DNA of 64,000 nucleotides from a virus (taxonomy: Duplodnaviria; Caudoviricetes). The stretch covers positions 51,897-115,896 of IMG/VR virus record IMGVR_UViG_3300034108_000283; one strand, written 5' to 3'. Below are positions 1-64,000 of this stretch, piece by piece. The position numbers were made by a program, and so were the translations under genes. Numbering within the stretch: the stretch's first letter is position 1; the number at the start of each line of letters is the position of its first letter. The notes beneath the pieces are model-generated. The model saw only the letters and a list, made by a program, of their open reading frames with translations, had not been told where the DNA came from and made no database searches.

Positions 1-96
1 ATATATTTTCCATAAACATCAGTTAAGTATACATTAAATCCATGGCTGATATTACCAGTTCCATCTGTATACATGTACTGTTCTTCAAAGATTCCG

Positions 97-588
97 TTAC
101 TTACTGGCATTTTTAAGTCTTGGTAGTTGATTTGGATCCTTATCTAAACTTAAAAAGTTTTTAGGAAGGATGCCTTCAGCCATAAAGATAGTAATAATTT
201 GTTCTTTATTTATACCTAAATCTTTAAAAGTTAAAGTATTCTTGAACTTGTCATCAGTCTCAGTATCAGCTATTAATAACTCTGTGAGTGGACTTTTAGG
301 AAACAAAGTCTTGAATATAAAATTGCTATATTGTATAGTAACTTGTTGTTTAAACTTATTAAGTACAACCTGAGCTCTCTTATAAACATTAACTATTCTT
401 TGTTTCTTTTTGCTACACATAGTAGCCAATTCTTGTTGTGTCAGAGCATCTAGACCATATAGTGCTCTTTTGTATAAATAATTCTGGTATTGTGAATACC
501 CATCAGTTTCATATTGCATGTACATTCTACCTGCAGATAACTGATAATTTTTTACATCTTGTTTTAGCTTTTCCATTTTGTTATACAT
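97..588 (-). CDS. Hypothetical phage protein
   Basis: 163-aa ORF co-oriented with its neighbours; no recognised motif. Confidence 0.7.
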   Translation of the reverse strand: MYNKMEKLKQDVKNYQLSAGRMYMQYETDGYSQYQNYLYKRALYGLDALTQQELATMCSKKKQRIVNVYKRAQVVLNKFKQQVTIQYSNFIFKTLFPKSPLTELLIADTETDDKFKNTLTFKDLGINKEQIITIFMAEGILPKNFLSLDKDPNQLPRLKNASK

Positions 589-600
589 TTAAATTCATAA

Positions 601-630
601 AAAAAGAAAGGGGACAGTTACCCATCCCCT
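601..630 (-). terminator. Intrinsic terminator
   Basis: AGGGGA...TCCCCT stem followed by a U-tract on the minus strand, downstream of the 652 ORF. Confidence 0.6.
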
Positions 631-651
631 TATTCATATACACTCTATTAA

Positions 652-1116
652 TTAGATACCGAATTCTTCATTTGGTTTAATAGCACTAGACTTAGTAGTC
701 TCATAAGCTGCTTTGATTTCTTCCACATTTGTGTGAGCAATAAAGCTATCTGTAAGATTTTGCTTCTCAGTATACAAAGTGCGTCTGTAAACTGGAGCAC
801 CCTCAACACGGCAAACAATACCTGTGGAACCTGCTACTTTAAGGTCACGCTCAGGATTCTTACCATTAAATGGCTCCATTGCCTCTTGCACAATGATTTT
901 ACCATCAAGCAATTGACCTTCATAGTAACCTGCATCTTGCAAATCACTAATTGGACCAGAGATTATTGCAGACAACTTCTTTCTTCTTAGGAAACCATTG
1001 TCATCATACTGATTAACTGATTGTTCAACCCGGATAAATCCAAATTCTGGGTTACTAGATAAATTGATTACTGATTTAGTAGTAGCATCTGCTAATACAA
1101 CAACTTTTGAACTCAT
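652..1116 (-). CDS. Putative ssDNA-binding protein (crAss-like SSB type)
   Basis: Beta-rich ORF (NPEFGFIRVEQ, GIVCRVEGAPVYRRT) ending in EEFGI. Start moved to the ATG at 1116, which follows an AAAGTT leader. Function inferred from resemblance. Confidence 0.5.
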   Translation of the reverse strand: MSSKVVVLADATTKSVINLSSNPEFGFIRVEQSVNQYDDNGFLRRKKLSAIISGPISDLQDAGYYEGQLLDGKIIVQEAMEPFNGKNPERDLKVAGSTGIVCRVEGAPVYRRTLYTEKQNLTDSFIAHTNVEEIKAAYETTKSSAIKPNEEFGI

Positions 1117-1236
1117 AACTTTAAGTTTTAAATAGATAAATAAATAATAATTGAATTGATCTTTTGAGTTGATTACTATAATACTAGTCACTCATACTAG
1201 TAATAAGTTGATAATACCTTTATTGCAATTCCGGTA

Positions 1237-1506
1237 TTATGTATCCAATGGGCCCGTAAGGTCTATTATATCATCAAATGGAATATCATCTGATACAATG
1301 TCATCACAACTTTCATCATCTGGTAGATAATCAAAGTCATAGTATTTTTCTTTTGTGTTCTGAAGAACAGCTGACTCTAGGAAGGGATTTAATGCATACT
1401 CTCCTGCATCTAAGGACATAAGGTATTGCTCATCTTCATCAGTAAGATCTAAGTATTGTTCTATGGTTAGAAATATTACCTTGCCATTAGGCAGTTGATA
1501 GAGCAT
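1237..1506 (-). CDS. Small acidic hypothetical protein
   Basis: 89-aa very acidic ORF. Confidence 0.7.
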   Translation of the reverse strand: MLYQLPNGKVIFLTIEQYLDLTDEDEQYLMSLDAGEYALNPFLESAVLQNTKEKYYDFDYLPDDESCDDIVSDDIPFDDIIDLTGPLDT

Positions 1507-1598
1507 TTTAAATTCATAAAGTTTAGTAAATGTAAACCATTCTTAAGAATAGTGATTATACCAACCTACAAATTATTGCACTATATAGCTAAACAATG

Positions 1599-1620
1599 AA
1601 AAGGGGGCATTGCTACCCCC
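1599..1620 (-). terminator. Intrinsic terminator
   Basis: GGGGGTAGCAATGCCCCC-TTTT on the minus strand. Confidence 0.65.
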
Positions 1621-1662
1621 GTATCATTTGGTCAGGAAAAGCATATCCACAGATATACTATC

Positions 1663-2091
1663 TTAAAATTCTTCCATGATCTCTAATGTATCAGCCATTA
1701 GGTAACTACTAAATGTCTGTTGTGTGCTTTGTGAATCAATACCAAGAGACTCAACTTCATAATGTTTCCAATCATGAAAGCCTCTAAATTCCTTGATAGT
1801 GCAAGCAATCATACCATTATTGTCAGATAAATCAGACTCTATTGTTTTAGGTTTGTTTATCTCATAGCTTAAATTGTTGACATGAGTAAGACATATAGTA
1901 CCTACAGGAATTATATCCGGTAACTTTCTACCTAGTATTAGTTTAAACAACCATTTAGTACAATCTGAACTACTACCAATAAATGGAGTCAATAACTTAG
2001 TTATCTCTTCTGCATTTGGATGATTAATCATTGATTTGAGAGTATTATACAAATCTGTTTCATCAAACTCTAGGTGTATTTTTGTGCTCAT
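1663..2091 (-). CDS. Hypothetical protein
   Basis: 142-aa ORF in a tightly packed operon. Confidence 0.7.
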   Translation of the reverse strand: MSTKIHLEFDETDLYNTLKSMINHPNAEEITKLLTPFIGSSSDCTKWLFKLILGRKLPDIIPVGTICLTHVNNLSYEINKPKTIESDLSDNNGMIACTIKEFRGFHDWKHYEVESLGIDSQSTQQTFSSYLMADTLEIMEEF

Positions 2092-2093
2092 AA

Positions 2094-2312
2094 CTAGTCA
2101 TTTATTCTTCTGAAGTCTCTTATTTTAGCTATAAGAGCTTCATTGTAGTGAGTAAAGAAACTTTTGTCTACAATCCGGTAGTTTATTCTTTCCATCATAG
2201 TTACCGGATAAATAGTTTTCTTAATTCCAATAGGTATTAACTGATCTGATTCATCTTTAATATCAGCCTTAAGATTAAATCCAAGTACTGAAGTAATTAG
2301 TTCTCTATCCAT
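2094..2312 (-). CDS. Hypothetical protein
   Basis: 72-aa ORF overlapping or abutting its neighbours. Confidence 0.65.
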   Translation of the reverse strand: MDRELITSVLGFNLKADIKDESDQLIPIGIKKTIYPVTMMERINYRIVDKSFFTHYNEALIAKIRDFRRIND

Positions 2313-2634
2313 TGTTAAACATGTTTTTCATTAAGTCATCTAATCTGTTCGTAGCATTAAACCGGTCAATTACCTTATGCATTACCATAGTTGCAAACAC
2401 AATCTCATTAGTATGTACACAACCTTTGACCAAATCATCAAGACACTTGTATAACAACTCATTTTTTTGATATGAATCAATGCATAGTTTTGTTAACTCC
2501 TTTGCTCTATCTTCTGTAATACCTAGATTCTGATGTAACTGTTCACCTTCTTCATCAATAATACAGAGGTAAAACTCATTATCCTGTGGATAAGACTTCT
2601 TCTTTTTCTTAAATAATTTCCTGAACCACTTCAT
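2305..2634 (-). CDS. Hypothetical protein
   Basis: 109-aa ORF with an amphipathic basic N-terminus (MKWFRKLFKK). Confidence 0.65.
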   Translation of the reverse strand: MKWFRKLFKKKKKSYPQDNEFYLCIIDEEGEQLHQNLGITEDRAKELTKLCIDSYQKNELLYKCLDDLVKGCVHTNEIVFATMVMHKVIDRFNATNRLDDLMKNMFNNG

Positions 2635-2636
2635 AA

Positions 2637-2858
2637 TTATCTTTTTAGTTTAAACTCTTGTTTTCTTTGCTCATCATACCATATTTGTACACTTATACAA
2701 ACTGTGATTGACACTAACAAACCTTGAAATACATAACCAACTGGTGTGTAATTCTCAAAATTGAAGGCTTCACCAAATGATATCATACCTTCTAGGATAC
2801 ATAATACTACTAATCCTATACTTACATTCAAAATAAAATTTACTAATTTCATAATCAT
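2637..2858 (-). CDS. Small two-TM membrane protein
   Basis: Two hydrophobic segments. Confidence 0.65.
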   Translation of the reverse strand: MIMKLVNFILNVSIGLVVLCILEGMISFGEAFNFENYTPVGYVFQGLLVSITVCISVQIWYDEQRKQEFKLKR

Positions 2859-2931
2859 ACATTTTTTAGTTAATAAATAAGACAGACTATTACACCTTTT
2901 GTCTGTCTACTGCGGTTGGAGGTGTACGCAA

Positions 2932-3186
2932 TTATAATAAATACTTAACTGTCATAGCATAGCCAAATAGACCGGTAGCTGCACCACAAAATGCTATTAA
3001 TGTTACTGTCATAGCATTAATTGTATTGTTCTGCATTAACTTGTCTAATTGTTCTTCTATAACTACTATCTGATACTCTGCTTCTGATAGCATTTGATAC
3101 TTTAAATCTGTCGGAACATCACTTAGTTGAACTTCATCTCTAAGGTTGTTCCAAAAATCTAGCTTTTCCTGTAGCTCTTTAATCAT
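2932..3186 (-). CDS. Coiled-coil protein with C-terminal TM anchor
   Basis: Heptad-like N-terminus and hydrophobic C-terminus. Confidence 0.65.
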   Translation of the reverse strand: MIKELQEKLDFWNNLRDEVQLSDVPTDLKYQMLSEAEYQIVVIEEQLDKLMQNNTINAMTVTLIAFCGAATGLFGYAMTVKYLL

Positions 3187-3278
3187 AACTTTTAGTTTTT
3201 AGTGTTTAAATAATACTGTGAATAAAATAGTGCTATAAGTAGCACAGTAATCATAATTTCTTTCATAATCATTCAATA

Positions 3279-3452
3279 TTAGTTTCTATATGCATATGAC
3301 CTTGACTGTGCTTTACGTACAGATCTGTCTACATGGTATTTTCTACCATTACCGTGACAAGACTTATTTACCGCACAGCTGGTTAACCATAGTGCAAACA
3401 TCATACACAGTCCAACTAACATTCCTTTGATTACAATACTTACATTTTTCAT
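3279..3452 (-). CDS. Small putative lipoprotein (57 aa, not in the ORF track)
   Basis: MKNVSIVIKGMLVGLCMMFALWLTSC-AVNKSCHG...: hydrophobic stretch plus LTSC lipobox. Confidence 0.55.
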   Translation of the reverse strand: MKNVSIVIKGMLVGLCMMFALWLTSCAVNKSCHGNGRKYHVDRSVRKAQSRSYAYRN

Positions 3453-3547
3453 ATTAAGGGTTTAAAGTTTACTAAATAAAAGTACACAGTGAGAGTTTTA
3501 ACCACACCCACTCACAAGTTGACCGCGTTACTGTGTACTTAAGCTAA

Positions 3548-3806
3548 TTATCTATCTTCATAACATTGCTGACACATATGTACTTCATCACAAGTACAGG
3601 TCAGTTCAGGATTAATTGCATAGAGTCTTGCCATATCAGCAAACTCACTAGCAATCTCACCGTGCACCTGAAACTTAGGCTTAGGTGTAGTTAAAGCTCT
3701 CTTAGCTCTAATAAGCATTTTGAGAGTATTCCGGAGATGATTAATGTCCATAATATCAACATCAATCTTTTGACCATTCTTCATAGTCCAGTAAATAGTT
3801 TCCATA
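3548..3806 (-). CDS. Hypothetical phage protein with C-terminal CxC/CxxC
   Basis: Likely start is METIYWTMKNGQKIDV; C-terminus CTCDEVHMCQQC. Confidence 0.65.
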
Positions 3807-3838
3807 AGTATAAGTTTAAGGGTTAATAATTTAATTAG

Positions 3839-4378
3839 TACTCTCACAAGGTTGCAACCCTTGAAGTATGTGACACATTTGGAATGTACCTCAATCGAAA
3901 AAGGTATTCACATTACCTGCTTGGATGAGAGTATAAAACCACAAGTCAACCCCTGCTTTACAGAATGAGGGGTTATGCCTGAAACCTTGTGGTGTATCTA
4001 TATATGACCGGAAATTATTGCTTTCCCGGAAGCCTTTACTGTCTTACTCTAACAAACCTACTATATAACAGTAGTACTAATATAGTTATGACTGATTCTG
4101 TGTAATACTCACTTTAGATTAGCCATATACTTAGTATTGTATAAGCTGTGGCTATGATTCTGTGACCGTGTCTGTTGGTGTAATAATGCTGAGAGTTTGT
4201 CACTCAACCCCAAACTAACCTACATTCATTCACAGTTTGTTATTAATTACTGCACATATATTACACTATGGGTATCTTCATTCCCGGGGGTAGTATGCAA
4301 TAACTGTGCACTTTAGTCTTGACCATTCAATCAGCGGTTGTTGACCGGTAGTTGACCGCTGAAACAGTCTAACTATTT
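3839..4378 (-). ncRNA. Candidate structured non-coding RNA region
   Basis: About 540 nt with no ORF of 60 aa or more, many consecutive hairpins with G-U pairs favouring the minus strand, and a copy of the early promoter motif just upstream (4386-4396). Confidence 0.5.
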
Positions 4379-4496
4379 TTTTTAAAATTAAAGTTGCTTA
4401 AAGCTATTGTCTGAAAGACAATTAAACACATAGTATATACTATGGCTTCACTAAAAATAATAAGGGTGTATTTCTACACCCCTATTATCCTTGAGA

Positions 4497-4901
4497 TTAT
4501 ATCCCAATTTCCTCAGATACCTCAACCTCCTCAAAGTCATCATCAGAATTCTCAGAAGCAACAACAAGGCTTGATAATGTGTACCAAGGTTTACGCGCAG
4601 TTCCATCAGCATTCTTGCTTCTAGAAACTTTACCTAAGTAGGTTTCCCCTACCTCCATACCTTGCTCATAGCTAGTACTATACACTACTATATCAGCTTT
4701 GGTGTGGCTGTTACCATTATCATCAGTAAACCTGATAGTTGCTAACTTGTAGGTTAGGGTATCCCCGTTACCATTAGTGTAAGTGAACTCTTTATCACTT
4801 AATCTAACCAAGGTAGCCTTAATGTTGGCAACCTTTTGCACATTACCACTAGGTGTTGTTTCTTCCTTAAACACCAACGCAATCTTTTTCTTTTCAATCA
4901 T
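4497..4901 (-). CDS. OB-fold-like protein with acidic tail (possible second SSB)
   Basis: Beta-strand pattern; tail SENSDDDFEEVEVSEEIGI. Confidence 0.5.
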   Translation of the reverse strand: MIEKKKIALVFKEETTPSGNVQKVANIKATLVRLSDKEFTYTNGNGDTLTYKLATIRFTDDNGNSHTKADIVVYSTSYEQGMEVGETYLGKVSRSKNADGTARKPWYTLSSLVVASENSDDDFEEVEVSEEIGI

Positions 4902-5019
4902 AACTTTTTGATTTTTGGGTTAATAATAATTTTCTTACAATAAAAGTTGCAAAAGGCTAAGCCGAAGGCTTCCAACACTATCCTTTACTTACTCTCTCTC
5001 AGCTTAAATAAAAAGGGGA

Positions 5020-5202
5020 TTACTCCCCTAATTTATTCTGTACTTGTAGATCATCTCTAAATGCTTTTAGAGTATCTATTGCTATGCTAAGTTCATATTT
5101 ATCATAGGAAATTAAATCACTATCTGTTTTTATGACTCTTTCATAAAGACTAATCTTTGCATCAAGCATTGCAATAATTCTAAATACCGGTTCTGTGTCC
5201 AT
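5020..5202 (-). CDS. Early cassette hypothetical protein
   Basis: Own promoter motif and a stop-overlapping terminator. Confidence 0.7.
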   Translation of the reverse strand: MDTEPVFRIIAMLDAKISLYERVIKTDSDLISYDKYELSIAIDTLKAFRDDLQVQNKLGE

Positions 5203-5270
5203 ATTATATAGTTTAAGATTAAATAAAAGTTGTCTTTAAAAATAGAAAGGGGAACAATGTCCCCCTATAT

Positions 5271-5657
5271 CTATGGCTTAACAGGTGCTTCCAACAACTG
5301 AAACAAATCATCTTTGTCTAACAGGTTGTGCAACTCACGCTTGTAGGTACCTAGCTCATGCAGATAACTTTGCCAAGCAGTGTAATCATTCCTTACAAGT
5401 CTAAGCTTCAGAACTGTGGCTTTAGATTCTTCATAATCTTTGGAATCCATACCTAGTTCTTTACTAGCATTAATCTGGCTATTCAACACGCCTATTGCAA
5501 AGACATATTGTTTATCAGAACTATGCATATTAATGGAAATGCTGTTGTTAACATTAATCTCAGGAATAGATGTTAATGACTCCATTAATTGAGAACACAT
5601 TTCTTTAGCAAATTCTAAATCTGCTGTTGCTTGTTTGTAAGCTTCTAACTTTTTCAT
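5271..5657 (-). CDS. Early cassette helical protein
   Basis: Own promoter motif and terminator. Confidence 0.75.
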   Translation of the reverse strand: MKKLEAYKQATADLEFAKEMCSQLMESLTSIPEINVNNSISINMHSSDKQYVFAIGVLNSQINASKELGMDSKDYEESKATVLKLRLVRNDYTAWQSYLHELGTYKRELHNLLDKDDLFQLLEAPVKP

Positions 5658-5712
5658 AGTGTATATTTTAATATTTTATTTCAATAAAAGTTGTAAAAAA
5701 ATAAAGAGAGTA

Positions 5713-5859
5713 TTACACCCTCTCTATCTTTCTTTTAACATAAAGCTTTATATAAAGCTCATCAAGTTTCTGACTATCAACCATTTGCTTCATAGCTTCT
5801 ATTGCTGACATCATAGTCTTGTACTCTTCCCAAGTTAATTCTAAGTTTACTTTGTCCAT
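5713..5859 (-). CDS. Early cassette small protein (48 aa, not in the ORF track)
   Basis: MDKVNLELTWEEYKTMM...; promoter variant at about 5878 and a hairpin at the stop. Confidence 0.65.
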   Translation of the reverse strand: MDKVNLELTWEEYKTMMSAIEAMKQMVDSQKLDELYIKLYVKRKIERV

Positions 5860-5902
5860 AGTATATAATTTAGATTATATTAAAGTTGTTAAAAAGGGGA
5901 TG

Positions 5903-6166
5903 TTACTCCCCTTTAAGATTCTTATACACATATACAGGTATGAGTGTCTTTACAATTAACCTGTGCTCTGAATTACCACTAAAAATTGCTCCATCCATTC
6001 CCGGTGGATAGAATGTGAATTTTACAGCAACATCATTAATGATACAAATACCATTAACACGTGATGTGTTTGTAAGAGCCTTGGCAATAAAAGGTTCTGC
6101 ATAAAAACAAATGCTATCAGAGCACTGTTCATTAATGCTTTCTGTAATAATAATTTCTATTTTCAT
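5903..6166 (-). CDS. Early cassette hypothetical protein
   Basis: Own promoter motif and terminator. Confidence 0.7.
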   Translation of the reverse strand: MKIEIIITESINEQCSDSICFYAEPFIAKALTNTSRVNGICIINDVAVKFTFYPPGMDGAIFSGNSEHRLIVKTLIPVYVYKNLKGE

Positions 6167-6236
6167 ATTATATAGTTTTTAATAAAATAAAAGTTGTTAT
6201 CTATAAATAAAAAGGGGGAATTTCTTCCCCCATAAA

Positions 6237-6419
6237 CTATACAACTAACAATGTATGTTCAGGGTGTATTATATGGTATTCTTCTACCAAACTATCCCTG
6301 TAAGCCTTTACCTCTTCTTCCGGTAATTGCTCAAATGCTTTTAACATAGCTTTGTCAGCTTTTTTTCCTAATAAGATTAATATCCCATCAATCTCATCAA
6401 TCATAAATTTTGTTACCAT
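6237..6419 (-). CDS. Early cassette hypothetical protein
   Basis: Own promoter motif and terminator. Confidence 0.7.
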   Translation of the reverse strand: MVTKFMIDEIDGILILLGKKADKAMLKAFEQLPEEEVKAYRDSLVEEYHIIHPEHTLLVV

Positions 6420-6467
6420 AGTGTATATATTTTTATTACAATAAAAGTTGAAATAAAAACTTAGGGA

Positions 6468-6656
6468 TTATCTCCCTAAGTCTTCTTCATACTCAAATGT
6501 TCCGGTCTCTATGTATTCATAGATCTCTGCCTTAGTAGCATAGTCTACAACTTTGCCGTCTTCAAAGAACAGTGCATACTGTTTCCGGCCATCCATAGTC
6601 TGTTGATACTTAACTTGTCCTGTAAGTAACAACCAAATAAAAATAACTTTTGTCAT
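6468..6656 (-). CDS. Early cassette hypothetical protein
   Basis: Own promoter motif; hydrophobic N-terminus. Confidence 0.7.
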   Translation of the reverse strand: MTKVIFIWLLLTGQVKYQQTMDGRKQYALFFEDGKVVDYATKAEIYEYIETGTFEYEEDLGR

Positions 6657-6701
6657 AATATATATTTCTAATGCAATAAAAGCTGTTTAAAAGAAGAAGG
6701 T

Positions 6702-6842
6702 TTATAAGCCTTCTTCTTCTTTATACTGTAGATATGATTCATATGCTGTTAAGCAATATGCATCATACTCTGCTTGTAATTCAGCACAAGAATTACAATG
6801 GTTTTCATCACCTAGTAAACAGGCACAAGTTGTATTTTCCAT
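6702..6842 (-). CDS. Early cassette Cys-rich small protein (46 aa, not in the ORF track)
   Basis: MENTTCACLLGDENHCNSC...; promoter motif at 6861. Confidence 0.65.
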   Translation of the reverse strand: MENTTCACLLGDENHCNSCAELQAEYDAYCLTAYESYLQYKEEEGL

Positions 6843-6897
6843 AATATATAATTTCTGCTACAATAGAAGTTGTTGCATCATATACAAAATAAAGGAG

Positions 6898-7098
6898 CTA
6901 TTGCTCCTCTATTTGTGTATCCCATTGTATGTCCCAAAAGTTTGCTCCAAAGTCTCCTTCTTGAAGAGAGTAAAGTAAAGAGTGAAGTTCTTTTGAAGTA
7001 AGATCAGGTCTTGTGGTTTTAATTGTTTGTTCAGGTTCTCCGGTGTCCCCTCCGCCAATGGTGATCTTGTAGCTTAAAATATAAAGTGTATTTTCCAT
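6898..7098 (-). CDS. Early cassette acidic small protein
   Basis: Own promoter motif and terminator. Confidence 0.7.
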   Translation of the reverse strand: MENTLYILSYKITIGGGDTGEPEQTIKTTRPDLTSKELHSLLYSLQEGDFGANFWDIQWDTQIEEQ

Positions 7099-7149
7099 AA
7101 TATAAGTTTAGCACACAATAGAAGTTGTCTAAATAAAAAAGAGCAAGGA

Positions 7150-7326
7150 TTATTCTCCCTGCTCTTTTACTCTACAAACATTAAACACAATGTATTCTCC
7201 CGCAGTATGTATCTCATATTTCTTGAGAATACCTTTGGTCATCCATTGATTCAATCTAGTTTGCATTTTAGTTAGTTCTCCTGCATCTGATGCAAGAAAA
7301 CTATAAAGGTCAACACGTAGTTTCAT
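7150..7326 (-). CDS. Early cassette small protein (58 aa, not in the ORF track)
   Basis: MKLRVDLYSFLASDAGEL...KEQGE*; promoter motif at 7344. Confidence 0.65.
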   Translation of the reverse strand: MKLRVDLYSFLASDAGELTKMQTRLNQWMTKGILKKYEIHTAGEYIVFNVCRVKEQGE

Positions 7327-7391
7327 ATGTATAGTTTCTGTGGCAATAAAAGCTGAAAAATAAAAAGAGAGACATTGTCTCTCTCTTAATG

Positions 7392-7592
7392 CTATGCACC
7401 TTGTAGCTTTTCTTCTATGTGCATTATTAGGTTAAGCATTCCCATAATGGAGCAACCTGCTAATATAATACCCATAGTAATTAAACCTACCATTGGTGCA
7501 GTTGGTTCTACAGATAATACTCCGAAGAAGTATAAACAGAATGTGCCAAGGCCTGAAGCATATAGCACAATAAACTTAAGTAATTGTTTCAT
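7392..7592 (-). CDS. Early cassette two-TM protein
   Basis: Start revised to MKQLLK, just after the promoter motif at 7611; two hydrophobic helices. Confidence 0.7.
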   Translation of the reverse strand: MKQLLKFIVLYASGLGTFCLYFFGVLSVEPTAPMVGLITMGIILAGCSIMGMLNLIMHIEEKLQGA

Positions 7593-7723
7593 AGTATATA
7601 ATTTCTCATACAATAAAAGCTGTCTAACACAGAAAAAAAAGGGGATATCATCCCCTGTAGTGTTTAACTTTTCATAGCTTTTAGTTTTCATACAATAAAA
7701 GCTGAATTAAAAAGTAATACAGG

Positions 7724-7906
7724 TTATTCCCCTGTATTACTTTCCATTGCTGATACAGCAGCTTCAATACCTTCTTGAACATAAGCTCTATATGCTTTTA
7801 AATCAGATAGCTCATATAGTTCTTTAAATGTCTTACCTTCTGTTTCTAAGGTAGCAATTGCTTTATCTAGCGTTTCAGCTAAATCAAATAGTTGGTTTGC
7901 AGTCAT
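7724..7906 (-). CDS. Early cassette helical protein (first gene of the array)
   Basis: Start revised to MTANQLF, just after the promoter motif at 7925. Confidence 0.7.
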   Translation of the reverse strand: MTANQLFDLAETLDKAIATLETEGKTFKELYELSDLKAYRAYVQEGIEAAVSAMESNTGE

Positions 7907-8237
7907 AGTTATTAGTTTCTCATACAATAGAAGTTGTGCTATATACTGTCTTCTCTGTGTGTGTGGTTGTGCTGTTGGCTCGGTTGTCTCAGCACCCTCC
8001 CCCCTCTGTGTCATAGTCTTCTGCTCAGCTTTTGCATCTGTTGTCTCTGCTCTGTTCTGTCTCTGCTAGCATCCACACACTTTTCCTGTGTCAGAGTTTT
8101 TTAGATTTTTTCCTAGATTCAGGCTTGCTCCCTCAGCTTCATAGGGGGTATGCCACTTTTTCTCAGAGCCCCGGGGGTTTTTGCTATATGCCCCATCTCA
8201 CACTCTTATATAGTACAACTTAATTATCTTAAAAAAA

Positions 8238-8268
8238 TTTGGTATGTTTAGAATTATGTATATATTTG
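8238..8268 (+). promoter_or_regulatory. Bacteroidota sigma70-type promoter (-33 TTTG / -7 TATATTTG)
   Basis: TTTG at 8238 and TATATTTG at 8261. The same -7 box occurs at 8354, 9451, 9547, 10862, 21826 and as TACATTTG at 47339, all intergenic. Confidence 0.7.
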
Positions 8269-8269
8269 T

Positions 8270-8335
8270 TGAGCTAATAACTTTCATTTTAGGATTAATA
8301 CTAAGAGCCCCGGAACTACAGTCTGGGGTTTTTTT
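8270..8335 (+). ncRNA. Candidate small RNA 1
   Basis: Promoter, about 35 nt with no ORF, then a GC hairpin and U-tract. Confidence 0.5.
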
Positions 8336-8365
8336 ATTATATTATATATTATATATATTTGTATT

Positions 8366-8809
8366 ATGAAAAAGTATGACATGGGTAAGTATGTGCTCCT
8401 TGCCGGAGAAGATGCTACCAAGATATTTGACTACTATGATGTAGATGAGATGCACGGGTTGAACCGTAAAGATGCTCAGGCAGAAGAAGTAGATAAGACT
8501 GTAGGCAACGGGGTGTATATGTATGGGTGGACTAACTATGACCCTAATGATAAGAAGCTTACAACAAAAGCTCCACACAAACCATTCTTGTTTATTAACC
8601 TAGGTACATTTAAGAAGTACTCTATTACAGAGAAAGCTACCGCAGTTATGCATGAGACTATGCACATGAGTATCTTACTTAATAACTGGAACATCAAGGA
8701 TAAAGAAGAAGAGGTTATTGGTTTTGCTGAAGAACAAGCTAACAAGATTATTGATATACTAGGGTTTGATAAGAAGGAGCAGCCTAAGAAAGGGTTCTTC
8801 AAAAAATAA
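8366..8809 (+). CDS. Zincin-like metallopeptidase domain protein
   Basis: HExxH motif (MHETMH) with downstream EEE. Confidence 0.65.
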   Translation: MKKYDMGKYVLLAGEDATKIFDYYDVDEMHGLNRKDAQAEEVDKTVGNGVYMYGWTNYDPNDKKLTTKAPHKPFLFINLGTFKKYSITEKATAVMHETMHMSILLNNWNIKDKEEEVIGFAEEQANKIIDILGFDKKEQPKKGFFKK

Positions 8810-8812
8810 CAT

Positions 8813-9445
8813 ATGGCATATATAGAACATAACTTCTTTCCTCTCAAGGTATTTGTTAGGAATGAGTACATGTACCAACACCAAAAAGGTTTAGGAGAAT
8901 TTACCCCGGGGGTAATAGTATCAGTTAGATGTATGCCGGGACAAGCTGCATTGTTCCAGGTACTACTTGAGAATGGTGTACTTAGAGATAAGTTACCTAG
9001 TCATGCTTTACTTACTGAACCAAAACTTCCAGATCCAGATCTACCATTTCATTATCTACAGATATGGAATTGCTTCTCATATAGATTTACTTTACTACAT
9101 CTATCATATGTATATGATACTAAAGTAGAAGTGTATATGAAGGACCATAAGTTTCACCCGGGTAGTTACTATGCTACTATTAACTGGGGAGCTAATGATT
9201 TTAATACAGACCTGTCTCTAGCTGAAGATGCACTAGAGCATAAGAGTCACCATATCATATTATTAGATAATGGACAGATAGCATTGCAACCAAACAACAG
9301 AATCAAATGGTCAGAACCTAGCTTTGTTACTAAGCCTTTTCCAGAGAGACCGGATTATTTAGTTAATAAAGATTACTATAATTGTGAGGGATTTGACAAG
9401 TGGCATACAGAAGATTCTGAAAGAATGTTTTATGATAATGAATAA
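8813..9445 (+). CDS. Conserved hypothetical phage protein
   Basis: 210-aa ORF (VRNEYMY, LQIWNCFS, EHKSHH, QPNNRI) resembling a family common in aquatic phages. Confidence 0.75.
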   Translation: MAYIEHNFFPLKVFVRNEYMYQHQKGLGEFTPGVIVSVRCMPGQAALFQVLLENGVLRDKLPSHALLTEPKLPDPDLPFHYLQIWNCFSYRFTLLHLSYVYDTKVEVYMKDHKFHPGSYYATINWGANDFNTDLSLAEDALEHKSHHIILLDNGQIALQPNNRIKWSEPSFVTKPFPERPDYLVNKDYYNCEGFDKWHTEDSERMFYDNE

Positions 9446-9460
9446 TGTTGTATATTTGTA

Positions 9461-9525
9461 CAGTTCATAACATAACTTTTAATTGATTTAGCTGAAAGCC
9501 CTGGAAATTTTTTTCTGGGGTTTTT
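9461..9525 (+). ncRNA. Candidate small RNA 2
   Basis: TATATTTG promoter at 9451, a stem-loop, then a terminator; no ORF. Confidence 0.55.
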
Positions 9526-9603
9526 AGTTTAAATTAAAATAGTTTATATATTTGTGTCACCAACAAACCATGAGAGCAATAACTCCTAATTATTTATTTG
9601 ACT

Positions 9604-9912
9604 ATGACTGCCCAGCAAAAGCTGTTGTGGGAAAAGCTAACTAAAGAAGTTAGAGATGCCGGCATGGACAATCTCCGTGCCCGGGAGCTCTATGATGAAC
9701 TAAGTAAATTATTAAATATGTCAGATAAAACATTGATATCTATTACAGAAAAAGAATCAGGACTAGAAGTTAGGATTCATGAAGAAGCATATGGTAATCT
9801 AGCTCTTATAGGTTTATTAGAAAAGATCAAGTTGAATATTTTAGATTCTCTTCCTGATGATAAAGAACTAGAAGAATCTAAAGCAACAACCAAGCAGAAA
9901 TATGATGCATAA
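9604..9912 (+). CDS. Hypothetical protein
   Basis: ORF after the promoter at 9547; start uncertain (9604 or 9718). Confidence 0.6.
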   Translation: MTAQQKLLWEKLTKEVRDAGMDNLRARELYDELSKLLNMSDKTLISITEKESGLEVRIHEEAYGNLALIGLLEKIKLNILDSLPDDKELEESKATTKQKYDA

Positions 9913-9929
9913 TTTTTAAAACCAACAAT

Positions 9930-10214
9930 ATGTCAGAAGAAACAGTTTACCCAACACCTGGTAATATACAGGCTAATGAAACTAAGATAACTCCATTTGG
10001 ATATAAAATCTTAGGTATCAAAGAAGATGCGGAAGATACATCAGATGTTTATAAAGTAAAAGTATTAGCAGCAGAGATTGCTGAGATTATGAAGAAGAAC
10101 TATGAAGCAGAAAGGGTACCCTTAAAGAGTCTCCTGTTTGATCACGCAGTAGGAGAAATTCTTAATGCATCTATGTCAGTAGTAAAAGTATTAACATTTA
10201 AAAATGAGGAATGA
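9930..10214 (+). CDS. Acb2/Tad1-like helical-hairpin protein (candidate nucleotide-signal sponge)
   Basis: FGxKxxGI...VxKVKxLxAEI...AVGEIxNAxMxVVKVLT pattern and 94-aa size resemble Acb2/Tad1-type hairpin proteins. Confidence 0.45.
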   Translation: MSEETVYPTPGNIQANETKITPFGYKILGIKEDAEDTSDVYKVKVLAAEIAEIMKKNYEAERVPLKSLLFDHAVGEILNASMSVVKVLTFKNEE

Positions 10215-10504
10215 GTAATTTTAAAAAACTAAGAGGCCGAGCTATATTGCTTAATGTGCCACAGAGAAAGAAGTCAGTTATTGAACTGTCTGCAAAAGAT
10301 GAAGAAGCTATGATGCAAGAAGCAGCTAAACTTTGGAGCAAACTTGCTGTATATGCTATAGGAGATAAAGTAGAAGAAGTAGCTGTAGGTGATGAAGTGT
10401 ATGTAAGAACAGGATCTCTAAACATGGAGACTGTTGAGAGAATAGAAATTGATGGTGAGATTAAACTTCTCCTTACTGAAGGTGATGTTGTTATAATCTG
10501 GTAG
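10211..10504 (+). CDS. GroES-like co-chaperonin
   Basis: LRGRAILL...VYAIGDKVEEVAVGDEVYV...IEIDGEIKLLLTEGDVV; 97 aa. Confidence 0.75.
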   Translation: MSNFKKLRGRAILLNVPQRKKSVIELSAKDEEAMMQEAAKLWSKLAVYAIGDKVEEVAVGDEVYVRTGSLNMETVERIEIDGEIKLLLTEGDVVIIW

Positions 10505-10506
10505 TC

Positions 10507-10851
10507 ATGGATAAAAAGAAAACTCCGGTATCTCCTTATCCCGGCATGGCAGATGGAGTTATTGGTAGAAATACTAGCACTGTTACTTCCACTTTTGGAC
10601 CTGGAAAAGATCTTACTGATAGAATAGTAAAACTATCTCCGGGACCAAGACCTGTATACTATGGTGGACAATCTAATCCTTATGAAGTATTTCAAGTACT
10701 TGAAGCTTGGGGTCTGGATAGAGACTTCTATTTAGGCAATGTCATTAAATATGTAGTAAGAGCTGGTAAAAAGAATCCGGGAGCATACAAAGAGGATCTG
10801 GAAAAAGCTATAGTATATCTCCAAAAGAGAATAGAAAGTTTGGATAAATAA
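10507..10851 (+). CDS. DUF3310 / T7 gp1.7-like nucleotide kinase family protein
   Basis: PxYY...FYLGNVIKYVVRAGKK...EDLEKAIVYL signature. Confidence 0.8.
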   Translation: MDKKKTPVSPYPGMADGVIGRNTSTVTSTFGPGKDLTDRIVKLSPGPRPVYYGGQSNPYEVFQVLEAWGLDRDFYLGNVIKYVVRAGKKNPGAYKEDLEKAIVYLQKRIESLDK

Positions 10852-10874
10852 ATATTCTTTCTATATTTGTCTAC

Positions 10875-11069
10875 ATGAAAGCTATTTTAGTAATATTGCT
10901 GATAGGTGTAATTGGAGTATGTTGGATAGTTGCCAATGCTTTTAATAAACCTGTACTTAATAAAATGAAAAACTATTATGAAGATGATATAGAAGGTAGA
11001 CAGATTGCTAATGCTTTAATAGGTGTTATGATTCTGCTGTCTTTTCTTATCGGATATATTGTTGCTTAA
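10875..11069 (+). CDS. Small two-TM membrane protein
   Basis: Two hydrophobic helices; own promoter. Confidence 0.7.
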   Translation: MKAILVILLIGVIGVCWIVANAFNKPVLNKMKNYYEDDIEGRQIANALIGVMILLSFLIGYIVA

Positions 11070-11119
11070 CAACCTGTTATCTCCTTTTGCGCTAATCTTG
11101 TTAACCTGTTAAGCAACTT

Positions 11120-11149
11120 AATCCTCAGTTTTTTAACTGGGGATTTTTT
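11120..11149 (+). terminator. Intrinsic terminator
   Basis: AATCCTCAGTT...AACTGGGATT followed by a T-tract. Confidence 0.7.
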
Positions 11150-11163
11150 TATATCAAATATTT

Positions 11164-11174
11164 TTTGTATATTA
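11164..11174 (+). promoter_or_regulatory. Late-gene motif TTWGTATATTA
   Basis: Also at 18074, 29904, 33801, 40189, 45001, 47363 and 58710, all upstream of structural or lysis genes. Confidence 0.65.
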
Positions 11175-11201
11175 TAGTGTATATTTATAAAAACAATAAT
11201 C

Positions 11202-12176
11202 ATGGATATTTTAAATTTCATTTCTTGGATAAGAGGACGCAGACAAGTAACATCTGTTGATCCGGCTAAATCTCTATTACCAGTTGGTCTTAAGGACGGT
11301 AGAAGAGATGATGAATACTTAGCAGGTGCTATATCAGTAGAAGACTTTACAGCTCAAGTAGCTTCTGTAATTCCATCAGGTGCCCAAGGACCAATAGGCC
11401 CACAGGGTGTACCAGGACCAGTAGGTCCAGCAGGATTAAACTGGCAAGGTGCATGGTCTGCAGCAGGTACATATGTAGTTGATGATGCTGTAGGATATGG
11501 TGGAGCATCTTGGTTTTGTATTGCTAACGTAGGACCTTCAGCAACTACACCTAACTTAGATCCAACTAAATGGGCACTATTAGCATCACAAGGAGCTACA
11601 GGACCCCAAGGACCTCAAGGTATTCAAGGAATACAAGGACCATCAGGATCAGGATTGCCAGGAACAGTAATAAGTCAAACACAGTGGTGGACAGGTGCTT
11701 CATGGGCACCATCTACAGGATTAAGCCATAATGGATTGGGTAATGTTGGTATTAATAACACACCAGCATTAACTTATAAATTATTCATTAATGCTAATAC
11801 AGGATTTGGTCAAACCATAAGAAATACAACAGTTAATGGAGGTATAACAAATCAATTACAAACAGCTACTGCAACTGTCAACTGGGGTTTAAATAATTCT
11901 ACTCATCCCTTTCCTAATTCATTTTTTTTGGCAAGAGCAGATGCATCAGTAATGAAGTTTATGACAAGTAATGTTGATAGACTTATTATTCAAGGTAACG
12001 GTCAAGTAACAATAGGACAATCATTAGCAACAAACACTGATGCAAATTTTGTAGTTAAAAACAATGACATAGAAGTTGAAGAAATAGGTAAAGGTGTTAT
12101 ATTATCTTCTCCTAATGGCACAAGATATAGAATAACTGTATCAGATCTTGGTGTATTAAGTACAACTGCTGTATAA
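11202..12176 (+). CDS. Collagen-repeat fibre protein (MDILN family, paralog 1)
   Basis: G-x-y repeats, a WQGAW..Y..DD.V.YGG.SW module, and a fibre-like C-terminus (SPNGTRYRITV). Confidence 0.8.
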   Translation: MDILNFISWIRGRRQVTSVDPAKSLLPVGLKDGRRDDEYLAGAISVEDFTAQVASVIPSGAQGPIGPQGVPGPVGPAGLNWQGAWSAAGTYVVDDAVGYGGASWFCIANVGPSATTPNLDPTKWALLASQGATGPQGPQGIQGIQGPSGSGLPGTVISQTQWWTGASWAPSTGLSHNGLGNVGINNTPALTYKLFINANTGFGQTIRNTTVNGGITNQLQTATATVNWGLNNSTHPFPNSFFLARADASVMKFMTSNVDRLIIQGNGQVTIGQSLATNTDANFVVKNNDIEVEEIGKGVILSSPNGTRYRITVSDLGVLSTTAV

Positions 12177-12192
12177 TTAAAAATAAATTATC

Positions 12193-12822
12193 ATGGATAT
12201 ACTTAATTTTATATCTTGGGTTAGAGGTGGTAGAAAAGTTACTACAGTAGACCCTGCAAAAACATTACTTCCTGTAGGTCTTAAAGATGGCCGCAGAGAT
12301 GATGATTATCTTGCAGGAGCAATAACTGTGGAAGACTTTGCTAACTTAGTAGGAGATCCTTCTGTAACTTTTGTTGAAGGTTCCCTTGAACCAGCTGTTC
12401 AAGCTACTATGACTGCAATAGGAGGAACTATTACAACATCTAATAGTGGTGCATATAAAAAATATAGAATACAAGGAAAAGCAAGAGTTACTGGTTCTGC
12501 AACTTATGCATTATTAATTGGTGTGGTATCTGGTTCTGATGAGCTATTAAGAGTTAGAGAAGACTCTGTTATTCTTGCTGATGATACAAATGTATATGAT
12601 ACTGTTGCTTCTGCCATGGCAAGAACTGTTTTAGTAGCAGATACTAGTGGTAATTTAATTTCAACAACATCTACTTTTATAGCAGATGATAATACAATTA
12701 GTGCCCCAGAAGATCATTGGTTTACATTAGTAATGACAGCAGGTGCAACTTTTGATGCAACAGTAATAATTGATTTTACAATAGCTGTACCTATATCATT
12801 AACAGTAGAATTTTTTAATTAA
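12193..12822 (+). CDS. Virion fibre/decoration protein (MDILN paralog 2)
   Basis: Shares the ~50-aa N-terminal domain with 11202. Confidence 0.7.
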   Translation: MDILNFISWVRGGRKVTTVDPAKTLLPVGLKDGRRDDDYLAGAITVEDFANLVGDPSVTFVEGSLEPAVQATMTAIGGTITTSNSGAYKKYRIQGKARVTGSATYALLIGVVSGSDELLRVREDSVILADDTNVYDTVASAMARTVLVADTSGNLISTTSTFIADDNTISAPEDHWFTLVMTAGATFDATVIIDFTIAVPISLTVEFFN

Positions 12823-12832
12823 AATATATATT

Positions 12833-12949
12833 ATGAAAAATAATAGTTTAACAGCATATCTAGAAAAAAAATATGGTAGAGATTCTGGAAAAATTATAAG
12901 TAATTATAATAGTCAGAAACAAAAATATGTTCAACAAGGTAAAAAATAA
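12833..12949 (+). CDS. Small basic protein (38 aa, not in the ORF track)
   Basis: Fills the gap between two paralogs; AT-rich leader. Confidence 0.45.
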   Translation: MKNNSLTAYLEKKYGRDSGKIISNYNSQKQKYVQQGKK

Positions 12950-12952
12950 ATC

Positions 12953-13504
12953 ATGGATATTTTAAATTGGCTGTATACTAAAGCAGCAGGTCTAGTAAAG
13001 ACCAAAGCAAATGATCCTAACACAGATCTAATAGCATTAGGTGCTAATGTAGGATTTAACAGAAGAGATGATCAGTATCAGACTTATGGAATGACTCTTA
13101 AAAACTGTGTGCAATCAGGTTGCACGGGTAACACTAAGCATTATGAGTTAAATATTACAGCTACTAATGTAGTAACAGTAGATACTCCCCGTGGTATTAT
13201 TGATATTACTGGTATGGGTTCATCTGTTCCTTTAACCCCTGCGTTAGCTTATGGTAGTTCAGTAGGTTTCTTAATTAATAACCCAGATCTAGATCTTAGT
13301 ATAGCAAACAGAGATAATATATATTTACAGTATTCTGTATATTACAAAAACACTATAACTGATAATGCTATTCCATATTTAATATCTACAGGAGTTGCAA
13401 ATGGATTAGAGTTTAATCTTTATAATGCTAACCCTACATTAGCTGGTGCTAATAACTGGGATGGTGATTTGTATGTTTACTATGAACTATACACACTTAA
13501 ATAG
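12953..13504 (+). CDS. Virion fibre/decoration protein (MDILN paralog 3, divergent)
   Basis: MDILNW...RRDDQY N-terminus. Confidence 0.7.
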   Translation: MDILNWLYTKAAGLVKTKANDPNTDLIALGANVGFNRRDDQYQTYGMTLKNCVQSGCTGNTKHYELNITATNVVTVDTPRGIIDITGMGSSVPLTPALAYGSSVGFLINNPDLDLSIANRDNIYLQYSVYYKNTITDNAIPYLISTGVANGLEFNLYNANPTLAGANNWDGDLYVYYELYTLK

Positions 13505-13556
13505 TACCTGTATTTTCAGATGGTGCAAATTGGGTATTAGGATAAAATAAATAATC

Positions 13557-14474
13557 ATGGATATTCTAAACTTTATTTCTTGGATTAAAGGCAGGAGACA
13601 AGTTACTACTGTTGATGCCGCTAAGACTCTTATACCCGTAGGTTTAAAAGATGGACGTAGAGATGATGAGTATATTGCTGGTGCCATTACAGTAGAAGAC
13701 TTTGTAGCACAATATGGTACTGGTCCGCAAGGACCTCCAGGGATTCCAGGAGCCAATGGTGCTCCAGGTATACAAGGTCCTATTGGACCTCAAGGCGTTC
13801 CTGGACCGGTGGGACCCGCAGGTCTTACATGGCAAGGTCTATGGTCAGCAGCTACAATATATGCAGATAATGATTCAGTATCTTTTGGAGGAGCTAGTTA
13901 TTTCTGTTATAATCCTGCAGGTGTAGGACCATCAGCTCTAAATCCAACTGTAGATACAGCTAACTGGGCTTTATTAGCAGCAGAAGGCGCAACAGGTCCC
14001 CAAGGCCCACAGGGTATAGCTGGATCAGGATCACCAAGTTTTGCATCATCAGGTTTGTTTACTACTAATAGTCTTACAAATGATCAGTTGACATCAATAC
14101 TAATTCCAGCAAATACTTTTTCTGGAAATGAAGGTTTATCTTTTTCTGCACAATTTATTAAAGATCAACCGACTATAGCTACAACAACATATTATATAAA
14201 CACTAGTAATACATTATCAGGAGCTACATTATTAGCTACATTTACTTCACTAAGTACATCAAGGTATATGGGTATAGTTAGAACAATGTATATTGATGGT
14301 TCATCTACATATGTTTTTAATGTATCTGCCAGTAGCAATTCTGATAATGCTGTAAGCAATGTGGCACCATCAACAGTAACAATAGATTGGACACAAAATC
14401 AATACTTAATTGTTGCAGGAAGAGTAGATAATGCATTATATGCTTTAACATGCAGAGGAGTAAGAATTTATTAA
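13557..14474 (+). CDS. Collagen-repeat fibre protein (MDILN paralog 4)
   Basis: Same N-terminal domain and collagen repeats as 11202, different C-terminus. Confidence 0.8.
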   Translation: MDILNFISWIKGRRQVTTVDAAKTLIPVGLKDGRRDDEYIAGAITVEDFVAQYGTGPQGPPGIPGANGAPGIQGPIGPQGVPGPVGPAGLTWQGLWSAATIYADNDSVSFGGASYFCYNPAGVGPSALNPTVDTANWALLAAEGATGPQGPQGIAGSGSPSFASSGLFTTNSLTNDQLTSILIPANTFSGNEGLSFSAQFIKDQPTIATTTYYINTSNTLSGATLLATFTSLSTSRYMGIVRTMYIDGSSTYVFNVSASSNSDNAVSNVAPSTVTIDWTQNQYLIVAGRVDNALYALTCRGVRIY

Positions 14475-14484
14475 AACTAAAATT

Positions 14485-15096
14485 ATGTCAATAGGAAATT
14501 TAAAAGATTACGGTAATAAAGGTAATAACCTACCATATCAGTGGAGAGTATTACAAGGTTTACAAGAGATAGCTAATCAAACAGCACAACCATTAACTTG
14601 TGTAGAAGATTCAATAGCTATTTGCGCAGGTGGTAATTTATTAACAAGTACCACAATTGGTGCTGATATAGGCTTAGATGTAAATATCATAGGAGGTGTA
14701 ACATTAGAAGTAAATTTAGATGCAGCTAATGATCAAGTAGGTATTTATGGTTATGTAAATGGTGCATCTGGTTCTCCAGTTCCTTTAAATGTAAATGCTA
14801 CAGGTCAAGTTGCTATTCAAGATGGAGGTAATTCTATTACGGTTGATGGTGGTACTGGTGTTCAAAGAACTCCTAATTTTCTTAGACCTACTGGAACATC
14901 TGGAACTGTAACTGCTGGTGCATATTCAGTATCTTTTGCAAGTGTTGGAACTGCTAATGCTATTGTTGGTGGTATTACTTTAAAGACAGGAGAAACATTG
15001 AACTTTGATGCCGGAGCCATTAATAATACATTAGCTGCTATTACTTATGATACAACAACTGCCGGAGCTGAGTTAATAATTATAACTCTTACATAA
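14485..15096 (+). CDS. Putative virion fibre protein
   Basis: Gly/Thr/Val-rich beta composition; fibre-gene context. Confidence 0.6.
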   Translation: MSIGNLKDYGNKGNNLPYQWRVLQGLQEIANQTAQPLTCVEDSIAICAGGNLLTSTTIGADIGLDVNIIGGVTLEVNLDAANDQVGIYGYVNGASGSPVPLNVNATGQVAIQDGGNSITVDGGTGVQRTPNFLRPTGTSGTVTAGAYSVSFASVGTANAIVGGITLKTGETLNFDAGAINNTLAAITYDTTTAGAELIIITLT

Positions 15097-16346
15097 TGGC
15101 TACTATAGTATCTACTTCCAGCATATCTAATCAATCAATATTGGCTAATGACCCAATGTTGGGGGATGCATTTGGTAGATTAAGAGTATCAAATCCATTA
15201 ACACTATTTGATTCTTCACATAGATACCGAGATAATGGTTTATGGGCTACATCTACAGCAAGTGGAGGAGCAGCTGTGTTTAGTGCAAATGAAGGTTTAG
15301 TAAACCTAAATGTAAATACAACAAGTGGTTCACAAGTTCTTAGGGAAACATTTAAAGTGATGTCATATCAACCAGGTAAGTCTTTACTTGTAATGAACAC
15401 ATTTGTAATGGCTCCTGCTCAAACTAATCTTAGACAAAGAGTAGGTTACTTTGGTACAAATAATGGGCTTTACTTACAGCTTAATAATTCTACTTTAAGT
15501 TTTGTAGAAAGAAGTTTAGTTACAGGTGTAGTTACAGAATCAGTAGTTAATCAAGCTTCTTGGAATGCTGATCCATTAGATGGTAATGGTCCATCAGGAA
15601 TAACTTTAGATATTACTAAGGCTCAGATTTTATTCATGGATATTGAGTGGTTAGGAGAAGGTACTGTAAGATTAGGTTTTGTTATTGATGGTAACTTCAT
15701 TGTATGCCATAGATTTAATCATGCTAACTTAATTACATCTACTTATATTACTACAGCTTCATTACCACTTAGATATGAGATAACTAATACAGGAGTAACA
15801 GCTAGTCCAAGTACATTAAAACAAGTTTGTTCTACTGCAATATCTGAAGGTGGTTATGAACTTAGAGGGGCGCAACAAGCTATTGGTACTCCAATACTCA
15901 CTCCAAGAACTTTTGCAGTAGCAGGGACATTTTATCCTATTGTAGGAATAAGACTTAAAGCTACTACATTAGATGCTGTTGTTATTCTTACTGCTGTATC
16001 TTTGTTAGGATTAGGTAATGGTAAAAACTATGCATGGAGAGTTTTAAATGGGACTGCAATAACGGGAGGGGCTTGGACTCCTGCTTCAGCTGATTCCTCA
16101 GTAGAATATAATCTTACAGGTACATCAACTACAGGTGGTAGAGTATTAGCACAAGGATATATAAATTCATCCAATCAAGGTTCTCCAAGTATGGATATAC
16201 TAAAAGAAGCTTTATTTGCAGCTCAACTAGAAAGAAATACTTTTACAGGAGTAGCATTTGAAATAGTAATTGAAATGGCTATTGATGCTACAGGAGGAAC
16301 TTTAGGAGCTTATGCTTCAGTAGATTGGGAAGAAATAAGTAGATAA
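15096..16346 (+). CDS. Putative virion structural (lectin-like beta-sandwich) protein
   Basis: DAFGRLRVSNPLTLFDS...YQPGKS...EWLG.G.VR.GF family pattern common in phage tails. Confidence 0.65.
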   Translation: MATIVSTSSISNQSILANDPMLGDAFGRLRVSNPLTLFDSSHRYRDNGLWATSTASGGAAVFSANEGLVNLNVNTTSGSQVLRETFKVMSYQPGKSLLVMNTFVMAPAQTNLRQRVGYFGTNNGLYLQLNNSTLSFVERSLVTGVVTESVVNQASWNADPLDGNGPSGITLDITKAQILFMDIEWLGEGTVRLGFVIDGNFIVCHRFNHANLITSTYITTASLPLRYEITNTGVTASPSTLKQVCSTAISEGGYELRGAQQAIGTPILTPRTFAVAGTFYPIVGIRLKATTLDAVVILTAVSLLGLGNGKNYAWRVLNGTAITGGAWTPASADSSVEYNLTGTSTTGGRVLAQGYINSSNQGSPSMDILKEALFAAQLERNTFTGVAFEIVIEMAIDATGGTLGAYASVDWEEISR

Positions 16347-16362
16347 ATAAAACATATTAATA

Positions 16363-17715
16363 ATGAGTACAGGAATTAATATAGGAAAATCAATTAAAGT
16401 ACTGGATGAAGGTTCTACACTTACATCTGATGTAGCACAAATTGACTTTACAGGAACAGGTGTAACAGCTACAACTTCTGGTAATAATGTTACTGTAAAT
16501 GTAACAGGATCTTCTGGTGTTTGGGGTATATCAAATGCTAGTGGAGTTTATACTTACTATGCTACATTAACATTAGCTATGGCTGCTGCAACAGCAGGTC
16601 AAACAATTGAAATGTTTGCAGATGTAACAGCAACAAGTGTTGTCACTATTAAACCTGATGTTATAATTCAAGGTAACGGTCATACATACACATACTCTGG
16701 AAATACAGGAGATGTATTTGCAACCTCAGCTGGGGCAGGAACTTTTACATATTACTTTAACAATTTAACAATAAAAAGAGCAAATACAGCAACTTCAACA
16801 GGAGTAATATTTTCAGGAGATGGAACTGCATTTACTACATCTATAAATTTCAAATTTAATTCAGTATATATAATTTATACTACAACAACAGGCACTGCTT
16901 CAATAACAACAACAACAGGGTTTGGAGTTTACGGGTGGTCATTTGATGGAGTAGATGTAATTGGTAATTCATCAGGACCTTTATTTGGCACTGCTTTTGC
17001 AGTTAGCAACATAAAAAATAGTAGAATAGAAAACACAGGAACGGGTGGATGTATAGCAACACCTAATATTACAGGCGGTTGTTCTTATGAAAATTGTTAT
17101 ATAAAAACTAATTCTGGAATAGGAATATTTTGCAATTATCCTTCAGATGTTATAAGAAATTGTACAGGTATATCATCAACAGGAACAGCATTTGCAGGAC
17201 AATCAGGTGCATCTGCTTATGATTGTTTTGCTTTTTCAAATACATCCATAGCATTTAATGGATTAGTTTGTTATAATTGCACAGGACAAACAACAACTGG
17301 AAATGCCTTTTATCAAGCAACTGGTTATAATTGTACTGGTAGGTCAACAACTGGATATACAGTAAGAGCATTTTCAAGTATGTCTAAATTTTACAATAGT
17401 TCATTTTATTCTTCAGGCTCAATAACTGTTTATGATAATAATTACGGAGCATCATTTTATAACTGTTCAATAATTACAGATTATAATAATGCTGCTGGTC
17501 ATGCTATTTCAATTGGTCCATCTTCAGGTAATCCTACTTTTGTAAATAACTATATTCAAGTATTTAATACATCTGCTAACTGTATAATAGGTTCAGCAGC
17601 TTTTACTGGTGTAATTACAAACACAGTATTTAAAGGAGCAACAACTCCAATAAATGCTAATGTTACTTTATCAGCAGTTACTATTAATACAACTTATAAT
17701 AATATCACAATATAA
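16363..17715 (+). CDS. Tail spike, parallel beta-helix (pectin-lyase-like)
   Basis: Repeating YNCTG/YNCS/NxxI beta-helix rungs. Confidence 0.7.
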   Translation: MSTGINIGKSIKVLDEGSTLTSDVAQIDFTGTGVTATTSGNNVTVNVTGSSGVWGISNASGVYTYYATLTLAMAAATAGQTIEMFADVTATSVVTIKPDVIIQGNGHTYTYSGNTGDVFATSAGAGTFTYYFNNLTIKRANTATSTGVIFSGDGTAFTTSINFKFNSVYIIYTTTTGTASITTTTGFGVYGWSFDGVDVIGNSSGPLFGTAFAVSNIKNSRIENTGTGGCIATPNITGGCSYENCYIKTNSGIGIFCNYPSDVIRNCTGISSTGTAFAGQSGASAYDCFAFSNTSIAFNGLVCYNCTGQTTTGNAFYQATGYNCTGRSTTGYTVRAFSSMSKFYNSSFYSSGSITVYDNNYGASFYNCSIITDYNNAAGHAISIGPSSGNPTFVNNYIQVFNTSANCIIGSAAFTGVITNTVFKGATTPINANVTLSAVTINTTYNNITI

Positions 17716-18038
17716 TGGACACTTATAAAATAGACATATTAAAGCTTTCTGATACTTTGGTATCTCAAAATTTAAAAACTCAAGAGCAAAAATATTTTAC
17801 AATTTCTGAATTAACAGGTGAGTATTTAGTGGTATATAATGATTTCATGTCTTTAGTAAATAGTAAAATAACTATTGAATATAATCAAGTATTTGTTGGT
17901 GAGGAAGTTGTAAAAAGATTTGTAGGTATAAATGTTGATGGAATTAATGTAGGAGACTTTCAAGAAGTACTCTATGATAATTTAACTGTAGAAGAAAAAT
18001 CTACATTTGATGTATTCTATACTGTATTTACTAAGTAA
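17715..18038 (+). CDS. Hypothetical protein (possible spike chaperone)
   Basis: Translationally coupled to the spike gene. Confidence 0.55.
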   Translation: MDTYKIDILKLSDTLVSQNLKTQEQKYFTISELTGEYLVVYNDFMSLVNSKITIEYNQVFVGEEVVKRFVGINVDGINVGDFQEVLYDNLTVEEKSTFDVFYTVFTK

Positions 18039-18111
18039 AAATACCTAGTAACCTATTGTAGTTTCAATTATTTTTAGTATATTATAAGTATATATTTATA
18101 ACATAATAACA

Positions 18112-18378
18112 ATGGCCACAGAATCACTACCAATAGCAATTTTTATAGCAAGTACCATTTTTGCTATATTTGGATACTTTTTAAAAATGATCCATGGAGA
18201 TGTCAGAAAAAATACAGAAGAACTTGGAAAGTTAAAAGGTAAAATAGAACTAGTACAACAAGAAACACAGATAAAATATCAAGCATTGCAAGAGCTTACT
18301 CAGCTTGAGATAAAAAACTTAGCAAAGAATGTAGGTGAATTATCAGATGCTGTTAAGTTGTTTATATCTAACAAATAA
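18112..18378 (+). CDS. Holin-like protein (1 TM plus coiled coil)
   Basis: N-terminal TM then coiled coil; first gene of the lysis block. Confidence 0.55.
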   Translation: MATESLPIAIFIASTIFAIFGYFLKMIHGDVRKNTEELGKLKGKIELVQQETQIKYQALQELTQLEIKNLAKNVGELSDAVKLFISNK

Positions 18379-18380
18379 AT

Positions 18381-18632
18381 ATGAAAGAATTGAAAGGAAG
18401 ATGGAAAGCCAAAACACCTAAGTTTTGGAAAAGAGTACAACAGATTGCAATAGTAGCCGGAACAATAGCAGGTGTTATTATTGCAGCTCCAGTGGCTTTA
18501 CCAGCAGCCATTATAACAGTAGCTGGATATGTAGCAACAGCAGGAACAGTAGCTGCTACATTATCACAATTAACAGTAGAAGATGCTAAAGAACTAGAAG
18601 ATGTTGACAATTCAACAGACAGTTTGAAATAG
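18381..18632 (+). CDS. Putative holin (2 TM)
   Basis: RWKAKTPKFWKRV followed by two hydrophobic helices ending SQLTVE; typical of Bacteroidota phage holins. Confidence 0.7.
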   Translation: MKELKGRWKAKTPKFWKRVQQIAIVAGTIAGVIIAAPVALPAAIITVAGYVATAGTVAATLSQLTVEDAKELEDVDNSTDSLK

Positions 18633-18666
18633 ATTACTAAATTTTAATAACTAAAAACAAATAAAA

Positions 18667-18969
18667 ATGGCAAAGAAAAAAGAAGTTAATGTTGAGTTAG
18701 AAGTAACAACAAAAACTAAAAGAGCTTATGTTAAGAAAGATAACAAAAACTTAGATGTAGTTATTGATACACCTAAAGTTGATGTAGAAGTACACGCTAC
18801 AGAAACAGAACAACATGTTAAAATTGATACTAAGAAATTAGATATTGAAATTACTAAAACTGCAGAAGGTTCTAAAGTTACAATAGATGCTGATAACAAA
18901 ATACTAGAAAAAGTAGGAACTACATTTAGCTCTTGGATACTTAAACGTCTAGCTAAAAAAAATAGTTAG
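18667..18969 (+). CDS. Hypothetical beta-repeat protein in the lysis block
   Basis: Internal repeats VVIDTPKVDVEV / VKIDTKKLDIEI and an amphipathic C-terminal helix. Confidence 0.65.
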   Translation: MAKKKEVNVELEVTTKTKRAYVKKDNKNLDVVIDTPKVDVEVHATETEQHVKIDTKKLDIEITKTAEGSKVTIDADNKILEKVGTTFSSWILKRLAKKNS

Positions 18970-18994
18970 TAATAAGGTTTAGTAATAACCTGCA

Positions 18995-20110
18995 ATGAAA
19001 AATTTACCAAAAGAAGAGTTATTAAGCAGGCTTGAAGCAATTAATAGAAGTAACGCTATTATTTACTTTGACCTTGGTGGCACCATCACAGGTGTTAATG
19101 ACATTTTTTTGGAAGCAATGGGTTACGGTAAAGGTAATCATGAAGACATTATAGGTAAGCACCATAGCATTTTTGTATGTGATGATTACTCAAGATCACT
19201 TGAGTATGAAAAGTTTTGGGATATCTTAAGAAGTGGTAAGCATTACACTGGAGAGTTTGAAAGAAGAAAAAAAGATGGAAGTCTTATAAATCTTCAAGCA
19301 ACTTATAATCCTATTTTAAATGAAGATGGTAAGATTACCAAGATAATGAAAATTGCTACTGACGTTAGTGTAATTGTCAATAGTAAGAAACAGATAGATG
19401 CAATCAATAGAAGCACTGCTCTGATTAATTTTAACATAGATGGTTTTATAACAGATGTAAATTCTATATTCTTAGAAACCATGGGTTATAAGGGCAATGA
19501 AAAAGCCAAAGTCATTGGAAAACATCACAGTGTTTTTGTAAGCTATGAGTATTCTAAGTCTGATGAATATGCTAAGTTCTGGGAAAGCTTGAGAAAAGGT
19601 AAGTACTTTGATGGAATCTTTGAAAGAAAAAAAGTAGATGGTTCTACTGTTTATTTGCAAGCATCTTACAACCCTGTATTTGACAGCAAAGGAAATATTA
19701 CAGATGTAGTTAAAATTGCAACTGATGTTACTGAAGCTGTAACTAACAAGGCAAAAATAGATGATCTTACAAAAAACTTACAAATAGAACTTGAGAATTC
19801 TCAAAAACTGAAAAACTCAATAGAGATAGAAAAGGATGCAGCTTTAAATGACTTAGATGTAATGATGAAAAAAAGTCAAAGTGAGCTGATAAAAATTATT
19901 GTCAAAGTTGCATTGTCTGTTATAGTTGGGGTTGGAGTTGTGACAACAGTATTATACTGGATGGCTATTATAACAAATCAAGACACACAGATTATTGGTT
20001 CAACATGGAGTAACATGTTTAGTGTATTATTAACAAATGCCTTCTCTATAGTTGGTACAATCATGGGTATCAAGTATGCTACTCAGGAAGGCGGTAAAGA
20101 AAAAAAATAA
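18995..20110 (+). CDS. Tandem PAS(-PAC) sensor with coiled coil and two C-terminal TM helices
   Basis: Two repeats of AINRSxAxIxF..G.I..VN..FL..MGY....IGKHHS.FV...EY..FW..LR.G....G.FER.K.DG....LQA.YNP.....G.I....KIATDV, as in PAS-containing chemoreceptors; no MCP, kinase or GGDEF output domain. Confidence 0.9.
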   Translation: MKNLPKEELLSRLEAINRSNAIIYFDLGGTITGVNDIFLEAMGYGKGNHEDIIGKHHSIFVCDDYSRSLEYEKFWDILRSGKHYTGEFERRKKDGSLINLQATYNPILNEDGKITKIMKIATDVSVIVNSKKQIDAINRSTALINFNIDGFITDVNSIFLETMGYKGNEKAKVIGKHHSVFVSYEYSKSDEYAKFWESLRKGKYFDGIFERKKVDGSTVYLQASYNPVFDSKGNITDVVKIATDVTEAVTNKAKIDDLTKNLQIELENSQKLKNSIEIEKDAALNDLDVMMKKSQSELIKIIVKVALSVIVGVGVVTTVLYWMAIITNQDTQIIGSTWSNMFSVLLTNAFSIVGTIMGIKYATQEGGKEKK

Positions 20111-20114
20111 AATT

Positions 20115-20390
20115 ATGAAAAAGATTTTTAAAGAATTAGTATCAGATGCTAATGAGATAAATGAGCAAAGCTTTGTTGGAGTAGTAGCATTTTTTGCTAT
20201 GGTATTTATTTTAATAGTTGATGTAGTTACAGGTATTTGGGGTAAAGAACTGGTCATAAAAGAATTTATCTTTGATGGCTTTATGATCATTACTCTTGGA
20301 GCCTTTGGAATTACTACAGCAGGTAAAATTATGTCAAACAAAAAAAACAATCAAAATGAAAATAACCAAGACGGGGAAAGCGGGAATTGA
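20115..20390 (+). CDS. Two-TM holin-like membrane protein
   Basis: Start revised to MKKIFKEL; two TM segments; directly upstream of the lysozyme. Confidence 0.65.
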   Translation: MKKIFKELVSDANEINEQSFVGVVAFFAMVFILIVDVVTGIWGKELVIKEFIFDGFMIITLGAFGITTAGKIMSNKKNNQNENNQDGESGN

Positions 20391-20814
20391 GATGATTAAA
20401 GCTTTTGAAGGGTTTAGAGGAACTCCTTACAAATGTTCTGCAGGTGTCCCTACAATAGGATACGGAGCTACTTTTTATCCAGGTGGTAAAAAGGTAACAA
20501 TGACAGATGCAGCTATAACAGAAGAACAAGCTGTTGAACTGTTAGCAAACATGCTTGTAAGTTTTGAAAAATATGTAGATAGCTATTGTGTAGATACTAT
20601 CACACAAAATCAGTTTGATGCATTAGTTTCATTTGCTTACAACTTAGGACCAGCAAATTTAAAATCTTCTACATTACTTAAAAAAGTAAATGCAAATCCT
20701 AATGATGAGTCAATCAAATTAGAATTCCTAAAGTGGGTTAAAGCTGGAGGTAAAACATTAAAAGGTCTTGTAAGAAGAAGAGAGGCTGAAGCAGAATTAT
20801 ACTTTAAAAAATAG
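20356..20814 (+). CDS. Endolysin, GH24 lysozyme
   Basis: FEG..x..YKCSAGVPTIGYG (E-x8-C-x5-T), QNQFDALVSFAYNLG, GLVRRREAEAELY. Confidence 0.93.
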   Translation: MKITKTGKAGIEMIKAFEGFRGTPYKCSAGVPTIGYGATFYPGGKKVTMTDAAITEEQAVELLANMLVSFEKYVDSYCVDTITQNQFDALVSFAYNLGPANLKSSTLLKKVNANPNDESIKLEFLKWVKAGGKTLKGLVRRREAEAELYFKK

Positions 20815-20818
20815 AACC

Positions 20819-21280
20819 ATGCAATTAAGTAAAAATTTATCATTAGCAGAAGTAACAAGAAGTGAAACTGCAAAGAGAAAAGGAATTAGCAATATGCCAA
20901 CTCCTGAGCACATTGAGAACTTTAAAAAGTTAGCTGAGAATGTCTTTCAGCCAATCCGTGAGCACTTTGGTGTTCCTATTCATATTTCATCTGGGTACAG
21001 AAGCAAAGCTTTGAATACTGCTGTTGGAGGAAGTTTGTCCTCACAACATTGTCAAGGTGAAGCAATTGATATTGATATGGATGGTACATCAATAACCAAT
21101 GCTCAAATCTTTAACTTTATCAAAGACAATTTGAATTTTGATCAAATGATTTGGGAATTTGGTACAGACACTAATCCTGACTGGGTTCATGTATCTTATG
21201 AATCTACAGGTAAACAACGTAAACAAATTTTAAAAGCTATTAAACAGGGTGGGAAAACAATTTATACACCTTATAAATAA
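20819..21280 (+). CDS. Peptidase M15 (M15A/M15_3) endolysin
   Basis: ISSGYRS..LN..VGGS..SQH..GEAID and WVHVSY motifs. Confidence 0.92.
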   Translation: MQLSKNLSLAEVTRSETAKRKGISNMPTPEHIENFKKLAENVFQPIREHFGVPIHISSGYRSKALNTAVGGSLSSQHCQGEAIDIDMDGTSITNAQIFNFIKDNLNFDQMIWEFGTDTNPDWVHVSYESTGKQRKQILKAIKQGGKTIYTPYK

Positions 21281-21286
21281 AAAGTA

Positions 21287-21445
21287 ATGAAGTTTAGAAA
21301 CAACTGGAAAGGCTCAAGAAGACAGTGGGATAAAATAATGCTAAGACTGAGAATCTCAGCATTAGATATCTTTACATTAGAACTAGATTATTCCAGAGAC
21401 TTCTATCTTCTAACAGTTTTAAACTTTACTATTAAAAACAGATAA
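21287..21445 (+). CDS. Small hypothetical protein (52 aa, not in the ORF track)
   Basis: MKFRNNWKGSRRQWDK...; fills the gap exactly. Confidence 0.55.
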   Translation: MKFRNNWKGSRRQWDKIMLRLRISALDIFTLELDYSRDFYLLTVLNFTIKNR

Positions 21446-21447
21446 CT

Positions 21448-21741
21448 ATGAAAAATGGATTAAAAGGAGTTACAGATGCTACAGTATTCTGTAAGTCAAT
21501 GCAAAAAAATAGCCCTAAACCAATGATTAGATCAATGAAAAGCTATGAAGTAGGGGGTGCTACTGAACAATGCGGACCTGGTGATAGAGGAAAAGGTTGC
21601 AGAAAAAAAACAAAGTATAAAAGCAGTGGTAGATCAAGCAGTGGTGGTGATGCTACTTTAGTGGGAAAAATAGCTGGAGGATTAGCTGGTGTAGGTGCTG
21701 CACTTGGTCTTGGTAAATATGTAAAGAATAACAAAGATTAA
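21448..21741 (+). CDS. Small basic protein with C-terminal hydrophobic helix
   Basis: YEVGG motif; resembles the 33976-38960 cluster proteins. Confidence 0.65.
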   Translation: MKNGLKGVTDATVFCKSMQKNSPKPMIRSMKSYEVGGATEQCGPGDRGKGCRKKTKYKSSGRSSSGGDATLVGKIAGGLAGVGAALGLGKYVKNNKD

Positions 21742-21762
21742 GTTAACTACTTAAAGTATACA

Positions 21763-21792
21763 GATCCAGGTATGTACTATGCCTGGATTTTT
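21763..21792 (+). terminator. Intrinsic terminator
   Basis: GATCCAGGTAT...ATGCCTGGATT-TTT. Confidence 0.7.
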
Positions 21793-21856
21793 GTTTTTAA
21801 ATATATCTAGTTTAAACTTTTATTGTATATTTGTCTAAACTTAAAATTAAAAACCA

Positions 21857-22162
21857 ATGGAAAACCAACAAGAACAAATGGAGAATCTATCTCCAGAACA
21901 GCTAGCAGCAAGAAAAGAAGAGATGAAACAATTCTTTGAAGAGGCCTTACCTTACTTAAAAGCACAAGCTGAATATGAAAAGTTATTAGCTGATATCTCT
22001 GAACTTAAGTTAAGAAGACTTCAATCAGATCATCAGTATGCAATGGCTATGTATCAGATAAACAATCCAGAACCATTAGAAGAAGATCTTGATGAAGAAG
22101 GTGTGGAATTAGAAGGTAGAGTTAATTCTGAAACAGCTAAAAGAAAGCTTAAAAAGAATTAA
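21857..22162 (+). CDS. Hypothetical coiled-coil protein
   Basis: 101-aa ORF after a host-type promoter. Confidence 0.75.
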   Translation: MENQQEQMENLSPEQLAARKEEMKQFFEEALPYLKAQAEYEKLLADISELKLRRLQSDHQYAMAMYQINNPEPLEEDLDEEGVELEGRVNSETAKRKLKKN

Positions 22163-22164
22163 TA

Positions 22165-22545
22165 ATGGCACTTGTTAATCAGGTACAGAAGCGTGTCAAG
22201 ATGCCTAAATGGGATGTTGTAAAATTTCAGATACTCACACATTGTTATATTAACCGTATAACCATGAGTGAATCTGATTTGAACTGTCTTACCTTGTTAA
22301 GTTTTAATGAACCTATAGAACTTACAAACTTTTGTTTGGATGCTTCTGCAGAAGAAGATTGGATATTTAAGTCACCACAGACTGTTAGAAACTGTATTAA
22401 TAAAGCAGAGAAAAACAATCTTGTGATAAAAGATACAGATAATAAGAAATTGATTATGCTGAATCCAAACTTAATGATTCAGACTAAAGGTTCAATTTTA
22501 CTTGACTATAAATTCTTAGGCAATGATACCGAAGAAGGCCAATAA
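22165..22545 (+). CDS. Putative winged-HTH DNA-binding protein
   Basis: FKSPQTVRNCINKAEKNNLVIK helix-wing pattern. Confidence 0.5.
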   Translation: MALVNQVQKRVKMPKWDVVKFQILTHCYINRITMSESDLNCLTLLSFNEPIELTNFCLDASAEEDWIFKSPQTVRNCINKAEKNNLVIKDTDNKKLIMLNPNLMIQTKGSILLDYKFLGNDTEEGQ

Positions 22546-22912
22546 GTTATATAAACAGTTGTCAGAAGATTTAAATGTTGAAGAGGATTTGATAGATAAA
22601 TTTATTGAACACTACTACAAAGATATAAGGTCAGCATTGGTAAACTTAAAATATCCAAGAATCAATGTTGATGGTTTAGGTCACTTTGTAGTAAAACCCA
22701 CTTTAGTAAGATCTCATATACCAAAATTTACTAAAGATTTATCTGAACATGATACTTCAACATTTACAGCTTACCATACTAAAAAAGGCTTAGAGTTAAA
22801 GTTAGATCAGCTTATAGAACTAGAACATAAAATAAGTTTAGAGGAAATAAGAAAAGAAGAATTTAAAAAAAACAAAAATGAAAGCAGTACTAAAAACAAT
22901 CTGGGAGAATAG
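22523..22912 (+). CDS. HU/IHF-like DNA-binding protein
   Basis: Helix-helix then RINVDGLGHFVVK; crAss-like synteny upstream of terminase. Confidence 0.6.
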   Translation: MIPKKANKLYKQLSEDLNVEEDLIDKFIEHYYKDIRSALVNLKYPRINVDGLGHFVVKPTLVRSHIPKFTKDLSEHDTSTFTAYHTKKGLELKLDQLIELEHKISLEEIRKEEFKKNKNESSTKNNLGE

Positions 22913-23186
22913 AAAAGGTATCCTAGAAGGTATTAAGAACTCAATCATTAGAGATGAGTTTGTAGAAGACATAGCACGGATGAGACATGACATCTGTGAT
23001 GGCTGTGAGCACTTAGATACTAAAGGTAAAGAATGTGCTGTAAAGAAAACACAACCCTGTTGTGCTGAGTGTGGATGTTCATTAGCATTTAAGACCCGGT
23101 CATTATCATCAGAGTGCCCATTAGGTAAATGGGATGCTATAGCTACAGAAGAACAAGAAGAAGAATTAGATAACCTTAAAGATTAA
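22878..23186 (+). CDS. Cys-rich metal-binding protein
   Basis: RxxICxxC...CxxCGC....K......CPLGKW. Confidence 0.7.
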   Translation: MKAVLKTIWENRKGILEGIKNSIIRDEFVEDIARMRHDICDGCEHLDTKGKECAVKKTQPCCAECGCSLAFKTRSLSSECPLGKWDAIATEEQEEELDNLKD

Positions 23187-23190
23187 TATT

Positions 23191-23532
23191 ATGTATATGG
23201 ATCCAAATAAATATCCTATTGGAATGTTAGTTAATGACCCTACTCAAATAGTTAATACTAATCCTATTCCTGGACAAACTATAACTACTACCACAGCAGA
23301 TGGAATATTTAGTAGAATGAACACAGTTCTGGAAGACCCATGGGTACATCCTTTGAAAGCTATAGAAGATAAAATTACTAAGCTAGAAACAGAGAACAAG
23401 TTTCTAAGACTAAAGATACTTTCTATAGAGGGTAAGTTTACACAGGAAGAGGTAACTAATATCAGAAAGATGTTGATATCTGAAGATGAAGCATCTAGAA
23501 CATTAGCTAATACTATTATAGAAAATGCTTAA
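23191..23532 (+). CDS. Hypothetical protein
   Basis: 113-aa ORF within the operon. Confidence 0.7.
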   Translation: MYMDPNKYPIGMLVNDPTQIVNTNPIPGQTITTTTADGIFSRMNTVLEDPWVHPLKAIEDKITKLETENKFLRLKILSIEGKFTQEEVTNIRKMLISEDEASRTLANTIIENA

Positions 23533-23535
23533 AAG

Positions 23536-24366
23536 ATGATAAAGTTTAATGCAGATAATCATAGTTACACCAGTATAGATGGAGAAGCTATTGACTGGAT
23601 AAGTGTAACAACACTTGTTTCCCATTTTAAGAAACCTTTTGATGCTAAAGCAGTAGCAGAGAAAGTAAGTAAAAGCAAAAGATCTAAATGGGCTGGAGTA
23701 GATCCTAAGATTATCCAAGAGATCTGGTATAATGAATCTACTAGATCCACTACTCTTGGTACATGGTATCATAACCAAAGAGAAGATGACTTGTGTGCAT
23801 TAGCATCATTAAGTGTAGAAGGAACTACTATACCTGTATTTAGACCTGCAGAGGTTAAAGAAGGTGTCAAGATAGCTCCATCACAAAAATTAGAACCAGG
23901 CGTGTATCCAGAACATATGGTCTATTTAAGATCAGCAGGTATCTGTGGACAATCAGATTTAGTGGAAGTAGTCAATGGTAAAGTAAACATCATTGACTAC
24001 AAAACTAATAAAGAGATAAAGAAAGAGTCATATGTAAATTGGGAAGGAATATCTGATAAGATGTCTCATCCTGTAAATAACTTAGATGACTGTAACTTTT
24101 ATCATTATGCTTTACAGCTCAGCATTTATATGTATATTATATTGAAGCATAATCCTAAACTAAGACCCGGAAATATATTTATACACCACATAACATTTGA
24201 AGTAGAGAAAGAAGATCAGTGGGGATATCCTATTGCCAAACTAGATGACAATGGAGAACCTATAGTAAAAGAAGTAATACCAATGGAAGTACCTTATTTA
24301 GTAGATGAAGTGCATGCTATTATTCACTATCTTCATGACAACAAAGCCAAAATTAAAAAGAAATAA
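23536..24366 (+). CDS. PD-(D/E)XK RecB-family exonuclease
   Basis: SVTT, GTxxH, GQSDL...IIDYKT, YALQLSIY motifs. Confidence 0.85.
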   Translation: MIKFNADNHSYTSIDGEAIDWISVTTLVSHFKKPFDAKAVAEKVSKSKRSKWAGVDPKIIQEIWYNESTRSTTLGTWYHNQREDDLCALASLSVEGTTIPVFRPAEVKEGVKIAPSQKLEPGVYPEHMVYLRSAGICGQSDLVEVVNGKVNIIDYKTNKEIKKESYVNWEGISDKMSHPVNNLDDCNFYHYALQLSIYMYIILKHNPKLRPGNIFIHHITFEVEKEDQWGYPIAKLDDNGEPIVKEVIPMEVPYLVDEVHAIIHYLHDNKAKIKKK

Positions 24367-24368
24367 CA

Positions 24369-24884
24369 ATGCTGATTAAACTATTTGATGTACAGAATAA
24401 AACAGTTGTTCCTACTGAACACTGTTATACACTGAAGTCTCTTAAAGATATAATGGATGATTATCCAGATGACTATCTTAAAATATATCAGTATTTATTT
24501 TATATGACATGCCCGGATCCAGATATGAATCCTTTCTTCCATACACCCCATATAGAGAAAGAATCATTAATCATGCGGGAGATAGAAGCAGAATTCTCTA
24601 CAGAAGACACTGAGATATATAATGCATTAAGATTCTGTGAGAAACTATATGAAACTCCAACCTCACGCGCGTACGGAGGTATGCAGAAAGCACTAGATAG
24701 AATATCTAATTACCTAGCTACTGCACAGATTACTGATGGTAAAGATGGTAATATAGCTCAGATAAGAGCATTAGCAAAAGACTTTGATGGTATTAGACAA
24801 TCCTTTAAAGGAGTCTACAAAGATCTACAGGATGAACAACAAAGCAAAGTCCGTGGTGGTCAGGGTCTTGCATATGATAGTTAG
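24369..24884 (+). CDS. Conserved protein upstream of TerL (possible terminase small subunit)
   Basis: Position and size; helical, ends KVRGG. Confidence 0.5.
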   Translation: MLIKLFDVQNKTVVPTEHCYTLKSLKDIMDDYPDDYLKIYQYLFYMTCPDPDMNPFFHTPHIEKESLIMREIEAEFSTEDTEIYNALRFCEKLYETPTSRAYGGMQKALDRISNYLATAQITDGKDGNIAQIRALAKDFDGIRQSFKGVYKDLQDEQQSKVRGGQGLAYDS

Positions 24885-24886
24885 TC

Positions 24887-27091
24887 ATGAGTCAAATCTT
24901 TGAAGACATACCAACTTGGGATAATGGTAATTGGACTACCACATCTTTTGATAGCAGAGAAGAGTTTGCTACATATCTGCGCTCAATATTTAAGGAACCC
25001 GGTCAGTATGAGTTTGATGATGTTAGTACAGAGTTATTTGTATCAGAATCAAATAAGTTTAGAAAGCTTGGTATATATACTACAGCTCCTTTTAAGTCTA
25101 AAGACTTTATTAACTACTGGGATGACCAGAAAGCTAAATGCAGAAAAGGTGTGCTGATTAAACACGGGACTAAAGCTTGGTTCTTAGCAAGAGAGTACTA
25201 CATGTGGCTTAACTTCCTACCTATCTTTAACAAAGAGATACAACAATTTGGATTTGCTGATATCCGGGATGCTCAGTATCATATGGCTTTATATGAACTA
25301 TTAGCAGAACTAAACTATAAACATGTAGCTATCTTAAAGAAACGTCAGATAGCATCTTCCTACTACCATATGGGTAAGCTTATAAACCAGCAATGGTTTG
25401 AAGCCGGTGTTACTCTTAAAGTTGGAGCAAGTCTCAAGGATTATATAAATGAGAAAGGATCCTGGAAATTCCTACAGGAATATGCAGCATTCTTAAATGA
25501 GCATACTGCATGGTACCGTCCTATGTCACCAGACAAAGTAATGATGTGGCAACAAAAGATTGAGGTCAGAAAAGGTAATAGAAAAGCTGAGGTAGGTCTT
25601 AAAGGTACTATACAAGGTATGTCATTTGAGAAAGATCCTACAAATGGTGTAGGGGGTCCAGTTAAGTACTTCTTTCATGAGGAAGCAGGGATTGCTCCTA
25701 AGATGGATCAGACATATGAGTACATGCGTCCTGCCATGAGATCTGGTTTAATTACAACAGGGATGTTTATAGCTGCAGGATCTGTGGGTGACTTGTCTCA
25801 ATGTGAGCCATTAAGAAAAATGATTGTAAAACCTTTAGATAATGATGTGTATTCAGTAGAATCAAATCTTGTTGACTCTAAAGGTACTATTGGTTTATCC
25901 GGACTGTTCATACCTGAACAATGGTCAATGCCTCCATATATTGATAAATATGGTAACTCACTTGTTACTGAAGCCTTAGAAGCTTTAGACAAACAGTTTG
26001 AAGTTTGGAAAAAAGAATTAGACCCAGAGACATACCAGTTGAGGATTTCTCAGCATCCAAGAAATGTAGAAGAAGCATTTGCACATAGAACAGTATCTGT
26101 ATTCCCAACACATCTTGTTACAGCACAGGAAAGAAGAATAGAAGATAAAGAATATGCATATGAGTTCTTAGATATCTCAACAGATGAGAATGGGAAGCCT
26201 AGTGTTAAAGCATCTAATAAAAGACCTATAATGGAATTCCCTGTAACTAAGAATACAGAGGATAAAACAGGTGTACTTGTTGTATGGGAAAGACCAATAA
26301 AAGATCCTGCATTTGGACAGTATTATGCATCTATTGACCCCGTGTCTGAAGGTAAGACAACTACCTCAGAATCATTATGTTCTATATATGTAATGAAAGC
26401 ACCGGTAGAAGTAACTAAAGTAACAGGTACAGAGACAGAGACTTATATAGAACCAGATAAGATTGTAGCCGCATGGTGCGGAAGGTTTGATGATATTAAT
26501 AAAACACACCAGAGACTAGAGCTAATTATAGAGTGGTATAATGCATGGACAGTAATAGAGAATAACATCTCATTATTCATCCAGTATATGATATCTAGAA
26601 AAAAACAAAGATACTTAGTACCTAAGAGTCAGATTATGTTCTTAAAAGATTTAGGAGCTAATGCTAATGTATTCCAGGAATATGGCTGGAAAAACACCGG
26701 TACTTTATTCAAAGCTCACCTTCTTAGTTATGCTATAGAATATACTAAAGAAGAATTAGATATAGAAACAAAGACAGACGGTACTATAGTTAGAACTAAA
26801 TATGGTATAGAAAGGATTCCTGACCCTATGTTACTTAAAGAAATGAGAGCATATGCAGATGGAGTCAACGTGGATAGGCTAGTTTCATTCTGTGCACTTG
26901 TTGCATTTATGAAAATACAGCAGTCTAATAGAGGTTATACAAGAAGAACAATCATGGATGATGCAGCTAAAAACTTGCAAAAGTCAGAAAATTTGTTTAA
27001 ATTAAAGAGTAGTCCGTTCCGGCATATGGGTAAATCTTTTTATTCTGGAGGACAGGGATTTAAAAGATCCCCATTTAAGAATCTTAAATAA
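24887..27091 (+). CDS. terL: Terminase large subunit
   Basis: LKKRQIASSY Walker A-like motif, FFHEEAG Walker B, and RNase H domain (ASIDPV, IENN, NVDRLVS). Confidence 0.92.
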   Translation: MSQIFEDIPTWDNGNWTTTSFDSREEFATYLRSIFKEPGQYEFDDVSTELFVSESNKFRKLGIYTTAPFKSKDFINYWDDQKAKCRKGVLIKHGTKAWFLAREYYMWLNFLPIFNKEIQQFGFADIRDAQYHMALYELLAELNYKHVAILKKRQIASSYYHMGKLINQQWFEAGVTLKVGASLKDYINEKGSWKFLQEYAAFLNEHTAWYRPMSPDKVMMWQQKIEVRKGNRKAEVGLKGTIQGMSFEKDPTNGVGGPVKYFFHEEAGIAPKMDQTYEYMRPAMRSGLITTGMFIAAGSVGDLSQCEPLRKMIVKPLDNDVYSVESNLVDSKGTIGLSGLFIPEQWSMPPYIDKYGNSLVTEALEALDKQFEVWKKELDPETYQLRISQHPRNVEEAFAHRTVSVFPTHLVTAQERRIEDKEYAYEFLDISTDENGKPSVKASNKRPIMEFPVTKNTEDKTGVLVVWERPIKDPAFGQYYASIDPVSEGKTTTSESLCSIYVMKAPVEVTKVTGTETETYIEPDKIVAAWCGRFDDINKTHQRLELIIEWYNAWTVIENNISLFIQYMISRKKQRYLVPKSQIMFLKDLGANANVFQEYGWKNTGTLFKAHLLSYAIEYTKEELDIETKTDGTIVRTKYGIERIPDPMLLKEMRAYADGVNVDRLVSFCALVAFMKIQQSNRGYTRRTIMDDAAKNLQKSENLFKLKSSPFRHMGKSFYSGGQGFKRSPFKNLK

Positions 27092-27096
27092 GTGAT

Positions 27097-29847
27097 ATGC
27101 AAATAATAAACGCATTACAAGCTAAGAAAGGTGTCAAAGCTTCCCATAACAGAATGGGTAGTATTACTCAGCCTTTACAGTTTTTATTAAAAAAAGATAA
27201 AGATGATGAGTGGGCAGCATGGAACCTTGACTGGTTGGAGTGGAATGGTTTGAAACAAATCCGCAGAAATGCCCGCAGATTAATGAAGAACTACAAACTT
27301 GCAAAAGGTGTAATAGATAGATCAGATTATATAGTTGAAGAAGATAATGATTATAGAGATATAGTAGAAGTACTAACAAAAGAAGATGTATCTGCATTAG
27401 AGTTAAAGTTCTATCCTATCATCCCAAATGTTATTAATGTTCTAGTAGCTGAATTTGCAAAGAGATCAACTAAGCTTGTTTATAGAGCAGTAGATGAATA
27501 CTCTTATAATGAAATGCTAGAGCAAAAAAGAGTAGCTGTTGAAGAAGTTCTTTTAGCTGATGCTCAACTTAAAATTACTGCAGCTTTATTAGAACAAGGA
27601 TTAGATCCTGATTCTGAAGAAGCACAAGCAGAATTGAGTCCGGACAAACTTAAATCTCTTCCTGAAATAGAATCATTCTTTAAGAAAGACTACAGATCTA
27701 TGGCAGAACAATGGGCATCTCATCAACATAAAGTAGATGTTGAAAGATTTAAGATGGATGAGCTTGAAGAAAGAGGTTTCCGTGACATGCTTATTACAGA
27801 TAGAGAGTTCTGGCATTTCCGCATGATGGAAGATGATTATGAAGTAGAGTTGTGGAACCCGCCTATTACATTTTATCACAAGTCACCGGATGCTAGATAT
27901 ATATCACAAGGTAACTGGGTAGGTAAGATAGATATGATGACTGTAGCTGATGTAATTGACAGATATGGTTATGCTATGACTAAAGATCAATTAGAGGCTT
28001 TAGAAGCAATCTATCCTATTAGATCTGGTGGTTATATAGTTGGTGGTTATCAAAATGATGGTACATACTATGATGGAACCAAAAGTCATGAGTGGAATGT
28101 TAACATGCCTTCATTAGCATACAGACAGTATACCACAATGCGTGCAGGATCAGTGCTAGATGGAGGAGATATTATAGCTCAAATAATGTCTGAGGGAGAA
28201 GATTACTTTGATCAAGGTACTGCATATTTATTAAGAGTAACTACAGGTTACTGGAAGTCTCAGCGGAAGATTGGACATCTTACTAAAATAGCTGAGAATG
28301 GTGAAGTTATAAATGAGATAATAACTGAAGACTATAAAGTAGAAGACAAACCTGTCTATGATACTAGATTGTTTAAAAACAAAACAAAAGATAATCTAGT
28401 ATATGGAGAACATATTGATTGGATCTGGATTAATGAAACTTGGGGTGGTATAAAGATTGGCCCAAACATACCTTCATTCTGGGGTATGAATAATCCAGGA
28501 GGATTTTCACCTGTCTATATTGGTGTAGACAAGAATCATATTGGACCATTAAAGTTTCAGTTTAAAGGAGACAGTACTTTATATGGTTGTAAGTTACCGG
28601 TGGAAGGTGCTGTGTTCTCAGATAGGAATACTAAGTCAACTGCATTACTTGACTTAATGAAGCCATATCAGATTGGTTACAATATAGTTAACAATCAGAT
28701 TGCAGACATCTTAGTTGATGAGCTTGGTACTATCATTATGTTAGATCAGAACACTCTTCCACGACATTCACTAGGAGAAGATTGGGGTAAAGGAAACTTG
28801 GCAAAAGCATATGTAGCTATGAAAAATTTCCAGATGCTTCCTCTAGATACATCTATTACAAATACAGAGAATGCATTAAACTTCCAGCATTTCCAAAAAC
28901 TTGATCTATCTCAGACAGAAAGATTAATGTCTAGGATTCAGTTGGCTAATCACTTTAAGCAACAGGCTTATGAAGTTATAGGGGTAAACCCTCAAAGGAT
29001 GGGACAGCAGTTATCTCAAATGACAGCTACCGGAGTAGAACAAGCTGCTGCAGCATCATATGCTCAAACAGAAGTATTCTTTATTCAACACTGTGATTAC
29101 TTAATGCCTAGGGTGCATCAAATGCGTACTGACCTTGCTCAATATTATCATTCTACAAAACCATCTACTAGATTAAGTTATATCACAGGAGCTGATGATA
29201 AAGTTAATTTTCAAGTAAATGGAACTGATTTACTTTTGAGAGACCTAAATATATTCTGCACAACTACGGCAAACCATAGAGCTGTGTTAGAACAATTAAA
29301 AAGCATGGCAATGCAGAATAATACTACAGGAGCCTCTATATATGATCTTGGTAAAGTTATTCAGTCTGATTCTATTTCTGAACTTAATAATGCACTTAAG
29401 TCATCTGAAGAAAAACAATCACAACAAAAACAACAAGAGCAACAGTCTGCACAACAAATGCAGCAAGAACAACTTGCTTCAGCTGAAAAACAAAAACAGA
29501 TGGAAATCCAAGCTGCTGCTGAAAGAGATGATAAGATGATTCAGAAAGATATTACAGTAGCTGAAATTAGAGCTTCTGGATATGGTGCTATGGCAGATGT
29601 AAATCAAAATCAAGTATCTGACTTCCAAGATGCTATGAAGGATATAAGACAAACTGAACAGTATGAATCACAAATGAACCTTCAGAGAGAAAAGCAAACT
29701 AATGAGAATTACAGAGAAACTCAAAAGATAGATATTGAAAGACAAAAACTTAATGTGCAAAGAGAAATAGCAGATAAGCAGTTACAAATAGCTAGAGAGA
29801 ACAAAAATAAGTTTGACAAGCCAAATAAAAATGATAAGAAAAAATAG
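27097..29847 (+). CDS. Portal protein
   Basis: 916 aa directly after TerL; YPIIPNVINVL motif and a long Q/E-rich C-terminal coiled coil; crAss-like order. Confidence 0.88.
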   Translation: MQIINALQAKKGVKASHNRMGSITQPLQFLLKKDKDDEWAAWNLDWLEWNGLKQIRRNARRLMKNYKLAKGVIDRSDYIVEEDNDYRDIVEVLTKEDVSALELKFYPIIPNVINVLVAEFAKRSTKLVYRAVDEYSYNEMLEQKRVAVEEVLLADAQLKITAALLEQGLDPDSEEAQAELSPDKLKSLPEIESFFKKDYRSMAEQWASHQHKVDVERFKMDELEERGFRDMLITDREFWHFRMMEDDYEVELWNPPITFYHKSPDARYISQGNWVGKIDMMTVADVIDRYGYAMTKDQLEALEAIYPIRSGGYIVGGYQNDGTYYDGTKSHEWNVNMPSLAYRQYTTMRAGSVLDGGDIIAQIMSEGEDYFDQGTAYLLRVTTGYWKSQRKIGHLTKIAENGEVINEIITEDYKVEDKPVYDTRLFKNKTKDNLVYGEHIDWIWINETWGGIKIGPNIPSFWGMNNPGGFSPVYIGVDKNHIGPLKFQFKGDSTLYGCKLPVEGAVFSDRNTKSTALLDLMKPYQIGYNIVNNQIADILVDELGTIIMLDQNTLPRHSLGEDWGKGNLAKAYVAMKNFQMLPLDTSITNTENALNFQHFQKLDLSQTERLMSRIQLANHFKQQAYEVIGVNPQRMGQQLSQMTATGVEQAAAASYAQTEVFFIQHCDYLMPRVHQMRTDLAQYYHSTKPSTRLSYITGADDKVNFQVNGTDLLLRDLNIFCTTTANHRAVLEQLKSMAMQNNTTGASIYDLGKVIQSDSISELNNALKSSEEKQSQQKQQEQQSAQQMQQEQLASAEKQKQMEIQAAAERDDKMIQKDITVAEIRASGYGAMADVNQNQVSDFQDAMKDIRQTEQYESQMNLQREKQTNENYRETQKIDIERQKLNVQREIADKQLQIARENKNKFDKPNKNDKKK

Positions 29848-29937
29848 ACTTAGCTATATAGTGCAAAAAAATATCTGAAGTCTTTTAAATTTATCAAGTT
29901 TATTTTGTATATTAAAGTATAATTAAAAACCAACAAC

Positions 29938-31203
29938 ATGGAAACAACCAACAATCCAACTGGGGAAACCCAGGTTCTTGATACTACAAAGGTAGATCAA
30001 GTAGATGTAAACATTGATGAGATCTTTGGTATGCCGGGTGCAGAAAGTGTAATGCTTCCTGAAGATGGTAAAGCTGAAGAGAAACCTAAAAATCTATTTT
30101 CTAAAGAAGAAGTAGATACTACGTTCCTTGACAACCCCAAGGCTACTCCTGAAGAAAGACAGGAAGCTAAGGAAAAGAAAGCAGAAGTTGAAGAAACAAT
30201 AGCTGAACTTGATGGCTTAATTTCTCAAGAAGAAGATGCTGGTAACAAAGGTAGACCTAAAGTAGATAAGTCAGGTCTTGCTGAGCTAGCAATTAAAATG
30301 ATTGAGGAAGGTACATTAATTCCTTTTGATGATGATAAACCATTAGAGGATTATACTACTAAAGATTTCAGAGAGTTATTTGAAGCAAACTTCCAAGAAA
30401 GAGAAAATAAAGTTAGAGAAGACACACCAAAAGAATTCTTTAACTCTCTTCCAGAAGAACTTCAAATTGCAGCCAAGTATGTTGCTGACGGAGGTACAGA
30501 TCTTAAAGGTCTGTTTAGAACATTAGCTTATGTAGAAGAAATAGTACAACTAGATCCTACAAGTGAGAATGATCAAGCAGAAATTGCAAGACAGTATTTA
30601 TACGCAACACAATTTGGTACTCCAGAAGAAATTGAATCTGAGATAGATGATTGGGCTGATATGGGTAAACTTGAGCAAAAAGCTAAACAGTTTAAACCTA
30701 AGTTAGATCGTATGCAAGATGAGATTGTAGCAAATCAACTTGCAGAACAAGAAGCTAGAAAAGAACAACAGGCTAAACAAGCTAAACAATATACAGATAA
30801 TGTATATAATACTTTAGCAACTGGTGAGATAAACGGTGTTAAGCTTGACAAAAAAATTCAGAGTATGTTATACTCAGGATTAGTTCAGCCTAACTACCCT
30901 TCAATTTCTGGTAAACAAACAAACATGCTTGGACATTTACTTGAGAAATATCAGTTTATTGAACCAAGACATGATCTTATTGCTGAGGCACTTTGGTTAC
31001 TTGCAGATCCAGATGGATATAAAAGTAAACTAAAAGACCAAGGTGGTAAAGCAGCTGTAGAAAAAACAGTAAGACAATTAAAGACAGAGGAGTCTAGGAA
31101 AATCTCTTCATCTTCTAGTACTGATGAGTATGAAGAACAAAAGAGAGGAACCGCAAAACCTCAAAGAACCATCTCAAGATCTAATATGTTCAAGAGATTT
31201 TAA
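29938..31203 (+). CDS. Putative scaffolding protein
   Basis: Acidic helical protein between portal and MCP. Confidence 0.65.
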   Translation: METTNNPTGETQVLDTTKVDQVDVNIDEIFGMPGAESVMLPEDGKAEEKPKNLFSKEEVDTTFLDNPKATPEERQEAKEKKAEVEETIAELDGLISQEEDAGNKGRPKVDKSGLAELAIKMIEEGTLIPFDDDKPLEDYTTKDFRELFEANFQERENKVREDTPKEFFNSLPEELQIAAKYVADGGTDLKGLFRTLAYVEEIVQLDPTSENDQAEIARQYLYATQFGTPEEIESEIDDWADMGKLEQKAKQFKPKLDRMQDEIVANQLAEQEARKEQQAKQAKQYTDNVYNTLATGEINGVKLDKKIQSMLYSGLVQPNYPSISGKQTNMLGHLLEKYQFIEPRHDLIAEALWLLADPDGYKSKLKDQGGKAAVEKTVRQLKTEESRKISSSSSTDEYEEQKRGTAKPQRTISRSNMFKRF

Positions 31204-31231
31204 TTAGTAACAATTTAAATAACAAATAAAA

Positions 31232-32851
31232 ATGGCAACTCCAGTTTTAAACAATGGTATATTTCTACGGGATACCAACTACAATGCTAGTTCACACGTA
31301 GACTCTTACCACTTGGTTAACATGTTGAAGGATGCAGAACCAATGGATCTAGGTCCAGTGGACCTTTGGGCTATGGCTCAAAAGGTAGAAATGCCTCTTT
31401 ACCAAATGTCTAGCTTTGGTGGTAAAAATGTAATTATGGTTGATAACGCTCGTGGTGAGTATAAGTGGCAGACTCCAGTGTCTGTAGACTTAGCTTACAT
31501 CATTGAGGATATTGAACCAGATAACACTTTCAAAGGTGTGGATGGAACAACTTTCCGCCTTAAGTTAAGCCGCAGAGAATTTGGACATGGTGACATCATC
31601 ACATATGACAAATACAATGGAGCTGAGATGTATGTTGTACCTACAGAAGATATCCTTCCTATTGGAGATGGATACATCTATACAGTACAATTAGTAGACA
31701 ATGACAACTACAAATACTTAGACAACAAGTATTTGGCTAATGGTACTAAAGTTTTCCGTAAAGGTTCTGCCCGCGGAGAGTATGGTGAAAGATTTTCTGA
31801 CATCCAAACAAGAGCAGGATTCCGTGAATTCTACAACTTTGTTGGTGGTGCTGAAGCTCACGTTCACTATTCAATCTCTAGCCGTGCTGACTTGATGATC
31901 AAAGGTGGAATGAATGCAGATGGTACAGTTCCTGTAACTGAGATCTGGAGAACATTTGACAAAAACATTGATCCTTCAATTACATCATTAGATGATATGG
32001 TTAAGGTAATGGGTAAAGATAAAGTTAAAAAAGCATTTGACAATGGTGATTTGTCACGTACATTCTTAACTACAATGGAATCTGCTCACTTAGCTAAAGT
32101 TGCTACTGACATTGAAACTTACTTAATGTGGGGACAAGGAGGTAGAGTACGTCAAGATGGTCCAGATGATATCAGATTGTCTGTAGGTCTTTGGAAACAG
32201 TTGGATAACTCTTTCAAAAGAGTATACAACAAAAATAACTTTACACTTGATTTGTTCCGTGGAGAGATCTACAACTTCTTCAATGGTAAGGTTGAGTTCC
32301 AAGGTCCAGATCCAAAACGCTCACTAGTTGTACAAACTGGTATGGGTGGTATGCGTATGGTAAATGAAGCTATCAAAAGAGAAGCAGTATCTTCAGGTCT
32401 ATTGATTCAGGCTGCTGATATCGGTGCAATCACTGGTAAAGGTATGGACTTGAACTTTGGATTTGCATACACTTCTTATGTGATTCCTTTCTTGGCAAAT
32501 GTTAAGTTTGTATTGAACCCAGCATTTGACAATGTTCATACAAATGATATTGAGAACCCGATCATTGATGGTTTCCCATTATCTTCTTACTCATTCATTA
32601 TCTTTGATATCACTGACAATACTAATGACAACATTTTCTTGTTGAAATTGTCTTGGGATAATCAATTGAAATGGTGGTATCAAAATGGTACTATGGACTA
32701 CATGGGACGTACACAAGGATTCCAGTCTTCTGGACAATTCAATGGGTACCGTGTTATGATGTCTCAAACAATGCCAGCTATCTGGGTTAAGGATCCAACT
32801 AAAGTCCTTAAGATTGTTATGAGAAACCCAATCACTGGTGGATCATTCTAA
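31232..32851 (+). CDS. Major capsid protein (crAss-like)
   Basis: 539 aa, strongly biased codon use, follows portal/scaffold and is followed by a strong terminator. Confidence 0.88.
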   Translation: MATPVLNNGIFLRDTNYNASSHVDSYHLVNMLKDAEPMDLGPVDLWAMAQKVEMPLYQMSSFGGKNVIMVDNARGEYKWQTPVSVDLAYIIEDIEPDNTFKGVDGTTFRLKLSRREFGHGDIITYDKYNGAEMYVVPTEDILPIGDGYIYTVQLVDNDNYKYLDNKYLANGTKVFRKGSARGEYGERFSDIQTRAGFREFYNFVGGAEAHVHYSISSRADLMIKGGMNADGTVPVTEIWRTFDKNIDPSITSLDDMVKVMGKDKVKKAFDNGDLSRTFLTTMESAHLAKVATDIETYLMWGQGGRVRQDGPDDIRLSVGLWKQLDNSFKRVYNKNNFTLDLFRGEIYNFFNGKVEFQGPDPKRSLVVQTGMGGMRMVNEAIKREAVSSGLLIQAADIGAITGKGMDLNFGFAYTSYVIPFLANVKFVLNPAFDNVHTNDIENPIIDGFPLSSYSFIIFDITDNTNDNIFLLKLSWDNQLKWWYQNGTMDYMGRTQGFQSSGQFNGYRVMMSQTMPAIWVKDPTKVLKIVMRNPITGGSF

Positions 32852-32869
32852 CCAGGACACTATAAAAAC

Positions 32870-32898
32870 AGGGAGGGGGAAACTCCTCCCTTTTTTTT
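32870..32898 (+). terminator. Intrinsic terminator after MCP
   Basis: AGGGAGG-GGGAAACT-CCTCCCT followed by a T-tract. Confidence 0.85.
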
Positions 32899-32946
32899 AA
32901 TTAAAAAAAGTATTAAATTTAACCAACAAAATAAAAACCAACAACA

Positions 32947-33963
32947 ATGGAAAATTTCACAATGGTTGAGACCGGTAAGGGCTCAGTAAGAAAAACGGCT
33001 ATTGCAGTCCGTCCGTTCTTTGACAGTAGATCTTCTAACATGGGATTAGAAGAATATGGTATGACTCTATTTGATGGAGTTACCCATACAGAGCAACTTG
33101 CTTGCTTAGAAAACAATGGTGTGACTAGGTATATCACTGGTCTTAATGAATATGCACCAGAGATAAAACTATTAGATTCTGATACAAGAGAATCTAAAGT
33201 AAAAGCAATCAGAGAAGCTGTAGCTGAACTTGAAAAAGAATTAGCTGCAAATATGCTTAATCCTGAAGACATAGATTTTTGGAATAAAGTAAAATTACTT
33301 TCTCCAAGTAACTCTGACTTCTGGAATAAAATTACATTAGCTTGTGGTAATGAACCAGTATACTTGGATCCAAAAGATCCATTTGATAGAATCAAGCTTT
33401 ATGCTATTGAAGCCGGTGGCTTTTCAATTGTAGCAAAAAGTTTTGATGATGCTAGATCAAAACCAGTACCACCAAAGTTTTATCTTGATAAAGAAGAAGA
33501 AACTGTAATGGTAAGAACTGAATACAAGAAGTTGCGTAACAAAGCACTTTCTGAACTTCAGAAATTATTTGACAAAAACAGTACTAAGTTATTCTACATT
33601 GCTAAAGTTGTAGATATCAGTAGTACACAATATAGAAAGTCTACACCAAATGATGTTATATATGAGAACATGGACTTATACATCAATGGTGAAGGTGGAG
33701 AAACCAACAAAGAAAGAGCTGCTAAATCATTTATGGAAGCAGCAAATATGGACATGGAAGCACTAAAAATTAAATCAATTGTACGTGATTCCAGTTTTTT
33801 TAAGTATATTATAAGTAAGCCAGATGGTTATTTATATCATAGTAAGTCTAGTAGCTTACTTGGTAGAAATGTATCAGATGTTATTGAGTACTTGAAGAAC
33901 CCTCTAAATGAGGATATTTTAAAAGATCTCAATGCTGCTTGTGAGAAGTATTGGAACTCTTAA
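32947..33963 (+). CDS. Conserved crAss-like protein downstream of MCP
   Basis: 338 aa; conserved position. Confidence 0.7.
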   Translation: MENFTMVETGKGSVRKTAIAVRPFFDSRSSNMGLEEYGMTLFDGVTHTEQLACLENNGVTRYITGLNEYAPEIKLLDSDTRESKVKAIREAVAELEKELAANMLNPEDIDFWNKVKLLSPSNSDFWNKITLACGNEPVYLDPKDPFDRIKLYAIEAGGFSIVAKSFDDARSKPVPPKFYLDKEEETVMVRTEYKKLRNKALSELQKLFDKNSTKLFYIAKVVDISSTQYRKSTPNDVIYENMDLYINGEGGETNKERAAKSFMEAANMDMEALKIKSIVRDSSFFKYIISKPDGYLYHSKSSSLLGRNVSDVIEYLKNPLNEDILKDLNAACEKYWNS

Positions 33964-33975
33964 ATTTAAAATAAA

Positions 33976-35388
33976 ATGGCAAATAAAAAAACTACTACTA
34001 AGTCTAATACAAAGTCTGGTAGTAACTCTAATTCTACTATCAAACCAGCTAGTGGTAAGATAGTTCCTGTTAGTGGTAAGATACAACCTGTTAGTTATAA
34101 ACCGGCAGGATCATCTGTAAAGAAATCTACTAGCAGTAAACCTTCTAGCAGTAAGCCTTCTACATCTAATACAGCAAAATCTAAAGTAACAGATAAAAAA
34201 GTTGTTAAAAAAGATGGGCAAACAACTGTAACTTATAAAACTCCTTATAAAGGAGTTATTGGTACATATCCTTCTAAAGTTAGGAAGATATATGATAGTA
34301 AAGGTAATCTTATAAAAGGTAATCAGCGGGTTGAAGGTAGTTATGGATCTTATAAAGATATTGGTATCAAAGGTAGCAAAAAAGCTGCACCTATTAAGAA
34401 GACAACTCCTAAGCCAAGTGCTCCTGCTAAAACAGCTCCTAAAAAAACTAGTACTCCTAAATATGTAGAGCCAGGTACTAAAGAGTATTGGGCAATGACT
34501 CCAGACCAAAGGAATGCTAATACAATGATTAATGTAAAAGAAAGCATTAGTGGAGGTCCTAAGAAAACAACAACAACTAAGAAGTCTACTACTCCAAGCA
34601 AACCTACACCTAGAATAGCTAAAGCTCCAGAAAAGAAACCTATAGTTAGTGGTAAAAATGTTACTTCAAAACAAGGAGCAGCAAAAATCAAAGGTATTGT
34701 AGAAGGTTTGGAAAGACCAACTGCAAAGAAGACAACTACTAAAGCAAAACCAGTAGCACCTAAAATGGCTACAACTATTGGTTCTGCAAAAGTTTCTGTA
34801 CCTTCTAAAGGTAAAGTTAAAATAGAACCAAACTTAGGTAAACCAAAATCATTTACACCACCTAAGACTGAGACTAAACCTAAAGTACAAACTGCGCCAA
34901 AACCAGAACCAAAACCTGAACCAATCAGAATGGAAATGATTCCATTGGCAACAGTAGCTAAACAACTTTCAGATTCTCAGCGTGAAAAACTTCCTTCAAC
35001 TATTGAAATTCCTAAGTCTGTAGCAACAACTGCTAAAACTCCTGCACCAGCAGAAGAGAAAAAAGGTTTGTTTGCAAGAATGAAAGAGAGAAGAGAAGAA
35101 AGAAGAGCTGAGAGAAAAGCTGAGAAAGAAGCTGAAAAAACTGCAACAGCAAAAATGAAAAAAGGAGGAATTATGAAAAAGTATAAAACAGGTGGGATGG
35201 TAAATCCTAATGCTAATTTACAAGCTGCTAAAAAAGCTGGTAGCAAAGGTGTTATGCATAGTTTAAGTGCTAAAGCAATAGTACAAAAAATAGCTAAAGG
35301 TAGATCAGGTGGAACTAGTGCAGCTCCTAAAACTGCAACACCTAAAGCTAAGTATGGTATGTCAATGACAAAAATGAAAAAGAAGTAA
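33976..35388 (+). CDS. Lys/Pro/Thr-rich low-complexity basic protein
   Basis: Histone H1-like composition; MKKGG and YKTGG motifs. Confidence 0.75.
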   Translation: MANKKTTTKSNTKSGSNSNSTIKPASGKIVPVSGKIQPVSYKPAGSSVKKSTSSKPSSSKPSTSNTAKSKVTDKKVVKKDGQTTVTYKTPYKGVIGTYPSKVRKIYDSKGNLIKGNQRVEGSYGSYKDIGIKGSKKAAPIKKTTPKPSAPAKTAPKKTSTPKYVEPGTKEYWAMTPDQRNANTMINVKESISGGPKKTTTTKKSTTPSKPTPRIAKAPEKKPIVSGKNVTSKQGAAKIKGIVEGLERPTAKKTTTKAKPVAPKMATTIGSAKVSVPSKGKVKIEPNLGKPKSFTPPKTETKPKVQTAPKPEPKPEPIRMEMIPLATVAKQLSDSQREKLPSTIEIPKSVATTAKTPAPAEEKKGLFARMKERREERRAERKAEKEAEKTATAKMKKGGIMKKYKTGGMVNPNANLQAAKKAGSKGVMHSLSAKAIVQKIAKGRSGGTSAAPKTATPKAKYGMSMTKMKKK

Positions 35389-35726
35389 TGCCAAAAGATT
35401 CTTGCTATCATAGTGTAAAAGCACGGTATGCCGTGTTCCCTTCAGCTAGGGCTTCTCAAGCTATTGCCAAATGCCGTAAAGGTAAAGGTCAAGTAAGAAA
35501 GACTACTAAGGGCACTGAACTAAAAAGATGGCAAGCAGAAAAATGGCAAGATACAAAATCTGGAAAACCTTGTGGTGCCGGTGGTAAAAATGAATACTGC
35601 CGGCCTACAAGAAAAGTATCTAAGGATACACCAAAGACTAAGTATGAACTGACTCCTTCTAAACTAGCTGCTAAGAAAGCTGAGAAGTCTAGAGTAGGTA
35701 TGGGAAGAAGAGTTAAAAAAGTATAA
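35388..35726 (+). CDS. Small basic conserved viral protein (DUF5872-like)
   Basis: CYHSVKARY.VFPSA.AS....KCRK, LKRW..EKW.D, YCRP..KVS..TPKT. Confidence 0.7.
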   Translation: MPKDSCYHSVKARYAVFPSARASQAIAKCRKGKGQVRKTTKGTELKRWQAEKWQDTKSGKPCGAGGKNEYCRPTRKVSKDTPKTKYELTPSKLAAKKAEKSRVGMGRRVKKV

Positions 35727-35744
35727 CTTTTAAAATTAAATATT

Positions 35745-36413
35745 ATGAAATCTTGTGTACCAAAAAACTGTATAGTTGGGGAAACATGGAATCGACAAAC
35801 CTGTAAATGTGAAGAAAAACCATTACAAAGATCTGGGGTTGCAGTAAAAGCATCTCCAAAATCTGTTACAAAAAAACCTAAATTATTTAATAAAGGTGGA
35901 ATGGTAAAGTATGATGCAGGTGGTTCAACATCTGCTGTTAAACCTGAAGGTAAACGTTATACATCTGTTAAACCTGAAGGTAAACGTTATACATCTTTGT
36001 CTAAAGGTAATCCTAATTTAAAGCCTATGCCTAAACCTATGCCTAAACCAGGAGAAAAACCAATACCTGCAAAAGCAGGTGCTAAAGGAACTGGTACATA
36101 TTATGGACCAGGACCAAAACCTTTAGCAGGTGGTAATAAAAAGATTGTGACTAAAGTTGAGAGTTCAAATAAAACCCGTCCAACTACTGTTACTAAAAAA
36201 ACAACTAGTGCTGTTAAAAAACCAGCAAAACCTAAATTGCAATCTGATGAAAAAATAATGGATACAGCTAGATATATTTCACAAGGAATTAAAGATGTAT
36301 ATAATTCACAAGTTGAAGGTATAAAAAAGTCTCCAGGATATAAAGCATATAAATATGTTAAAAATGCAATGGGTTATAAAAAAGGTGGTATGACTAAAAC
36401 TAAGAAAAAATAA
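35745..36413 (+). CDS. Lys-rich basic protein
   Basis: FNKGG, YDAGG and YKKGG motifs; internal 10-aa duplication. Confidence 0.7.
   Translation: MKSCVPKNCIVGETWNRQTCKCEEKPLQRSGVAVKASPKSVTKKPKLFNKGGMVKYDAGGSTSAVKPEGKRYTSVKPEGKRYTSLSKGNPNLKPMPKPMPKPGEKPIPAKAGAKGTGTYYGPGPKPLAGGNKKIVTKVESSNKTRPTTVTKKTTSAVKKPAKPKLQSDEKIMDTARYISQGIKDVYNSQVEGIKKSPGYKAYKYVKNAMGYKKGGMTKTKKK
35935..35996 (+). repeat. Perfect 30-bp tandem duplication
   Basis: CTGTTAAACCTGAAGGTAAACGTTATACAT x2, in frame. Confidence 0.95.
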
Positions 36414-36415
36414 TC

Positions 36416-36682
36416 ATGGCACAGGCAAAAACTAAGAAAGTAAAAGTTACTGCCGGTGGTGAAAAGCATGTAGTATACAAAAAGACTACTAAGAAAGGAG
36501 AAGGAAAGGTTGGCAATATAATGGTCAACCATCCTACCAAAGATAAAGGTCAGTGGGATACAATAGATCTTACTGCAAAAGGTAGAGCTAAGACTGTTAA
36601 ACAAGGAGTAGCAGCTACAAAGAAATGGCATAAGGATAACCCGGATTATAAATATAAAGGTAAAGGTAATGGCAAAAAGTAG
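36416..36682 (+). CDS. Small basic protein
   Basis: 88 aa; coupled to its neighbours. Confidence 0.7.
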   Translation: MAQAKTKKVKVTAGGEKHVVYKKTTKKGEGKVGNIMVNHPTKDKGQWDTIDLTAKGRAKTVKQGVAATKKWHKDNPDYKYKGKGNGKK

Positions 36683-37016
36683 AGCACAACAAGCAGCAAT
36701 AGCTATCTCAATGAAGAAAGCTGGTAAAAAACCTAAGAGTTTACCAAAAGCTCAGAATGGTAAAATTGTAAAACCGACTGCAGATAGCACTGGTTATTAC
36801 AAGAAAGAAATAAAAGGTTATGACCAACTTATTAAAAGTGAACCAAATACACCAATAGGAAAATCTAATAAGTTAGGCTATATGGATGCTAAAAGTAAAG
36901 CTTATAGTAATCTAAATAGACAATCATTAAAAGGTAAACCAGGTTATGATAAAAATGGTTTTCCTATTAAAAAATCAACTACTAAAAAGAAAACAACTAC
37001 TAAAAAGAAAGGATAA
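36669..37016 (+). CDS. Small basic protein
   Basis: SRAQQAAIAISMKKAGKKPK N-terminus. Confidence 0.7.
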   Translation: MAKSRAQQAAIAISMKKAGKKPKSLPKAQNGKIVKPTADSTGYYKKEIKGYDQLIKSEPNTPIGKSNKLGYMDAKSKAYSNLNRQSLKGKPGYDKNGFPIKKSTTKKKTTTKKKG

Positions 37017-37288
37017 TGGCAAAGTCACCTGCTTGGACAAGATCTGAAGGTAAAAATAAGACAGGAGGTCTTAATGCTAAAGGAGTAGCTAGTTATAGAA
37101 AAGCTAATCCTGGTAGTAAACTTAAGACAGCTGTAACTACTAAACCTTCTAAGCTTAAAGCTGGAAGTAAAGATGCTAAGAGACGTAAGAGTTTCTGTGC
37201 TAGAATGTCTGGGATGCCTGGACCTATGAAAGATGAAAAAGGAAGACCTACAAGAAAAGCTCTTTCTTTAAGAAAATGGAACTGTTAA
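37016..37288 (+). CDS. Small basic conserved phage protein (DUF6321-like)
   Basis: AWTRSEGKN..GGLNAKG.ASY...NPGSKLK...RRKSFCARM.G...SLRKWNC. Confidence 0.75.
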   Translation: MAKSPAWTRSEGKNKTGGLNAKGVASYRKANPGSKLKTAVTTKPSKLKAGSKDAKRRKSFCARMSGMPGPMKDEKGRPTRKALSLRKWNC

Positions 37289-37300
37289 AATATATATAAA

Positions 37301-37978
37301 ATGAAAACTTGTAAAACTGGATGTGGTGGCAAAATGAAAGCCGGAGGATCTGTAAAGAAAGTAAAGAAAATGGCTACTGGTGGTCAAGCTCTAAATAAAG
37401 CTAAAGGATTTGCTCCTGCACAAAAAGGTGGTGACAATGTATCTAAACAAATTTATGGTATACCAAATGCTGGTACTACTGGACCAAACAGAACTGCTGG
37501 ATATGACTACAAAAAAGGTGGTTCTATTAAAAAAATGAAAGCTGGCGGTCGTTCAAACCCATGTCCAAAAGGATACCATTTGGAGGGAGGAATATGTAGA
37601 GAAAATATTCTTCATAGTTTAGGTTCTAAACTTGGTGTAGGTACTGTAGTTACCGGTGCACTTGGTATTGCTGGTAAATACATCGGTGATAAAATAAAAG
37701 AAAAAAAGGCTGCAAAGAAAGAAGCTGAAGAAAAAAAGAAAAAAGCTGCAGAAACTCCAAAAGCTAAATTTGGTGCATCTGTTGGTGTAAAAGCTTCTTG
37801 TAAGCAAGGCATGGTTAGAGGTGCCGATGGTAACTGTGTAATGTCTAGACCTAAGTTTAAATCAGGTGGTTCATTAAAACCGGTTAATAAATCTGCTAAC
37901 CCCGGACTTGCTAAACTTCCTACAGCTGTAAGAAACAACATGGGCTACATGAAAAAAGGTGGTGTTAAGAAAAAATAG
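37301..37978 (+). CDS. Lys-rich protein with multiple xxxGG motifs
   Basis: MKAGG, MATGG, YKKGG, FKSGG, MKKGG. Confidence 0.7.
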   Translation: MKTCKTGCGGKMKAGGSVKKVKKMATGGQALNKAKGFAPAQKGGDNVSKQIYGIPNAGTTGPNRTAGYDYKKGGSIKKMKAGGRSNPCPKGYHLEGGICRENILHSLGSKLGVGTVVTGALGIAGKYIGDKIKEKKAAKKEAEEKKKKAAETPKAKFGASVGVKASCKQGMVRGADGNCVMSRPKFKSGGSLKPVNKSANPGLAKLPTAVRNNMGYMKKGGVKKK

Positions 37979-37980
37979 TC

Positions 37981-38145
37981 ATGGCAACTAAAAAGAAGTC
38001 AGATAAAAATTGGATACAGAAAGCTACAGCTTCTATAAAAAGAAGAGGTACTGCCGGTAAGTGTACTCCAATAACTAAACCTGGTTGTACAGGGAAAGCT
38101 AAAGCTTTAGCTAAGACTTTTAAAAAAATAAGTAAGAATAAATAA
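37981..38145 (+). CDS. Small basic protein (54 aa, not in the ORF track)
   Basis: MATKKKSDKNWIQKATASIKRRGTAGKCTP...ALAKTFKKISKNK*. Confidence 0.7.
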   Translation: MATKKKSDKNWIQKATASIKRRGTAGKCTPITKPGCTGKAKALAKTFKKISKNK

Positions 38146-38657
38146 TGAAAACTAACGGTGTCAGATACGGTATTAAATCATCTAAGCCTTATGAAATAAA
38201 CAGAAGAGCTAAAAGAAAAAATATTACTGTAGAAGAATTAATAGTTTTAGAAAAAGAAGAACAAGAAAAAATTGATAATGGTTATACATTTTGTAATAGA
38301 TGTAAAGAATGGAAAATATTTGGAAAAGCTAAAACATACTGTAAAGAGTGTTGCTCAAATAATACAAGAAATAGTTATAACTATGAAAAACAAAGAGCAT
38401 ATATTCTTAAAAAGAAGTATGGTATTACTTGTGAAAAATATGATGAAATGTTACATGAACAAAATTACAAATGTTACATTTGTCAAAAACATGAAGATAA
38501 GTTAGACAGATCTTTAGCTGTAGATCATTGTCACACAACTGGTAAAGTAAGAGGTTTATTATGTGGAAACTGTAATAGATTTCTTGGACAAATAAATGAT
38601 GATATAATTGTAGCAAATAGGTTGGTTAATTATCTTATTAAATATAAAAACATTTAA
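38145..38657 (+). mobile_element. Endonuclease VII-family (HNH-like) free-standing homing endonuclease
   Basis: YGIT...Y..ML..Q...C.IC...LAVDHCH.TG.VRGLLC..CN..LG motif; flanked by a duplicated host-gene 3' end. Confidence 0.85.
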
Positions 38658-38681
38658 GAAAATGGCTAAAAATAGATAATC

Positions 38682-38960
38682 ATGAAAAAGACTAATAAAG
38701 AAAACCCAGTTACATTCTTTAGAAAAGCTAATGAAGCTAGACAAGCTGTAGTTAAAAAATCTATTAAGAAAGCTCAAGATGGAATGCAAGTGGGTCCAAT
38801 GACACAAGAGGATGCAGCTGATGCAGCATTTAGATCTGCACAAAATGATCCTGCTAATAATCCTAACAATGAAATGTTTAGACCTACTCCATATGCTCCT
38901 GCTAAAAATACAGGACCAATGAGTTATAAAAAAGGGGGTTCTACAAAAAGAAAGAAATAA
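38682..38960 (+). CDS. Small basic protein with AQDG/YKKGG motifs
   Basis: 92-aa ORF. Confidence 0.7.
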   Translation: MKKTNKENPVTFFRKANEARQAVVKKSIKKAQDGMQVGPMTQEDAADAAFRSAQNDPANNPNNEMFRPTPYAPAKNTGPMSYKKGGSTKRKK

Positions 38961-38963
38961 GAC

Positions 38964-39662
38964 ATGCTTAATAGTACTATTACCATAAAAGTTAAAGAAA
39001 GGATCAACAAGCTTGACAGTAATGACTATGATAACATAGAATGCTGGCAGATTGTTGAGGCTTTCAATAAGGCTCAGGTTGAATGGGCTAGAAGACAGCT
39101 GCATGGTATTAACCAAGTAAGAGAAGGTGATGAGCAATCTACCCGTAGAAAAGATGACTTACAAATCTTGTTAGTTACAGAGACTTTACCTACAGTAGAT
39201 AAGCAGTATTACTTTAAGGGTGCTATTCCAGAGGATTACTTACAATGGAAAAGAGTAGATGTATTTGCTCAGAAAGACTGTTGTAATAAAAGAAGAATGA
39301 CTGTATACTTAGCAGAGGAAGGAAACCTTAATCAACTTCTCAGAGATAAAGCTAAACAACCTAACTTTGAATGGGCAGAAACATTTGCTACTCTTAAGGG
39401 CGGTGATGTAAATGTATATACAGATGGAGTGTTTAATATACAAACCATGGATCTTATATATTACAGACAACCTATTAAGATACAAGTGCAGGGATGTGTT
39501 GATCCTTATACAGGTGTTGCATCTGCAGCAAATGTAGAATGTGAGTTTAAAGATGATATAATAGAATTAATAATTGATGAGGCTGTAAGTATTATAGCTG
39601 GAGATATTGAGTCTGGAAACCAATTCTCTAGAGGCACTGATACAGCTGAACGTAACAACTAA
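38964..39662 (+). CDS. Head-tail connector / ring protein
   Basis: INKLDSN...FNKAQ...YYRQP...IIDEAV; size and position match crAss-like ring proteins. Confidence 0.65.
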   Translation: MLNSTITIKVKERINKLDSNDYDNIECWQIVEAFNKAQVEWARRQLHGINQVREGDEQSTRRKDDLQILLVTETLPTVDKQYYFKGAIPEDYLQWKRVDVFAQKDCCNKRRMTVYLAEEGNLNQLLRDKAKQPNFEWAETFATLKGGDVNVYTDGVFNIQTMDLIYYRQPIKIQVQGCVDPYTGVASAANVECEFKDDIIELIIDEAVSIIAGDIESGNQFSRGTDTAERNN

Positions 39663-39667
39663 TAACA

Positions 39668-40168
39668 ATGGCAACAAGAATGTTAAAAAGACCAGATACT
39701 TCAAGCAGACCACAAGTAACAGTAACTCAACCTAAGAGTGAATCTCCTAAAGCAGAACCAACTCCGGATACAGGAGTAGGTGGTAGCTCATTAGATACAA
39801 TGGTAGCAGCTTGTGCTTCGGAACTTATGAGTGCTAGAAATGTCTTTCATAAGCTACATCTAAAAGTTACAGGACCGGGATCTTATGCAGCACATGTTGC
39901 TATTGGAGATTTCTATGATGGTTTACCTGGACATGCTGATACATTAGTAGAGGGATATCAAGGAGCTGCAGAAAAAATATTAACTCTAAAAGATGTTGCA
40001 CCAAGAACATTAGATGATGTAGCTGATGGTGTTGCATACCTTAGAGAAATCTCTGGAATGATTACAAAACTTCAAGGAATGTTACCTTATTCTGAGATAG
40101 TAAACAACTTAGATTTAGTTAAAGATTCTATTAATTCTACTAAGTATAAATTACTTTTCTTAAAATAA
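39668..40168 (+). CDS. Ferritin/Dps-like protein
   Basis: HxxHL...SYAAH.A..DFYD......D.LVEGYQG...I.N..D........YKL four-helix metal-site pattern. Confidence 0.8.
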   Translation: MATRMLKRPDTSSRPQVTVTQPKSESPKAEPTPDTGVGGSSLDTMVAACASELMSARNVFHKLHLKVTGPGSYAAHVAIGDFYDGLPGHADTLVEGYQGAAEKILTLKDVAPRTLDDVADGVAYLREISGMITKLQGMLPYSEIVNNLDLVKDSINSTKYKLLFLK

Positions 40169-40233
40169 TTTGGTTATTTAAAAAAAGTTTAGTATATTAT
40201 AGTATATTTATTTATTAATTAAAACAAAAAACA

Positions 40234-41784
40234 ATGGCTTATTTTAATCATGCTTTTCAAAAAGTGTTTGTAGGAACTACCCTCAATGGAGGTGGTGGTT
40301 TTGTAAACACACTTAGCGGCAAATTAGGAACTCCAGGTAATATTCTTACAGGTGGTCAGTTTGCATTTGTAGATGCAAAAACTTGGACTCTACAAACAGC
40401 TGCTCCTTCAGGATGTTGTCCTTTAGTACTTGCTGCAGGTTCAATCTATCAAAGAGATAAGATTGGTCCTTTCCATGGTGGATACTTAGAGACTAACAAA
40501 TCTAAAGTAATCAATCCTAAATATGTTAGCAAATTCTACCGTGTAGATCCATGTTTACCACAAAATGAAGTAGTTCATTTAGGTAACACTGCTTATACAG
40601 ATGATGTTGCTTTAACATTGGCTATTGATACTGCTGGAGCAAATCTTGTTGATGGTGTTTACACTGATGTTGAATTATGTCCTGCAGGAGCTGGGTCAGG
40701 TGGTCAAAATGCTTATGCTAATATTACTGTAGTAGATGGTGAAGTTACATTTGTTGAATTAACAAATGGTGGTTCAGGATTTACAACAGGTGATCTTATT
40801 GCTCCATGTGTTGATTTACCAAATACAGGTGAAGATACACAACCTGAGTTTGAAGTAACTGCTGGTGTTGGTGCTAACTGTTGTAAAAAATTCTATTGTG
40901 GTGAAACATATACATTACGTGTTGATGTTAAAGGTTCTCCTGCATTAAGATTACTTAATCACAACTCTTATATCATTGCTTCTGCATATGGTGGATGTTG
41001 TCCAGAAGGATCTATTGCTCCAGTAGAAATTGATTCAACTTTAATCTTTATCCAATGGGCTGATGCAATCCGTAGATACCCTGTTATCTCTCCATTCTTA
41101 TTACCAATAGTTATTGACCAAGCTGGTACTCCATGGTATGCACCAGGAACTGATGCTCAATTCTTAGCTGATGAGGGTGTTGATACTTGGGATCATTATG
41201 TATCTCCAGGATATGGTGAAGGTGACTGTGCTGGTTTAGTATTAGTAGGTGCTTATGTAGATACTAAGTTTGAAAACTGTACATTCCAATTGACTGACTT
41301 CTATGAAGTTGAGCCAGTTAGAATCTATGCTTCTGAAGTAGATCTTAATGGTGATCCATGTTTGTTTGACGGAGTATGTGTTATCAAAGAATGTGAAGGA
41401 AGACAAGCAATGGGTCTTGGTGAATCAGTTGCACGTGATGTAATCTTATCTGAGCAATACAGACAAAACTTCTTCCACAGTGATTTCAGGATTCGTGAGA
41501 TTACACAAGGATACAGTGTGTTTGATTACATTAACCGTAACAACTTGTATACAAGATACTATTTGTTACATAATGTTCCACGCTTCAATAACCCAACTAG
41601 TACATTTGATAATGATCAATACTTATTAGAGATCATTACTGATGGTGTAGAAGCTGCTTTTCAAACATTTGTTAACACTTGGTTGACTAACTGTGGATCA
41701 ACTTGTGAAACTTTGGAAATTGAAGACTGTGTGCAAGCTGCATGTATTCCAATCTATCCTTACCCAGGACAGATTATAGACTAA
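40234..41784 (+). CDS. Abundant structural protein (auxiliary capsid-like)
   Basis: Own late motif and terminator, biased codons, Cys-rich; crAss-like synteny. Confidence 0.6.
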   Translation: MAYFNHAFQKVFVGTTLNGGGGFVNTLSGKLGTPGNILTGGQFAFVDAKTWTLQTAAPSGCCPLVLAAGSIYQRDKIGPFHGGYLETNKSKVINPKYVSKFYRVDPCLPQNEVVHLGNTAYTDDVALTLAIDTAGANLVDGVYTDVELCPAGAGSGGQNAYANITVVDGEVTFVELTNGGSGFTTGDLIAPCVDLPNTGEDTQPEFEVTAGVGANCCKKFYCGETYTLRVDVKGSPALRLLNHNSYIIASAYGGCCPEGSIAPVEIDSTLIFIQWADAIRRYPVISPFLLPIVIDQAGTPWYAPGTDAQFLADEGVDTWDHYVSPGYGEGDCAGLVLVGAYVDTKFENCTFQLTDFYEVEPVRIYASEVDLNGDPCLFDGVCVIKECEGRQAMGLGESVARDVILSEQYRQNFFHSDFRIREITQGYSVFDYINRNNLYTRYYLLHNVPRFNNPTSTFDNDQYLLEIITDGVEAAFQTFVNTWLTNCGSTCETLEIEDCVQAACIPIYPYPGQIID

Positions 41785-41805
41785 TCTTATAGACTAAAAA
41801 CAACT

Positions 41806-41840
41806 AAGGGGAGCTGAGTTTCATACTCCTCCCCTTTTTT
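41806..41840 (+). terminator. Intrinsic terminator
   Basis: AAGGGGAG...CTCCCCTT followed by a T-tract. Confidence 0.8.
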
Positions 41841-41851
41841 ATTATTTCACT

Positions 41852-42394
41852 ATGGCTAATCATATACTAAGTTTAGAGGTACCAACTGTAATGAATCCTT
41901 GTATCTTAAAGATATTTGATACAAGTGTTTATACACCATTGCTTCCGGTAACTTGCCCCACATTAAATATTACAGTACCAGGATTTGGATATTCTGTACA
42001 ACTAGATACTACACAAGATTTTGTAGAAACAATTACTGCATGTGATCTAGGACTGCAAACAACAGATTGTGGAACAGTTACTGTAGATATACCTGATGGT
42101 ATATACATTATTAAATACAGTGTATCTCCTAATGAAACTGTATATGTAGAGTATAACCATATGAGAATCACTCAAGCATTAAACAAATACTATAATGTAT
42201 TATGTGATGTAGATGCTAATGCATGTGATCCTCCATTCAAAATAAAACAAAGACTTGAGGAACTTAGATTAATTTTTATGTATCTTCAAGCTGCTAAAGG
42301 TAAAGTAGAATTTTGTCATGAGCCACAGAAAGGAATGAGCTTATACAATTATGCTTTAAAACTTTTAAATAAATTAACTTGTACTAATTGTTAA
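41852..42394 (+). CDS. Putative tail structural protein
   Basis: IPDGIYIIKYSVSPN motif; structural context. Confidence 0.6.
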   Translation: MANHILSLEVPTVMNPCILKIFDTSVYTPLLPVTCPTLNITVPGFGYSVQLDTTQDFVETITACDLGLQTTDCGTVTVDIPDGIYIIKYSVSPNETVYVEYNHMRITQALNKYYNVLCDVDANACDPPFKIKQRLEELRLIFMYLQAAKGKVEFCHEPQKGMSLYNYALKLLNKLTCTNC

Positions 42395-42415
42395 CTAATT
42401 AAAAACCAACAACTT

Positions 42416-42613
42416 ATGGCAACTTGTGCAAATTGTGGAGCTACCCTATCATGCGGATGTCAGAAAAGAACATTAGCAAATGGTAAAAGTGGATGTGCTA
42501 ACTGTGCTAGTAAAGTAACTAAACAAGAAGTAAAACCAACTACAGTAAAACCAACTAAAACAGTTTGGGGACCTGATAGATATAAACACTTACAAAAGTT
42601 TACTAAGAAATAA
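42416..42613 (+). CDS. Small Cys-rich protein
   Basis: CxxC..x..CGC...CxxC. Confidence 0.7.
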   Translation: MATCANCGATLSCGCQKRTLANGKSGCANCASKVTKQEVKPTTVKPTKTVWGPDRYKHLQKFTKK

Positions 42614-44994
42614 TGGCTGGAATTCCTAAGTATAATATAATACCTTGCTGTCCTGATTCAGGTAGACAGATTGAGCAATTTCATATTCCTGATGGACCAG
42701 GTGGACTTGTTCCAGATGGTGTATATGTTTATACTGAACCAAATACTGTTATTAATGGAATATCATTTATAACAGATCAATGTTATACAATACAAGGAGC
42801 TGGTAGTAATTTTGCAACATTGCCAGATGCCCCAAGTTATAATGACTTTTCATTAGTAGAAGGTTGTCTGGATGAATTATGTATTGCTTGTGAACCAGCT
42901 TTACCAAATACATTTGAAGTATATGCATGTTGTGATTCAGCAAATGTAATAACATTAAATATAGATGATGCTACTAATACAACAAACGGTGTCTATTCAT
43001 ATAATGGTGTTTTACCACTTACTGTAGGAGGATTTACATTTGAACCAGAGCAGTGTTATAAAATAGAATATGTTGGAAATGCTATTGCAACAGGAGGTCC
43101 TTTCTTATCTACTTTTTTATTTCAAGGTAGTACTTGTGAGCTTACAGAAAATTGCCCGGCATGTCCTACTACACCTCAGTATTTAAGATATGCATCTTGC
43201 TGTGGTAATTCAGTATTATATTTTAGACCTTATTCAACTGGTATATACACTGAAGGAGTATATGAGTATTTAGGAACACCTGTAAATGGTTTAGAAAATA
43301 TTTGCTATAGTCTTACTATTGAAGATGTAGGTGTAGCACCAATAGATGATATTATAGAATATGGTGCATTACCTGAAGCTCCGGACTTTATTGAAAATGT
43401 TACATTTGATACTTTTTCAAATATCACTACTAACTGTGCTGCTTTTACATTAGAATGCCCATCTTGTAAAAAGACATGTTATACTTTATACAACTGTGAT
43501 GGACTATTTTTTAATACTACATCTGATGTGTCAGCTTATGTTGGAGAGTTTATTACAATATCAAATAATGATGGACCAGTTGCAGGTACATGGTTTGTAT
43601 TATTAAATACAGGTAAATGTGATGCTACAGAAGATATTACAGTAACAGGTCTAGCTCCAGAACCATGTGACTGCAGATGTTTTGAAGTTACAGGAAATCC
43701 TACTAAAATTATATATATTGACTGTAATGGAAATTTAATTAATACAGCAGGTGCTGATAAATTTTGTTCTTTAGTATATCCATTTGTAACTGGTACTCCA
43801 GGACAATATCAAATATCAGAAGGAGATAACTGTGTTGATGGGGAATGTCCAGTTTTATGTTACAAACTAACAAACTGTGATACAGGTGAAGTTATCTATT
43901 CTACACTACAAAACTTATCTCAGTATGTAATTACATCTTCTATAGTTACATTATCAGGCTATGAAGGTTGTTGGCAAGTAAATAATTTAGAAGAAGGTGA
44001 TATATGTGACTGCCCAGTAAATGTTGTAGTTCTACAAGTATTTAGTTCATGTCAAGCGTGTCTACCTATAGTAGCCTACAAACTTACAAATTGTGAAAAT
44101 CCGGCTGACATCAAATATACATATGATGATTTATCAGAGTATATTGATCAAGTAGTAAAGTCAGACTGTGGTTGTTATTTAGTTGAATTAATTGACTTTC
44201 AGCCCCCAAGTCTAAGTACTATAATTATAACAACTTCATTTACAACATGTGTAGAATGTTTAAGACAATACTATGAGCTTACAAGTTGCAATGATAGTGA
44301 TGATGTTATATATACATATACAGATGTATCAGCTTATATTGGTCAGGTAATAAAAATACAAGGTTGTGATTCTTGTTTTACAATTGAAGAAACTGAGATT
44401 CCTATAAATCCTGTAATTGTAACAGTATCAGAAACATTTGACACATGTCCAGAGTGTGCACCTCCACCTCCTTGTTTATGTAGCAGAAGAACTAACTATA
44501 GCACTACAGCTAAAGAATATCAATATATAGATTGTAATGGAAACGAGTCTGTTGTTATAACATTACAACCAAATGAAAGCACAGGTAAATTATGTGTTAG
44601 AGAATGGAGAGTTTTTTATCCAGAAACAGATAATCTAGAAGTATTTGGAAATTGTCTTTTACCTAGCAAATTTAATTGGGTATGTCCTATTACAACCCCT
44701 GTAAAAAAAGTTAAACCTGGATACTCAACTCCATCTTGTGATATAGAAAAATATGAGAAGATAACATGTAAAGCATCAGAGATATATTATAAACAAGTAA
44801 TGAGACTTAGATATGGTATATCAAACTGTTGTCCAGAAGATGAAGAAAAATGGTTAGTCAAGAAAGAACTTATTGATCTTGATGCATTGAGAGACCCGGA
44901 TTATATTTGTACACCTGTAACTACATGTTGTAGCCAACCTATTAGTTCATGCGGGTGCGGATGTAATCAAACACTCAAAACTTGCAATTCTTAA
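42613..44994 (+). CDS. Cys-rich repeat structural protein
   Basis: Several repeats of the form YxLxxC...Y...D.S.Y.G..I.....C. Confidence 0.7.
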   Translation: MAGIPKYNIIPCCPDSGRQIEQFHIPDGPGGLVPDGVYVYTEPNTVINGISFITDQCYTIQGAGSNFATLPDAPSYNDFSLVEGCLDELCIACEPALPNTFEVYACCDSANVITLNIDDATNTTNGVYSYNGVLPLTVGGFTFEPEQCYKIEYVGNAIATGGPFLSTFLFQGSTCELTENCPACPTTPQYLRYASCCGNSVLYFRPYSTGIYTEGVYEYLGTPVNGLENICYSLTIEDVGVAPIDDIIEYGALPEAPDFIENVTFDTFSNITTNCAAFTLECPSCKKTCYTLYNCDGLFFNTTSDVSAYVGEFITISNNDGPVAGTWFVLLNTGKCDATEDITVTGLAPEPCDCRCFEVTGNPTKIIYIDCNGNLINTAGADKFCSLVYPFVTGTPGQYQISEGDNCVDGECPVLCYKLTNCDTGEVIYSTLQNLSQYVITSSIVTLSGYEGCWQVNNLEEGDICDCPVNVVVLQVFSSCQACLPIVAYKLTNCENPADIKYTYDDLSEYIDQVVKSDCGCYLVELIDFQPPSLSTIIITTSFTTCVECLRQYYELTSCNDSDDVIYTYTDVSAYIGQVIKIQGCDSCFTIEETEIPINPVIVTVSETFDTCPECAPPPPCLCSRRTNYSTTAKEYQYIDCNGNESVVITLQPNESTGKLCVREWRVFYPETDNLEVFGNCLLPSKFNWVCPITTPVKKVKPGYSTPSCDIEKYEKITCKASEIYYKQVMRLRYGISNCCPEDEEKWLVKKELIDLDALRDPDYICTPVTTCCSQPISSCGCGCNQTLKTCNS

Positions 44995-45015
44995 TAATAA
45001 TTAGTATATTATAAT

Positions 45016-46554
45016 ATGAAGCCTTTAAACTTAGATAATAGACCGTGTAGCCCAATATCAAGTAACTGTGTAATATGGCAAGGTCCAGACATTCCATGTA
45101 TCAAGTTGTGTACAGGAGATACAGTATCTGATGTTATATTTAAACTTGGTACTGAGCTATGTACTATTATGGATCAGCTTAATGTAAGTAACTATGACTT
45201 ATCATGTCTTAACTTAACAGCTTGTCCTCCAGAAGATTTTCAAGCTTTAATTCAATTATTGATTACTAGGATTTGTGAACTTAATGATATTCCAGCAAGT
45301 GAAACAAAATCTTCAGGATGTCCTGATTGTGTTGTATCTGTTGCACCATGTTTAATTCAAAATGGACAAACTACTATGCAGTTAGTAGATTATGTTCAAA
45401 TGATAGCTAATAGACTTTGTGGTATTATATCTGAGATAGATAGTATTAATGATCAGATATCAACTATTAATTCTACACTAGTAGACTTACAATTTCAAAT
45501 AGATAATCTTCCTACATATACATTACCTTCATTTGAAGTAGATTGTATATTAGCAGGAAGTAACCCATTAGATGTAATTGTTCAAACATTAATGAATGAT
45601 AATACATTAGGCTACTGTGCTTTATTAGGAGCAACTGGAACACCTGCTGATATTAATGCAGCTGTATTGTCTCAATGTATTACAGATATAGATCAACCCT
45701 TAGCTGCTTTACCGGCAGTAAATACTTTTAGTGCATATTATTCAGGTTCATGGGTTAATGCTGTTTCATTAGGAGCGGCACCATCTGTTTCAAATGCTAT
45801 CAACAATATTTGGATAGCTGTTTGTGACATGTATAATTACTTGTCTAATCTTACATCTTCAACAACAGTTGTTGCGGCAGGAGAAGGTATTACAGTTACT
45901 TCAGCTACAGTCGGTACAACAACTACATATACAGTTACTAATGATTACTTAGAAACATTTGTTGCTAATTTATCTATTGATAATGATTTTGCTCCTGGTT
46001 CGGGTGTTATACCTAAAGTACTTCCTTCATCAGTTAATGGTGTTCAGGAAGGACAAGTTATTTTAAGATATACCTCTGTAGCATCAAACGGTCAGTTAGT
46101 AATTGCCGGTACAGGAACTTTTGTTCCAAATGGAAGCTTGCCTCCAATATCATTTGGAAATTTTAATAATACAACTGGATTATTTACAATTACTGATCCT
46201 GGTATGTATTTAATAAAAGCAACAATACATTTAAAACCGGATAATGGAAGTACAGTTTATTGGTCAGGAACAGGTTCAACAGTTGGCGATATAGGATCAT
46301 TTTTAATTGGAATCCATCCTAATAATAATACAGATACATTTGTTGCTAGTGGTCAAGCTTTAATTCCTAGTGTTGATAGAAATGTTGAACTATCTACATC
46401 AAAAGTAATTACAGCAACTGATCCTACAACTTTAAGAGTTAAAGTTCTTAATACAACAAATAGAGATTATGATGGTACTGTGTATACAGGTGCTGATAGT
46501 CTTTCTTTTTCTATTATAAAATTAAGAAGTGGTTTAACTATAACTAATTTATAA
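45016..46554 (+). CDS. Putative tail fibre/hub protein
   Basis: CxPISSNCV.WQG.DI.C N-terminus, coiled coil, and a C1q/TNF-like C-terminal region (GLFTITDPGMYLI). Confidence 0.65.
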   Translation: MKPLNLDNRPCSPISSNCVIWQGPDIPCIKLCTGDTVSDVIFKLGTELCTIMDQLNVSNYDLSCLNLTACPPEDFQALIQLLITRICELNDIPASETKSSGCPDCVVSVAPCLIQNGQTTMQLVDYVQMIANRLCGIISEIDSINDQISTINSTLVDLQFQIDNLPTYTLPSFEVDCILAGSNPLDVIVQTLMNDNTLGYCALLGATGTPADINAAVLSQCITDIDQPLAALPAVNTFSAYYSGSWVNAVSLGAAPSVSNAINNIWIAVCDMYNYLSNLTSSTTVVAAGEGITVTSATVGTTTTYTVTNDYLETFVANLSIDNDFAPGSGVIPKVLPSSVNGVQEGQVILRYTSVASNGQLVIAGTGTFVPNGSLPPISFGNFNNTTGLFTITDPGMYLIKATIHLKPDNGSTVYWSGTGSTVGDIGSFLIGIHPNNNTDTFVASGQALIPSVDRNVELSTSKVITATDPTTLRVKVLNTTNRDYDGTVYTGADSLSFSIIKLRSGLTITNL

Positions 46555-46556
46555 AA

Positions 46557-47264
46557 ATGGCAACAACTAATAATACATGTAAAAAATGCGGATGTCAGGA
46601 TAGCTTTATGCCAAGTCCTGCACCGTGCCCAACTCCAATAGGATGTCCTAATCCAGAACCATGTTCTGAAGTATTGGATTCTCAGTGTGTAATTTATTCA
46701 GGAAGTAATATTTTATGTAACAATAATGTATTAGTTACAACCAATGACTCTGTAGCTGAAGCTTTAGAAAGTATAATAGATTACTTTTGTGCTAATGCCC
46801 CATCTCCTGTAATATTAACATCAGCTGGTGGAGATGTATCATTAGTAAATGATGGTACTGGACCAGCATTAGCAGTAAAAGGATTAACAGCCGGATATGG
46901 TATAAATGTTTCAACAACAACAACAGCAGTTACAATATCTGCAAAATGTCCAATTCAAGTAGAAATTACAGCAGGAAGTGCAGGACGTATTCAAGCTACT
47001 GTTACAGGTGGTGTCGGTCCCTTTACTTATGACTGGAGTATGGCAGATTTAATAAATGGAGTTGCAAATTCAATGTTTACATTGACTCCTTTAGGAAATC
47101 CTGCAACAGTACTGCCAGCATTGAATCCAGCTGTAGTAAATAAATTTGATGCTTGTGGATCAGCTAATTTTGGATCTGTAGGTCTTGCTAAAGTTATTGT
47201 AACAGATTCAGAAGGATGTACAGCTAAAGATACTTATCTATTAATTAATATTGCATGCGCTTAA
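46557..47264 (+). CDS. Putative tail fibre protein
   Basis: Cys-rich N-terminus related to 45016; SprB/Ig-like C-terminus (VTGG.GPFTY.WS...VTDS.GC). Confidence 0.6.
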   Translation: MATTNNTCKKCGCQDSFMPSPAPCPTPIGCPNPEPCSEVLDSQCVIYSGSNILCNNNVLVTTNDSVAEALESIIDYFCANAPSPVILTSAGGDVSLVNDGTGPALAVKGLTAGYGINVSTTTTAVTISAKCPIQVEITAGSAGRIQATVTGGVGPFTYDWSMADLINGVANSMFTLTPLGNPATVLPALNPAVVNKFDACGSANFGSVGLAKVIVTDSEGCTAKDTYLLINIACA

Positions 47265-47267
47265 GAA

Positions 47268-47335
47268 GTTGCAGGTTTGTTGGTTTCTGTAACAACAAAG
47301 GCAAAGCCCTCACACTTGTGGGGGTTTTGTTTTTT
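47268..47335 (+). ncRNA. Stem-loop plus terminator (candidate 3'UTR-derived sRNA)
   Basis: GTTGCAG-[GTTTGTTGGTTT]-CTGTAAC, then an AAAGCCCTCAC...GTGGGGGTTTT terminator. Confidence 0.45.
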
Positions 47336-47382
47336 ACTTACATTTGTTAAAGTCATTTATTTTTAGTATATTAATATATAGT

Positions 47383-47964
47383 ATGAAGGAAATTAAAAAG
47401 CCTGATATTAAAGGACCAAGGTATAGACCTGAAGTCCACAACATAATGAACAAAGAGTTCTTTGATAGTTTTAGACAAAAGCATCCTAAGTATAAAAATC
47501 TTACTGATGCTGACTTAAAGAAAATAGGTAAAGCTTTTAATAGGCTTGTATTTCAGACAGTGATAGATACAAGAGATGGAGTTCAGTTACCGGAGTCAAT
47601 AGGTTGGTTGTTTATAGGAACCTGTGAACAAAGTAAAAAGTATAACATTGATTTTGCTAAGTCACATCAGTATGGTGTAACAGTTTCAAATAAAAACTGG
47701 GCAACAGATGGAAAGCTTGCAAAAATATTTTATACTAACTATGCTCCAAAAATTAAAATAAAGAATAAAGAATACTGGAAGTTTGTAGCATGCCGAGAAT
47801 TTAAAAGAAGTGTTGCTAAAGTATATCCGGAAAACTGGAACATGTATGTAGCAGTTGACCCAACTGAAAAAATAAGAAAGACATACCAAAAGTTTAAAAC
47901 TAGACAAATTGCTCTAAAGCTTCAAAGCAAAGCATTAGAAACATATAATGAATTTGATTTATGA
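47383..47964 (+). CDS. IHF-like crAss conserved protein
   Basis: GVQLPESIGWLFI motif; position upstream of the ring and muzzle genes; start revised to MKEIKK. Confidence 0.6.
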   Translation: MKEIKKPDIKGPRYRPEVHNIMNKEFFDSFRQKHPKYKNLTDADLKKIGKAFNRLVFQTVIDTRDGVQLPESIGWLFIGTCEQSKKYNIDFAKSHQYGVTVSNKNWATDGKLAKIFYTNYAPKIKIKNKEYWKFVACREFKRSVAKVYPENWNMYVAVDPTEKIRKTYQKFKTRQIALKLQSKALETYNEFDL

Positions 47965-48623
47965 CAACAATAGGTGAAGCAATATCAAGAGTAAGAAATA
48001 CACTAAAGGCTGTTAAGGAAGATCCTTTCTTAACTGACAGAACTATTTATTTCTCACTTCAAAAATATGCACAGACTCTAATCAAAAGAGAAGATAACCA
48101 ATTCCGGTTAATGAAGATGAGTCAGATATTTAAAGTGCTTCCTTATGTAGAACTTATTGATGTTGACAAAATAGAAGCAGGATGTATAGGTGTTTATTCA
48201 GAATGTTATTTTAAGAGATCAAAAGATAAACTCCCAAATATACTTAACGGTATGTTTGGTCCTATTATCCGTACAGTATCTTCTATAGATGGATCTATAG
48301 AAATGTTTAGAACAGATCCTGGTACTTGGATATCAATTACTAAGTCTACTACATTTAAATATAACAAGAGACCATACTTCTGGTATCTTAATGGATATCT
48401 TTATGCACCTAATATAGATTGGGACGCTGTAAGAATAGAAGCAATTTTTGATGGAGTGTTAGAAACATGTGATACTGACCCATGTCTAATTAGACAAGAT
48501 GATCCTTTTGTTTTACCAGAGTATTTATTTTCTGAAGTAGAACAGTTTGTAGTAAAAGAATTAACCATGGCTATGTCAGTTCCAACTGATGGACCGGATG
48601 ATAGCCAAAATGCTCTTAGATAA
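47961..48623 (+). CDS. Tail ring (tubular) protein
   Basis: 220 aa; YFWYLNGYLY; crAss-like synteny. Confidence 0.65.
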   Translation: MTTIGEAISRVRNTLKAVKEDPFLTDRTIYFSLQKYAQTLIKREDNQFRLMKMSQIFKVLPYVELIDVDKIEAGCIGVYSECYFKRSKDKLPNILNGMFGPIIRTVSSIDGSIEMFRTDPGTWISITKSTTFKYNKRPYFWYLNGYLYAPNIDWDAVRIEAIFDGVLETCDTDPCLIRQDDPFVLPEYLFSEVEQFVVKELTMAMSVPTDGPDDSQNALR

Positions 48624-49660
48624 TGGATTTTAATTACACCCTCCGCTATAGAACATTTGATCAGTTGTTAGAAGATGTAACAATTGACTTAAATACATTT
48701 GCTCTAGAAAATATGATTGAGCCTCAGCAGTTAATTAAGCTTGCTAAAAAAATCAACTATGACTTAGGTCTAAGAATAAATCAAACTAGAGAAGTTATAC
48801 TAGATGTTTGTCATGGTAAAGTAAAGCTACCTGATAATTTTTACACACTTAACTATGCAATGATTTGCGGTGACTATGTCAAAGCTGTAGGTTATCCAAC
48901 TGGAGGTACTAACATTCAAGAAGTACCTTATACAGAAGTTCCAAGTACAGTAAATACATGTGCTCCAATTACTGTAAACTGCCGAACATGTAATTCAAAT
49001 CCTTGCAACCAAACTGCAGCATGTGATCTTAATCATCCTATAGTAGATCCTATACCTACAGCATATGATCCAAACAATCCTTATGGTGATACATGTATTC
49101 CACCAAGAGTATTTATGAATTGCAAAGGAGAAAAATGGGAACTAGTTCAGTATATAGGTACTACAAACTATAACATTTATAAATCAGTAAGACCATTAAG
49201 ATTATCTCAAAGTAGAGAAATAGATTGTGAGTGTCCTAATCTTTACTATAATAGTCCGGATTCTGGATATATTAAAAACAATTACTTGTTTACTTCATTT
49301 GAAGATGGTAAAGTATATCTTAATTATCAAGGTACAATGGAAGATGAGCAAGGTCAGTTATTGGTTCCTGATCATGATTTTCTTAATGAGTATTATGAAT
49401 ATGCTTTTAAACAAAGAATACTTGAAAACTTATTTCTTAATGGGGAAGATGTTGCTCAAAGAATGCAATTAATTGAACAAAGATTAAAGGCAGCAAGAAA
49501 CAATGCACTTACTGTAGTTAATACTCCAAACTTTAAAGAGATGGAAAAACTTTGGTGGACTAATAGAAGAGCTCAGTACTTTAAGTATTATGATATGTTT
49601 AAATCATATCAAGGTTATAATGGTTATTACGGTAATTTTGGACGCAATAGAGTAGTTTAA
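48623..49660 (+). CDS. Tail ring (tubular) protein with Cys-rich insertion
   Basis: YLFTSFEDGKVYLNY...DE.G.LLVPD; crAss-like synteny. Confidence 0.65.
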   Translation: MDFNYTLRYRTFDQLLEDVTIDLNTFALENMIEPQQLIKLAKKINYDLGLRINQTREVILDVCHGKVKLPDNFYTLNYAMICGDYVKAVGYPTGGTNIQEVPYTEVPSTVNTCAPITVNCRTCNSNPCNQTAACDLNHPIVDPIPTAYDPNNPYGDTCIPPRVFMNCKGEKWELVQYIGTTNYNIYKSVRPLRLSQSREIDCECPNLYYNSPDSGYIKNNYLFTSFEDGKVYLNYQGTMEDEQGQLLVPDHDFLNEYYEYAFKQRILENLFLNGEDVAQRMQLIEQRLKAARNNALTVVNTPNFKEMEKLWWTNRRAQYFKYYDMFKSYQGYNGYYGNFGRNRVV

Positions 49661-49662
49661 TA

Positions 49663-52600
49663 ATGGCAAAAGAAATGCAAAATAGTGCTCAGATAATAAA
49701 CCGTAGTTTTACAAAAGGTCTTAACAAAGATGCAGATCCATCCTTTGTTCAAGAAGGTATGTGGACTCATGCCCGCAATGTTGTAAATAATACAGAAGAA
49801 GGTAACTTAGGTACATTATCAAATGAAGATGCAAATACATTATGTATTACAGCAGGAGCAACTATGCCGGCTAATGCATTAAAGAAATATATTATAGGAG
49901 CTATACAATTGTTTTCAGACAAATGGATAATCTACACAGCTGGTCATAATTCTAAAGGAATTTCTGTTAGTTCTGAGATAGGTTTATTTGAAGCTGATAC
50001 TTGTACATATAGACCTATAGTTCAAGATGCTTGTTTAAATTTTGATAAGAGATATCTTATATCTGGATCAGCTAGAGAAAAAGAAGATTGTACTTGGCAA
50101 GTATATTGGGCTGATGGAAATAATCCAGATAGATTTTTAAATGTAGGTGATCCACAAACATGGCCAAAACCACCACTTGTATGGGCAGGTCAAGCTAATA
50201 TAAATTATTATGTAGATGGCACAAGTCAAGTTCTTTGGCCTGGAGTTGCATGGAAAGAAAAAGAAAGAGTTGTTAATGAGTGTGTGTTTGTAAGTTATTT
50301 ACCTAATCTAAATTGTGATAAAATTAGATTAGCAAGGTTAATGGAAACACCTTGTCTTAAAGTTACTCTTGGTAATCAAGGAGGTACATTAAGAAATGGA
50401 ACATACTTTGCAACTATAGCATATAGTATAAAAGGACAAAGGGTAACAGATTACTTTTCACAAAGTAATAATCAACCTATTTGGTTCCCAAATGATTTGC
50501 AAGGATCACTTATTATAGATGTAGAAGCAGACAGTGTAAACTTTGATGAATTTATATTAGTAGTAGTACAGAATATAAACCAAGGAACTGTTGCTAAACA
50601 GATTGGTACTTATTCTACTAGAACTACTAGAATTGCATTAGATCAAATTAAAGAAGATCTTATATCAGTTCCCTTACAGTTTTTACCTTTACAGACTCCT
50701 GTATTTGAAAAATCAGATCAGATTGCAGATGTAAATAATTACTTGCTTAGAGTAGGACCTACATCTAAGTTTGATTTTAACTATCAACCATTAGCTAATC
50801 TTATTCAAGCTAAGTGGGCTTCAGTAGAATACCCAGCTGAGTATTATGTTAAAGGTGGTAATAAGGGTAGTTACTTAAGAGATGAGGTATACTGTTTCTT
50901 TATCCGGTGGGTATATGATACAGGAGATAAATCTGCATCATATCATATTCCTGGCAGAGCTCCAAGAAAGTATCCAAACCCTAACAGTCCTACATATGAA
51001 TACTCAGATGATAATGGGATAAATTCATTAACAGCTGATGATAAAATATTTGAAGTATATAATACATCTACCGTTGATCCTATAATTGGTAATCCTGTTG
51101 TAGGTACAATAACAGATGATGGCGGACAAGTTATTGCTGTAGGGGATATGGCTTATTGGCAATCAACTGAAACATATCCAGATGATAGACCTGATATATA
51201 TAATGCAAGTTATCATTGTTGGACAGGTGTATTTAATAATCCAAATCTATCTTGGGATTTATGCGGTACTGCAATAAGACATCATAAGTTTCCGGATAAC
51301 ATGACGGATACTTCACCTAATGCTGTAACTAATCACTTCAAACCAAATCCTCCATATACCCCTAATCCTTTAAAAATAAGATTAATGGGTCTATACTTTG
51401 AAAACATAACTTATCCAAAAGATAATGAAGGTAATGATATACCGGGAATAGTAGGTTATGAAATCTTAAGAGGGTCAAGAGAAGGCAACAGATCTATTAT
51501 TGCAAAAGGTATGTTAAATAACTTTAGAACATATCAAATAAGAGGACAAGTTGTAAATAATGCAGCACCTACAGTTGGACTGTATGCAAACTATCCTTTT
51601 AACACAATCAATGGGTTTTATAATACAGGAACTGGTAATGATCACAATAGACCTTTTATGGATCCATTTATTAGAATCAATGATCCTAATATTACTAATC
51701 CAAAGTATAATGATAATGTAGAAGATCAAAGAGTACCTAGAGATATTGTATCTTTTCATTCACCAGATACAATGTTTAATACTCCTTTCTTATCTACAAC
51801 TGAGTTAAAGCTTTATGGATACTTAAGAGGTACAAGTAATCAGAAGTTTATTGAACCAAATAAACATCCACAGTTTAAACTTATAAGTGACTTGTGTTTG
51901 TACCCAATGTTTCTTACAGGTTTAATAGAAGCTATAATATCATTTAGAGGTAAGATAGACATTACTTCTGCTGAGTTTACTACTCCAGGTTTAGGAGGAG
52001 ATGCTTCTTTTGCTGCTCAGGTAGGTTTTGCGGCAGCAGCTCAAAGTGCATATACAGTATTACCATATACAGTACTTACTCCATTTCCTGTACCTGCATT
52101 AGGTTATAATAATGCTTTAACAACATATTTTACAACAGGTGGTGCTTTATTTGATGCTTTGAGTATGGCATTTACAGGAACTACTCCTAGTTTAAATGCT
52201 CTTGATACAGCATTAGAAACATACATGCTACCATCAATAGTTGGAGGAGGAGTTGCTACTTCAGGAAGTAGGTATAGTTATACACTTCCAGATTGGGCAT
52301 ATCTAGATCCTATCAGTAGAGCATTAGGGGCTACTAATCAATTATTGTTTTATTTTAGTGAAGGAGCAAGAGCAACACAAGCTCTCTTATTAGCTATTAT
52401 CCCTTATGAACAATTTGCTTTACAAATGATTGCTCATGGTCTTTATGATGACATGAGACCTAATAACTCAGCAAATGGTTTGTATAGATTTAAAATTGAT
52501 GATAGAACTTATATAAGAGGTAACATACAACAACTACCGTCTTATTATCAATATGGAGCTGGTGGTGCAGGAACAGGTGCTCCACAAAGTTATAGTATAA

Positions 52601-55212
52601 ATAATTTAAACAGATCTGATACAGTTGTAATAAGAACAATAGCTGGACCTAATTTTACACCACCTCCACTTACAAGAGCAGTTGGTCCAAATTATATCAC
52701 AGAACCAACCGGAGTACAATATGTAGATCAATCTTTAACAACACTTGGACATATAGTACAAAACGGATTAGTTAATTCTAGTAACTTAAGTAATTACACA
52801 CCTATTGGTAATGTAGCTCCCAATTTTGATAATGTCGATAATGAATTTGGTGCTCCAATTGCTAGTCATTATGCAGGTATAAAAGTTAGAATAAGAAATC
52901 AATATGGGCAATTACAGTCTATAAAACAAATTGTAATCACTCCTTGTGAACAAAAATTTAAATATGATAATTTAAGTGACGCAGTAGGAAGAACAACAAA
53001 TTGCAACAAATGTAATGTTGATACTAAACTTAAAGTAATCAATACAACTCCTGTATTTTTTGGAGGAGATACTTTTGTAAACAGATACACTGAAAAGAAT
53101 ACAATGTTCTATTTCTATGATTGGTTGTATGGTCAACCTGATGGATTTGAATATAATTATCTGTTACATCAAATGATTCCTCAACCAAGATTTTGGGCTA
53201 ACTCTAAACAATATGATGTATCAGAATTAGCACCTACAAACTGGTTTAGTTTACCTGCTCCGGGAACAGGTCCATTACCAAGTAGATTTTATAGATTAGA
53301 TTATGACAAGTATGATTATGTAAATGAACCTAATCAAGTAAACTATCCGGGATTATTTAGACCAAAAGATTCTAGATTTTATTTAGCATGTTCTTCTGTA
53401 AGAGATTTCTTTGTAGAGTCAGATGTACTAGTAGATTTTAGAATAGCTGGTGACTATGAATGGGAAAAAAATTATAACCCATACAACTATACAGATCTAT
53501 TCAGAATGTTTGATATGGATCCTCAAAATATAACTAGAGGTAACTGGTATAGATATGACTATTCACTTAGTATAAGCAAACTATATAATCAATACTTTTC
53601 ATCAGGTGCCCTACAAAACACATACTATGATCCTAAAGTAGCTAAGCTATGTTTTACATATCTTCCGGATAGAATCTATTACTCATTACAACAACAGGAT
53701 GAATCATATAAGGACAGCTGGTTTATATTCCTACCTAATAACTATAGAGAGTTTAAGTCTCAGATATCAGGAGTGAAGTCTATAAACAAGTCAGGTATCT
53801 TTATTACATTTAAGAATGATAGTCCTCAGATGTTCCAAGGTGTTGATACACTTAACACAGATCTAGGTACTAAGATTACTATAGGTGACGGAGGATTATT
53901 TAGTCAACCAGGTCAAGCTGTAACTAATGCAGATAAACCATATGAGTATGGTTCTTCTCAAAACAGATTAGCTGTAATATCAACTCCTGCAGGATTATTT
54001 TTTGTATCTCAAAACCAAGGTAAGATATTTAATTATGGTGAAGGTTTAAAAGAAATATCACAGATTGGATTAAAATGGTGGTTTGCATTATTTTTAAAAT
54101 ACAAACTAACACAGCATTTTCCTGAATATACATGGCAAGATAATCCGGTAGCTGGTATTGGTATTCAAGCAGTATATGATAATGAAAACTCACTACTTTA
54201 CTTCTGTAAAAAAGATTATGACTTAAGACCAGAATTAGAAGGTAGAGTTGATTATATACCGTTAGTAAAAGAATGTTATATTGATTCAAATGGCTTAGCT
54301 GTTGAAAAAGGATCAGGTGATTACTTTACTTTAGATGGTAAAGGTATATACATGATTGGTGATCCAAGGTTATTTATACCTGCATCATGGACTGTAAGTT
54401 ATGATCCTAAGAATGAGTTCTGGATATCATATCATGACTGGCATCCGGACTTAGTTATTCCTGCAAAAACTGTATTCTTTACTACTAAAGAAAATACAGT
54501 ATGGAGACATAACTTTAACTGTCAAGAGTATTGTAATTACTATGGAGTCAACTATCCATTTGAAATAGAGTTTCCAATTATTACAGGACAGACAACAACA
54601 ATTATAAAATCATTTGAATATATTCTTGAGAGTTATACTAAAGCAGATAATTGTGTAGATCAGTTCCATGTACTAGATCATAACTTTGATAATGCTGTGG
54701 TTTATAACTCAGAACAAGTTTCAGGATATCTTAACTTAAATATATTCCCTAAGAACAATGTAACATTAAGTTTAGACTATCCTAAGTTCAATCAGAACAT
54801 TCCAATGATATTTACAAATCCTGTAAATAACATAGCTCAGCTTACAAATACTCCAGGATTTGATATATTGTTTTCAAAAGAAGAAAACAAATATAGATTT
54901 AATCAGTTCTGGGATATAACTAAAGATAGAGGAGAGTTTCCTATTGGTGCCGGTTATCCTCCATCAGGACCGCTTGTACCAGGAACAACAGAATTGTTTG
55001 GTACATACACTCAACAGTTTATATGGGATACAAATCCAGATGGTTATACAAGAAATCTAAACTTTAATAATTTAGACTTTACAAAACCTCTATTGCAAAG
55101 AAAGAAGTTTAGGCACTATACAAACTTTTTAGCTTTAAGAAAAGAAGTATCAGGAAATGTAAATATGATTCTTAAACTTGTAGATAGTAAAAATCAATAT
55201 TCACCAAGGTAA
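49663..55212 (+). CDS. Tail stabilization / muzzle protein (P22 gp10-like)
   Basis: 1849 aa; F.KGLNKD N-terminus, YW.DG.NP.R.LN, FGGDTFV.RY, SWT.SY......W.S.H.W.P beta-propeller-type motifs. Confidence 0.8.
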   Translation: MAKEMQNSAQIINRSFTKGLNKDADPSFVQEGMWTHARNVVNNTEEGNLGTLSNEDANTLCITAGATMPANALKKYIIGAIQLFSDKWIIYTAGHNSKGISVSSEIGLFEADTCTYRPIVQDACLNFDKRYLISGSAREKEDCTWQVYWADGNNPDRFLNVGDPQTWPKPPLVWAGQANINYYVDGTSQVLWPGVAWKEKERVVNECVFVSYLPNLNCDKIRLARLMETPCLKVTLGNQGGTLRNGTYFATIAYSIKGQRVTDYFSQSNNQPIWFPNDLQGSLIIDVEADSVNFDEFILVVVQNINQGTVAKQIGTYSTRTTRIALDQIKEDLISVPLQFLPLQTPVFEKSDQIADVNNYLLRVGPTSKFDFNYQPLANLIQAKWASVEYPAEYYVKGGNKGSYLRDEVYCFFIRWVYDTGDKSASYHIPGRAPRKYPNPNSPTYEYSDDNGINSLTADDKIFEVYNTSTVDPIIGNPVVGTITDDGGQVIAVGDMAYWQSTETYPDDRPDIYNASYHCWTGVFNNPNLSWDLCGTAIRHHKFPDNMTDTSPNAVTNHFKPNPPYTPNPLKIRLMGLYFENITYPKDNEGNDIPGIVGYEILRGSREGNRSIIAKGMLNNFRTYQIRGQVVNNAAPTVGLYANYPFNTINGFYNTGTGNDHNRPFMDPFIRINDPNITNPKYNDNVEDQRVPRDIVSFHSPDTMFNTPFLSTTELKLYGYLRGTSNQKFIEPNKHPQFKLISDLCLYPMFLTGLIEAIISFRGKIDITSAEFTTPGLGGDASFAAQVGFAAAAQSAYTVLPYTVLTPFPVPALGYNNALTTYFTTGGALFDALSMAFTGTTPSLNALDTALETYMLPSIVGGGVATSGSRYSYTLPDWAYLDPISRALGATNQLLFYFSEGARATQALLLAIIPYEQFALQMIAHGLYDDMRPNNSANGLYRFKIDDRTYIRGNIQQLPSYYQYGAGGAGTGAPQSYSINNLNRSDTVVIRTIAGPNFTPPPLTRAVGPNYITEPTGVQYVDQSLTTLGHIVQNGLVNSSNLSNYTPIGNVAPNFDNVDNEFGAPIASHYAGIKVRIRNQYGQLQSIKQIVITPCEQKFKYDNLSDAVGRTTNCNKCNVDTKLKVINTTPVFFGGDTFVNRYTEKNTMFYFYDWLYGQPDGFEYNYLLHQMIPQPRFWANSKQYDVSELAPTNWFSLPAPGTGPLPSRFYRLDYDKYDYVNEPNQVNYPGLFRPKDSRFYLACSSVRDFFVESDVLVDFRIAGDYEWEKNYNPYNYTDLFRMFDMDPQNITRGNWYRYDYSLSISKLYNQYFSSGALQNTYYDPKVAKLCFTYLPDRIYYSLQQQDESYKDSWFIFLPNNYREFKSQISGVKSINKSGIFITFKNDSPQMFQGVDTLNTDLGTKITIGDGGLFSQPGQAVTNADKPYEYGSSQNRLAVISTPAGLFFVSQNQGKIFNYGEGLKEISQIGLKWWFALFLKYKLTQHFPEYTWQDNPVAGIGIQAVYDNENSLLYFCKKDYDLRPELEGRVDYIPLVKECYIDSNGLAVEKGSGDYFTLDGKGIYMIGDPRLFIPASWTVSYDPKNEFWISYHDWHPDLVIPAKTVFFTTKENTVWRHNFNCQEYCNYYGVNYPFEIEFPIITGQTTTIIKSFEYILESYTKADNCVDQFHVLDHNFDNAVVYNSEQVSGYLNLNIFPKNNVTLSLDYPKFNQNIPMIFTNPVNNIAQLTNTPGFDILFSKEENKYRFNQFWDITKDRGEFPIGAGYPPSGPLVPGTTELFGTYTQQFIWDTNPDGYTRNLNFNNLDFTKPLLQRKKFRHYTNFLALRKEVSGNVNMILKLVDSKNQYSPR

Positions 55213-58200
55213 TGGGCAATAGCAGAGTACTACAAAAAGCAACTAAGGAGTTAACTAAAGCCAAAGCTCCTGCAAAATCACGAGATATAATTTATGATCC
55301 TGCAGGACAGTGGAAGTTTCCTGGACAAGAGACAAGAATACCTGGTAGTGACATTACTATGCAAGGAGTACCATATCCTGTATATGCACAACCTAATGTA
55401 GGTCAACCACAGATGATGTATCCTGGACAAGATTATGTATTTCCAGGAGCAGATTATGTAGATGAATATCCACAGATGAAGAAGGGCGGTAGACCTAAAG
55501 GATTAATTCCTATGCCTAAACCTAGTAAGAAAGGTTTAGCATCTAAATCATACTCTAGAAGTTTAGATGCTACTAACAAACTATTTACTGAGAACTATTT
55601 GTTTAAGAAACCTAAAGACAGAAAAAGAAAAGTATTTGATCCTAATGCTAAGTATTATGCAGATGGTGGAGAATATGGCATGCCGTTAGGTGCAGGAGTA
55701 GCTCAGAACTTTATTGGTAACAGAGATGAATTCAAAGTAGGTGGTATACCTGAATTACCATTAAGAGATAATCAAGTCAACTATGATGCATATGTAAACA
55801 GGTTTGAGCCTAAGACAAGAATGCAAGATGGTGGAGAACAAGATGCAATGAATGCTATGATGAAAGCAAGACTTGCTTATGCTAATGAATTTGGTAATCC
55901 TGCAGCTCAAAGAATGATTAATCTTCCTGATAATCCATATCAATTTGATGATGGAAATACAGGTACTCATTACATGGCAAGTATGGATAACTATGCTGTA
56001 CCACAAATACAAGATATAAATGGTCAGTTGATGTTAGGAGACTATGGTCCAGAATCAAATGAAGCAATACAATTTGATAGACCAGAGGATGCTGAATACT
56101 TTGCAGAACATTATAAAGATGTTTCTCCAGGTTTTATAGAAGCAGAGCTTACAGATGATGAAATAGAAGAGTATAGAAAAGGTGGATACATAGTAGAAGA
56201 TGTTTCTATACCTTCATTAAACCAATATGATAAAGGTGGTAGATTTAAAAGAAGAAAAAAGAAACAAGAGGAACAAGAACAGCTAGAGTACAGACCACCT
56301 GTAGAAGTTAATGATGAAATGTATGAGTCAGTAACTCCTTTTCCGGAAGCACCAGAAGAATTTAAACAAGGTGTAGGTAACATTAAAGAGGTTGAAAAAA
56401 AAGCACAAGCTCCGGACTGGTTAAAGTTTTCTAATGAGTATGAAAAGAAAAACTCTAAGCAAGCATTCATTGATGAAAAGAAAAAAGAATATCTTAAAGG
56501 AACTAATCAAGGATTGCTTAAAGCTCAGGGTTATAATATGGAAAACTTTCCAGAGGATGTAGAAAGAAACTTTGAGAAAGCATATGACTATAAAAAGAAT
56601 AGTTTTATAGTTAAGAAACTTGGCAAGAAAGAAAAGTTTTCTCCAAACAGAAGAGGTGAATGGGTTGATGAGTTAAGTAAAAAAGAAAAAGAAATTGTAG
56701 CTAACTCTAAGTATGAAAACAAACTACAACCAAGTTATTGGTCTAGAACTTTAGCAGGACTGCAAGAACTTTACGGAGATGTTTATGCACCCGGTGTATC
56801 TAGCAGAATACCTATATCAGGCTTAACTAAAAAAGAACAAAAAGACATTCAAAATTCTAAGCTAGGAGCATTTGAAACATTAGCAGGATGGGATGCTCTA
56901 GGTGCTGTTGCGGCAAATGCATTAGAACAATCTGGTAATTCTGGTTATGGTGCAAGTTATAGAGAATCTCCAGGAATATTATCAGGAGAAAAAATGGCAG
57001 GTGTTACAGATGTACATGCTATGGCATTAAATCCTTTGAATTATACTTTACCATATGATATAGCTGCAGCAGCACCATCAATAATTAAAGGAGTAGGTAA
57101 TGTAGCTAAAACAACTGGTAAAGTATTAACAGAAACTACACCTTTAAAAAATGCTTATAAACTTAATAAAAGAGCAATAAAAGAAAGTGCTGTAGGACCA
57201 TTGGTAAGAACTGATAAACCTCATTGGGTAAAAGGATATAAGGAGCCCATTAACTCAGGAGTTATTGATATAAATGATGTAATTAAAAAAGCAACTCCGG
57301 AAGATCTGACTAAGCTTCAGTTAAAAGATCTTGAGTATAAAAATAAACTTAGAAGAAACAAGACAATGTCTCCTGAAGATATAAATGCTCTTAATAAAGA
57401 TATAGAACAGTTTGTCAGTATTGAAAAATTTGCAAAAGAAAGCAAACCTGAATGGAATCCAACTATGAGTTTTGATTCTCCAATTCAAGAAAGAAGAGCT
57501 TTTGTTGAACAAATGCAAAAAGAAGGTTTAGTAAGTAATAAACTTAGTAAACCAGCAGTAAGCAATATTGCAATAAATGAAAAGAAGTTTAATGAGTTAA
57601 CTAAAAAAGCTTTAGAAAAATTTAATGAAGGTTATAGAAATGTTGATACAAATGCAGAAACTCTTCAAAAATTAAAAGATCCTGAGATATTTAATATGTT
57701 TGATAAAGGAGTTGACATTGCAGATCCAGTTAATGTTGGAGAGTATATGGCAACCACAGTCCCGCAAGAAGCATACTACTATAGACAAGGTTTTGCAAAC
57801 AGTGGTCTTGGTAAAGAATATGATGCGTTATATTCTCACTCACTACCAAGTAATGAATTTGGTGAAAGGATGTATAAAGTAAAACTTGGAGACACAGATT
57901 TTTCTACTGGTGATTTTAAAGATTGGTATCAAAAAAACTATAAAGAAAAGATAAGAGGATATGATCCTAGTATAAGAGGTTATCATAATGAAAACATGTT
58001 TGAACCAGGAGTATTTGCACCAATAAAAGGTGATCAAGGTGCCTATAGAGTATTTACTGGTAAAAGGGGTGAGAAAGTTTTAACTGCAGATCCTACATAT
58101 AAATACCACGGTGTTAACTGGAAAGAGTTATCACCAGAGCAACAAAAGGAAATGTATGATTTCTTTAAAGCTGAAAAAAGAAATTATGAAAAAGGTTGGT

Positions 58201-58679
58201 ATGAACCTAATAGACCTGTTAAAACTGAAGTACAACCTAAAGTAACTAAAGAGCCAGAAGTTATTCCTGATGAAGAAGAATTAATAGATCTTAAAGAATT
58301 ACCTGGTTCAAGTAATAAATCTTTTATGGGTAAAGTAAAAGATTATTTTGATAGACCACCTGGACCATTAATGCTTGGTATGCCTAAAGGAGCTGTGTTT
58401 ACTAAAGAAATAAAAAACCCAGATTACTTCCTAGACTTAATGAAGATAAACAAGTATAGTGCAAAAAATAAAAAATATTTTGAAGATCTTATAGCTACTG
58501 TTAAGAGACAAGGCAATGTAGCAAGTGAAAGACAATATGATGAGTTGCAAAGACTTAAGACCGGAGACATGAACTATGGTAAAAAAGGTTATGCTAAAGG
58601 AGGTATTGTATCTGAGTTATCTAAGAAAGAAATAAAAGATCTTGTAGCACAAGGTTACATAGTAGAAGAAGTAGACTAA
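55212..58679 (+). CDS. Large virion cargo (ejection) protein
   Basis: Follows the muzzle gene; DP.GQW..PG..TRIP...ITM.GV.YPV N-terminus; many xxxGG motifs. Confidence 0.65.
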   Translation: MGNSRVLQKATKELTKAKAPAKSRDIIYDPAGQWKFPGQETRIPGSDITMQGVPYPVYAQPNVGQPQMMYPGQDYVFPGADYVDEYPQMKKGGRPKGLIPMPKPSKKGLASKSYSRSLDATNKLFTENYLFKKPKDRKRKVFDPNAKYYADGGEYGMPLGAGVAQNFIGNRDEFKVGGIPELPLRDNQVNYDAYVNRFEPKTRMQDGGEQDAMNAMMKARLAYANEFGNPAAQRMINLPDNPYQFDDGNTGTHYMASMDNYAVPQIQDINGQLMLGDYGPESNEAIQFDRPEDAEYFAEHYKDVSPGFIEAELTDDEIEEYRKGGYIVEDVSIPSLNQYDKGGRFKRRKKKQEEQEQLEYRPPVEVNDEMYESVTPFPEAPEEFKQGVGNIKEVEKKAQAPDWLKFSNEYEKKNSKQAFIDEKKKEYLKGTNQGLLKAQGYNMENFPEDVERNFEKAYDYKKNSFIVKKLGKKEKFSPNRRGEWVDELSKKEKEIVANSKYENKLQPSYWSRTLAGLQELYGDVYAPGVSSRIPISGLTKKEQKDIQNSKLGAFETLAGWDALGAVAANALEQSGNSGYGASYRESPGILSGEKMAGVTDVHAMALNPLNYTLPYDIAAAAPSIIKGVGNVAKTTGKVLTETTPLKNAYKLNKRAIKESAVGPLVRTDKPHWVKGYKEPINSGVIDINDVIKKATPEDLTKLQLKDLEYKNKLRRNKTMSPEDINALNKDIEQFVSIEKFAKESKPEWNPTMSFDSPIQERRAFVEQMQKEGLVSNKLSKPAVSNIAINEKKFNELTKKALEKFNEGYRNVDTNAETLQKLKDPEIFNMFDKGVDIADPVNVGEYMATTVPQEAYYYRQGFANSGLGKEYDALYSHSLPSNEFGERMYKVKLGDTDFSTGDFKDWYQKNYKEKIRGYDPSIRGYHNENMFEPGVFAPIKGDQGAYRVFTGKRGEKVLTADPTYKYHGVNWKELSPEQQKEMYDFFKAEKRNYEKGWYEPNRPVKTEVQPKVTKEPEVIPDEEELIDLKELPGSSNKSFMGKVKDYFDRPPGPLMLGMPKGAVFTKEIKNPDYFLDLMKINKYSAKNKKYFEDLIATVKRQGNVASERQYDELQRLKTGDMNYGKKGYAKGGIVSELSKKEIKDLVAQGYIVEEVD

Positions 58680-58737
58680 ACTTTATAAGTTTAGCCATTA
58701 ATTTAAAATTTAGTATATTTAATATATATCTTAGCAC

Positions 58738-61700
58738 ATGAAGAAAAAAGTAAGAATATATAAGTCTCCAGATGGAAACGGAAAGTATATCAATAAGACT
58801 GCACAGTTCTTAGAAAGAATGGACTATGGCGGTCAACCAAGTGTTGATGAATTAGGTTATCCAGGAGCTGTCCAAGAAACACAAACAGATCCTGCAGATG
58901 AGTTAACTCAAGTAGTTCTTAAAGACATAAATGATAACTTACCATATGAAGCATCAGTAGCAAAACTTGTTAATGCTTATGACTTAGATCCGGCTGTGGC
59001 AAATCAGTTTGTTCAACAAATATATGCTACTGTAGAATCTCAAGTTGATAAAGAAAAATCTGATGAAACAGAAGCGGAAGAAGAAGCAGAACCAAAAGAA
59101 GTAGAAGAAATAGGTAATGAAATAGTAAGAGAGAAAAAATCTATGAGTAAAATCAGAGGTAATGCTGATCTTGCTATGGAGGATAGTGGTGAAGATGATG
59201 AAGGTTTAGGTGATGAAGACATGCTGAAGTATGGAGGTATGCCAAGAAAAGATGACGGAGGAGAAGCTGATTATGTTGAAGCAATGAATAATGACCAAAC
59301 TAGTTGGCCAGCATCTGAAACTCCTATAGTCATGCCAGATGTATCTGAGTATATACCATTTGATATGAGTGATTACTTAAGTAATGATGCCGCACCAATA
59401 GCTTGGGCAGAACCTACAGATGAAGATATGTCAGTTTCAGAAGATGAATCTGATTATACTGAACCTGTTGTTAATCCTGAGGAATTTAGAATGGGTGGTT
59501 TTAAAACTAAGAAAGGATATGTTAACTCTATTCTTAAATTAGTTAAGAAATCAAATGGTGGTGACACTGAAGAACAAGATATAAAAGCATCTGATGCAGA
59601 CCCAAGAGGTGATGACTTAAGAAAGAATAGACTTGATGCTTTTGTAGGTGCTGTAAAAAGAGAAGGTAATGCATCAATTGCAAAACAAAAAGCTGAAGAA
59701 CAGTTTGAAGAAATGCAAGCTATGCATAACCAAATGATGCAAAATCCAAATCTTCAAAACTTTATACCTGAAGATTATGACAATCAAGAGTATATGCAGT
59801 TTGGTGGTCAGAGAAGAGCTATGCGTCAACTTAATAGAGCTATGAGAAGAATGCCGGTATTTCCTGGTATGTATGGACCTGTTACTAAATTTGATGTAAG
59901 AAGATCTGGTATATTTGGTAGACCAAAAGAATACTCTATTGAGTTTGGTCAAAGTCCGTTAATGCAATTAGCTGGTAATCCATTCTTATCTCAAGCATAT
60001 GGTTACGGATACAGTAAGAAAAAAACTAAAACTCCTGGTAGATTAATTACAGAAACTGTAAGAAACACAGTTAATAATAAATCTACTAAAGATGTAGCAA
60101 AGGCAACAAATTCTGAAGCTGCTAGTAAGTCAGTTAACTGGAACATGGATAACAATACTATTCCTGATAACATTCAGAGAGATCCTATTCAACCAAAAAA
60201 AACTATATTTGATAGTTGGGTAACTGATCCAAATGCAACAGCTCCGCAACAATTAGCACCAGGTAGCGGTGTATTATTAAATAATTCCATTACACCAAAT
60301 ACTACAGCTTTTACAAAGGTAAAAGGACAAACTATGCCTCCTGTATATGATGCATCCCGTATAGCATTCATGAACAAAAATAAAAAGCAACAAGGAGGAT
60401 TAGTAAACAATCCTATGCCTGATCAGTTTGGTAATCTTCAACAGTTTGTATATGGTGGTCTAGATCAATCTGACATAGATGATGTATATTCAAAAGATGT
60501 AACAGATCCTTATTTCCAATATGGTGGTTTAACCAAATATGCAGGAGATGAAGAAGGAAGTGAAACAGATGAAAATACAGATCAATATGAAGACTATAGA
60601 AAAAGAGTAGGTGATAAACTAGGTATGTCTTTAAGAGATGATCTATCTGCTAAAGAACTATTTGAAATGGGTAATAAAGCAGGTGTAGGTTTTGGTAAGA
60701 CTCCCGCTACTACACAAAAGAAAACTACAACTACACAGACTCAACAATATAATCCATATGCTTATGGTTCTGGATCTAATTCTCAAAGTTTATTTCAAAC
60801 ATACTTTCCAGCTAACTTTCCTCAGAGACATCAGTATTTAAAAAAGACTAAAGGAGCCTATAATAAAAATACTGGAGAGATGTTTAAAGGTATACCAGGA
60901 TTTAACCCATATGCTCAAGTTCAAAACATTACAGGAAAAGGAAGAAAATTTAGTGTAACATACAATACTAATCCTACTGGAAAACCTGAAGATAGAAAAT
61001 TAGCATTTGCAACACCAGGGTCTCAACAGGAACAACAAAAGCAACAAGGTATTGCTAATAAATCTACACAACCTAAAGCTGGATTTTCAAATACAGATGG
61101 ACTTTCATTTGGAGCCAAAAGACAGATCCGTCAAGGTGAAAGAGAAATGATGAGAAATGAAAGAAAAGTTGCTAGAAATCCTGAAGGTAAAGTTCCATTT
61201 ATGTTAAATGCTCCTGGAAAAGTAAATCAAGCAGGACCAACACAAAAACAATATGGTGGTGATATGGAACCATATTTACCTATAGCATTATACGGAACAG
61301 AGTCTCCAGTATCTATGGTTGATAGTCCTGTTAATAATGATCTTAGAATGCCCACTAAAAGTTCTAAAGAAGTTGGTCAACAGATGATGATGGACAGTAG
61401 AAAGAAACTAGAAGGAGAAGCTAACTATATGCCTGATGAATACACTGAAGATTACAAAGTTAAAAGTAAATGGCTTGGTGATAGACAAGGTGCTATATTA
61501 AGTGCAAATGCTGCAGTAGAAGGATTAGCAGGTGGTATAAATAGATTTAGAAATAGAAAGGCTGAAGCTAGAATGTATGATAATCTTACAGCTGATAATC
61601 TTTATGCTAAAGATCCTAGTAAAGATTCTGGTGACTATGATATTAATACAGGTCTTTATAGACCAGATGATCAAGGTCAAACATGGGGTAGTAGATCCGC

Positions 61701-61812
61701 ACAATATGGAGGAACAAGCAATTATTCTGAAGGTGATGAAGTTGAAATGACTGAAGAAGAATTAGAACAATTCCTAGCAAATGGTGGAGAAGTAGAATAC
61801 TTAAATTATTAA
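58738..61812 (+). CDS. Large, largely disordered virion cargo protein
   Basis: 1024 aa; acidic/Gln-rich with about 10 xxxGG motifs. Confidence 0.65.
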   Translation: MKKKVRIYKSPDGNGKYINKTAQFLERMDYGGQPSVDELGYPGAVQETQTDPADELTQVVLKDINDNLPYEASVAKLVNAYDLDPAVANQFVQQIYATVESQVDKEKSDETEAEEEAEPKEVEEIGNEIVREKKSMSKIRGNADLAMEDSGEDDEGLGDEDMLKYGGMPRKDDGGEADYVEAMNNDQTSWPASETPIVMPDVSEYIPFDMSDYLSNDAAPIAWAEPTDEDMSVSEDESDYTEPVVNPEEFRMGGFKTKKGYVNSILKLVKKSNGGDTEEQDIKASDADPRGDDLRKNRLDAFVGAVKREGNASIAKQKAEEQFEEMQAMHNQMMQNPNLQNFIPEDYDNQEYMQFGGQRRAMRQLNRAMRRMPVFPGMYGPVTKFDVRRSGIFGRPKEYSIEFGQSPLMQLAGNPFLSQAYGYGYSKKKTKTPGRLITETVRNTVNNKSTKDVAKATNSEAASKSVNWNMDNNTIPDNIQRDPIQPKKTIFDSWVTDPNATAPQQLAPGSGVLLNNSITPNTTAFTKVKGQTMPPVYDASRIAFMNKNKKQQGGLVNNPMPDQFGNLQQFVYGGLDQSDIDDVYSKDVTDPYFQYGGLTKYAGDEEGSETDENTDQYEDYRKRVGDKLGMSLRDDLSAKELFEMGNKAGVGFGKTPATTQKKTTTTQTQQYNPYAYGSGSNSQSLFQTYFPANFPQRHQYLKKTKGAYNKNTGEMFKGIPGFNPYAQVQNITGKGRKFSVTYNTNPTGKPEDRKLAFATPGSQQEQQKQQGIANKSTQPKAGFSNTDGLSFGAKRQIRQGEREMMRNERKVARNPEGKVPFMLNAPGKVNQAGPTQKQYGGDMEPYLPIALYGTESPVSMVDSPVNNDLRMPTKSSKEVGQQMMMDSRKKLEGEANYMPDEYTEDYKVKSKWLGDRQGAILSANAAVEGLAGGINRFRNRKAEARMYDNLTADNLYAKDPSKDSGDYDINTGLYRPDDQGQTWGSRSAQYGGTSNYSEGDEVEMTEEELEQFLANGGEVEYLNY

Positions 61813-61815
61813 CCA

Positions 61816-64000
61816 ATGAGAGTTAAAATAAAAAGATTACCGCAAGCAAGAACTGGATACCAAGTTCAAGGAGCTTTAGTAAATGATGTACCTGCAATGG
61901 GTGGTGTTGACTATAATGCATATATAGGACAAGAAAGACCTAAAGTTGGAAACACTATCAGTAAAGTACCAAGAAGCAAAGCTAATCTAGAAGCTGAAGG
62001 TGGGGAAACTGTAATAGGAAATATTGATGGTAGTGGTATGCCGTCATTCTATACTATTACAGGACCAAGACATTCTGAGGGTGGTGTACCACTTAATCTT
62101 CCGGATGACAGTTTCATCTATAGTGACACACAGTCAATGAAGATAACTGACCCTACTATTCTTAAGATGTTTAATAAACCAGCTAAGAAAGGCGGATACA
62201 CTCCGGCAGAGTTATCAAAACCATATGACTTAAATAAATTTAGAAAGATACTTCAAGATCCTGAGTCAGATGAGATAGCAAGAAACACAGCTGAGTTAAT
62301 GATTAAGAACTATACTATTAAGTTAGGAGCATTAGCATTAGCACAGGAAGCTAAGAAAGGATTCCCTCAAGGAATTCCTGAAGTTGCAAAACCTTATATG
62401 GATGCTAATAATATTAGCCCAGAACAAATTATGCCTGAACTTGCTGCACAAAAACAACAAACACAAGAACAAGCTCCAGAAGATGCAGGTCAAGAACCTA
62501 ACATAGAACCACAGGCTGAAGAAGATATGGCTGTGATGAATCCTGGAATGTCCGCTGATCAAATGGGTATGCCGCAGCAAGATATGATGATGCAGATGGG
62601 TGGTATGCCGGAACAAGACTATATGTTTCCATACTATCCTACTGAAATGGCTTATGGAGGTTATCTTCCTAAAGCTCAAGACGGAGTTACTGTAGAAGGT
62701 ATTGGAGCTTCTAAAGTTACTAAGGCTCCAACAGATGCAGGATGGCAATCAGGTAAAGTATCAGGTGCCGGATCAAAAGCACAAGGTTATTATAGAACTA
62801 CTAGAGGACAAGGTGAAAAAGTATCATGGCATACCGGTAAAGGAGGAGCATCAGAAGCATCTGTAGCATCTGGAGTCTGTAAAAAAATTGCTAAGTCAGG
62901 TAATGTAGAAAATGCAATATTAAATGCCTTTCCTGCATATCTTAAAGGAAAAAGAGAAGGTGATCCTGGATATGAAGAAGCAATGCAAGCAGCTGTTGCA
63001 AAATTATCTGCCAATCCTTTATATAAAGACTGTATTAAAAACGCTGAAGCTAAATTTGAAAAGAAAGAAGCTGTATATCTAGAACCAGAAGACACAGGTA
63101 TTGATGAGTGTGAATGTACTGATGAGGCTACAATGGAAAAATACACTGTAGGAAAAGATGAAAACGGTAACTGTCTTCCATGTACTTCTACAAAGAAAAG
63201 ATGTGAATGTCCTGATGGATCTGATCCTGGTATGGATGAGGACGGTAATTGTAATGATTGTGAATCTGAAGAAGAGGAAGAAGGTATGGGTATGCAACAA
63301 GAAAGACCAGAGCCACAATGGTGGTTACAAGATACTGTAAATACTATGGGGGCATTTGGTGATCTTATGAGTACTAAGAAATATATGCCATGGGAGGCAA
63401 GAGTTGATCTTGAAGAACCAAGACCTACATTCTTAGATCCTAGTAGAGAGCTAGCTAAACAATCTGAGGACGCTAACATTGCTGCACAAGCTAGTGCCCA
63501 ATTTGCCGGACCACAAGCTTTAGGAGCTAGACTTTCTGCAATACAAGGTCAAGGAGCTGCTGCTGCCGCAAACACATTATCTAACATTAATAATCAGAAT
63601 GTTAACATTGCTAATCAGTTTGAAGCTAATCAAGTTGGTGTAAGAAACCAAGAAAATATGCTTAATCAACAAATGGCCAATAGAGTATATGATAAAAACA
63701 CTATTGCTAATCAACAGTTTGATAATGCTATCAGACAAGGTAGAGCTAACTTAAGACAAGCTTACAATACAGCTGTTACTAATAAGTGGAAGACAGATGC
63801 ATTGAATCAGTTATATCCTAACTATCAAACACTTGCTGGTCCTGGAGGTAAAGTAATTTATACTCCAACTGAAAAACAACTTACTCCTGAAAAACCAGGA
63901 GCAACTGAAGCAGAATACTACAAAGATTTGTTAGCAGCTGGATTGAAAGAAGATGTAGCAGGTAAATTAGTAATAGATAAGTTTAAGTCTAAAAAAGGCG
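61816..64000 (+). CDS. Virion cargo protein, 3' truncated by the window (not in the ORF track)
   Basis: Open frame from MRVKIKRLPQARTG to the window end; ANLEAEGGETV and GPRHSEGGVP motifs. Confidence 0.75.
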   Translation, partial: MRVKIKRLPQARTGYQVQGALVNDVPAMGGVDYNAYIGQERPKVGNTISKVPRSKANLEAEGGETVIGNIDGSGMPSFYTITGPRHSEGGVPLNLPDDSFIYSDTQSMKITDPTILKMFNKPAKKGGYTPAELSKPYDLNKFRKILQDPESDEIARNTAELMIKNYTIKLGALALAQEAKKGFPQGIPEVAKPYMDANNISPEQIMPELAAQKQQTQEQAPEDAGQEPNIEPQAEEDMAVMNPGMSADQMGMPQQDMMMQMGGMPEQDYMFPYYPTEMAYGGYLPKAQDGVTVEGIGASKVTKAPTDAGWQSGKVSGAGSKAQGYYRTTRGQGEKVSWHTGKGGASEASVASGVCKKIAKSGNVENAILNAFPAYLKGKREGDPGYEEAMQAAVAKLSANPLYKDCIKNAEAKFEKKEAVYLEPEDTGIDECECTDEATMEKYTVGKDENGNCLPCTSTKKRCECPDGSDPGMDEDGNCNDCESEEEEEGMGMQQERPEPQWWLQDTVNTMGAFGDLMSTKKYMPWEARVDLEEPRPTFLDPSRELAKQSEDANIAAQASAQFAGPQALGARLSAIQGQGAAAAANTLSNINNQNVNIANQFEANQVGVRNQENMLNQQMANRVYDKNTIANQQFDNAIRQGRANLRQAYNTAVTNKWKTDALNQLYPNYQTLAGPGGKVIYTPTEKQLTPEKPGATEAEYYKDLLAAGLKEDVAGKLVIDKFKSKKG

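Follow-up and report, generated by a model that had tools for sequence, protein, structure and literature searches.

Two short transcripts of phage lambda, OOP and the PR'-tR' 6S RNA, are each set by a constitutive promoter and a nearby terminator; OOP is a cis-antisense RNA to cII, and the 6S transcript precedes antitermination-dependent genes. In Bacteroides thetaiotaomicron, the available part of the report on GibS describes a small RNA whose single-stranded 5' seed pairs with start regions (PMC7366714), and FopS RNAs, in the portion of their description at hand, repress translation of SusC-like transporters (PMC11697453). PeSLs of T4-type phages, according to the accessible sections of two reports, combine a conserved promoter with a stem-loop at module boundaries and occur in flanked and single forms (PMC2839356; PMC4122927). 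For the crAss-like phage phi14:2, the available part of a preprint (10.1101/2020.03.07.982082) gives the DFDGD motif as a mark of the crAss-like virion RNA polymerase and states that the virion enzyme reads the early genes and the host RNA polymerase the middle and late genes; no common early motif is reported in that part. A literature search returned no small regulatory RNA or gene-less cassette of crAss-like or other Bacteroidota phages, the nearest case being the intergenic transcripts of phi14:2.

The window analyzed here is a stretch of 64,000 nucleotides, corresponding to bases 51897-115896 of a source record of 115,896 bp with about 33% GC, and a search for sequencing runs containing it gave 24 DNA runs from lake water and no RNA run. 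Judged from its genes, the phage is a distant crAss-like phage of Bacteroidota; its terminase matches among deposited phages were only crAss-like, Flavobacterium and Cellulophaga phages, at 23-25% identity. A 4207-aa ORF outside the window (G000:C1:10446-23069), which has DFDGD at residue 2532 and no PHROG match, probably encodes the virion RNA polymerase of a crAss-like phage. A blastn search of positions 8000-11000 against 50,697 cultured-phage records gave a single unrelated 115-nt match and nothing else. The minus-strand genes up to window position 8014 are small and unannotated, with DNA polymerase, primase and DnaB-like helicase genes further on, and the plus-strand genes from 8366 on include those for terminase, portal and major head protein. 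Two gene-less cassettes, starting at 8261 and 9451, stand at the head of this strand with the terminase, portal and capsid genes.

Several other signals were observed in the same part of the genome. The strand-switch region (7960-8200) has an odd C/T-rich composition, the cumulative GC skew turns there, and a CCCCGGGGG palindrome followed by a T-run lies inside it at about 8160-8180. Between 4497 and 7691 on the minus strand, 11 small genes each have their own terminator and a common upstream motif, laid out as CAACTTTTATTG, 11-13 nt, and then TATATAnT abutting the ATG, which looks like a phage-specific class of early promoters that would give leaderless mRNAs. A third promoter-like motif (GTATATTATA, 3-4 nt, GTATATTTATAA) was detected at 11150-11201 and 18060-18111, upstream of genes 11202 and 18112; related GTATATTATATAGTAC motifs occur upstream of small genes in relatives and also at window position 8207.

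The unit at 9451-9525 directly follows a plus-strand gene at 8813-9445 (phrog_3704; TAA stop at 9443-9445). Its parts, the elements downstream and the paralogous cassette are as follows.

9451..9458, plus strand: P1, a sigma-A -7 box (TATATTTG) of the Bacteroidota TAnnTTTG type, 5 nt after the TAA stop
9463..9525, plus strand: predicted 63-nt non-coding transcript, with its start placed 5 nt past the G of the box and its end in the U-tract
9465..9472, plus strand: conserved island 1 (TCATAACA), at the 5' end of the RNA, with low divergence
9473..9480, plus strand: hypervariable patch, which includes the CTTTT named as 'seed' in the original prediction; high divergence among 12 close relatives
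9481..9488, plus strand: conserved island 2 (AATTGATT), part of a 13-nt complement to the start region of a 388-aa gene
9494..9525, plus strand: intrinsic terminator, a hairpin and U-tract (fold -16.2 kcal/mol)
9547..9554, plus strand: P2, a second TATATTTG box and putative promoter of the downstream gene, from box match and conservation
9559..9603, plus strand: conserved 5' leader (45 nt) of the downstream gene, with an upstream ATG at 9570
9604..9912, plus strand: downstream gene (102 aa), without a family match, with which the cassette travels
8261..8335, plus strand: paralogous gene-less cassette with a TATATTTG box, a body of about 35 nt and a terminator at 8303-8333
8354..8361, plus strand: second TATATTTG box after the paralogous cassette, 4 nt before the ATG at 8366; predicted leaderless mRNA

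The locus had been described from its letters as a stand-alone, ORF-less transcription unit with a host-type promoter at 9451 and an intrinsic terminator, and this part of the description holds. The TATATTTG box at 9451-9458 fits TAnnTTTG, no ORF of at least 30 aa overlaps 9446-9551 on either strand, and the terminator is a 14-bp hairpin (9494-9507/9512-9525) with a U-tract, as good as which was none of 200 shuffles; the paralog and the conserved homologs in relatives lend further support. In Flavobacterium psychrophilum, the sigma-A -7 box lies at -12..-5, as given in the available part of the report (PMC9723704), so that the RNA is predicted to start near G9463. The same box position, applied to the TATATTTG boxes in 8354-8368 and 10862-10877, which end 4-5 nt before an ATG, predicts leaderless mRNAs there. 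When folded, the predicted 63-nt RNA leaves its 5' 31 nt unpaired ahead of the 14-bp terminator hairpin, and the AU-rich body of about 33 nt has a minimum free energy (MFE) of 0 kcal/mol on its own.

Other readings of the unit were considered and set aside. Peptide readings (a minus-strand 12-codon mini-ORF and a plus-strand reading) were dropped, the body having no ATG on the plus strand. A cis-antisense role finds no counterpart, as no minus-strand ORF of at least 30 aa lies over 9446-9551 and the neighbouring genes are all on the plus strand. Rfam gave no match at gathering thresholds in the whole window, and in a permissive scan of 7900-11300 the family scoring highest on the unit was Spot_42 (18.2 bits, threshold 80, E=3.6); a PsrR1 match on a relative's cassette, below threshold (31 vs 42 bits), was judged a terminator artefact. 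The resemblance of ATAACTTTTAATTG in the body to the early-promoter-like motif CAACTTTTATTG is not kept in relatives. Downstream of the unit, the upstream ATG at 9570 opens a 24-codon frame overlapping the start of gene 9604, and ATGAGAGCAAC of the 9559-9644 region recurs in distant relatives.

Conservation differs strongly among the parts. In 25 distinct cassettes, the box reads TATATTTG in 22, TACATTTG in two and TATCTTTG in one, and only the two free positions of TAnnTTTG vary. Pairwise identity of each part, calculated for 300 pairs of the 25 units and binned by identity of the downstream protein, had these values:

Downstream protein 90-100% identical (23 pairs): P1 0.99, body 0.83, terminator 0.94, spacer plus P2 1.00, leader 0.96, 4-fold sites 0.87
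Downstream protein 80-90% identical (13 pairs): P1 1.00, body 0.79, terminator 0.91, spacer plus P2 0.97, leader 0.92, 4-fold sites 0.84

P1 ranges from 0.97 to 1.0 and the block of terminator and P2 from 0.89 to 1.00, and the leader of gene 9604 reaches 0.92-0.96 vs 0.84-0.87 at 4-fold sites, whereas the body on average changes no more slowly than these sites (0.83 vs 0.87; 0.79 vs 0.84). A sliding profile of mean pairwise difference among 12 close relatives separates variable patches at 9459-9464 (0.52) and 9473-9480 (0.44-0.58, exceeding the adjacent coding sequence) from kept islands at 9465-9472 (0.11) and 9481-9488 (0.17), which are about as conserved as coding sequence, and positions 9512-9575 are nearly invariant. 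TTCATA of island 1 occurs in most of 22 variants and TTRATTGATT of island 2 in most variants; both islands are missing from the L025 group and L117, and island 2 is near-palindromic in several relatives (TTAATTGATTAA). The terminator stem is preserved in relatives despite substitutions (CCCTGG/CTGGGG, CCCTGG/CCGGGG, CCCTAG/CTAGGG). Taken together, the part-wise identities and the profile suggest that the transcription signals are constrained and most of the body is not, and a -7 box that is so strictly kept in front of a terminator about 60 nt away speaks for selection on the transcription of this short stretch.

The distribution of the unit was examined from both flanking genes. The best 80 of 441 IMG/VR relatives were taken via the upstream gene; in 23 of these contigs a homologous unit follows directly after the stop codon, and in L056, L059 and L062 an unrelated box-to-terminator unit is found after the stop of the upstream gene. 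Among 28 contigs found via the downstream gene, a unit of the same family (family A) is present in 20, a unit of another family in four, a single box in two and another ORF in between in two; family-A homologs persist even where the downstream proteins are only 46-50% identical. At least four different upstream genes abut the cassette, with similarity ending at the stop codon before P1, which, together with the 20 of 28 contigs, indicates that the unit travels with its downstream gene. L016, L116 and L126 have a single promoter joined straight to the same leader, that is, no cassette, and L111 and L112 have a 120-aa ORF after a family-A cassette. Of four lake metagenome runs compared, three have contigs whose similarity to the window ends at 9446, and one contig rejoins the window at 9490 with another body variant.

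Similar units recur within genomes. Each of the seven whole or partial records scanned has between one and three orphan promoter-terminator units, which are 67-80 nt long and in most cases have a second box behind them; tandem units occur in some relatives (L034, L046/L079 and G008), and differing body families fill the same kind of slot. In the whole genome of the lake phage, only two plus-strand units and one minus-strand unit have a box and a terminator at a distance of 25-110 nt within non-coding DNA. The plus-strand paralog at 8261 has ATAACTTT and the type of terminator in common with the 9451 unit, and L001 and G006 have kept it. The minus-strand unit (G000:C1:46348-46432, outside the window), of which G006 has an exact copy, is 80 nt long with a TACATTTG box and has no second box after it; in the loop of its terminator lies TATGAACT, which is complementary over 8 nt to the 5' end of the 9463 RNA, possibly by chance. 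A different conserved non-coding stretch of about 240 nt, running from box to terminator upstream of the gene-8366 homolog (L096, about 1880-2110, minus strand; also L078, L046 and L079), contains no ORF, matches no Rfam family significantly and may represent a longer structured RNA.

The original prediction went beyond a transcription unit: an RNA with its loop between CAGTT (9461-9465) and AGCTG (9490-9494) was proposed to pair with the starts of the early genes 2932-3186, 4497-4901 and 652-1116 and to block their translation at the early-to-late switch. The hairpin is missing from MFE and centroid folds, RNAalifold on 22 variants recovers the terminator only, and the first two bases of the stem lie upstream of the predicted RNA start (about 9463); CAGTT/AGCTG pairs in 60.6% of cells vs 57.8% in shuffles, 52 of 500 shuffles being as high. 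The recurrences of the loop sequence, on the other hand, are real: CATAACTTTTA at 3184, CATAACTTTT at 4899 and CATAACTTT at 1114 are matches of 9-11 nt, each across the ATG of a minus-strand ORF. Two of the resulting duplexes (-15.4 and -14.7 kcal/mol) rank first and second of 134 start regions, and six of the 134 genes, all on the minus strand, have a GTTATGA start context complementary to island 1.

The matches do not exceed what shuffled sequences give. In all pairing tests, ORFs were called naively from ATG starts, duplex energies took no account of accessibility, and the targets covered were those of phages. With the body set against 134 start regions (-25..+15) and 300 dinucleotide shuffles, the best duplex in the window genome was -17.0 vs -15.7±2.0 in shuffles (p=0.24), the top-five mean had p=0.30, and there were six matches of at least 9 nt vs 2.9±2.3 (p=0.16) and three of at least 10 nt vs 0.84 (p=0.07). 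Only the longest exact match (13 nt, p=0.017) stood out, at a site not among the three that had been named. When seven records were tested, each with its own RNA and 100 shuffles, the best-duplex p values were 0.45, 0.17, 0.72, 0.56, 0.59, 0.53 and 0.34, chance level in all seven, and one of 28 statistics fell below 0.05, again the 13-mer. In 71 ortholog groups present in at least five of the seven records, the best mean rank was 0.13 vs a null minimum of 0.162±0.04, a value equalled by 25% of 40 shuffles.

Comparison with relatives points in the same direction. Among 12 close relatives, no patch of the unit varies more than the proposed seed (9473-9480), which should belong to a conserved loop. 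G006 has all three named start regions unchanged from the window (40/40) but an RNA with a different seed, so that the predicted duplexes of -15.4 and -14.7 kcal/mol both fall to -8.9 kcal/mol; the duplex with the third target, the 652-1116 gene, has -9.6 (G000), -9.7 (G006) and -12.7 (G008) kcal/mol. In G001, the ortholog of the 3184 site and the RNA have both changed without compensation, and thus no covariation of loop and target was seen in either G006 or G001; gene 4497-4901 has no match in G001-G005. Pairing of the unit's RNA with phage early-gene starts is therefore at chance level and is not kept in close relatives. Two further pairing candidates were rejected. Pairing with the unit's own downstream leader showed no preference (on average -8.7 kcal/mol for own and -8.5 for other pairs; permutation p=0.29), and in the window the RNA pairs with its own leader more weakly (-5.4) than shuffles do; the idea that the unit family mirrors the start of the 652-1116 gene family came from 8-9-nt matches in G001 and G003, and the ortholog is not among the best-ranked groups.

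The 13-nt exact complement joins window positions 9477-9489, including island 2, to G000:C1:28561-28585 outside the window, where it covers the bases 10-22 nt ahead of the start of a 388-aa gene that neighbours the DNA polymerase gene. Six of six records retain the site, but it lies inside the coding end of the polymerase; RNA and site still pair in G000, G005 and G008 but no longer in G006, G007 and G009. This complement may be regarded as an unproven lead.

The explanation that we tentatively prefer, at somewhat less than even probability, is that 9451-9525 is a small regulatory RNA gene of the GibS/FopS architectural type, whose target may be a host gene and not the early-gene starts proposed before. 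The unit probably makes a 63-base RNA, its production and start being read from promoter and terminator signals, and we infer that this RNA acts in trans. Directed by the TATATTTG box, host RNA polymerase with sigma-A would begin transcription at about 9463 and end it at the intrinsic terminator, releasing an RNA of about 63 nt with a single-stranded AU-rich first 31 nt and the terminator hairpin as its 3' half. The predicted RNA would work through the open 5' part, most plausibly the two conserved 8-nt islands, and the cassette would be one of a family of interchangeable promoter-body-terminator units, placed shortly before a second host-type promoter where the late-gene strand begins. An open 5' part with a terminator is the build of GibS, and this, with the apparently selected transcription, favours a small regulatory RNA. 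The perfect -7 box and strong terminator without an ORF, the restriction of box changes in 25 cassettes to two degenerate positions, the kept terminator stem, the retention of homologs, the recurrence in seven of seven records, the paralog at 8261 and the two islands kept about like coding sequence all agree with this reading, as does the high transcription of intergenic non-coding RNAs in crAss-like phi14:2 described in the available part of the preprint (10.1101/2020.03.07.982082). However, the body on average drifts like 4-fold sites, in contrast to the highly conserved GibS seed; pairing with phage start regions is at chance in all seven records (best-duplex p 0.17-0.72), with no consistently well-ranked ortholog group and no preference for the own downstream leader; and the cassette is dispensable, as L016, L116 and L126 manage with one promoter joined to the leader. 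Conserved signals around a free body would also be expected of a purely transcriptional punctuation element.

Such an element is the main rival, although we consider it on the unlikely side. In this PeSL-like scheme, the terminator and P2 would stop upstream transcription and restart it for the next gene, the repeated boxes would offer homology for recombination that swaps gene modules, and the P1 RNA would be a by-product, or the P1-terminator slot an 'empty' cassette. The best conserved stretch, above coding sequence, is indeed terminator-spacer-P2, with a body in roughly neutral drift, and the boundaries described above fit a mosaic: at least four upstream genes abut the cassette with similarity stopping at the stop codon before P1, three of four lake runs diverge from the window after 9446 with one contig rejoining at 9490, and different body families occupy the same kind of slot. 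The replacement of P1-body-terminator-P2 by a single promoter in L016, L116 and L126 gives present and absent forms that match the flanked-vs-single PeSL topology of RB49/phi1, as far as the accessible sections describe it (PMC2839356; PMC4122927). Against this, P1 fires into a terminator about 60 nt away and yet varies only at the free positions, as a working box does; a useless promoter would be expected to decay like the body, and the kept P1 thus counts against pure punctuation. The narrow unit length (67-80 nt in seven records) and the two conserved islands are likewise not explained by it, and PeSLs flank ORFs, whereas no ORF is present here.

Within the preferred small-RNA reading, an extension that seems improbable holds that the cassettes of lake crAss-like phages form a swappable, fast-diversifying repertoire transcribed by host RNA polymerase at the head of the late strand, with the hypervariable patch between the islands as a specificity element that tracks host targets or defences, the RNA serving as a decoy or silencer in an arms race; it would explain faster-than-synonymous change within a strictly conserved expression frame. 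It is decidedly improbable, by analogy with lambda PR'-tR', that the unit is a promoter-proximal terminated leader for antitermination of the late strand, in which the P1 polymerase would stop unless modified by a phage factor and the islands would be factor or pause sites. Both cassettes do head the terminase/portal/capsid strand with the islands within the first 30 transcribed nt, and in L025, L038, L039 and L040 a box and a terminator-like hairpin precede the gene-8366 homolog with no second box between, so that this gene would need read-through; in most cases, however, a second consensus promoter within 25 nt removes the need for read-through, no gene for an antiterminator was identified, and the islands are missing in the L025 group and L117. 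An element acting at the DNA level, for example a pair of operators downstream of P1 or a replication origin primed by transcription beside the strand switch, is very improbable: the cassettes flank the divergence point of the gene blocks where the cumulative GC skew turns, island 2 is near-palindromic in several relatives and the body is constrained only in short patches, but no repeated binding sites, iterons or regulator were found, the skew turns just where the coding strand changes, and the cassette is missing from some relatives. The weakest explanation is the early-gene shut-off of the original prediction, which is extremely improbable since, in spite of genuine matches over start codons, pairing equals shuffles, the stem-loop is unsupported, the seed patch is hypervariable, and pairing is lost in G006 with its targets unchanged and altered without compensation in G001.

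If the cassettes make functional RNAs, they would form a class of phage regulators that is compact and easy to recognise, in a phylum with little-known RNA biology; if they serve only for punctuation and shuffling, the PeSL idea, drawn from T4-type phages, would also cover an unrelated lineage with another promoter type. In both cases, complements of 9-11 nt to AU-rich starts in such genomes need shuffled and comparative controls before targets are called; in scans for host targets or CRISPR-repeat mimicry, by a rough estimate, AT-rich patterns as short as these would match by chance hundreds of times.

With regard to the known systems, the lake-phage unit differs from OOP in having no gene on the opposite strand and from the lambda 6S transcript in being followed by a second promoter. 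Like phi14:2, which infects a flavobacterial host, it is a probable case of intergenic non-coding transcription units in a crAss-like phage, although in the available part of that preprint (10.1101/2020.03.07.982082) these are long non-coding RNAs from two long intergenic regions, so that the two are likened by description and not by sequence. With the PeSLs, as portrayed in the accessible sections, it has in common a composite host-type promoter and terminator stem-loop, an intergenic position, better conservation than the surroundings, a place at the boundary of gene-module swaps, insertions and deletions, and the occurrence of flanked and single forms among relatives; recombination at the boxes of the lake-phage unit is suggested by the mosaic boundaries. 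The host promoter type and phage lineage are different, and two boxes enclose a 33-nt ORF-less body instead of an ORFan, which makes a short RNA the predicted product. Unlike GibS and FopS, the unit is phage-borne, much shorter (about 63 nt) as a predicted RNA and gave no target among the phage gene starts, its 5' part has only two conserved 8-nt islands, and there is no sequence similarity (no Rfam match). GibS and FopS, in the available parts of their descriptions, target the regions where translation is initiated, in a phylum that lacks Shine-Dalgarno sequences, and it is with these RNAs that the unit shares its own sigma-A-type start, an intrinsic terminator, an intergenic location, low GC content and a long single-stranded 5' part.

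Follow-up and report, generated by a model that had tools for sequence, protein, structure and literature searches.

A tandem-PAS protein ending in a membrane hairpin in the lysis block of a crAss-like phage: a candidate module for tuning lysis timing

A 64,000-nucleotide stretch of DNA from an uncultured crAss-like phage of lake water (hereafter, the window) carries, among genes for small membrane proteins and endolysins, an open reading frame (ORF) that joins two PAS domains to a two-helix membrane hairpin. We propose that its product is an accessory sensor-to-membrane module that tunes the timing of holin-dependent lysis, a reading to which we assign a probability of about 0.5; the protein would probably let a signal inside the host adjust the time at which the cell bursts. 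The architecture of this protein, the selection on its gene, its gene context, its optionality and its modular wiring are demonstrated directly in the sections below. A literature search found no paper describing a PAS-PAS sensor fused to a lysis-cassette hairpin.

Table 1. Features of the lysis block (positions in the window; aa, amino acids; TM, transmembrane)
Positions	Strand	Feature	Basis
18072..18089	+	A/T-rich motif, then TAnnTTTA-like element; possible lysis-block promoter	recurrence in window
18112..18378	+	88-aa protein, N-terminal TM helix (1 TM), charged helical tail	no family match
18381..18632	+	83-aa protein, two TM helices, acidic C-terminus	no family match
18667..18969	+	100-aa soluble Lys/Glu/Thr-rich protein	ORF list; cluster in 18/80 loci
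18995..20110	+	PAS-PAS-helix-hairpin gene (371 aa)	ATG start; Pfam, Kyte-Doolittle, AlphaFold2
19055..19363	+	PAS domain 1 (residues 21-123)	Pfam; model pLDDT about 94; nearest solved structures MmoS 3ewk, NifL 2gj3
19418..19726	+	PAS domain 2 (residues 142-244)	Pfam, model; aligns to Aer PAS domain 8dik
19730..19975	+	Continuous predicted helix (residues 246-327), last third = TM helix 1 (about 305-326)	Kyte-Doolittle, model
19985..20083	+	Near-invariant 33 residues T331-T363: outer loop and TM helix 2	59 distinct proteins
20115..20390	+	91-aa protein (g20115), two TM, charged C-tail	no family match
20356..20814	+	GH24 endolysin	Phage_lysozyme E 4.4e-43; phrog_7 endolysin E 5.9e-57
20819..21280	+	M15 peptidase endolysin	Peptidase_M15_3 E 2.5e-21; phrog_894 endolysin E 5e-39
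21287..21741	+	Two small conserved genes closing the block: 52 aa; 97 aa, basic, Gly-rich hydrophobic C-terminus	
21762..21790	+	Terminator-like hairpin, then T run; closes the block	

Architecture and conservation of the PAS-hairpin gene

The gene at 18995-20110 occurs once in the 115,896-base virus record, and its product has the two PAS domains and two C-terminal TM helices that a preliminary description of this DNA had reported. Pfam recognises two PAS stretches (PAS_3, E 8.6e-25, 87.3 bits against a cut-off of 25.6, over two stretches; PAS_9, 1.6e-19, 70.5 bits; PAS, 51.4 bits; PAS_4, 45.1 bits), TIGR00229 matches at 93.7 bits, and Foldseek compares the AlphaFold2 model (mean pLDDT 84) with tandem-PAS structures at a probability of 1.00. 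Each PAS fold in the model, at a pLDDT of about 94, is a five-stranded sheet flanked by helices; these are followed by a helix of 82 residues, a turn and a second helix (332-367), and Kyte-Doolittle peaks place the two membrane segments at about 298-326 and 339-360. The coiled coil suggested earlier is not borne out by a simple heptad count, in which the hydrophobic fraction of a/d positions is at most 0.5, the evidence being instead for one long predicted helix. The outer loop comprises only about four unstructured residues (328-331), and the 296-residue N-terminal part is cytoplasmic. A spanin was considered and rejected, there being no signal peptide, no periplasmic coiled coil or lipobox, and a large cytoplasmic N-terminal part with so short an outer loop.

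No HAMP, MCP or kinase output was detected in the ORF with Pfam and NCBIfam profiles, and the protein has no DNA-binding domain. Because Pfam gives no MCPsignal match at E <= 0.1, the JGI label ‘methyl-accepting chemotaxis protein’ reflects the PAS part only. PAS repeats of this type had been said to be normally followed by an MCP domain; among ten sampled short bacterial relatives, MCPsignal lies above the Pfam cut-off in one and below it in one more.

The ORF is under purifying selection and is not a chance ORF: across 62 distinct DNA sequences the minor synonymous fraction is 0.18-0.28 by region, against 0-0.13 for the non-synonymous fraction, with the last nine residues (363-371) as the exception (0.14 against 0.22). 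Residues T331-T363 show no amino-acid change in 59 distinct proteins while synonymous variation is normal (0.228), and the exact 33-aa string recurs in 170 of 170 related loci and in 117/120 and 119/120 cluster representatives. A core, IgSTWSNmF..LLTNaFSIVGTIMG.KYA, is common to 47 stand-alone and 108 fused hairpins, and the junction motif AL.DLD...KK.Q.ELI..IV..AL.VI.GVG is found in the fused protein and in stand-alone hairpin proteins alike.

Gene context, optionality and modular input

All genes of the lysis block lie on the + strand, and the PAS gene does sit, as first described, among three genes for small membrane proteins and two for endolysins (GH24 and M15) that share its orientation (Table 1). 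The membrane proteins (18112, 18381, 20115) are ‘holin-like’, the term first applied to them, by size and TM count but not by family, since Pfam, PHROGs and NCBIfam assign none of them to a holin family. The late motif placed ahead of the block does recur at two more sites, 33799 (one mismatch) and 8332 (three mismatches), giving three matches against 0.85 expected; at least three matches arise in 4 of 100 shuffles, so that statistical support for it is weak. No lysogeny genes were seen in the window.

The most constant neighbour of the PAS gene is a g20115-like gene, present in 68 of 80 related PAS loci (directly adjacent in 61) and not seen in the other 12. In the window g20115 is co-oriented with the PAS gene and starts 4 nt past its stop; its predicted layout is that of a class-II-holin-like two-TM protein, and it is the likeliest candidate for the holin of the block. 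The other small genes are less regular companions (relatives of 18112-18378 in 16/80 PAS loci, plus many PAS-less loci; the 18381-18632 cluster in 17/80), and Phage_holin_4_1 genes lie near the PAS gene in many related loci. A recognised endolysin, of GH24, M15, PG_binding_1-type or GH19, stands no more than three genes away in 71 of the 80 loci, directly adjacent in 41, and placement in a lysis cassette is thus conserved. Among the nine lysin-less loci, five have sequence ending less than 600 nt past the gene; another three (L036, L052 and L069) have sufficient flank, yet no recognised lysin.

A contrary case, in which homologs lie mostly in bacterial chromosomes or away from lysis genes, had also been set out; the hairpin was seen instead on phage contigs only, with lysins near most of the PAS loci. 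These contigs include four phage-like ones binned into MAGs, and the hairpin was not convincingly found in 400 sampled genomes from the phylum of one such MAG. Fused hairpins occur on at least 510 viral contigs and stand-alone forms on at least 262, and the stretch studied here occurs in 20 lake-water runs.

The PAS-hairpin gene is optional, being missing from close relatives with the same cassette. One locus (L163) has a TerL 98% identical to that of this phage, yet is without the PAS gene, and its lysis block is 80-87% identical throughout, against 97% for the adjoining backbone. In a set of 80 loci collected with g20115, 51 are without the hairpin, and in 48 of these the slot is occupied by two other small TM/coil genes; among 80 GH19-lysin loci only two have it. 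The gene also appears to move horizontally between unrelated phages: a homologue 89% identical comes from a 160-kb record whose capsid is of the T4-type Gp23 (E 4.2e-74) and in which nothing matches the TerL of this phage.

The input to the hairpin varies. One-PAS forms make up 17 of 62 loci in one set and four in another, and in a split form, exemplified by locus L317, a HATPase_c kinase (E 3.9e-15) and a Response_reg receiver (30.6 bits against a cut-off of 30.2) accompany a 191-aa hairpin protein; over its last 119 aa this protein matches residues 248-366 of the fused one at 59% identity (E 9e-44), and no g20115-like gene was seen beside it. Kinase and receiver both lie directly upstream of relatives of this protein in 76 of 80 loci, and nine of ten sampled split-form kinases have PAS domains. 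The 80 split-form loci include 35 with a g20115-like gene and 43 with a lysin; in 23 neither was found within the sequence covered. The phage receiver consists of Response_reg, with no DNA-binding part found, and, as a lone domain, probably acts by protein contact. Neither HATPase_c nor Response_reg was detected in the 115,896-base record of this phage (98% complete), and the window holds the fused, one-piece form of the kinase-receiver-hairpin unit.

Candidate roles of the hairpin and of the PAS domains

In the mechanism that we favour, an accessory, horizontally mobile, phage-only device would be formed by two cytoplasmic PAS domains on one long rigid helix running straight into the membrane hairpin, the predicted output part, both ends of which would lie on the cytoplasmic side; in other phages the hairpin is a separate protein, encoded after a PAS-bearing histidine kinase of the phage and a receiver of one domain. 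Presumably made late, with the class-II-holin-like protein at 20115-20390 and the two endolysins, the PAS-hairpin protein would most likely serve as an antiholin-like or co-holin-like partner that shifts the moment of inner-membrane opening by the holin, in answer to a cue sensed within the infected host. Lysis timing as the output, the partner, the direction of the shift (delay or trigger) and the cue are what we infer. In keeping with an antiholin, which is dispensable and encoded with a holin, the gene is absent in close relatives and adjoins a holin-like gene in 61 of 80 loci, and its optionality, together with a near-invariance unlike that of holins, indicates a modulator rather than the essential holin. 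The preliminary description thus stands as to architecture, placement and the idea of sensor input and membrane output, to which the split form adds support; its redox, flavin or haem cue, its holin-like helices and its MCP claim are unsupported or weakened.

The strongest alternative, which we regard as unlikely although deserving of serious consideration, is a membrane-anchored sensor with a non-lysis task that rides as an accessory gene in a recombination-prone lysis region; it might act on a conserved protein of the host inner membrane (one of respiration, transport or division), in superinfection exclusion or in countering host defence. That loop and TM helix 2 (TM2) are invariant in crAss-like and T4-type phages alike suggests that they contact something conserved, probably in the host; such invariance across unrelated phages is explained by a conserved host target no less well than by a phage holin as partner. 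Nor is there any sign of co-adaptation between hairpin and g20115: members of the g20115 family differ widely (42% mean column identity, against an invariant hairpin), and PAS-linked and PAS-less variants interleave on the family tree, with at least four changes forced. The slot is moreover a swap site, as the L163 lysis block illustrates, and the 23 split-form loci without a lysis gene in the sequence covered point the same way. Mere hitch-hiking, however, does not predict that placement by lysins and holin-like genes should be kept across cassettes, unrelated lineages and both fused and split forms, and in the window the PAS gene is co-oriented with, and only 4 nt from, a holin-like gene.

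That the protein is itself a holin, its hairpin oligomerising into a hole at a time set by the cytoplasmic sensor, seems improbable. Class II holins are N-in/C-in two-TM hairpins with a short charged C-tail, and the predicted hairpin, the tail and the cassette position of the present protein would fit such a holin; TM2 has a Ser/Thr/Asn/Gly run along one side, and no other candidate of the g20115 type was seen beside the hairpin in the 12 loci and in L317 noted above. Yet these traits accompany a 296-residue cytoplasmic part and a gene that close relatives lack although the remainder of their cassette is retained, most loci have another holin candidate adjacent (g20115-like or Phage_holin_4_1), and the moderate amphipathicity of TM2 (moment 0.92, reached by 183 of 2000 shuffles) is not significant. 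The invariance of the hairpin is also at odds with the great diversity typical of holins. Sequence and profile comparisons link the helices, first called holin-like, neither to a holin, antiholin or spanin family of Pfam, PHROGs or NCBIfam nor to the neighbouring TM proteins.

As regards input, a redox or oxygen sensor that works through flavin, like Aer, NifL and MmoS, is doubtful; an input of this general kind had been put forward first. In sequence comparisons the closest solved structures (3ewk, E 1.5e-07; 2gj3; 8dik) are PAS domains that bind FAD, and 3ewk is also the top Foldseek match of the model; haem-binding DosP and FixL score nearly as well, however, so that fold does not identify the cofactor. 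FAD has been assigned by motif to the PAS domains of BdlA and McpS (PMC8694187), whose subtype may differ from that of the present domains. The flavin pocket includes H53, N85 and R115 in Aer and H132, N164 and R195 in MmoS, the Asn contacting the flavin and the Arg lying over flavin N5 (PMC9668731). At these positions both PAS domains keep only the His (H57 and H178, nearly invariant or invariant in the homologue alignment), the Asn being replaced by a conserved Arg (R90, R211) and the Arg by a conserved Ala (A121, A242), replacements that are also conserved in the PAS domains of bacterial relatives. With one of three pocket residues kept, flavin or redox sensing is not supported, and the earlier proposal of a redox, flavin or haem cue fares accordingly.

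Relation to known systems and significance

Lysis timing sets burst size and phage fitness, and to our knowledge the only studied cases in which it depends on a signal are T4 and ICP1 lysis inhibition, both of which read superinfection from outside the cell. T4 lysis inhibition combines holin T with the antiholins RI (periplasmic) and RIII (cytoplasmic) (PMC11413866). Like the module proposed here, these are accessory phage proteins, dispensable for lysis itself, that set holin timing on a signal, RIII working on the cytoplasmic side and RI being able to work membrane-anchored; unlike it, they respond to superinfection in the periplasm, and there is no relation in sequence or fold. The present system has instead a cytoplasmic PAS pair as input (a kinase-receiver relay in relatives) and a two-helix hairpin as predicted output. 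ICP1 holin TeaA and antiholin ArrA (PMC7182436) provide a second, unrelated case of a phage antiholin adjusting lysis timing, with no sequence relation and no reported sensor domain of a known signalling family.

The FAD-binding PAS domains of Aer, MmoS and NifL are the best structure and sequence matches of the present ones, which differ in two of the three named flavin-pocket residues and lead to no HAMP, MCP or kinase output. In Aer, too, a membrane hairpin anchors a cytoplasmic PAS domain. LytSR, a bacterial sensor kinase and regulator tied to the holin/antiholin-like membrane proteins CidAB/LrgAB, acts through transcription; its link from kinase and regulator to membrane protein resembles the split form in relatives; there, by contrast, the receiver of the phage is a single domain in which no DNA-binding part was found. 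VqmA-Phage reportedly has a PAS ligand-binding domain whose signal leads to host lysis, and is said to control the switch between lysis and lysogeny as a soluble transcription factor. Unlike that phage-encoded receptor of vibriophage VP882 (PMC8284805), the present protein is membrane-anchored, without a DNA-binding domain, and lies in a late lysis block.

A fuller picture, which we entertain as possible but would back at less than even odds, is a phage-private signalling pathway whose output is a membrane protein machine rather than gene expression: PAS sensors, wired to the hairpin directly or via a phage kinase and lone receiver, would have it gate holin triggering, so that unrelated uncultured aquatic phages would time bursting by the metabolic state of the host, and the invariance of the hairpin would mark the place where it touches a conserved component of the host inner membrane, one by which energisation of that membrane is reported or controlled.

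If true, a PAS sensor or phage phosphorelay coupled to a hairpin in lysis cassettes would constitute a second principle of lysis timing, one that reads the internal state of the host. The module appears widespread. Because it is small and self-contained, and because nature supplies it in one-PAS, two-PAS and relay versions, expression in laboratory strains can address the question directly. The hairpin could also serve to mark lysis cassettes in uncultured phages.

The PAS-hairpin protein and its lysis block

The 371-amino-acid product of the PAS-hairpin gene combines two PAS domains (PAS_3, E 8.6e-25) with a long helix and a two-helix membrane hairpin (the ‘tail’), so that the ORF with two PAS domains and two C-terminal transmembrane (TM) helices of the preliminary description is borne out by Pfam, AlphaFold2 and hydropathy alike. 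The AlphaFold2 model (mean pLDDT 84) comprises two PAS folds and a predicted unbroken helix (residues 246-327) that a short turn separates from a second one (332-367); hydropathy places membrane segments at ~298-326 and 339-360. Because the protein lacks a signal peptide, its N-terminal 296 residues and its C-terminus should be cytoplasmic, with the membrane helices joined by a very short outer loop. The absence of a periplasmic domain rules out a spanin and that of a signalling domain an MCP; to judge from its sequence, the protein is neither an MCP nor a member of any described holin family. We favor, at a probability of about one half, its interpretation as a sensor that alters the time of holin-dependent membrane opening. 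Full-text literature searches turned up no publication that places a PAS protein among phage lysis genes.

The parent IMG/VR virus record (115,896 bases, of which the window is the right-hand 64 kb) is judged 98% complete. The genes for its large terminase, portal and capsid match head-gene PHROGs, and the closest GenBank relatives of the terminase (~25% identity) belong to crAss-like, Flavobacterium and Cellulophaga phages; the phage is therefore a distant crAss-like phage. Its host is probably a member of the Bacteroidota.

Features of the lysis block in the window and of related viral loci (L-numbers)
Feature	Position	Context
88-aa protein, 1 TM	starts 18112	co-oriented with PAS gene
83-aa protein, 2 TM	starts 18381	co-oriented with PAS gene
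Soluble protein	starts 18667	co-oriented with PAS gene
PAS-hairpin gene	18995-20110 (+)	member of co-oriented block
91-aa protein, 2 TM	starts 20115	4 nt past stop of PAS gene; co-oriented
GH24 lysozyme, then M15 peptidase		3' of 20115 gene; co-oriented
Two small genes		end of block, 3' of M15 peptidase gene
Second of these two genes: 97-aa very basic protein, Lys/Arg/Ser/Gly-rich, with Gly-rich hydrophobic C-terminus	21448-21741	end of lysis block
Terminator-like hairpin	21762	closes block
Slot gene pair (91 aa, 117 aa)	L163:4379-5004 (same coordinates in L161, L169)	directly upstream of 20115-type gene
158-167-aa proteins, lipoprotein-type signal (Cys after hydrophobic run), C-terminal TM helix	L009:221-697; L169:3614-4114	upstream of cassette

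None of the small membrane proteins of the block matches a described holin family in Pfam, PHROGs or NCBIfam. The tail resembles the neighboring TM proteins at a best E of only 5.6, at which kinship with them was rejected, and a protein-atlas search with residues 250-371 returned no usable match. The predicted complex of these residues with the 20115-like protein scored 0.00 against a mark of 0.32, a result that counts neither for nor against. An uncultured Caudovirales phage encodes a 218-aa protein (BFVD A0A6J5PRT3) that aligns with 52% identity over 121 columns and may represent either a stand-alone hairpin or a one-PAS form.

Three further features of this region were recorded. An in-frame ATG at 20076, 13 codons 5' of the 20115 start, would add MLLRKAVKKKNKI and has a lambda-like dual-start look; the extension (20076-20114) overlaps the end of the PAS gene. 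Dual-start regulation was rejected because only a subset of relatives keeps the longer frame open; this ATG may have arisen as a side effect of the invariant KYAT codons. The motif TTTTAGTATATTATAAGT, followed some bases further 3' by TATTT(A/G)TA, occurs on the + strand at 8332, 18072 and 33799, sites that may represent a phage promoter class. The 97-aa basic protein has similar counterparts (clusters of 93 and 106 aa) in relatives and could act as a peptide that disrupts the outer membrane, as phiKT gp28 reportedly does (bioRxiv 10.1101/515445).

Placement and exchange in lysis cassettes

In IMG/VR, at least 179 contigs encode a protein closely related to the entire PAS-hairpin protein, and at least 510 encode the tail. 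Across the best 80 loci, the PAS-hairpin protein is 82-99% identical and its flanks are mosaic. Clustering of the neighboring genes, with clusters named using Pfam and PHROGs, yielded four kinds of endolysin (GH24, M15, PG_binding_1 with a phrog_3000 domain, and GH19), two Phage_holin_4_1 clusters, and a lipoprotein with a C-terminal TM helix. A recognized lysin lies no more than three genes away in 71 of the 80 loci (adjacent in 41), and a 20115-type gene, encoding a relative of the window's 91-aa protein, is present in 68 (immediate neighbor in 61). Five of the nine loci without a nearby lysin stop <600 nt past the gene and L061 stops 755 nt past it; L036, L052 and L069 contain no recognized lysin, despite enough flank. 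Genome collections yielded only four MAG contigs with the gene, bearing four unrelated taxon labels and phage-like neighbors. Homologs with this architecture are therefore concentrated neither in bacterial chromosomes nor away from lysis genes, and the lysis-cassette setting first described for the window extends to most of the 80 loci.

The tail had no convincing match in 50,697 GenBank phage records, nor in 400 other genomes from the phylum of one carrier MAG; a bacterial origin of the hairpin was rejected, the latter set giving five borderline matches (E 0.004-0.008), of which the two viewed in alignment matched only hydrophobic segments. The lipoprotein-type proteins of L009 and L169 look like unimolecular spanins; in the block of the window, no counterpart was observed.

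When relatives were gathered with the 20115 protein as query, the best 80 loci comprised 24 with the PAS-hairpin gene, three with a stand-alone hairpin, two cut at the contig edge, and 51 without a hairpin. The PAS query also matches tails, and three of the 29 loci scored as having PAS are split-form hairpins, in which the hairpin protein follows separate kinase and receiver genes. In 48 of the 51 hairpin-less loci, the position immediately 5' of the 20115-type gene is filled by two other genes (the slot gene pair), encoding single-TM proteins with helical tails and no family match: one of 91 aa (N-out, tail cytoplasmic) and one of 117 aa (N-in, helical part periplasmic), possibly holin regulators or envelope-spanning parts. 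After removal of duplicates, this pair was found in none of 94 groups with the fused form (PAS and hairpin in one protein), and together with the split form in two of 35 groups; mutual exclusion of the PAS gene and the pair thus holds for the fused form only.

One PAS-less relative, L163, has a terminase 98% identical to that of the window's phage and backbone DNA 97% identical (window 21764-25000), and its whole lysis block (compared with 18100-21760) is 80-87% identical; the lysis cassette is a recombination hot spot. A quick tree of the 20115 family intermingles PAS-linked and PAS-less variants, and its supported branches require four or more changes, so that the swap has occurred repeatedly and the 20115 protein shows no co-adaptation with the PAS gene on this tree. 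The PAS-hairpin gene also crosses phage lineages: a 160-kb record whose Gp23 capsid is T4-type, and in which nothing matches the terminase of the window's phage, carries it at 89% identity. In three (X1-X3) of four lake metagenome runs, examined as DNA contigs only, summed contig depth over the PAS gene (window 19024-19760) is 3-5x that of the flanks, and in the same three runs the similarity of contigs breaks off precisely at 18994, immediately ahead of the start codon; both observations fit many genotypes sharing the PAS gene. The sequencing runs listed as containing this stretch included none of RNA.

Action on a membrane target outside lysis is a less likely, secondary reading. For the favored reading, a sensor of lysis timing, conserved placement, adjacency and optionality are the grounds for inferring a link to lysis.

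A near-invariant hairpin and a modular input

The loop and second helix (T331-T363) are unchanged across 59 distinct proteins. The exact 33-residue string is contained in 117 of the 120 cluster representatives from one database search and in 119 of the 120 from another (each of the four deviating representatives has a single substitution), as well as in all 170 of 170 hairpin-bearing loci. Synonymous variation in this stretch is as high as elsewhere (0.228 vs. 0.18-0.24), and a nucleotide-level constraint on TM2 (an RNA element or overlapping gene) was rejected on that ground. The hairpin is the most constrained part of the protein, and its constraint reflects protein-level selection rather than a DNA element; none of the explanations tested accounts for its invariance. 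Holins, in contrast, are usually diverse, and for all its two membrane helices and neighboring endolysin genes, the PAS-hairpin protein is unlikely to be a sensor-gated holin itself.

The input, for its part, is modular. One-PAS versions of ~250 aa (four in one listing, 17 of 62 new loci in another) include proteins of 247-260 aa (L233, L241, L271, L110 and others) in which the PAS1 N-cap is joined to a PAS2-like core; these look like PAS1/PAS2 chimeras, as if generated by unequal recombination between PAS repeats. A tail-only search gave, among the best 120 of 1887 proteins, only fragments of the PAS-hairpin protein; each of the 13 inspected starts either within a PAS domain or in the helix that follows PAS2 directly, and they provide no evidence of stand-alone hairpins. 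The split form was located by scanning relatives of the GH19 lysin and searching their loci with a profile of tails: in L317, a kinase (HATPase_c, E 3.9e-15) and a receiver (Response_reg, 30.6 bits, cut-off 30.2) precede a protein of 191 aa with a 72-residue N-domain; its last 119 residues share 59% identity with residues 248-366 of the protein encoded in the window. This protein has 262 relatives in viral contigs; among the best 80, kinase and receiver both lie directly upstream in 76 a 20115-type gene is present in 35, and a recognized lysin in 43. Nine of ten sampled kinases contain one or two PAS domains (two also have GAF), and both hairpin classes have in common the core IgSTWSNmF..LLTNaFSIVGTIMG.KYA and the helix-membrane junction. 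Neither kinase nor receiver was found in the window's own phage, which has the one-piece form.

By sequence and fold, the PAS domains best match FAD-binding MmoS, NifL and Aer, with haem-binding DosP and FixL close behind. Flavin-based redox sensing, which concerns the input and is compatible with any output, is nevertheless doubtful: of the residues that the study of the Aer structure names for the flavin pocket (Aer H53, N85, R115; MmoS H132, N164, R195; PMC9668731), the His alone is retained (H57, H178); Arg (R90, R211) stands in place of the Asn and Ala (A121, A242) in place of the Arg, so that two of three tests fail. The pocket residues are conserved with bacterial relatives, and the pocket is thus conserved but unlike the Aer/MmoS flavin type. 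These relatives are long multi-PAS signalling proteins, and, apart from two proteins that belong to the phage family, none of the best 150 extends into the hairpin; contrary to the expectation that such PAS repeats are normally followed by an MCP domain, an MCP signalling domain scores above the cut-off in just one of ten short relatives.

A proposed route from cue to lysis

By analogy with PAS sensors that have signalling helices, a cue bound or lost in the PAS pair would change the long helix's packing or register and, because that helix runs on as TM1, the hairpin would move or re-associate in the membrane. Such a shift would alter the moment when a co-expressed holin-like protein opens the membrane, letting the two endolysins reach the wall. 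T4 lysis inhibition (holin T, RI, RIII; PMC11413866) and the ICP1 system (TeaA, ArrA; PMC7182436) have no sequence, fold, signal or compartment in common with the PAS-hairpin protein, which, as proposed here, would resemble both in being a dispensable timing input.

Follow-up and report, generated by a model that had tools for sequence, protein, structure and literature searches.

CpxQ, SroC and DapZ are enterobacterial small RNAs (sRNAs) that derive from 3' untranslated regions (UTRs), act by base pairing and share the terminator of their parental mRNA. Among phages, the c4 RNA of P1 and P7 and the CI RNA of P4 are antisense regulators of immunity and lysogeny genes within one operon. Pairing within a single message is known from icaR of Staphylococcus aureus, in which the 3' UTR binds the ribosome-binding region of the same mRNA, and GibS, MasB and FopS are trans-acting sRNAs of Bacteroides, encoded by the host and transcribed from their own promoters. 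To our knowledge, the regulatory RNAs of lytic phages are little known, with almost nothing described for crAss-like phages or other phages of aquatic bacteria; at the level of listings and abstracts, the literature on small RNAs or antisense regulation in crAss-like phages offered nothing relevant. Here we describe a hairpin directly downstream of a phage gene, the loop of which is complementary to a short box found in front of several start codons. The reading that we favor, with a probability of roughly 55%, is that the hairpin belongs to a 3' UTR RNA and that its loop would pair with these leaders to control their translation.

The stretch of DNA analyzed here (64,000 nt; hereafter the window) is the final 64 kb of a 115,896-bp phage genome with 33% G+C. 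Its capsid gene (31232-32851) matched a major head protein family in PHROG (E = 2e-30), and tblastn searches revealed 27% identity over 99% of the length to the capsid of Leptolyngbya phage Lbo-JY46 as well as partial matches of 22-27% to several uncultured crAss-like phage capsids, which would make the phage distantly crAss-like by this gene. Cultured phages were reached by the capsid protein only; no match to them was obtained by blastn with positions 45000-49000 or by tblastn with the 193-aa protein encoded downstream of the hairpin. A search of sequencing runs found the stretch in 20 DNA runs, from lake-water metagenomes, and in no RNA runs. A Bacteroidota host is hinted at. No tRNA or tmRNA gene was found in the window. 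Three giant plus-strand open reading frames (ORFs; 1849, 1155 and 1024 aa) follow the hairpin within the window, and four further plus-strand ORFs (1030, 2351, 4207 and 1164 aa) at genome positions 296-26557, outside the window (L110, L111), continue the string of genes that begins after the hairpin; this giant-protein block recalls crAss-like phages.

The hairpin lies on the plus strand at 47268-47293 and starts 3 nt past the TAA stop codon (47262-47264) of the gene that carries it in its 3' UTR. It consists of a 7-bp stem (GTTGCAG, 47268-47274; CTGTAAC, 47287-47293) and a 12-nt loop, GTTTGTTGGTTT (47275-47286), which is the reverse complement of the leader box AAACCAACAA(AC). Just after it, at 47297-47335 on the plus strand, stands an intrinsic terminator (A-tract, GCCCTCAC/ACTT/GTGGGGGT, U-tract), at which the hairpin RNA would end. 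The two elements are separate: the terminator shows the G+C-rich stem-loop and U-tract of a Rho-independent terminator, whereas the hairpin is A/U-rich and has no U-tract. RNAfold analysis of 47255-47345 returned precisely these two hairpins (-31.2 kcal/mol, z = -4.31, with 0 of 200 shuffled sequences as stable) and added a G-U closing pair to the first, leaving a 10-nt loop. Sequence and fold thus confirmed the stem, the loop and the adjacent terminator of the original prediction. That prediction had also raised an alternative pairing that could hide the loop (TTTGTTG, 47276-47282, with CAACAAA, 47293-47299); it is present in this genome but was kept in just 7 of 57 distinct relatives, and it was rejected. 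Searching the genome with a covariance model (R1) revealed a single strong copy (47264-47339, 92 bits) and two weak ones (20 and 18 bits). No Rfam family reached its gathering score in the window, and loose matches to Leu_leader, the rnk leader, MicC and others, which fell far below their cut-offs and covered the terminator, were discarded.

The gene upstream of the hairpin (46557-47264, plus strand, 235 aa) encodes a protein with a Cys-rich N-terminus, common to many relatives, and an Ig-like C-terminus with a weak match to a Hoc-like PHROG family (E = 5e-5); a match to the SprB repeat (27.1 bits) fell just below the Pfam cut-off of 28. Only 29 loci related to this gene were found. Different relatives carry different genes in this slot, as would suit a module for host recognition or decoration, and because the gene varies there is no conserved promoter belonging to the hairpin itself. 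Together with the 3' UTR position, this fits an RNA derived from a 3' UTR. The conserved gene downstream (47383-47964, plus strand, 193 aa) belongs to no family and is preceded by a promoter-like block and 5' UTR (47339-47382, plus strand) containing TACATTTG (47339-47346) and TAGTATATTA (47364-47373); such upstream blocks were described by reference to TAnnTTTG, the Bacteroidota promoter motif. The promoter function of this block is putative. Exact plus-strand copies of TAGTATATTA at 18075, 40190, 45002 and 47364 stand 3-35 nt before plus-strand genes at 18112, 40234, 45016 and 47383, and this sequence may be a late promoter element; with one mismatch allowed it was not enriched (21 versus 22 expected).

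Relatives were collected by searching IMG/VR with the 193-aa protein, which identified 101 loci, of which the best 80 (58-83% identity) were kept. The hairpin, the terminator and the promoter-like block preceded the 193-aa homologue in all 80 of these upstream regions. As in sRNAs derived from 3' UTRs, the element sits in a 3' UTR and ends at the intrinsic terminator of the parental gene, an arrangement common to all 80 relatives. A regular expression caught 77 of the loci, with L081, L082 and L107 confirmed by eye and by the model, and R1 gave one strong match per locus. Analysis of the 58 distinct rows revealed that 97.4% of cells were paired, compared with 94.2% in shuffled alignments, and that 7 pairs changed on both sides, compared with 3.0; none of 500 shuffles reached the alignment on any of five measures, and in slid controls pairing fell to 46-58%. 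Helix 1, the hairpin, was 97% paired over these relatives with compensatory changes, and helix 2, the terminator, had 97.6% of cells paired and 5 pairs with changes on both sides. At three positions of helix 1, G-U or U-G pairs occurred in 30, 24 and 22 of the 58 rows; these would be mismatches on the opposite strand, so the fold belongs to the plus strand, which is the transcribed one. The loop contained TTGTTGG in 57 of the 58 rows.

A more distant set of 282 loci was obtained with an alignment (A4) of the 220-aa virion protein encoded two genes downstream and its Lbo-JY46 homologue. R1 matched on the gene strand in 72 of the best 80 of these loci. Among the 37 lower-scoring of the 72, for which loops and stems were compared, the stems were unrelated in sequence (GTCGCAG/CTGTGGC, GTAGTGG/CTACTAC, GTCAGG/CCTGAC, AGAGGG/CCCTCT and others), yet TTGTTGGTT was found in the loop of 32 and TTGGTT in the loop of all 37. 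The loop variants were TTTATTGGTTTT (L263, L275), TTGGTTGGTTT (L238, L264) and TTTTGTTTGGTTTTT (L240). What the relatives conserve of the hairpin is its structure together with the loop, and not its plain sequence.

The exact complement of the loop, AAACCAACAA, is the most over-represented 10-mer of the window, with 7 matches, 6 on the plus strand and 1 on the minus strand (the hairpin loop), compared with a both-strand mean of 0.29 and a maximum of 2 in 100 shuffles. Four plus-strand copies stand 1-3 nt before ATG codons: at 9919-9928, 1 nt before the ATG at 9930 of a 94-aa ORF; at 29927-29936, 1 nt before the ATG at 29938 of a 421-aa ORF just upstream of the capsid gene; at 32935-32944, 2 nt before the ATG at 32947 of the 338-aa gene that follows the capsid gene (hereafter the post-capsid gene); and at 42403-42412, 3 nt before the ATG at 42416 of a 65-aa Cys-rich gene, within a spacer of ~20 nt inside an operon. 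The post-capsid leader carries a double box (32921-32944, plus strand), the distal copy being AACCAACAA (32921-32929). The original prediction had listed all four of these leaders together with partial copies at 32921, 9559 and 21851, and every one was found. Of the partial copies, ACCAACAAAC (9559-9568, plus strand) follows a TATATTTG motif and is separated by 1 nt from the ATG at 9570 of an ORF of only 24 codons, and AAACCAATG lies at the start of a plus-strand ORF at 21857, where it is joined (21851-21871) by a full box in codons 2-5 (21862-21871). This full box and another at 33701, also in coding sequence, are the remaining two plus-strand copies and were absent from the earlier list. Genome-wide, one further start-linked copy was found, AAAACCAACAG-ATG, at a minus-strand gene outside the window.

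The enrichment of the box at starts, for which the original prediction had proposed a genome-wide count, was measured over 134 starts from a crude ORF call of the whole 115,896-bp genome. AAACCAACA occurred between -22 and +2 at 5 of the 134 starts compared with 0.08 expected (binomial P = 3e-8), and AAACCAA at 6 of 134 compared with 0.51 expected (P = 1.6e-5). The capsid gene itself has no leader box, which counts against the pairing reading. No Pfam or PHROG family was assigned to the box-bearing genes, the 65-aa protein having a sub-threshold zinc-finger match. A conserved TTGTAC..TTGTTAA before the 42403 box was considered as a promoter and rejected because it is where the coding sequence of the preceding gene ends (..C-x-N-C-stop). 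Among the matches listed in searches of full-text literature for the loop and box strings, only primers and siRNAs were found.

A 15-nt identity to the loop plus the 3' arm of the hairpin (TTGTTGGTTTCTGTA) was observed at genome positions 51169-51183 (L112), 727 nt before the window. This stretch is antisense and falls within a minus-strand gene of 134 aa, in which it specifies the residues Q-K-P-T-N of a variable linker; CAGAAACCAA of this site was kept in 4 of the 6 genomes compared, and the site may be an internal target or a chance match. Three short units were also observed in the window, at 8255-8337, 9447-9527 and 11055-11150. Each combines a motif resembling TATATTTG (in the third, TATATTGTTG) with a non-coding stretch of ~50-70 nt and a terminator made up of a hairpin and a U-tract. 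With a putative promoter and a terminator each, these units look like stand-alone small RNA genes; they are those (at 8270, 9461 and 11061) that the original prediction had grouped with the hairpin as a putative phage-encoded set of anti-initiation sRNAs. On the minus strand of 4385-7936, CA[AG]CTT[TC]TATTG occurred 13 times at up to 1 mismatch, each copy preceding a small ORF on that strand, with (A)TATATAnT-ATG after it; across the whole window it occurred 33 times at up to 2 mismatches compared with 18 expected, a count reached in 0 of 100 shuffles, making it a candidate early-promoter array.

To follow the boxes through relatives, homologues of the post-capsid gene were collected and the best 80 of 238 kept. 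AAACCAACA was present in the leaders of all 80, with the proximal AACCAAC ending 0-7 nt before the ATG, and a second box was present in 62; the terminator between the capsid gene and the post-capsid box varied freely among the same 80 homologous loci. Of the 80 close loci, 53 yielded the small Cys-rich gene, and all 53 of its leaders contained AACCAA, located in a spacer of ~12-20 nt past the stop codon of the preceding gene in the same operon; the two bases that followed were CA in 29, TA in 14, CT in 7 and others in 3. Orthologous leaders thus keep their boxes within spacers that otherwise vary. Across diverse genomes the post-capsid gene was found in 22 of 30, each of the 22 leaders containing AACCAA, and the leaders of diverse clades diverged beyond AAACCAA. 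The small Cys-rich gene was identified in 5 of 17 distant genomes (G005, G007, G015, G020 and G028) when the 7 kb preceding the hairpin were searched. The post-capsid gene of a sister clade (G049-G054) is extended at the N-terminus, and its leader was extracted only in G049. In one record of this clade, G052 (the record behind L341; 245,646 bp), the post-capsid gene occurs twice, at ~27.6 and ~154.9 kb; this record may be a concatemer or a chimeric assembly.

Counts in four near-complete relatives revealed 3-7 copies of AAACCAACA on the late-gene strand and 1-4 off it, including the hairpin, compared with 0-3 copies of reversed-pattern controls. In every leader the box is sense, and the antisense form sits in the hairpin. 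As in 3' UTR-derived sRNAs, a conserved seed is complementary to conserved sites in start regions. Loss of the loop in relatives that keep the leader had been set beforehand as the observation that would speak against the prediction; loop and box were both kept across the phage group.

We also examined whether loop and box change together, as the original prediction had suggested they might, and found joint change in two lineages. In the G-loop family the base facing the central loop G was C in 80 of 80 post-capsid leaders, and in the 53 small-gene leaders it was C in 36, T in 15 and A in 2. In the clade around L263 the central G is replaced by A, the loop reading UUAUUGG; among 17 boxes in 11 genomes of this clade the facing base was T in 10, A in 7 and C in none. 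AACCAATAA is the sequence of both post-capsid boxes in G007 and in G008 and also of the small-gene box in G007, and all AACCAACAA copies in G007 lie inside genes. That G tolerates C or U and A takes only U is a pattern of RNA pairing (G-C, G-U, A-U). A separate case was observed in G005, in which the loop UUGGUUGG and the small-gene leader AAACCAACCA form a perfect 10-nt complement (the compensated leader reads AACCAACCA); one of three leaders is compensated in this genome and the two others keep AACCAACAA. The small-gene leader AAAGCCAACAAA of G020 retains pairing through G-U. The covariation of loop and box represents one or two evolutionary events, the G-to-A change probably being a single event, and the 7 A-bearing boxes among the 17 of the A-loop clade are mismatches. 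Natural variation bearing on a putative seed dependence of the targets consists of the A-loop clade, with no C-type box among 17, and of one compensating leader in G005, within one or two events and alongside some mismatches.

According to the pairing reading, the hairpin would be part of a plus-strand RNA made as the 3' end of a late mRNA stopping at 47297-47335, and it would either remain on that mRNA or be processed to a fragment of ~70 nt. The single-stranded loop of the hairpin, UUUGUUGGUUU, would base-pair with the box AAACCAA(CAA) located 0-7 nt before start codons, the targets being the genes at 9930, 29938, 32947 and 42416, probably that at 21857, and one gene on the minus strand outside the window. 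Such pairing would occlude the ribosome landing site and would most likely lower translation of genes that lie mostly in the head region, with the lowering setting in as late transcripts accumulate; the box lies within the ribosome landing zone, so repression is the default expectation. We infer the accumulation of the RNA, its binding to leaders and the sign of the effect. The original prediction of a 3' UTR-derived regulator of a leader-defined regulon is partly supported: it stands as regards the 3' UTR site and a loop and box that are kept and covary, and its regulatory part is putative.

Several features weigh against this reading, among them the mismatching boxes, the small number of covariation events and the cultured distant relative Lbo-JY46, in which the hairpin-like element described below is present and the boxes are absent. 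Predicted energies of the leader duplexes range from -11.4 to -11.7 kcal/mol and are equalled or bettered at more than 15 other sites, mostly intragenic; an energy-based target scan, in which 1 of the top 15 sites was near a start, failed as proof of leader specificity. In distant clades the post-capsid leader matches the loop over the 7-nt core AAACCAA only, yet the 5' half of the loop (UUUGU) is conserved; no partner for this half was evident in these clades, and another constraint may act on the loop. The geometry is also strained, as a 10-bp helix within a 12-nt loop on a 7-bp stem would need partial opening of the stem (the hairpin alone was predicted at -6.8 kcal/mol).

The same pairing could act in cis, with loop and box on one long late mRNA. 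As in mRNAs whose own 3' and 5' UTRs pair, the 3' UTR would then be joined to an internal start region and would tune the gene concerned or the stability of the mRNA, without a free small RNA. The 42403 leader lies 4.9 kb upstream of the hairpin with its box in an intra-operon spacer, the 42416 gene and the hairpin belong to one uninterrupted plus-strand gene string with no terminator noticed by inspection between them, and both compensated small-gene leaders (G005, G007) come from the string of this gene. Most boxes, however, are separated from the hairpin by 14-37 kb and by further terminators (such as that of the capsid gene at ~32870-32900), and one is on the opposite strand block; for boxes that are distant and separated by terminators or on the opposite strand, a transcript shared with the hairpin is impossible. 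We consider an explanation by cis action unlikely.

The loop could instead be bound by a protein or by the ribosome, acting for example as a decoy copy of whatever binds the box, the box being a private translation-start signal; the two would then compete without any leader pairing. The box does resemble a ribosome-binding signal in its fixed distance from the ATG and its intra-operon position, and the whole 11-nt loop is conserved even where leaders share 7 nt. Analysis of Leptolyngbya phage Lbo-JY46 (PP438436.1; L203-L205), a cultured cyanophage with the capsid and virion genes common to the group, is consistent with such a role. The 220-aa virion protein is 30% identical to its Lbo-JY46 counterpart, and in the 410-nt spacer upstream of this homologous gene a syntenic hairpin-like element was found (91576-91643; R1 28.3 bits, E = 1e-4), reading ATATAAA-TTTGTTGGTTG-TTTATAT followed by a terminator. 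The loop is conserved in this phage, and no leader box was found at any annotated start: 0 of 11 ACCAACAA copies are in leaders, and the post-capsid leader reads AAACAACAACAAAA. A search with the 221-aa protein of this phage found no close relatives of Lbo-JY46 in the viral collection, and we found no paper naming this phage in the literature listings. The Lbo-JY46 record lists ~20 tRNA genes, compared with none in the window. Against competition of this kind, the complementarity of loop and box calls for an RNA partner with the sequence of the loop, of which none is known, and the asymmetric covariation is more simply explained by direct pairing. A decoy role also appears unlikely to us, and direct pairing of loop and leader remains the preferred explanation.

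A further alternative is that a phage regulator binds AAACCAACAA/TTGTTGGTTT as double-stranded DNA, in either orientation, the hairpin copy being one more such site. A protein of altered specificity would likewise change all sites in concert, including the inverted one. The boxes, however, hug start codons and not promoters, one of them in an intra-operon spacer of ~20 nt, and their orientation is strictly sense in all leaders. Neither the promoter placement, nor the free orientation, nor the conserved arms of a DNA operator were observed; the inverted copy lies in the loop of a covarying stem rich in G-U, which is sensible only for RNA, and the arms around it covary. The asymmetry between G and A would also be unexpected, and we consider the DNA-site explanation improbable. 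That the hairpin merely stabilizes the mRNA 3' end or assists the terminator, its leader match being coincidental, is very improbable, since despite its position directly before the terminator and the many equally good pairing sites predicted by chance, such a role has no need of an invariant 11-nt loop, which is kept where proteins are 25-30% identical, and chance fails to explain why that loop complements the most enriched, start-linked and conserved 10-mer.

A broader but more tentative proposal can also be made: a large aquatic group of phages, uncultured and distantly crAss-like, might possess a private translation-control circuit, in which a phage-specific box replaces the Shine-Dalgarno sequence ahead of selected virion-region genes and the invariant loop of a single 3' UTR hairpin RNA serves as its "anti-box". 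If true, head-assembly proteins would be timed or dosed independently of host factors, and the hairpin would represent a new RNA family with covariation in trans, extending across phages whose structural proteins are only 25-30% identical. Consisting of one loop and several boxes, the circuit is compact and testable, and natural compensatory variants (G-loops with C or U boxes, A-loops with U boxes) could be used as controls in binding and reporter assays. Should the box also be a phage-specific ribosome landing signal, it would bear on initiation in hosts that do not rely on Shine-Dalgarno sequences, and the covariance model could be used to mark this phage group in metagenomes.

Comparison with the described systems places the hairpin apart from each of them in some respects. 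Like the icaR 3' UTR, it offers a 3' UTR motif complementary to a translation start region, with blocked initiation as the expected outcome; icaR involves one mRNA and a Shine-Dalgarno target, whereas the putative targets here are several, lie for the most part on other transcripts and carry a box unlike a Shine-Dalgarno sequence. GibS, MasB and FopS similarly use a seed for A-rich start regions that lack a Shine-Dalgarno sequence, a likeness that is relevant if the host belongs to the Bacteroidota, as is only hinted; they have no sequence relation to the hairpin. The c4 and CI RNAs carry loops that pair with short repeated boxes and block expression, and the loop described here is likewise complementary to boxes before phage genes. 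Those RNAs use two loop segments and two adjacent boxes in one operon; in contrast, this hairpin has a single loop, and its boxes (9919, 29927, 32921/32935 and 42403) are dispersed over more than 30 kb, standing before virion-region genes in a window with no sign of lysogeny. Searches for a sequence-structure match to P1 c4 or P4 CI RNA returned none, loose thresholds giving only sub-threshold, terminator-driven matches. In comparison with CpxQ, SroC and DapZ, the hairpin is encoded by a phage, is known from sequence alone and bears its seed in a hairpin loop and not in a 5' single strand. Like these sRNAs, it lies directly past a stop codon, lacks a conserved promoter, displays a conserved seed in single-stranded form ahead of an intrinsic terminator, and has several dispersed putative targets in start regions.
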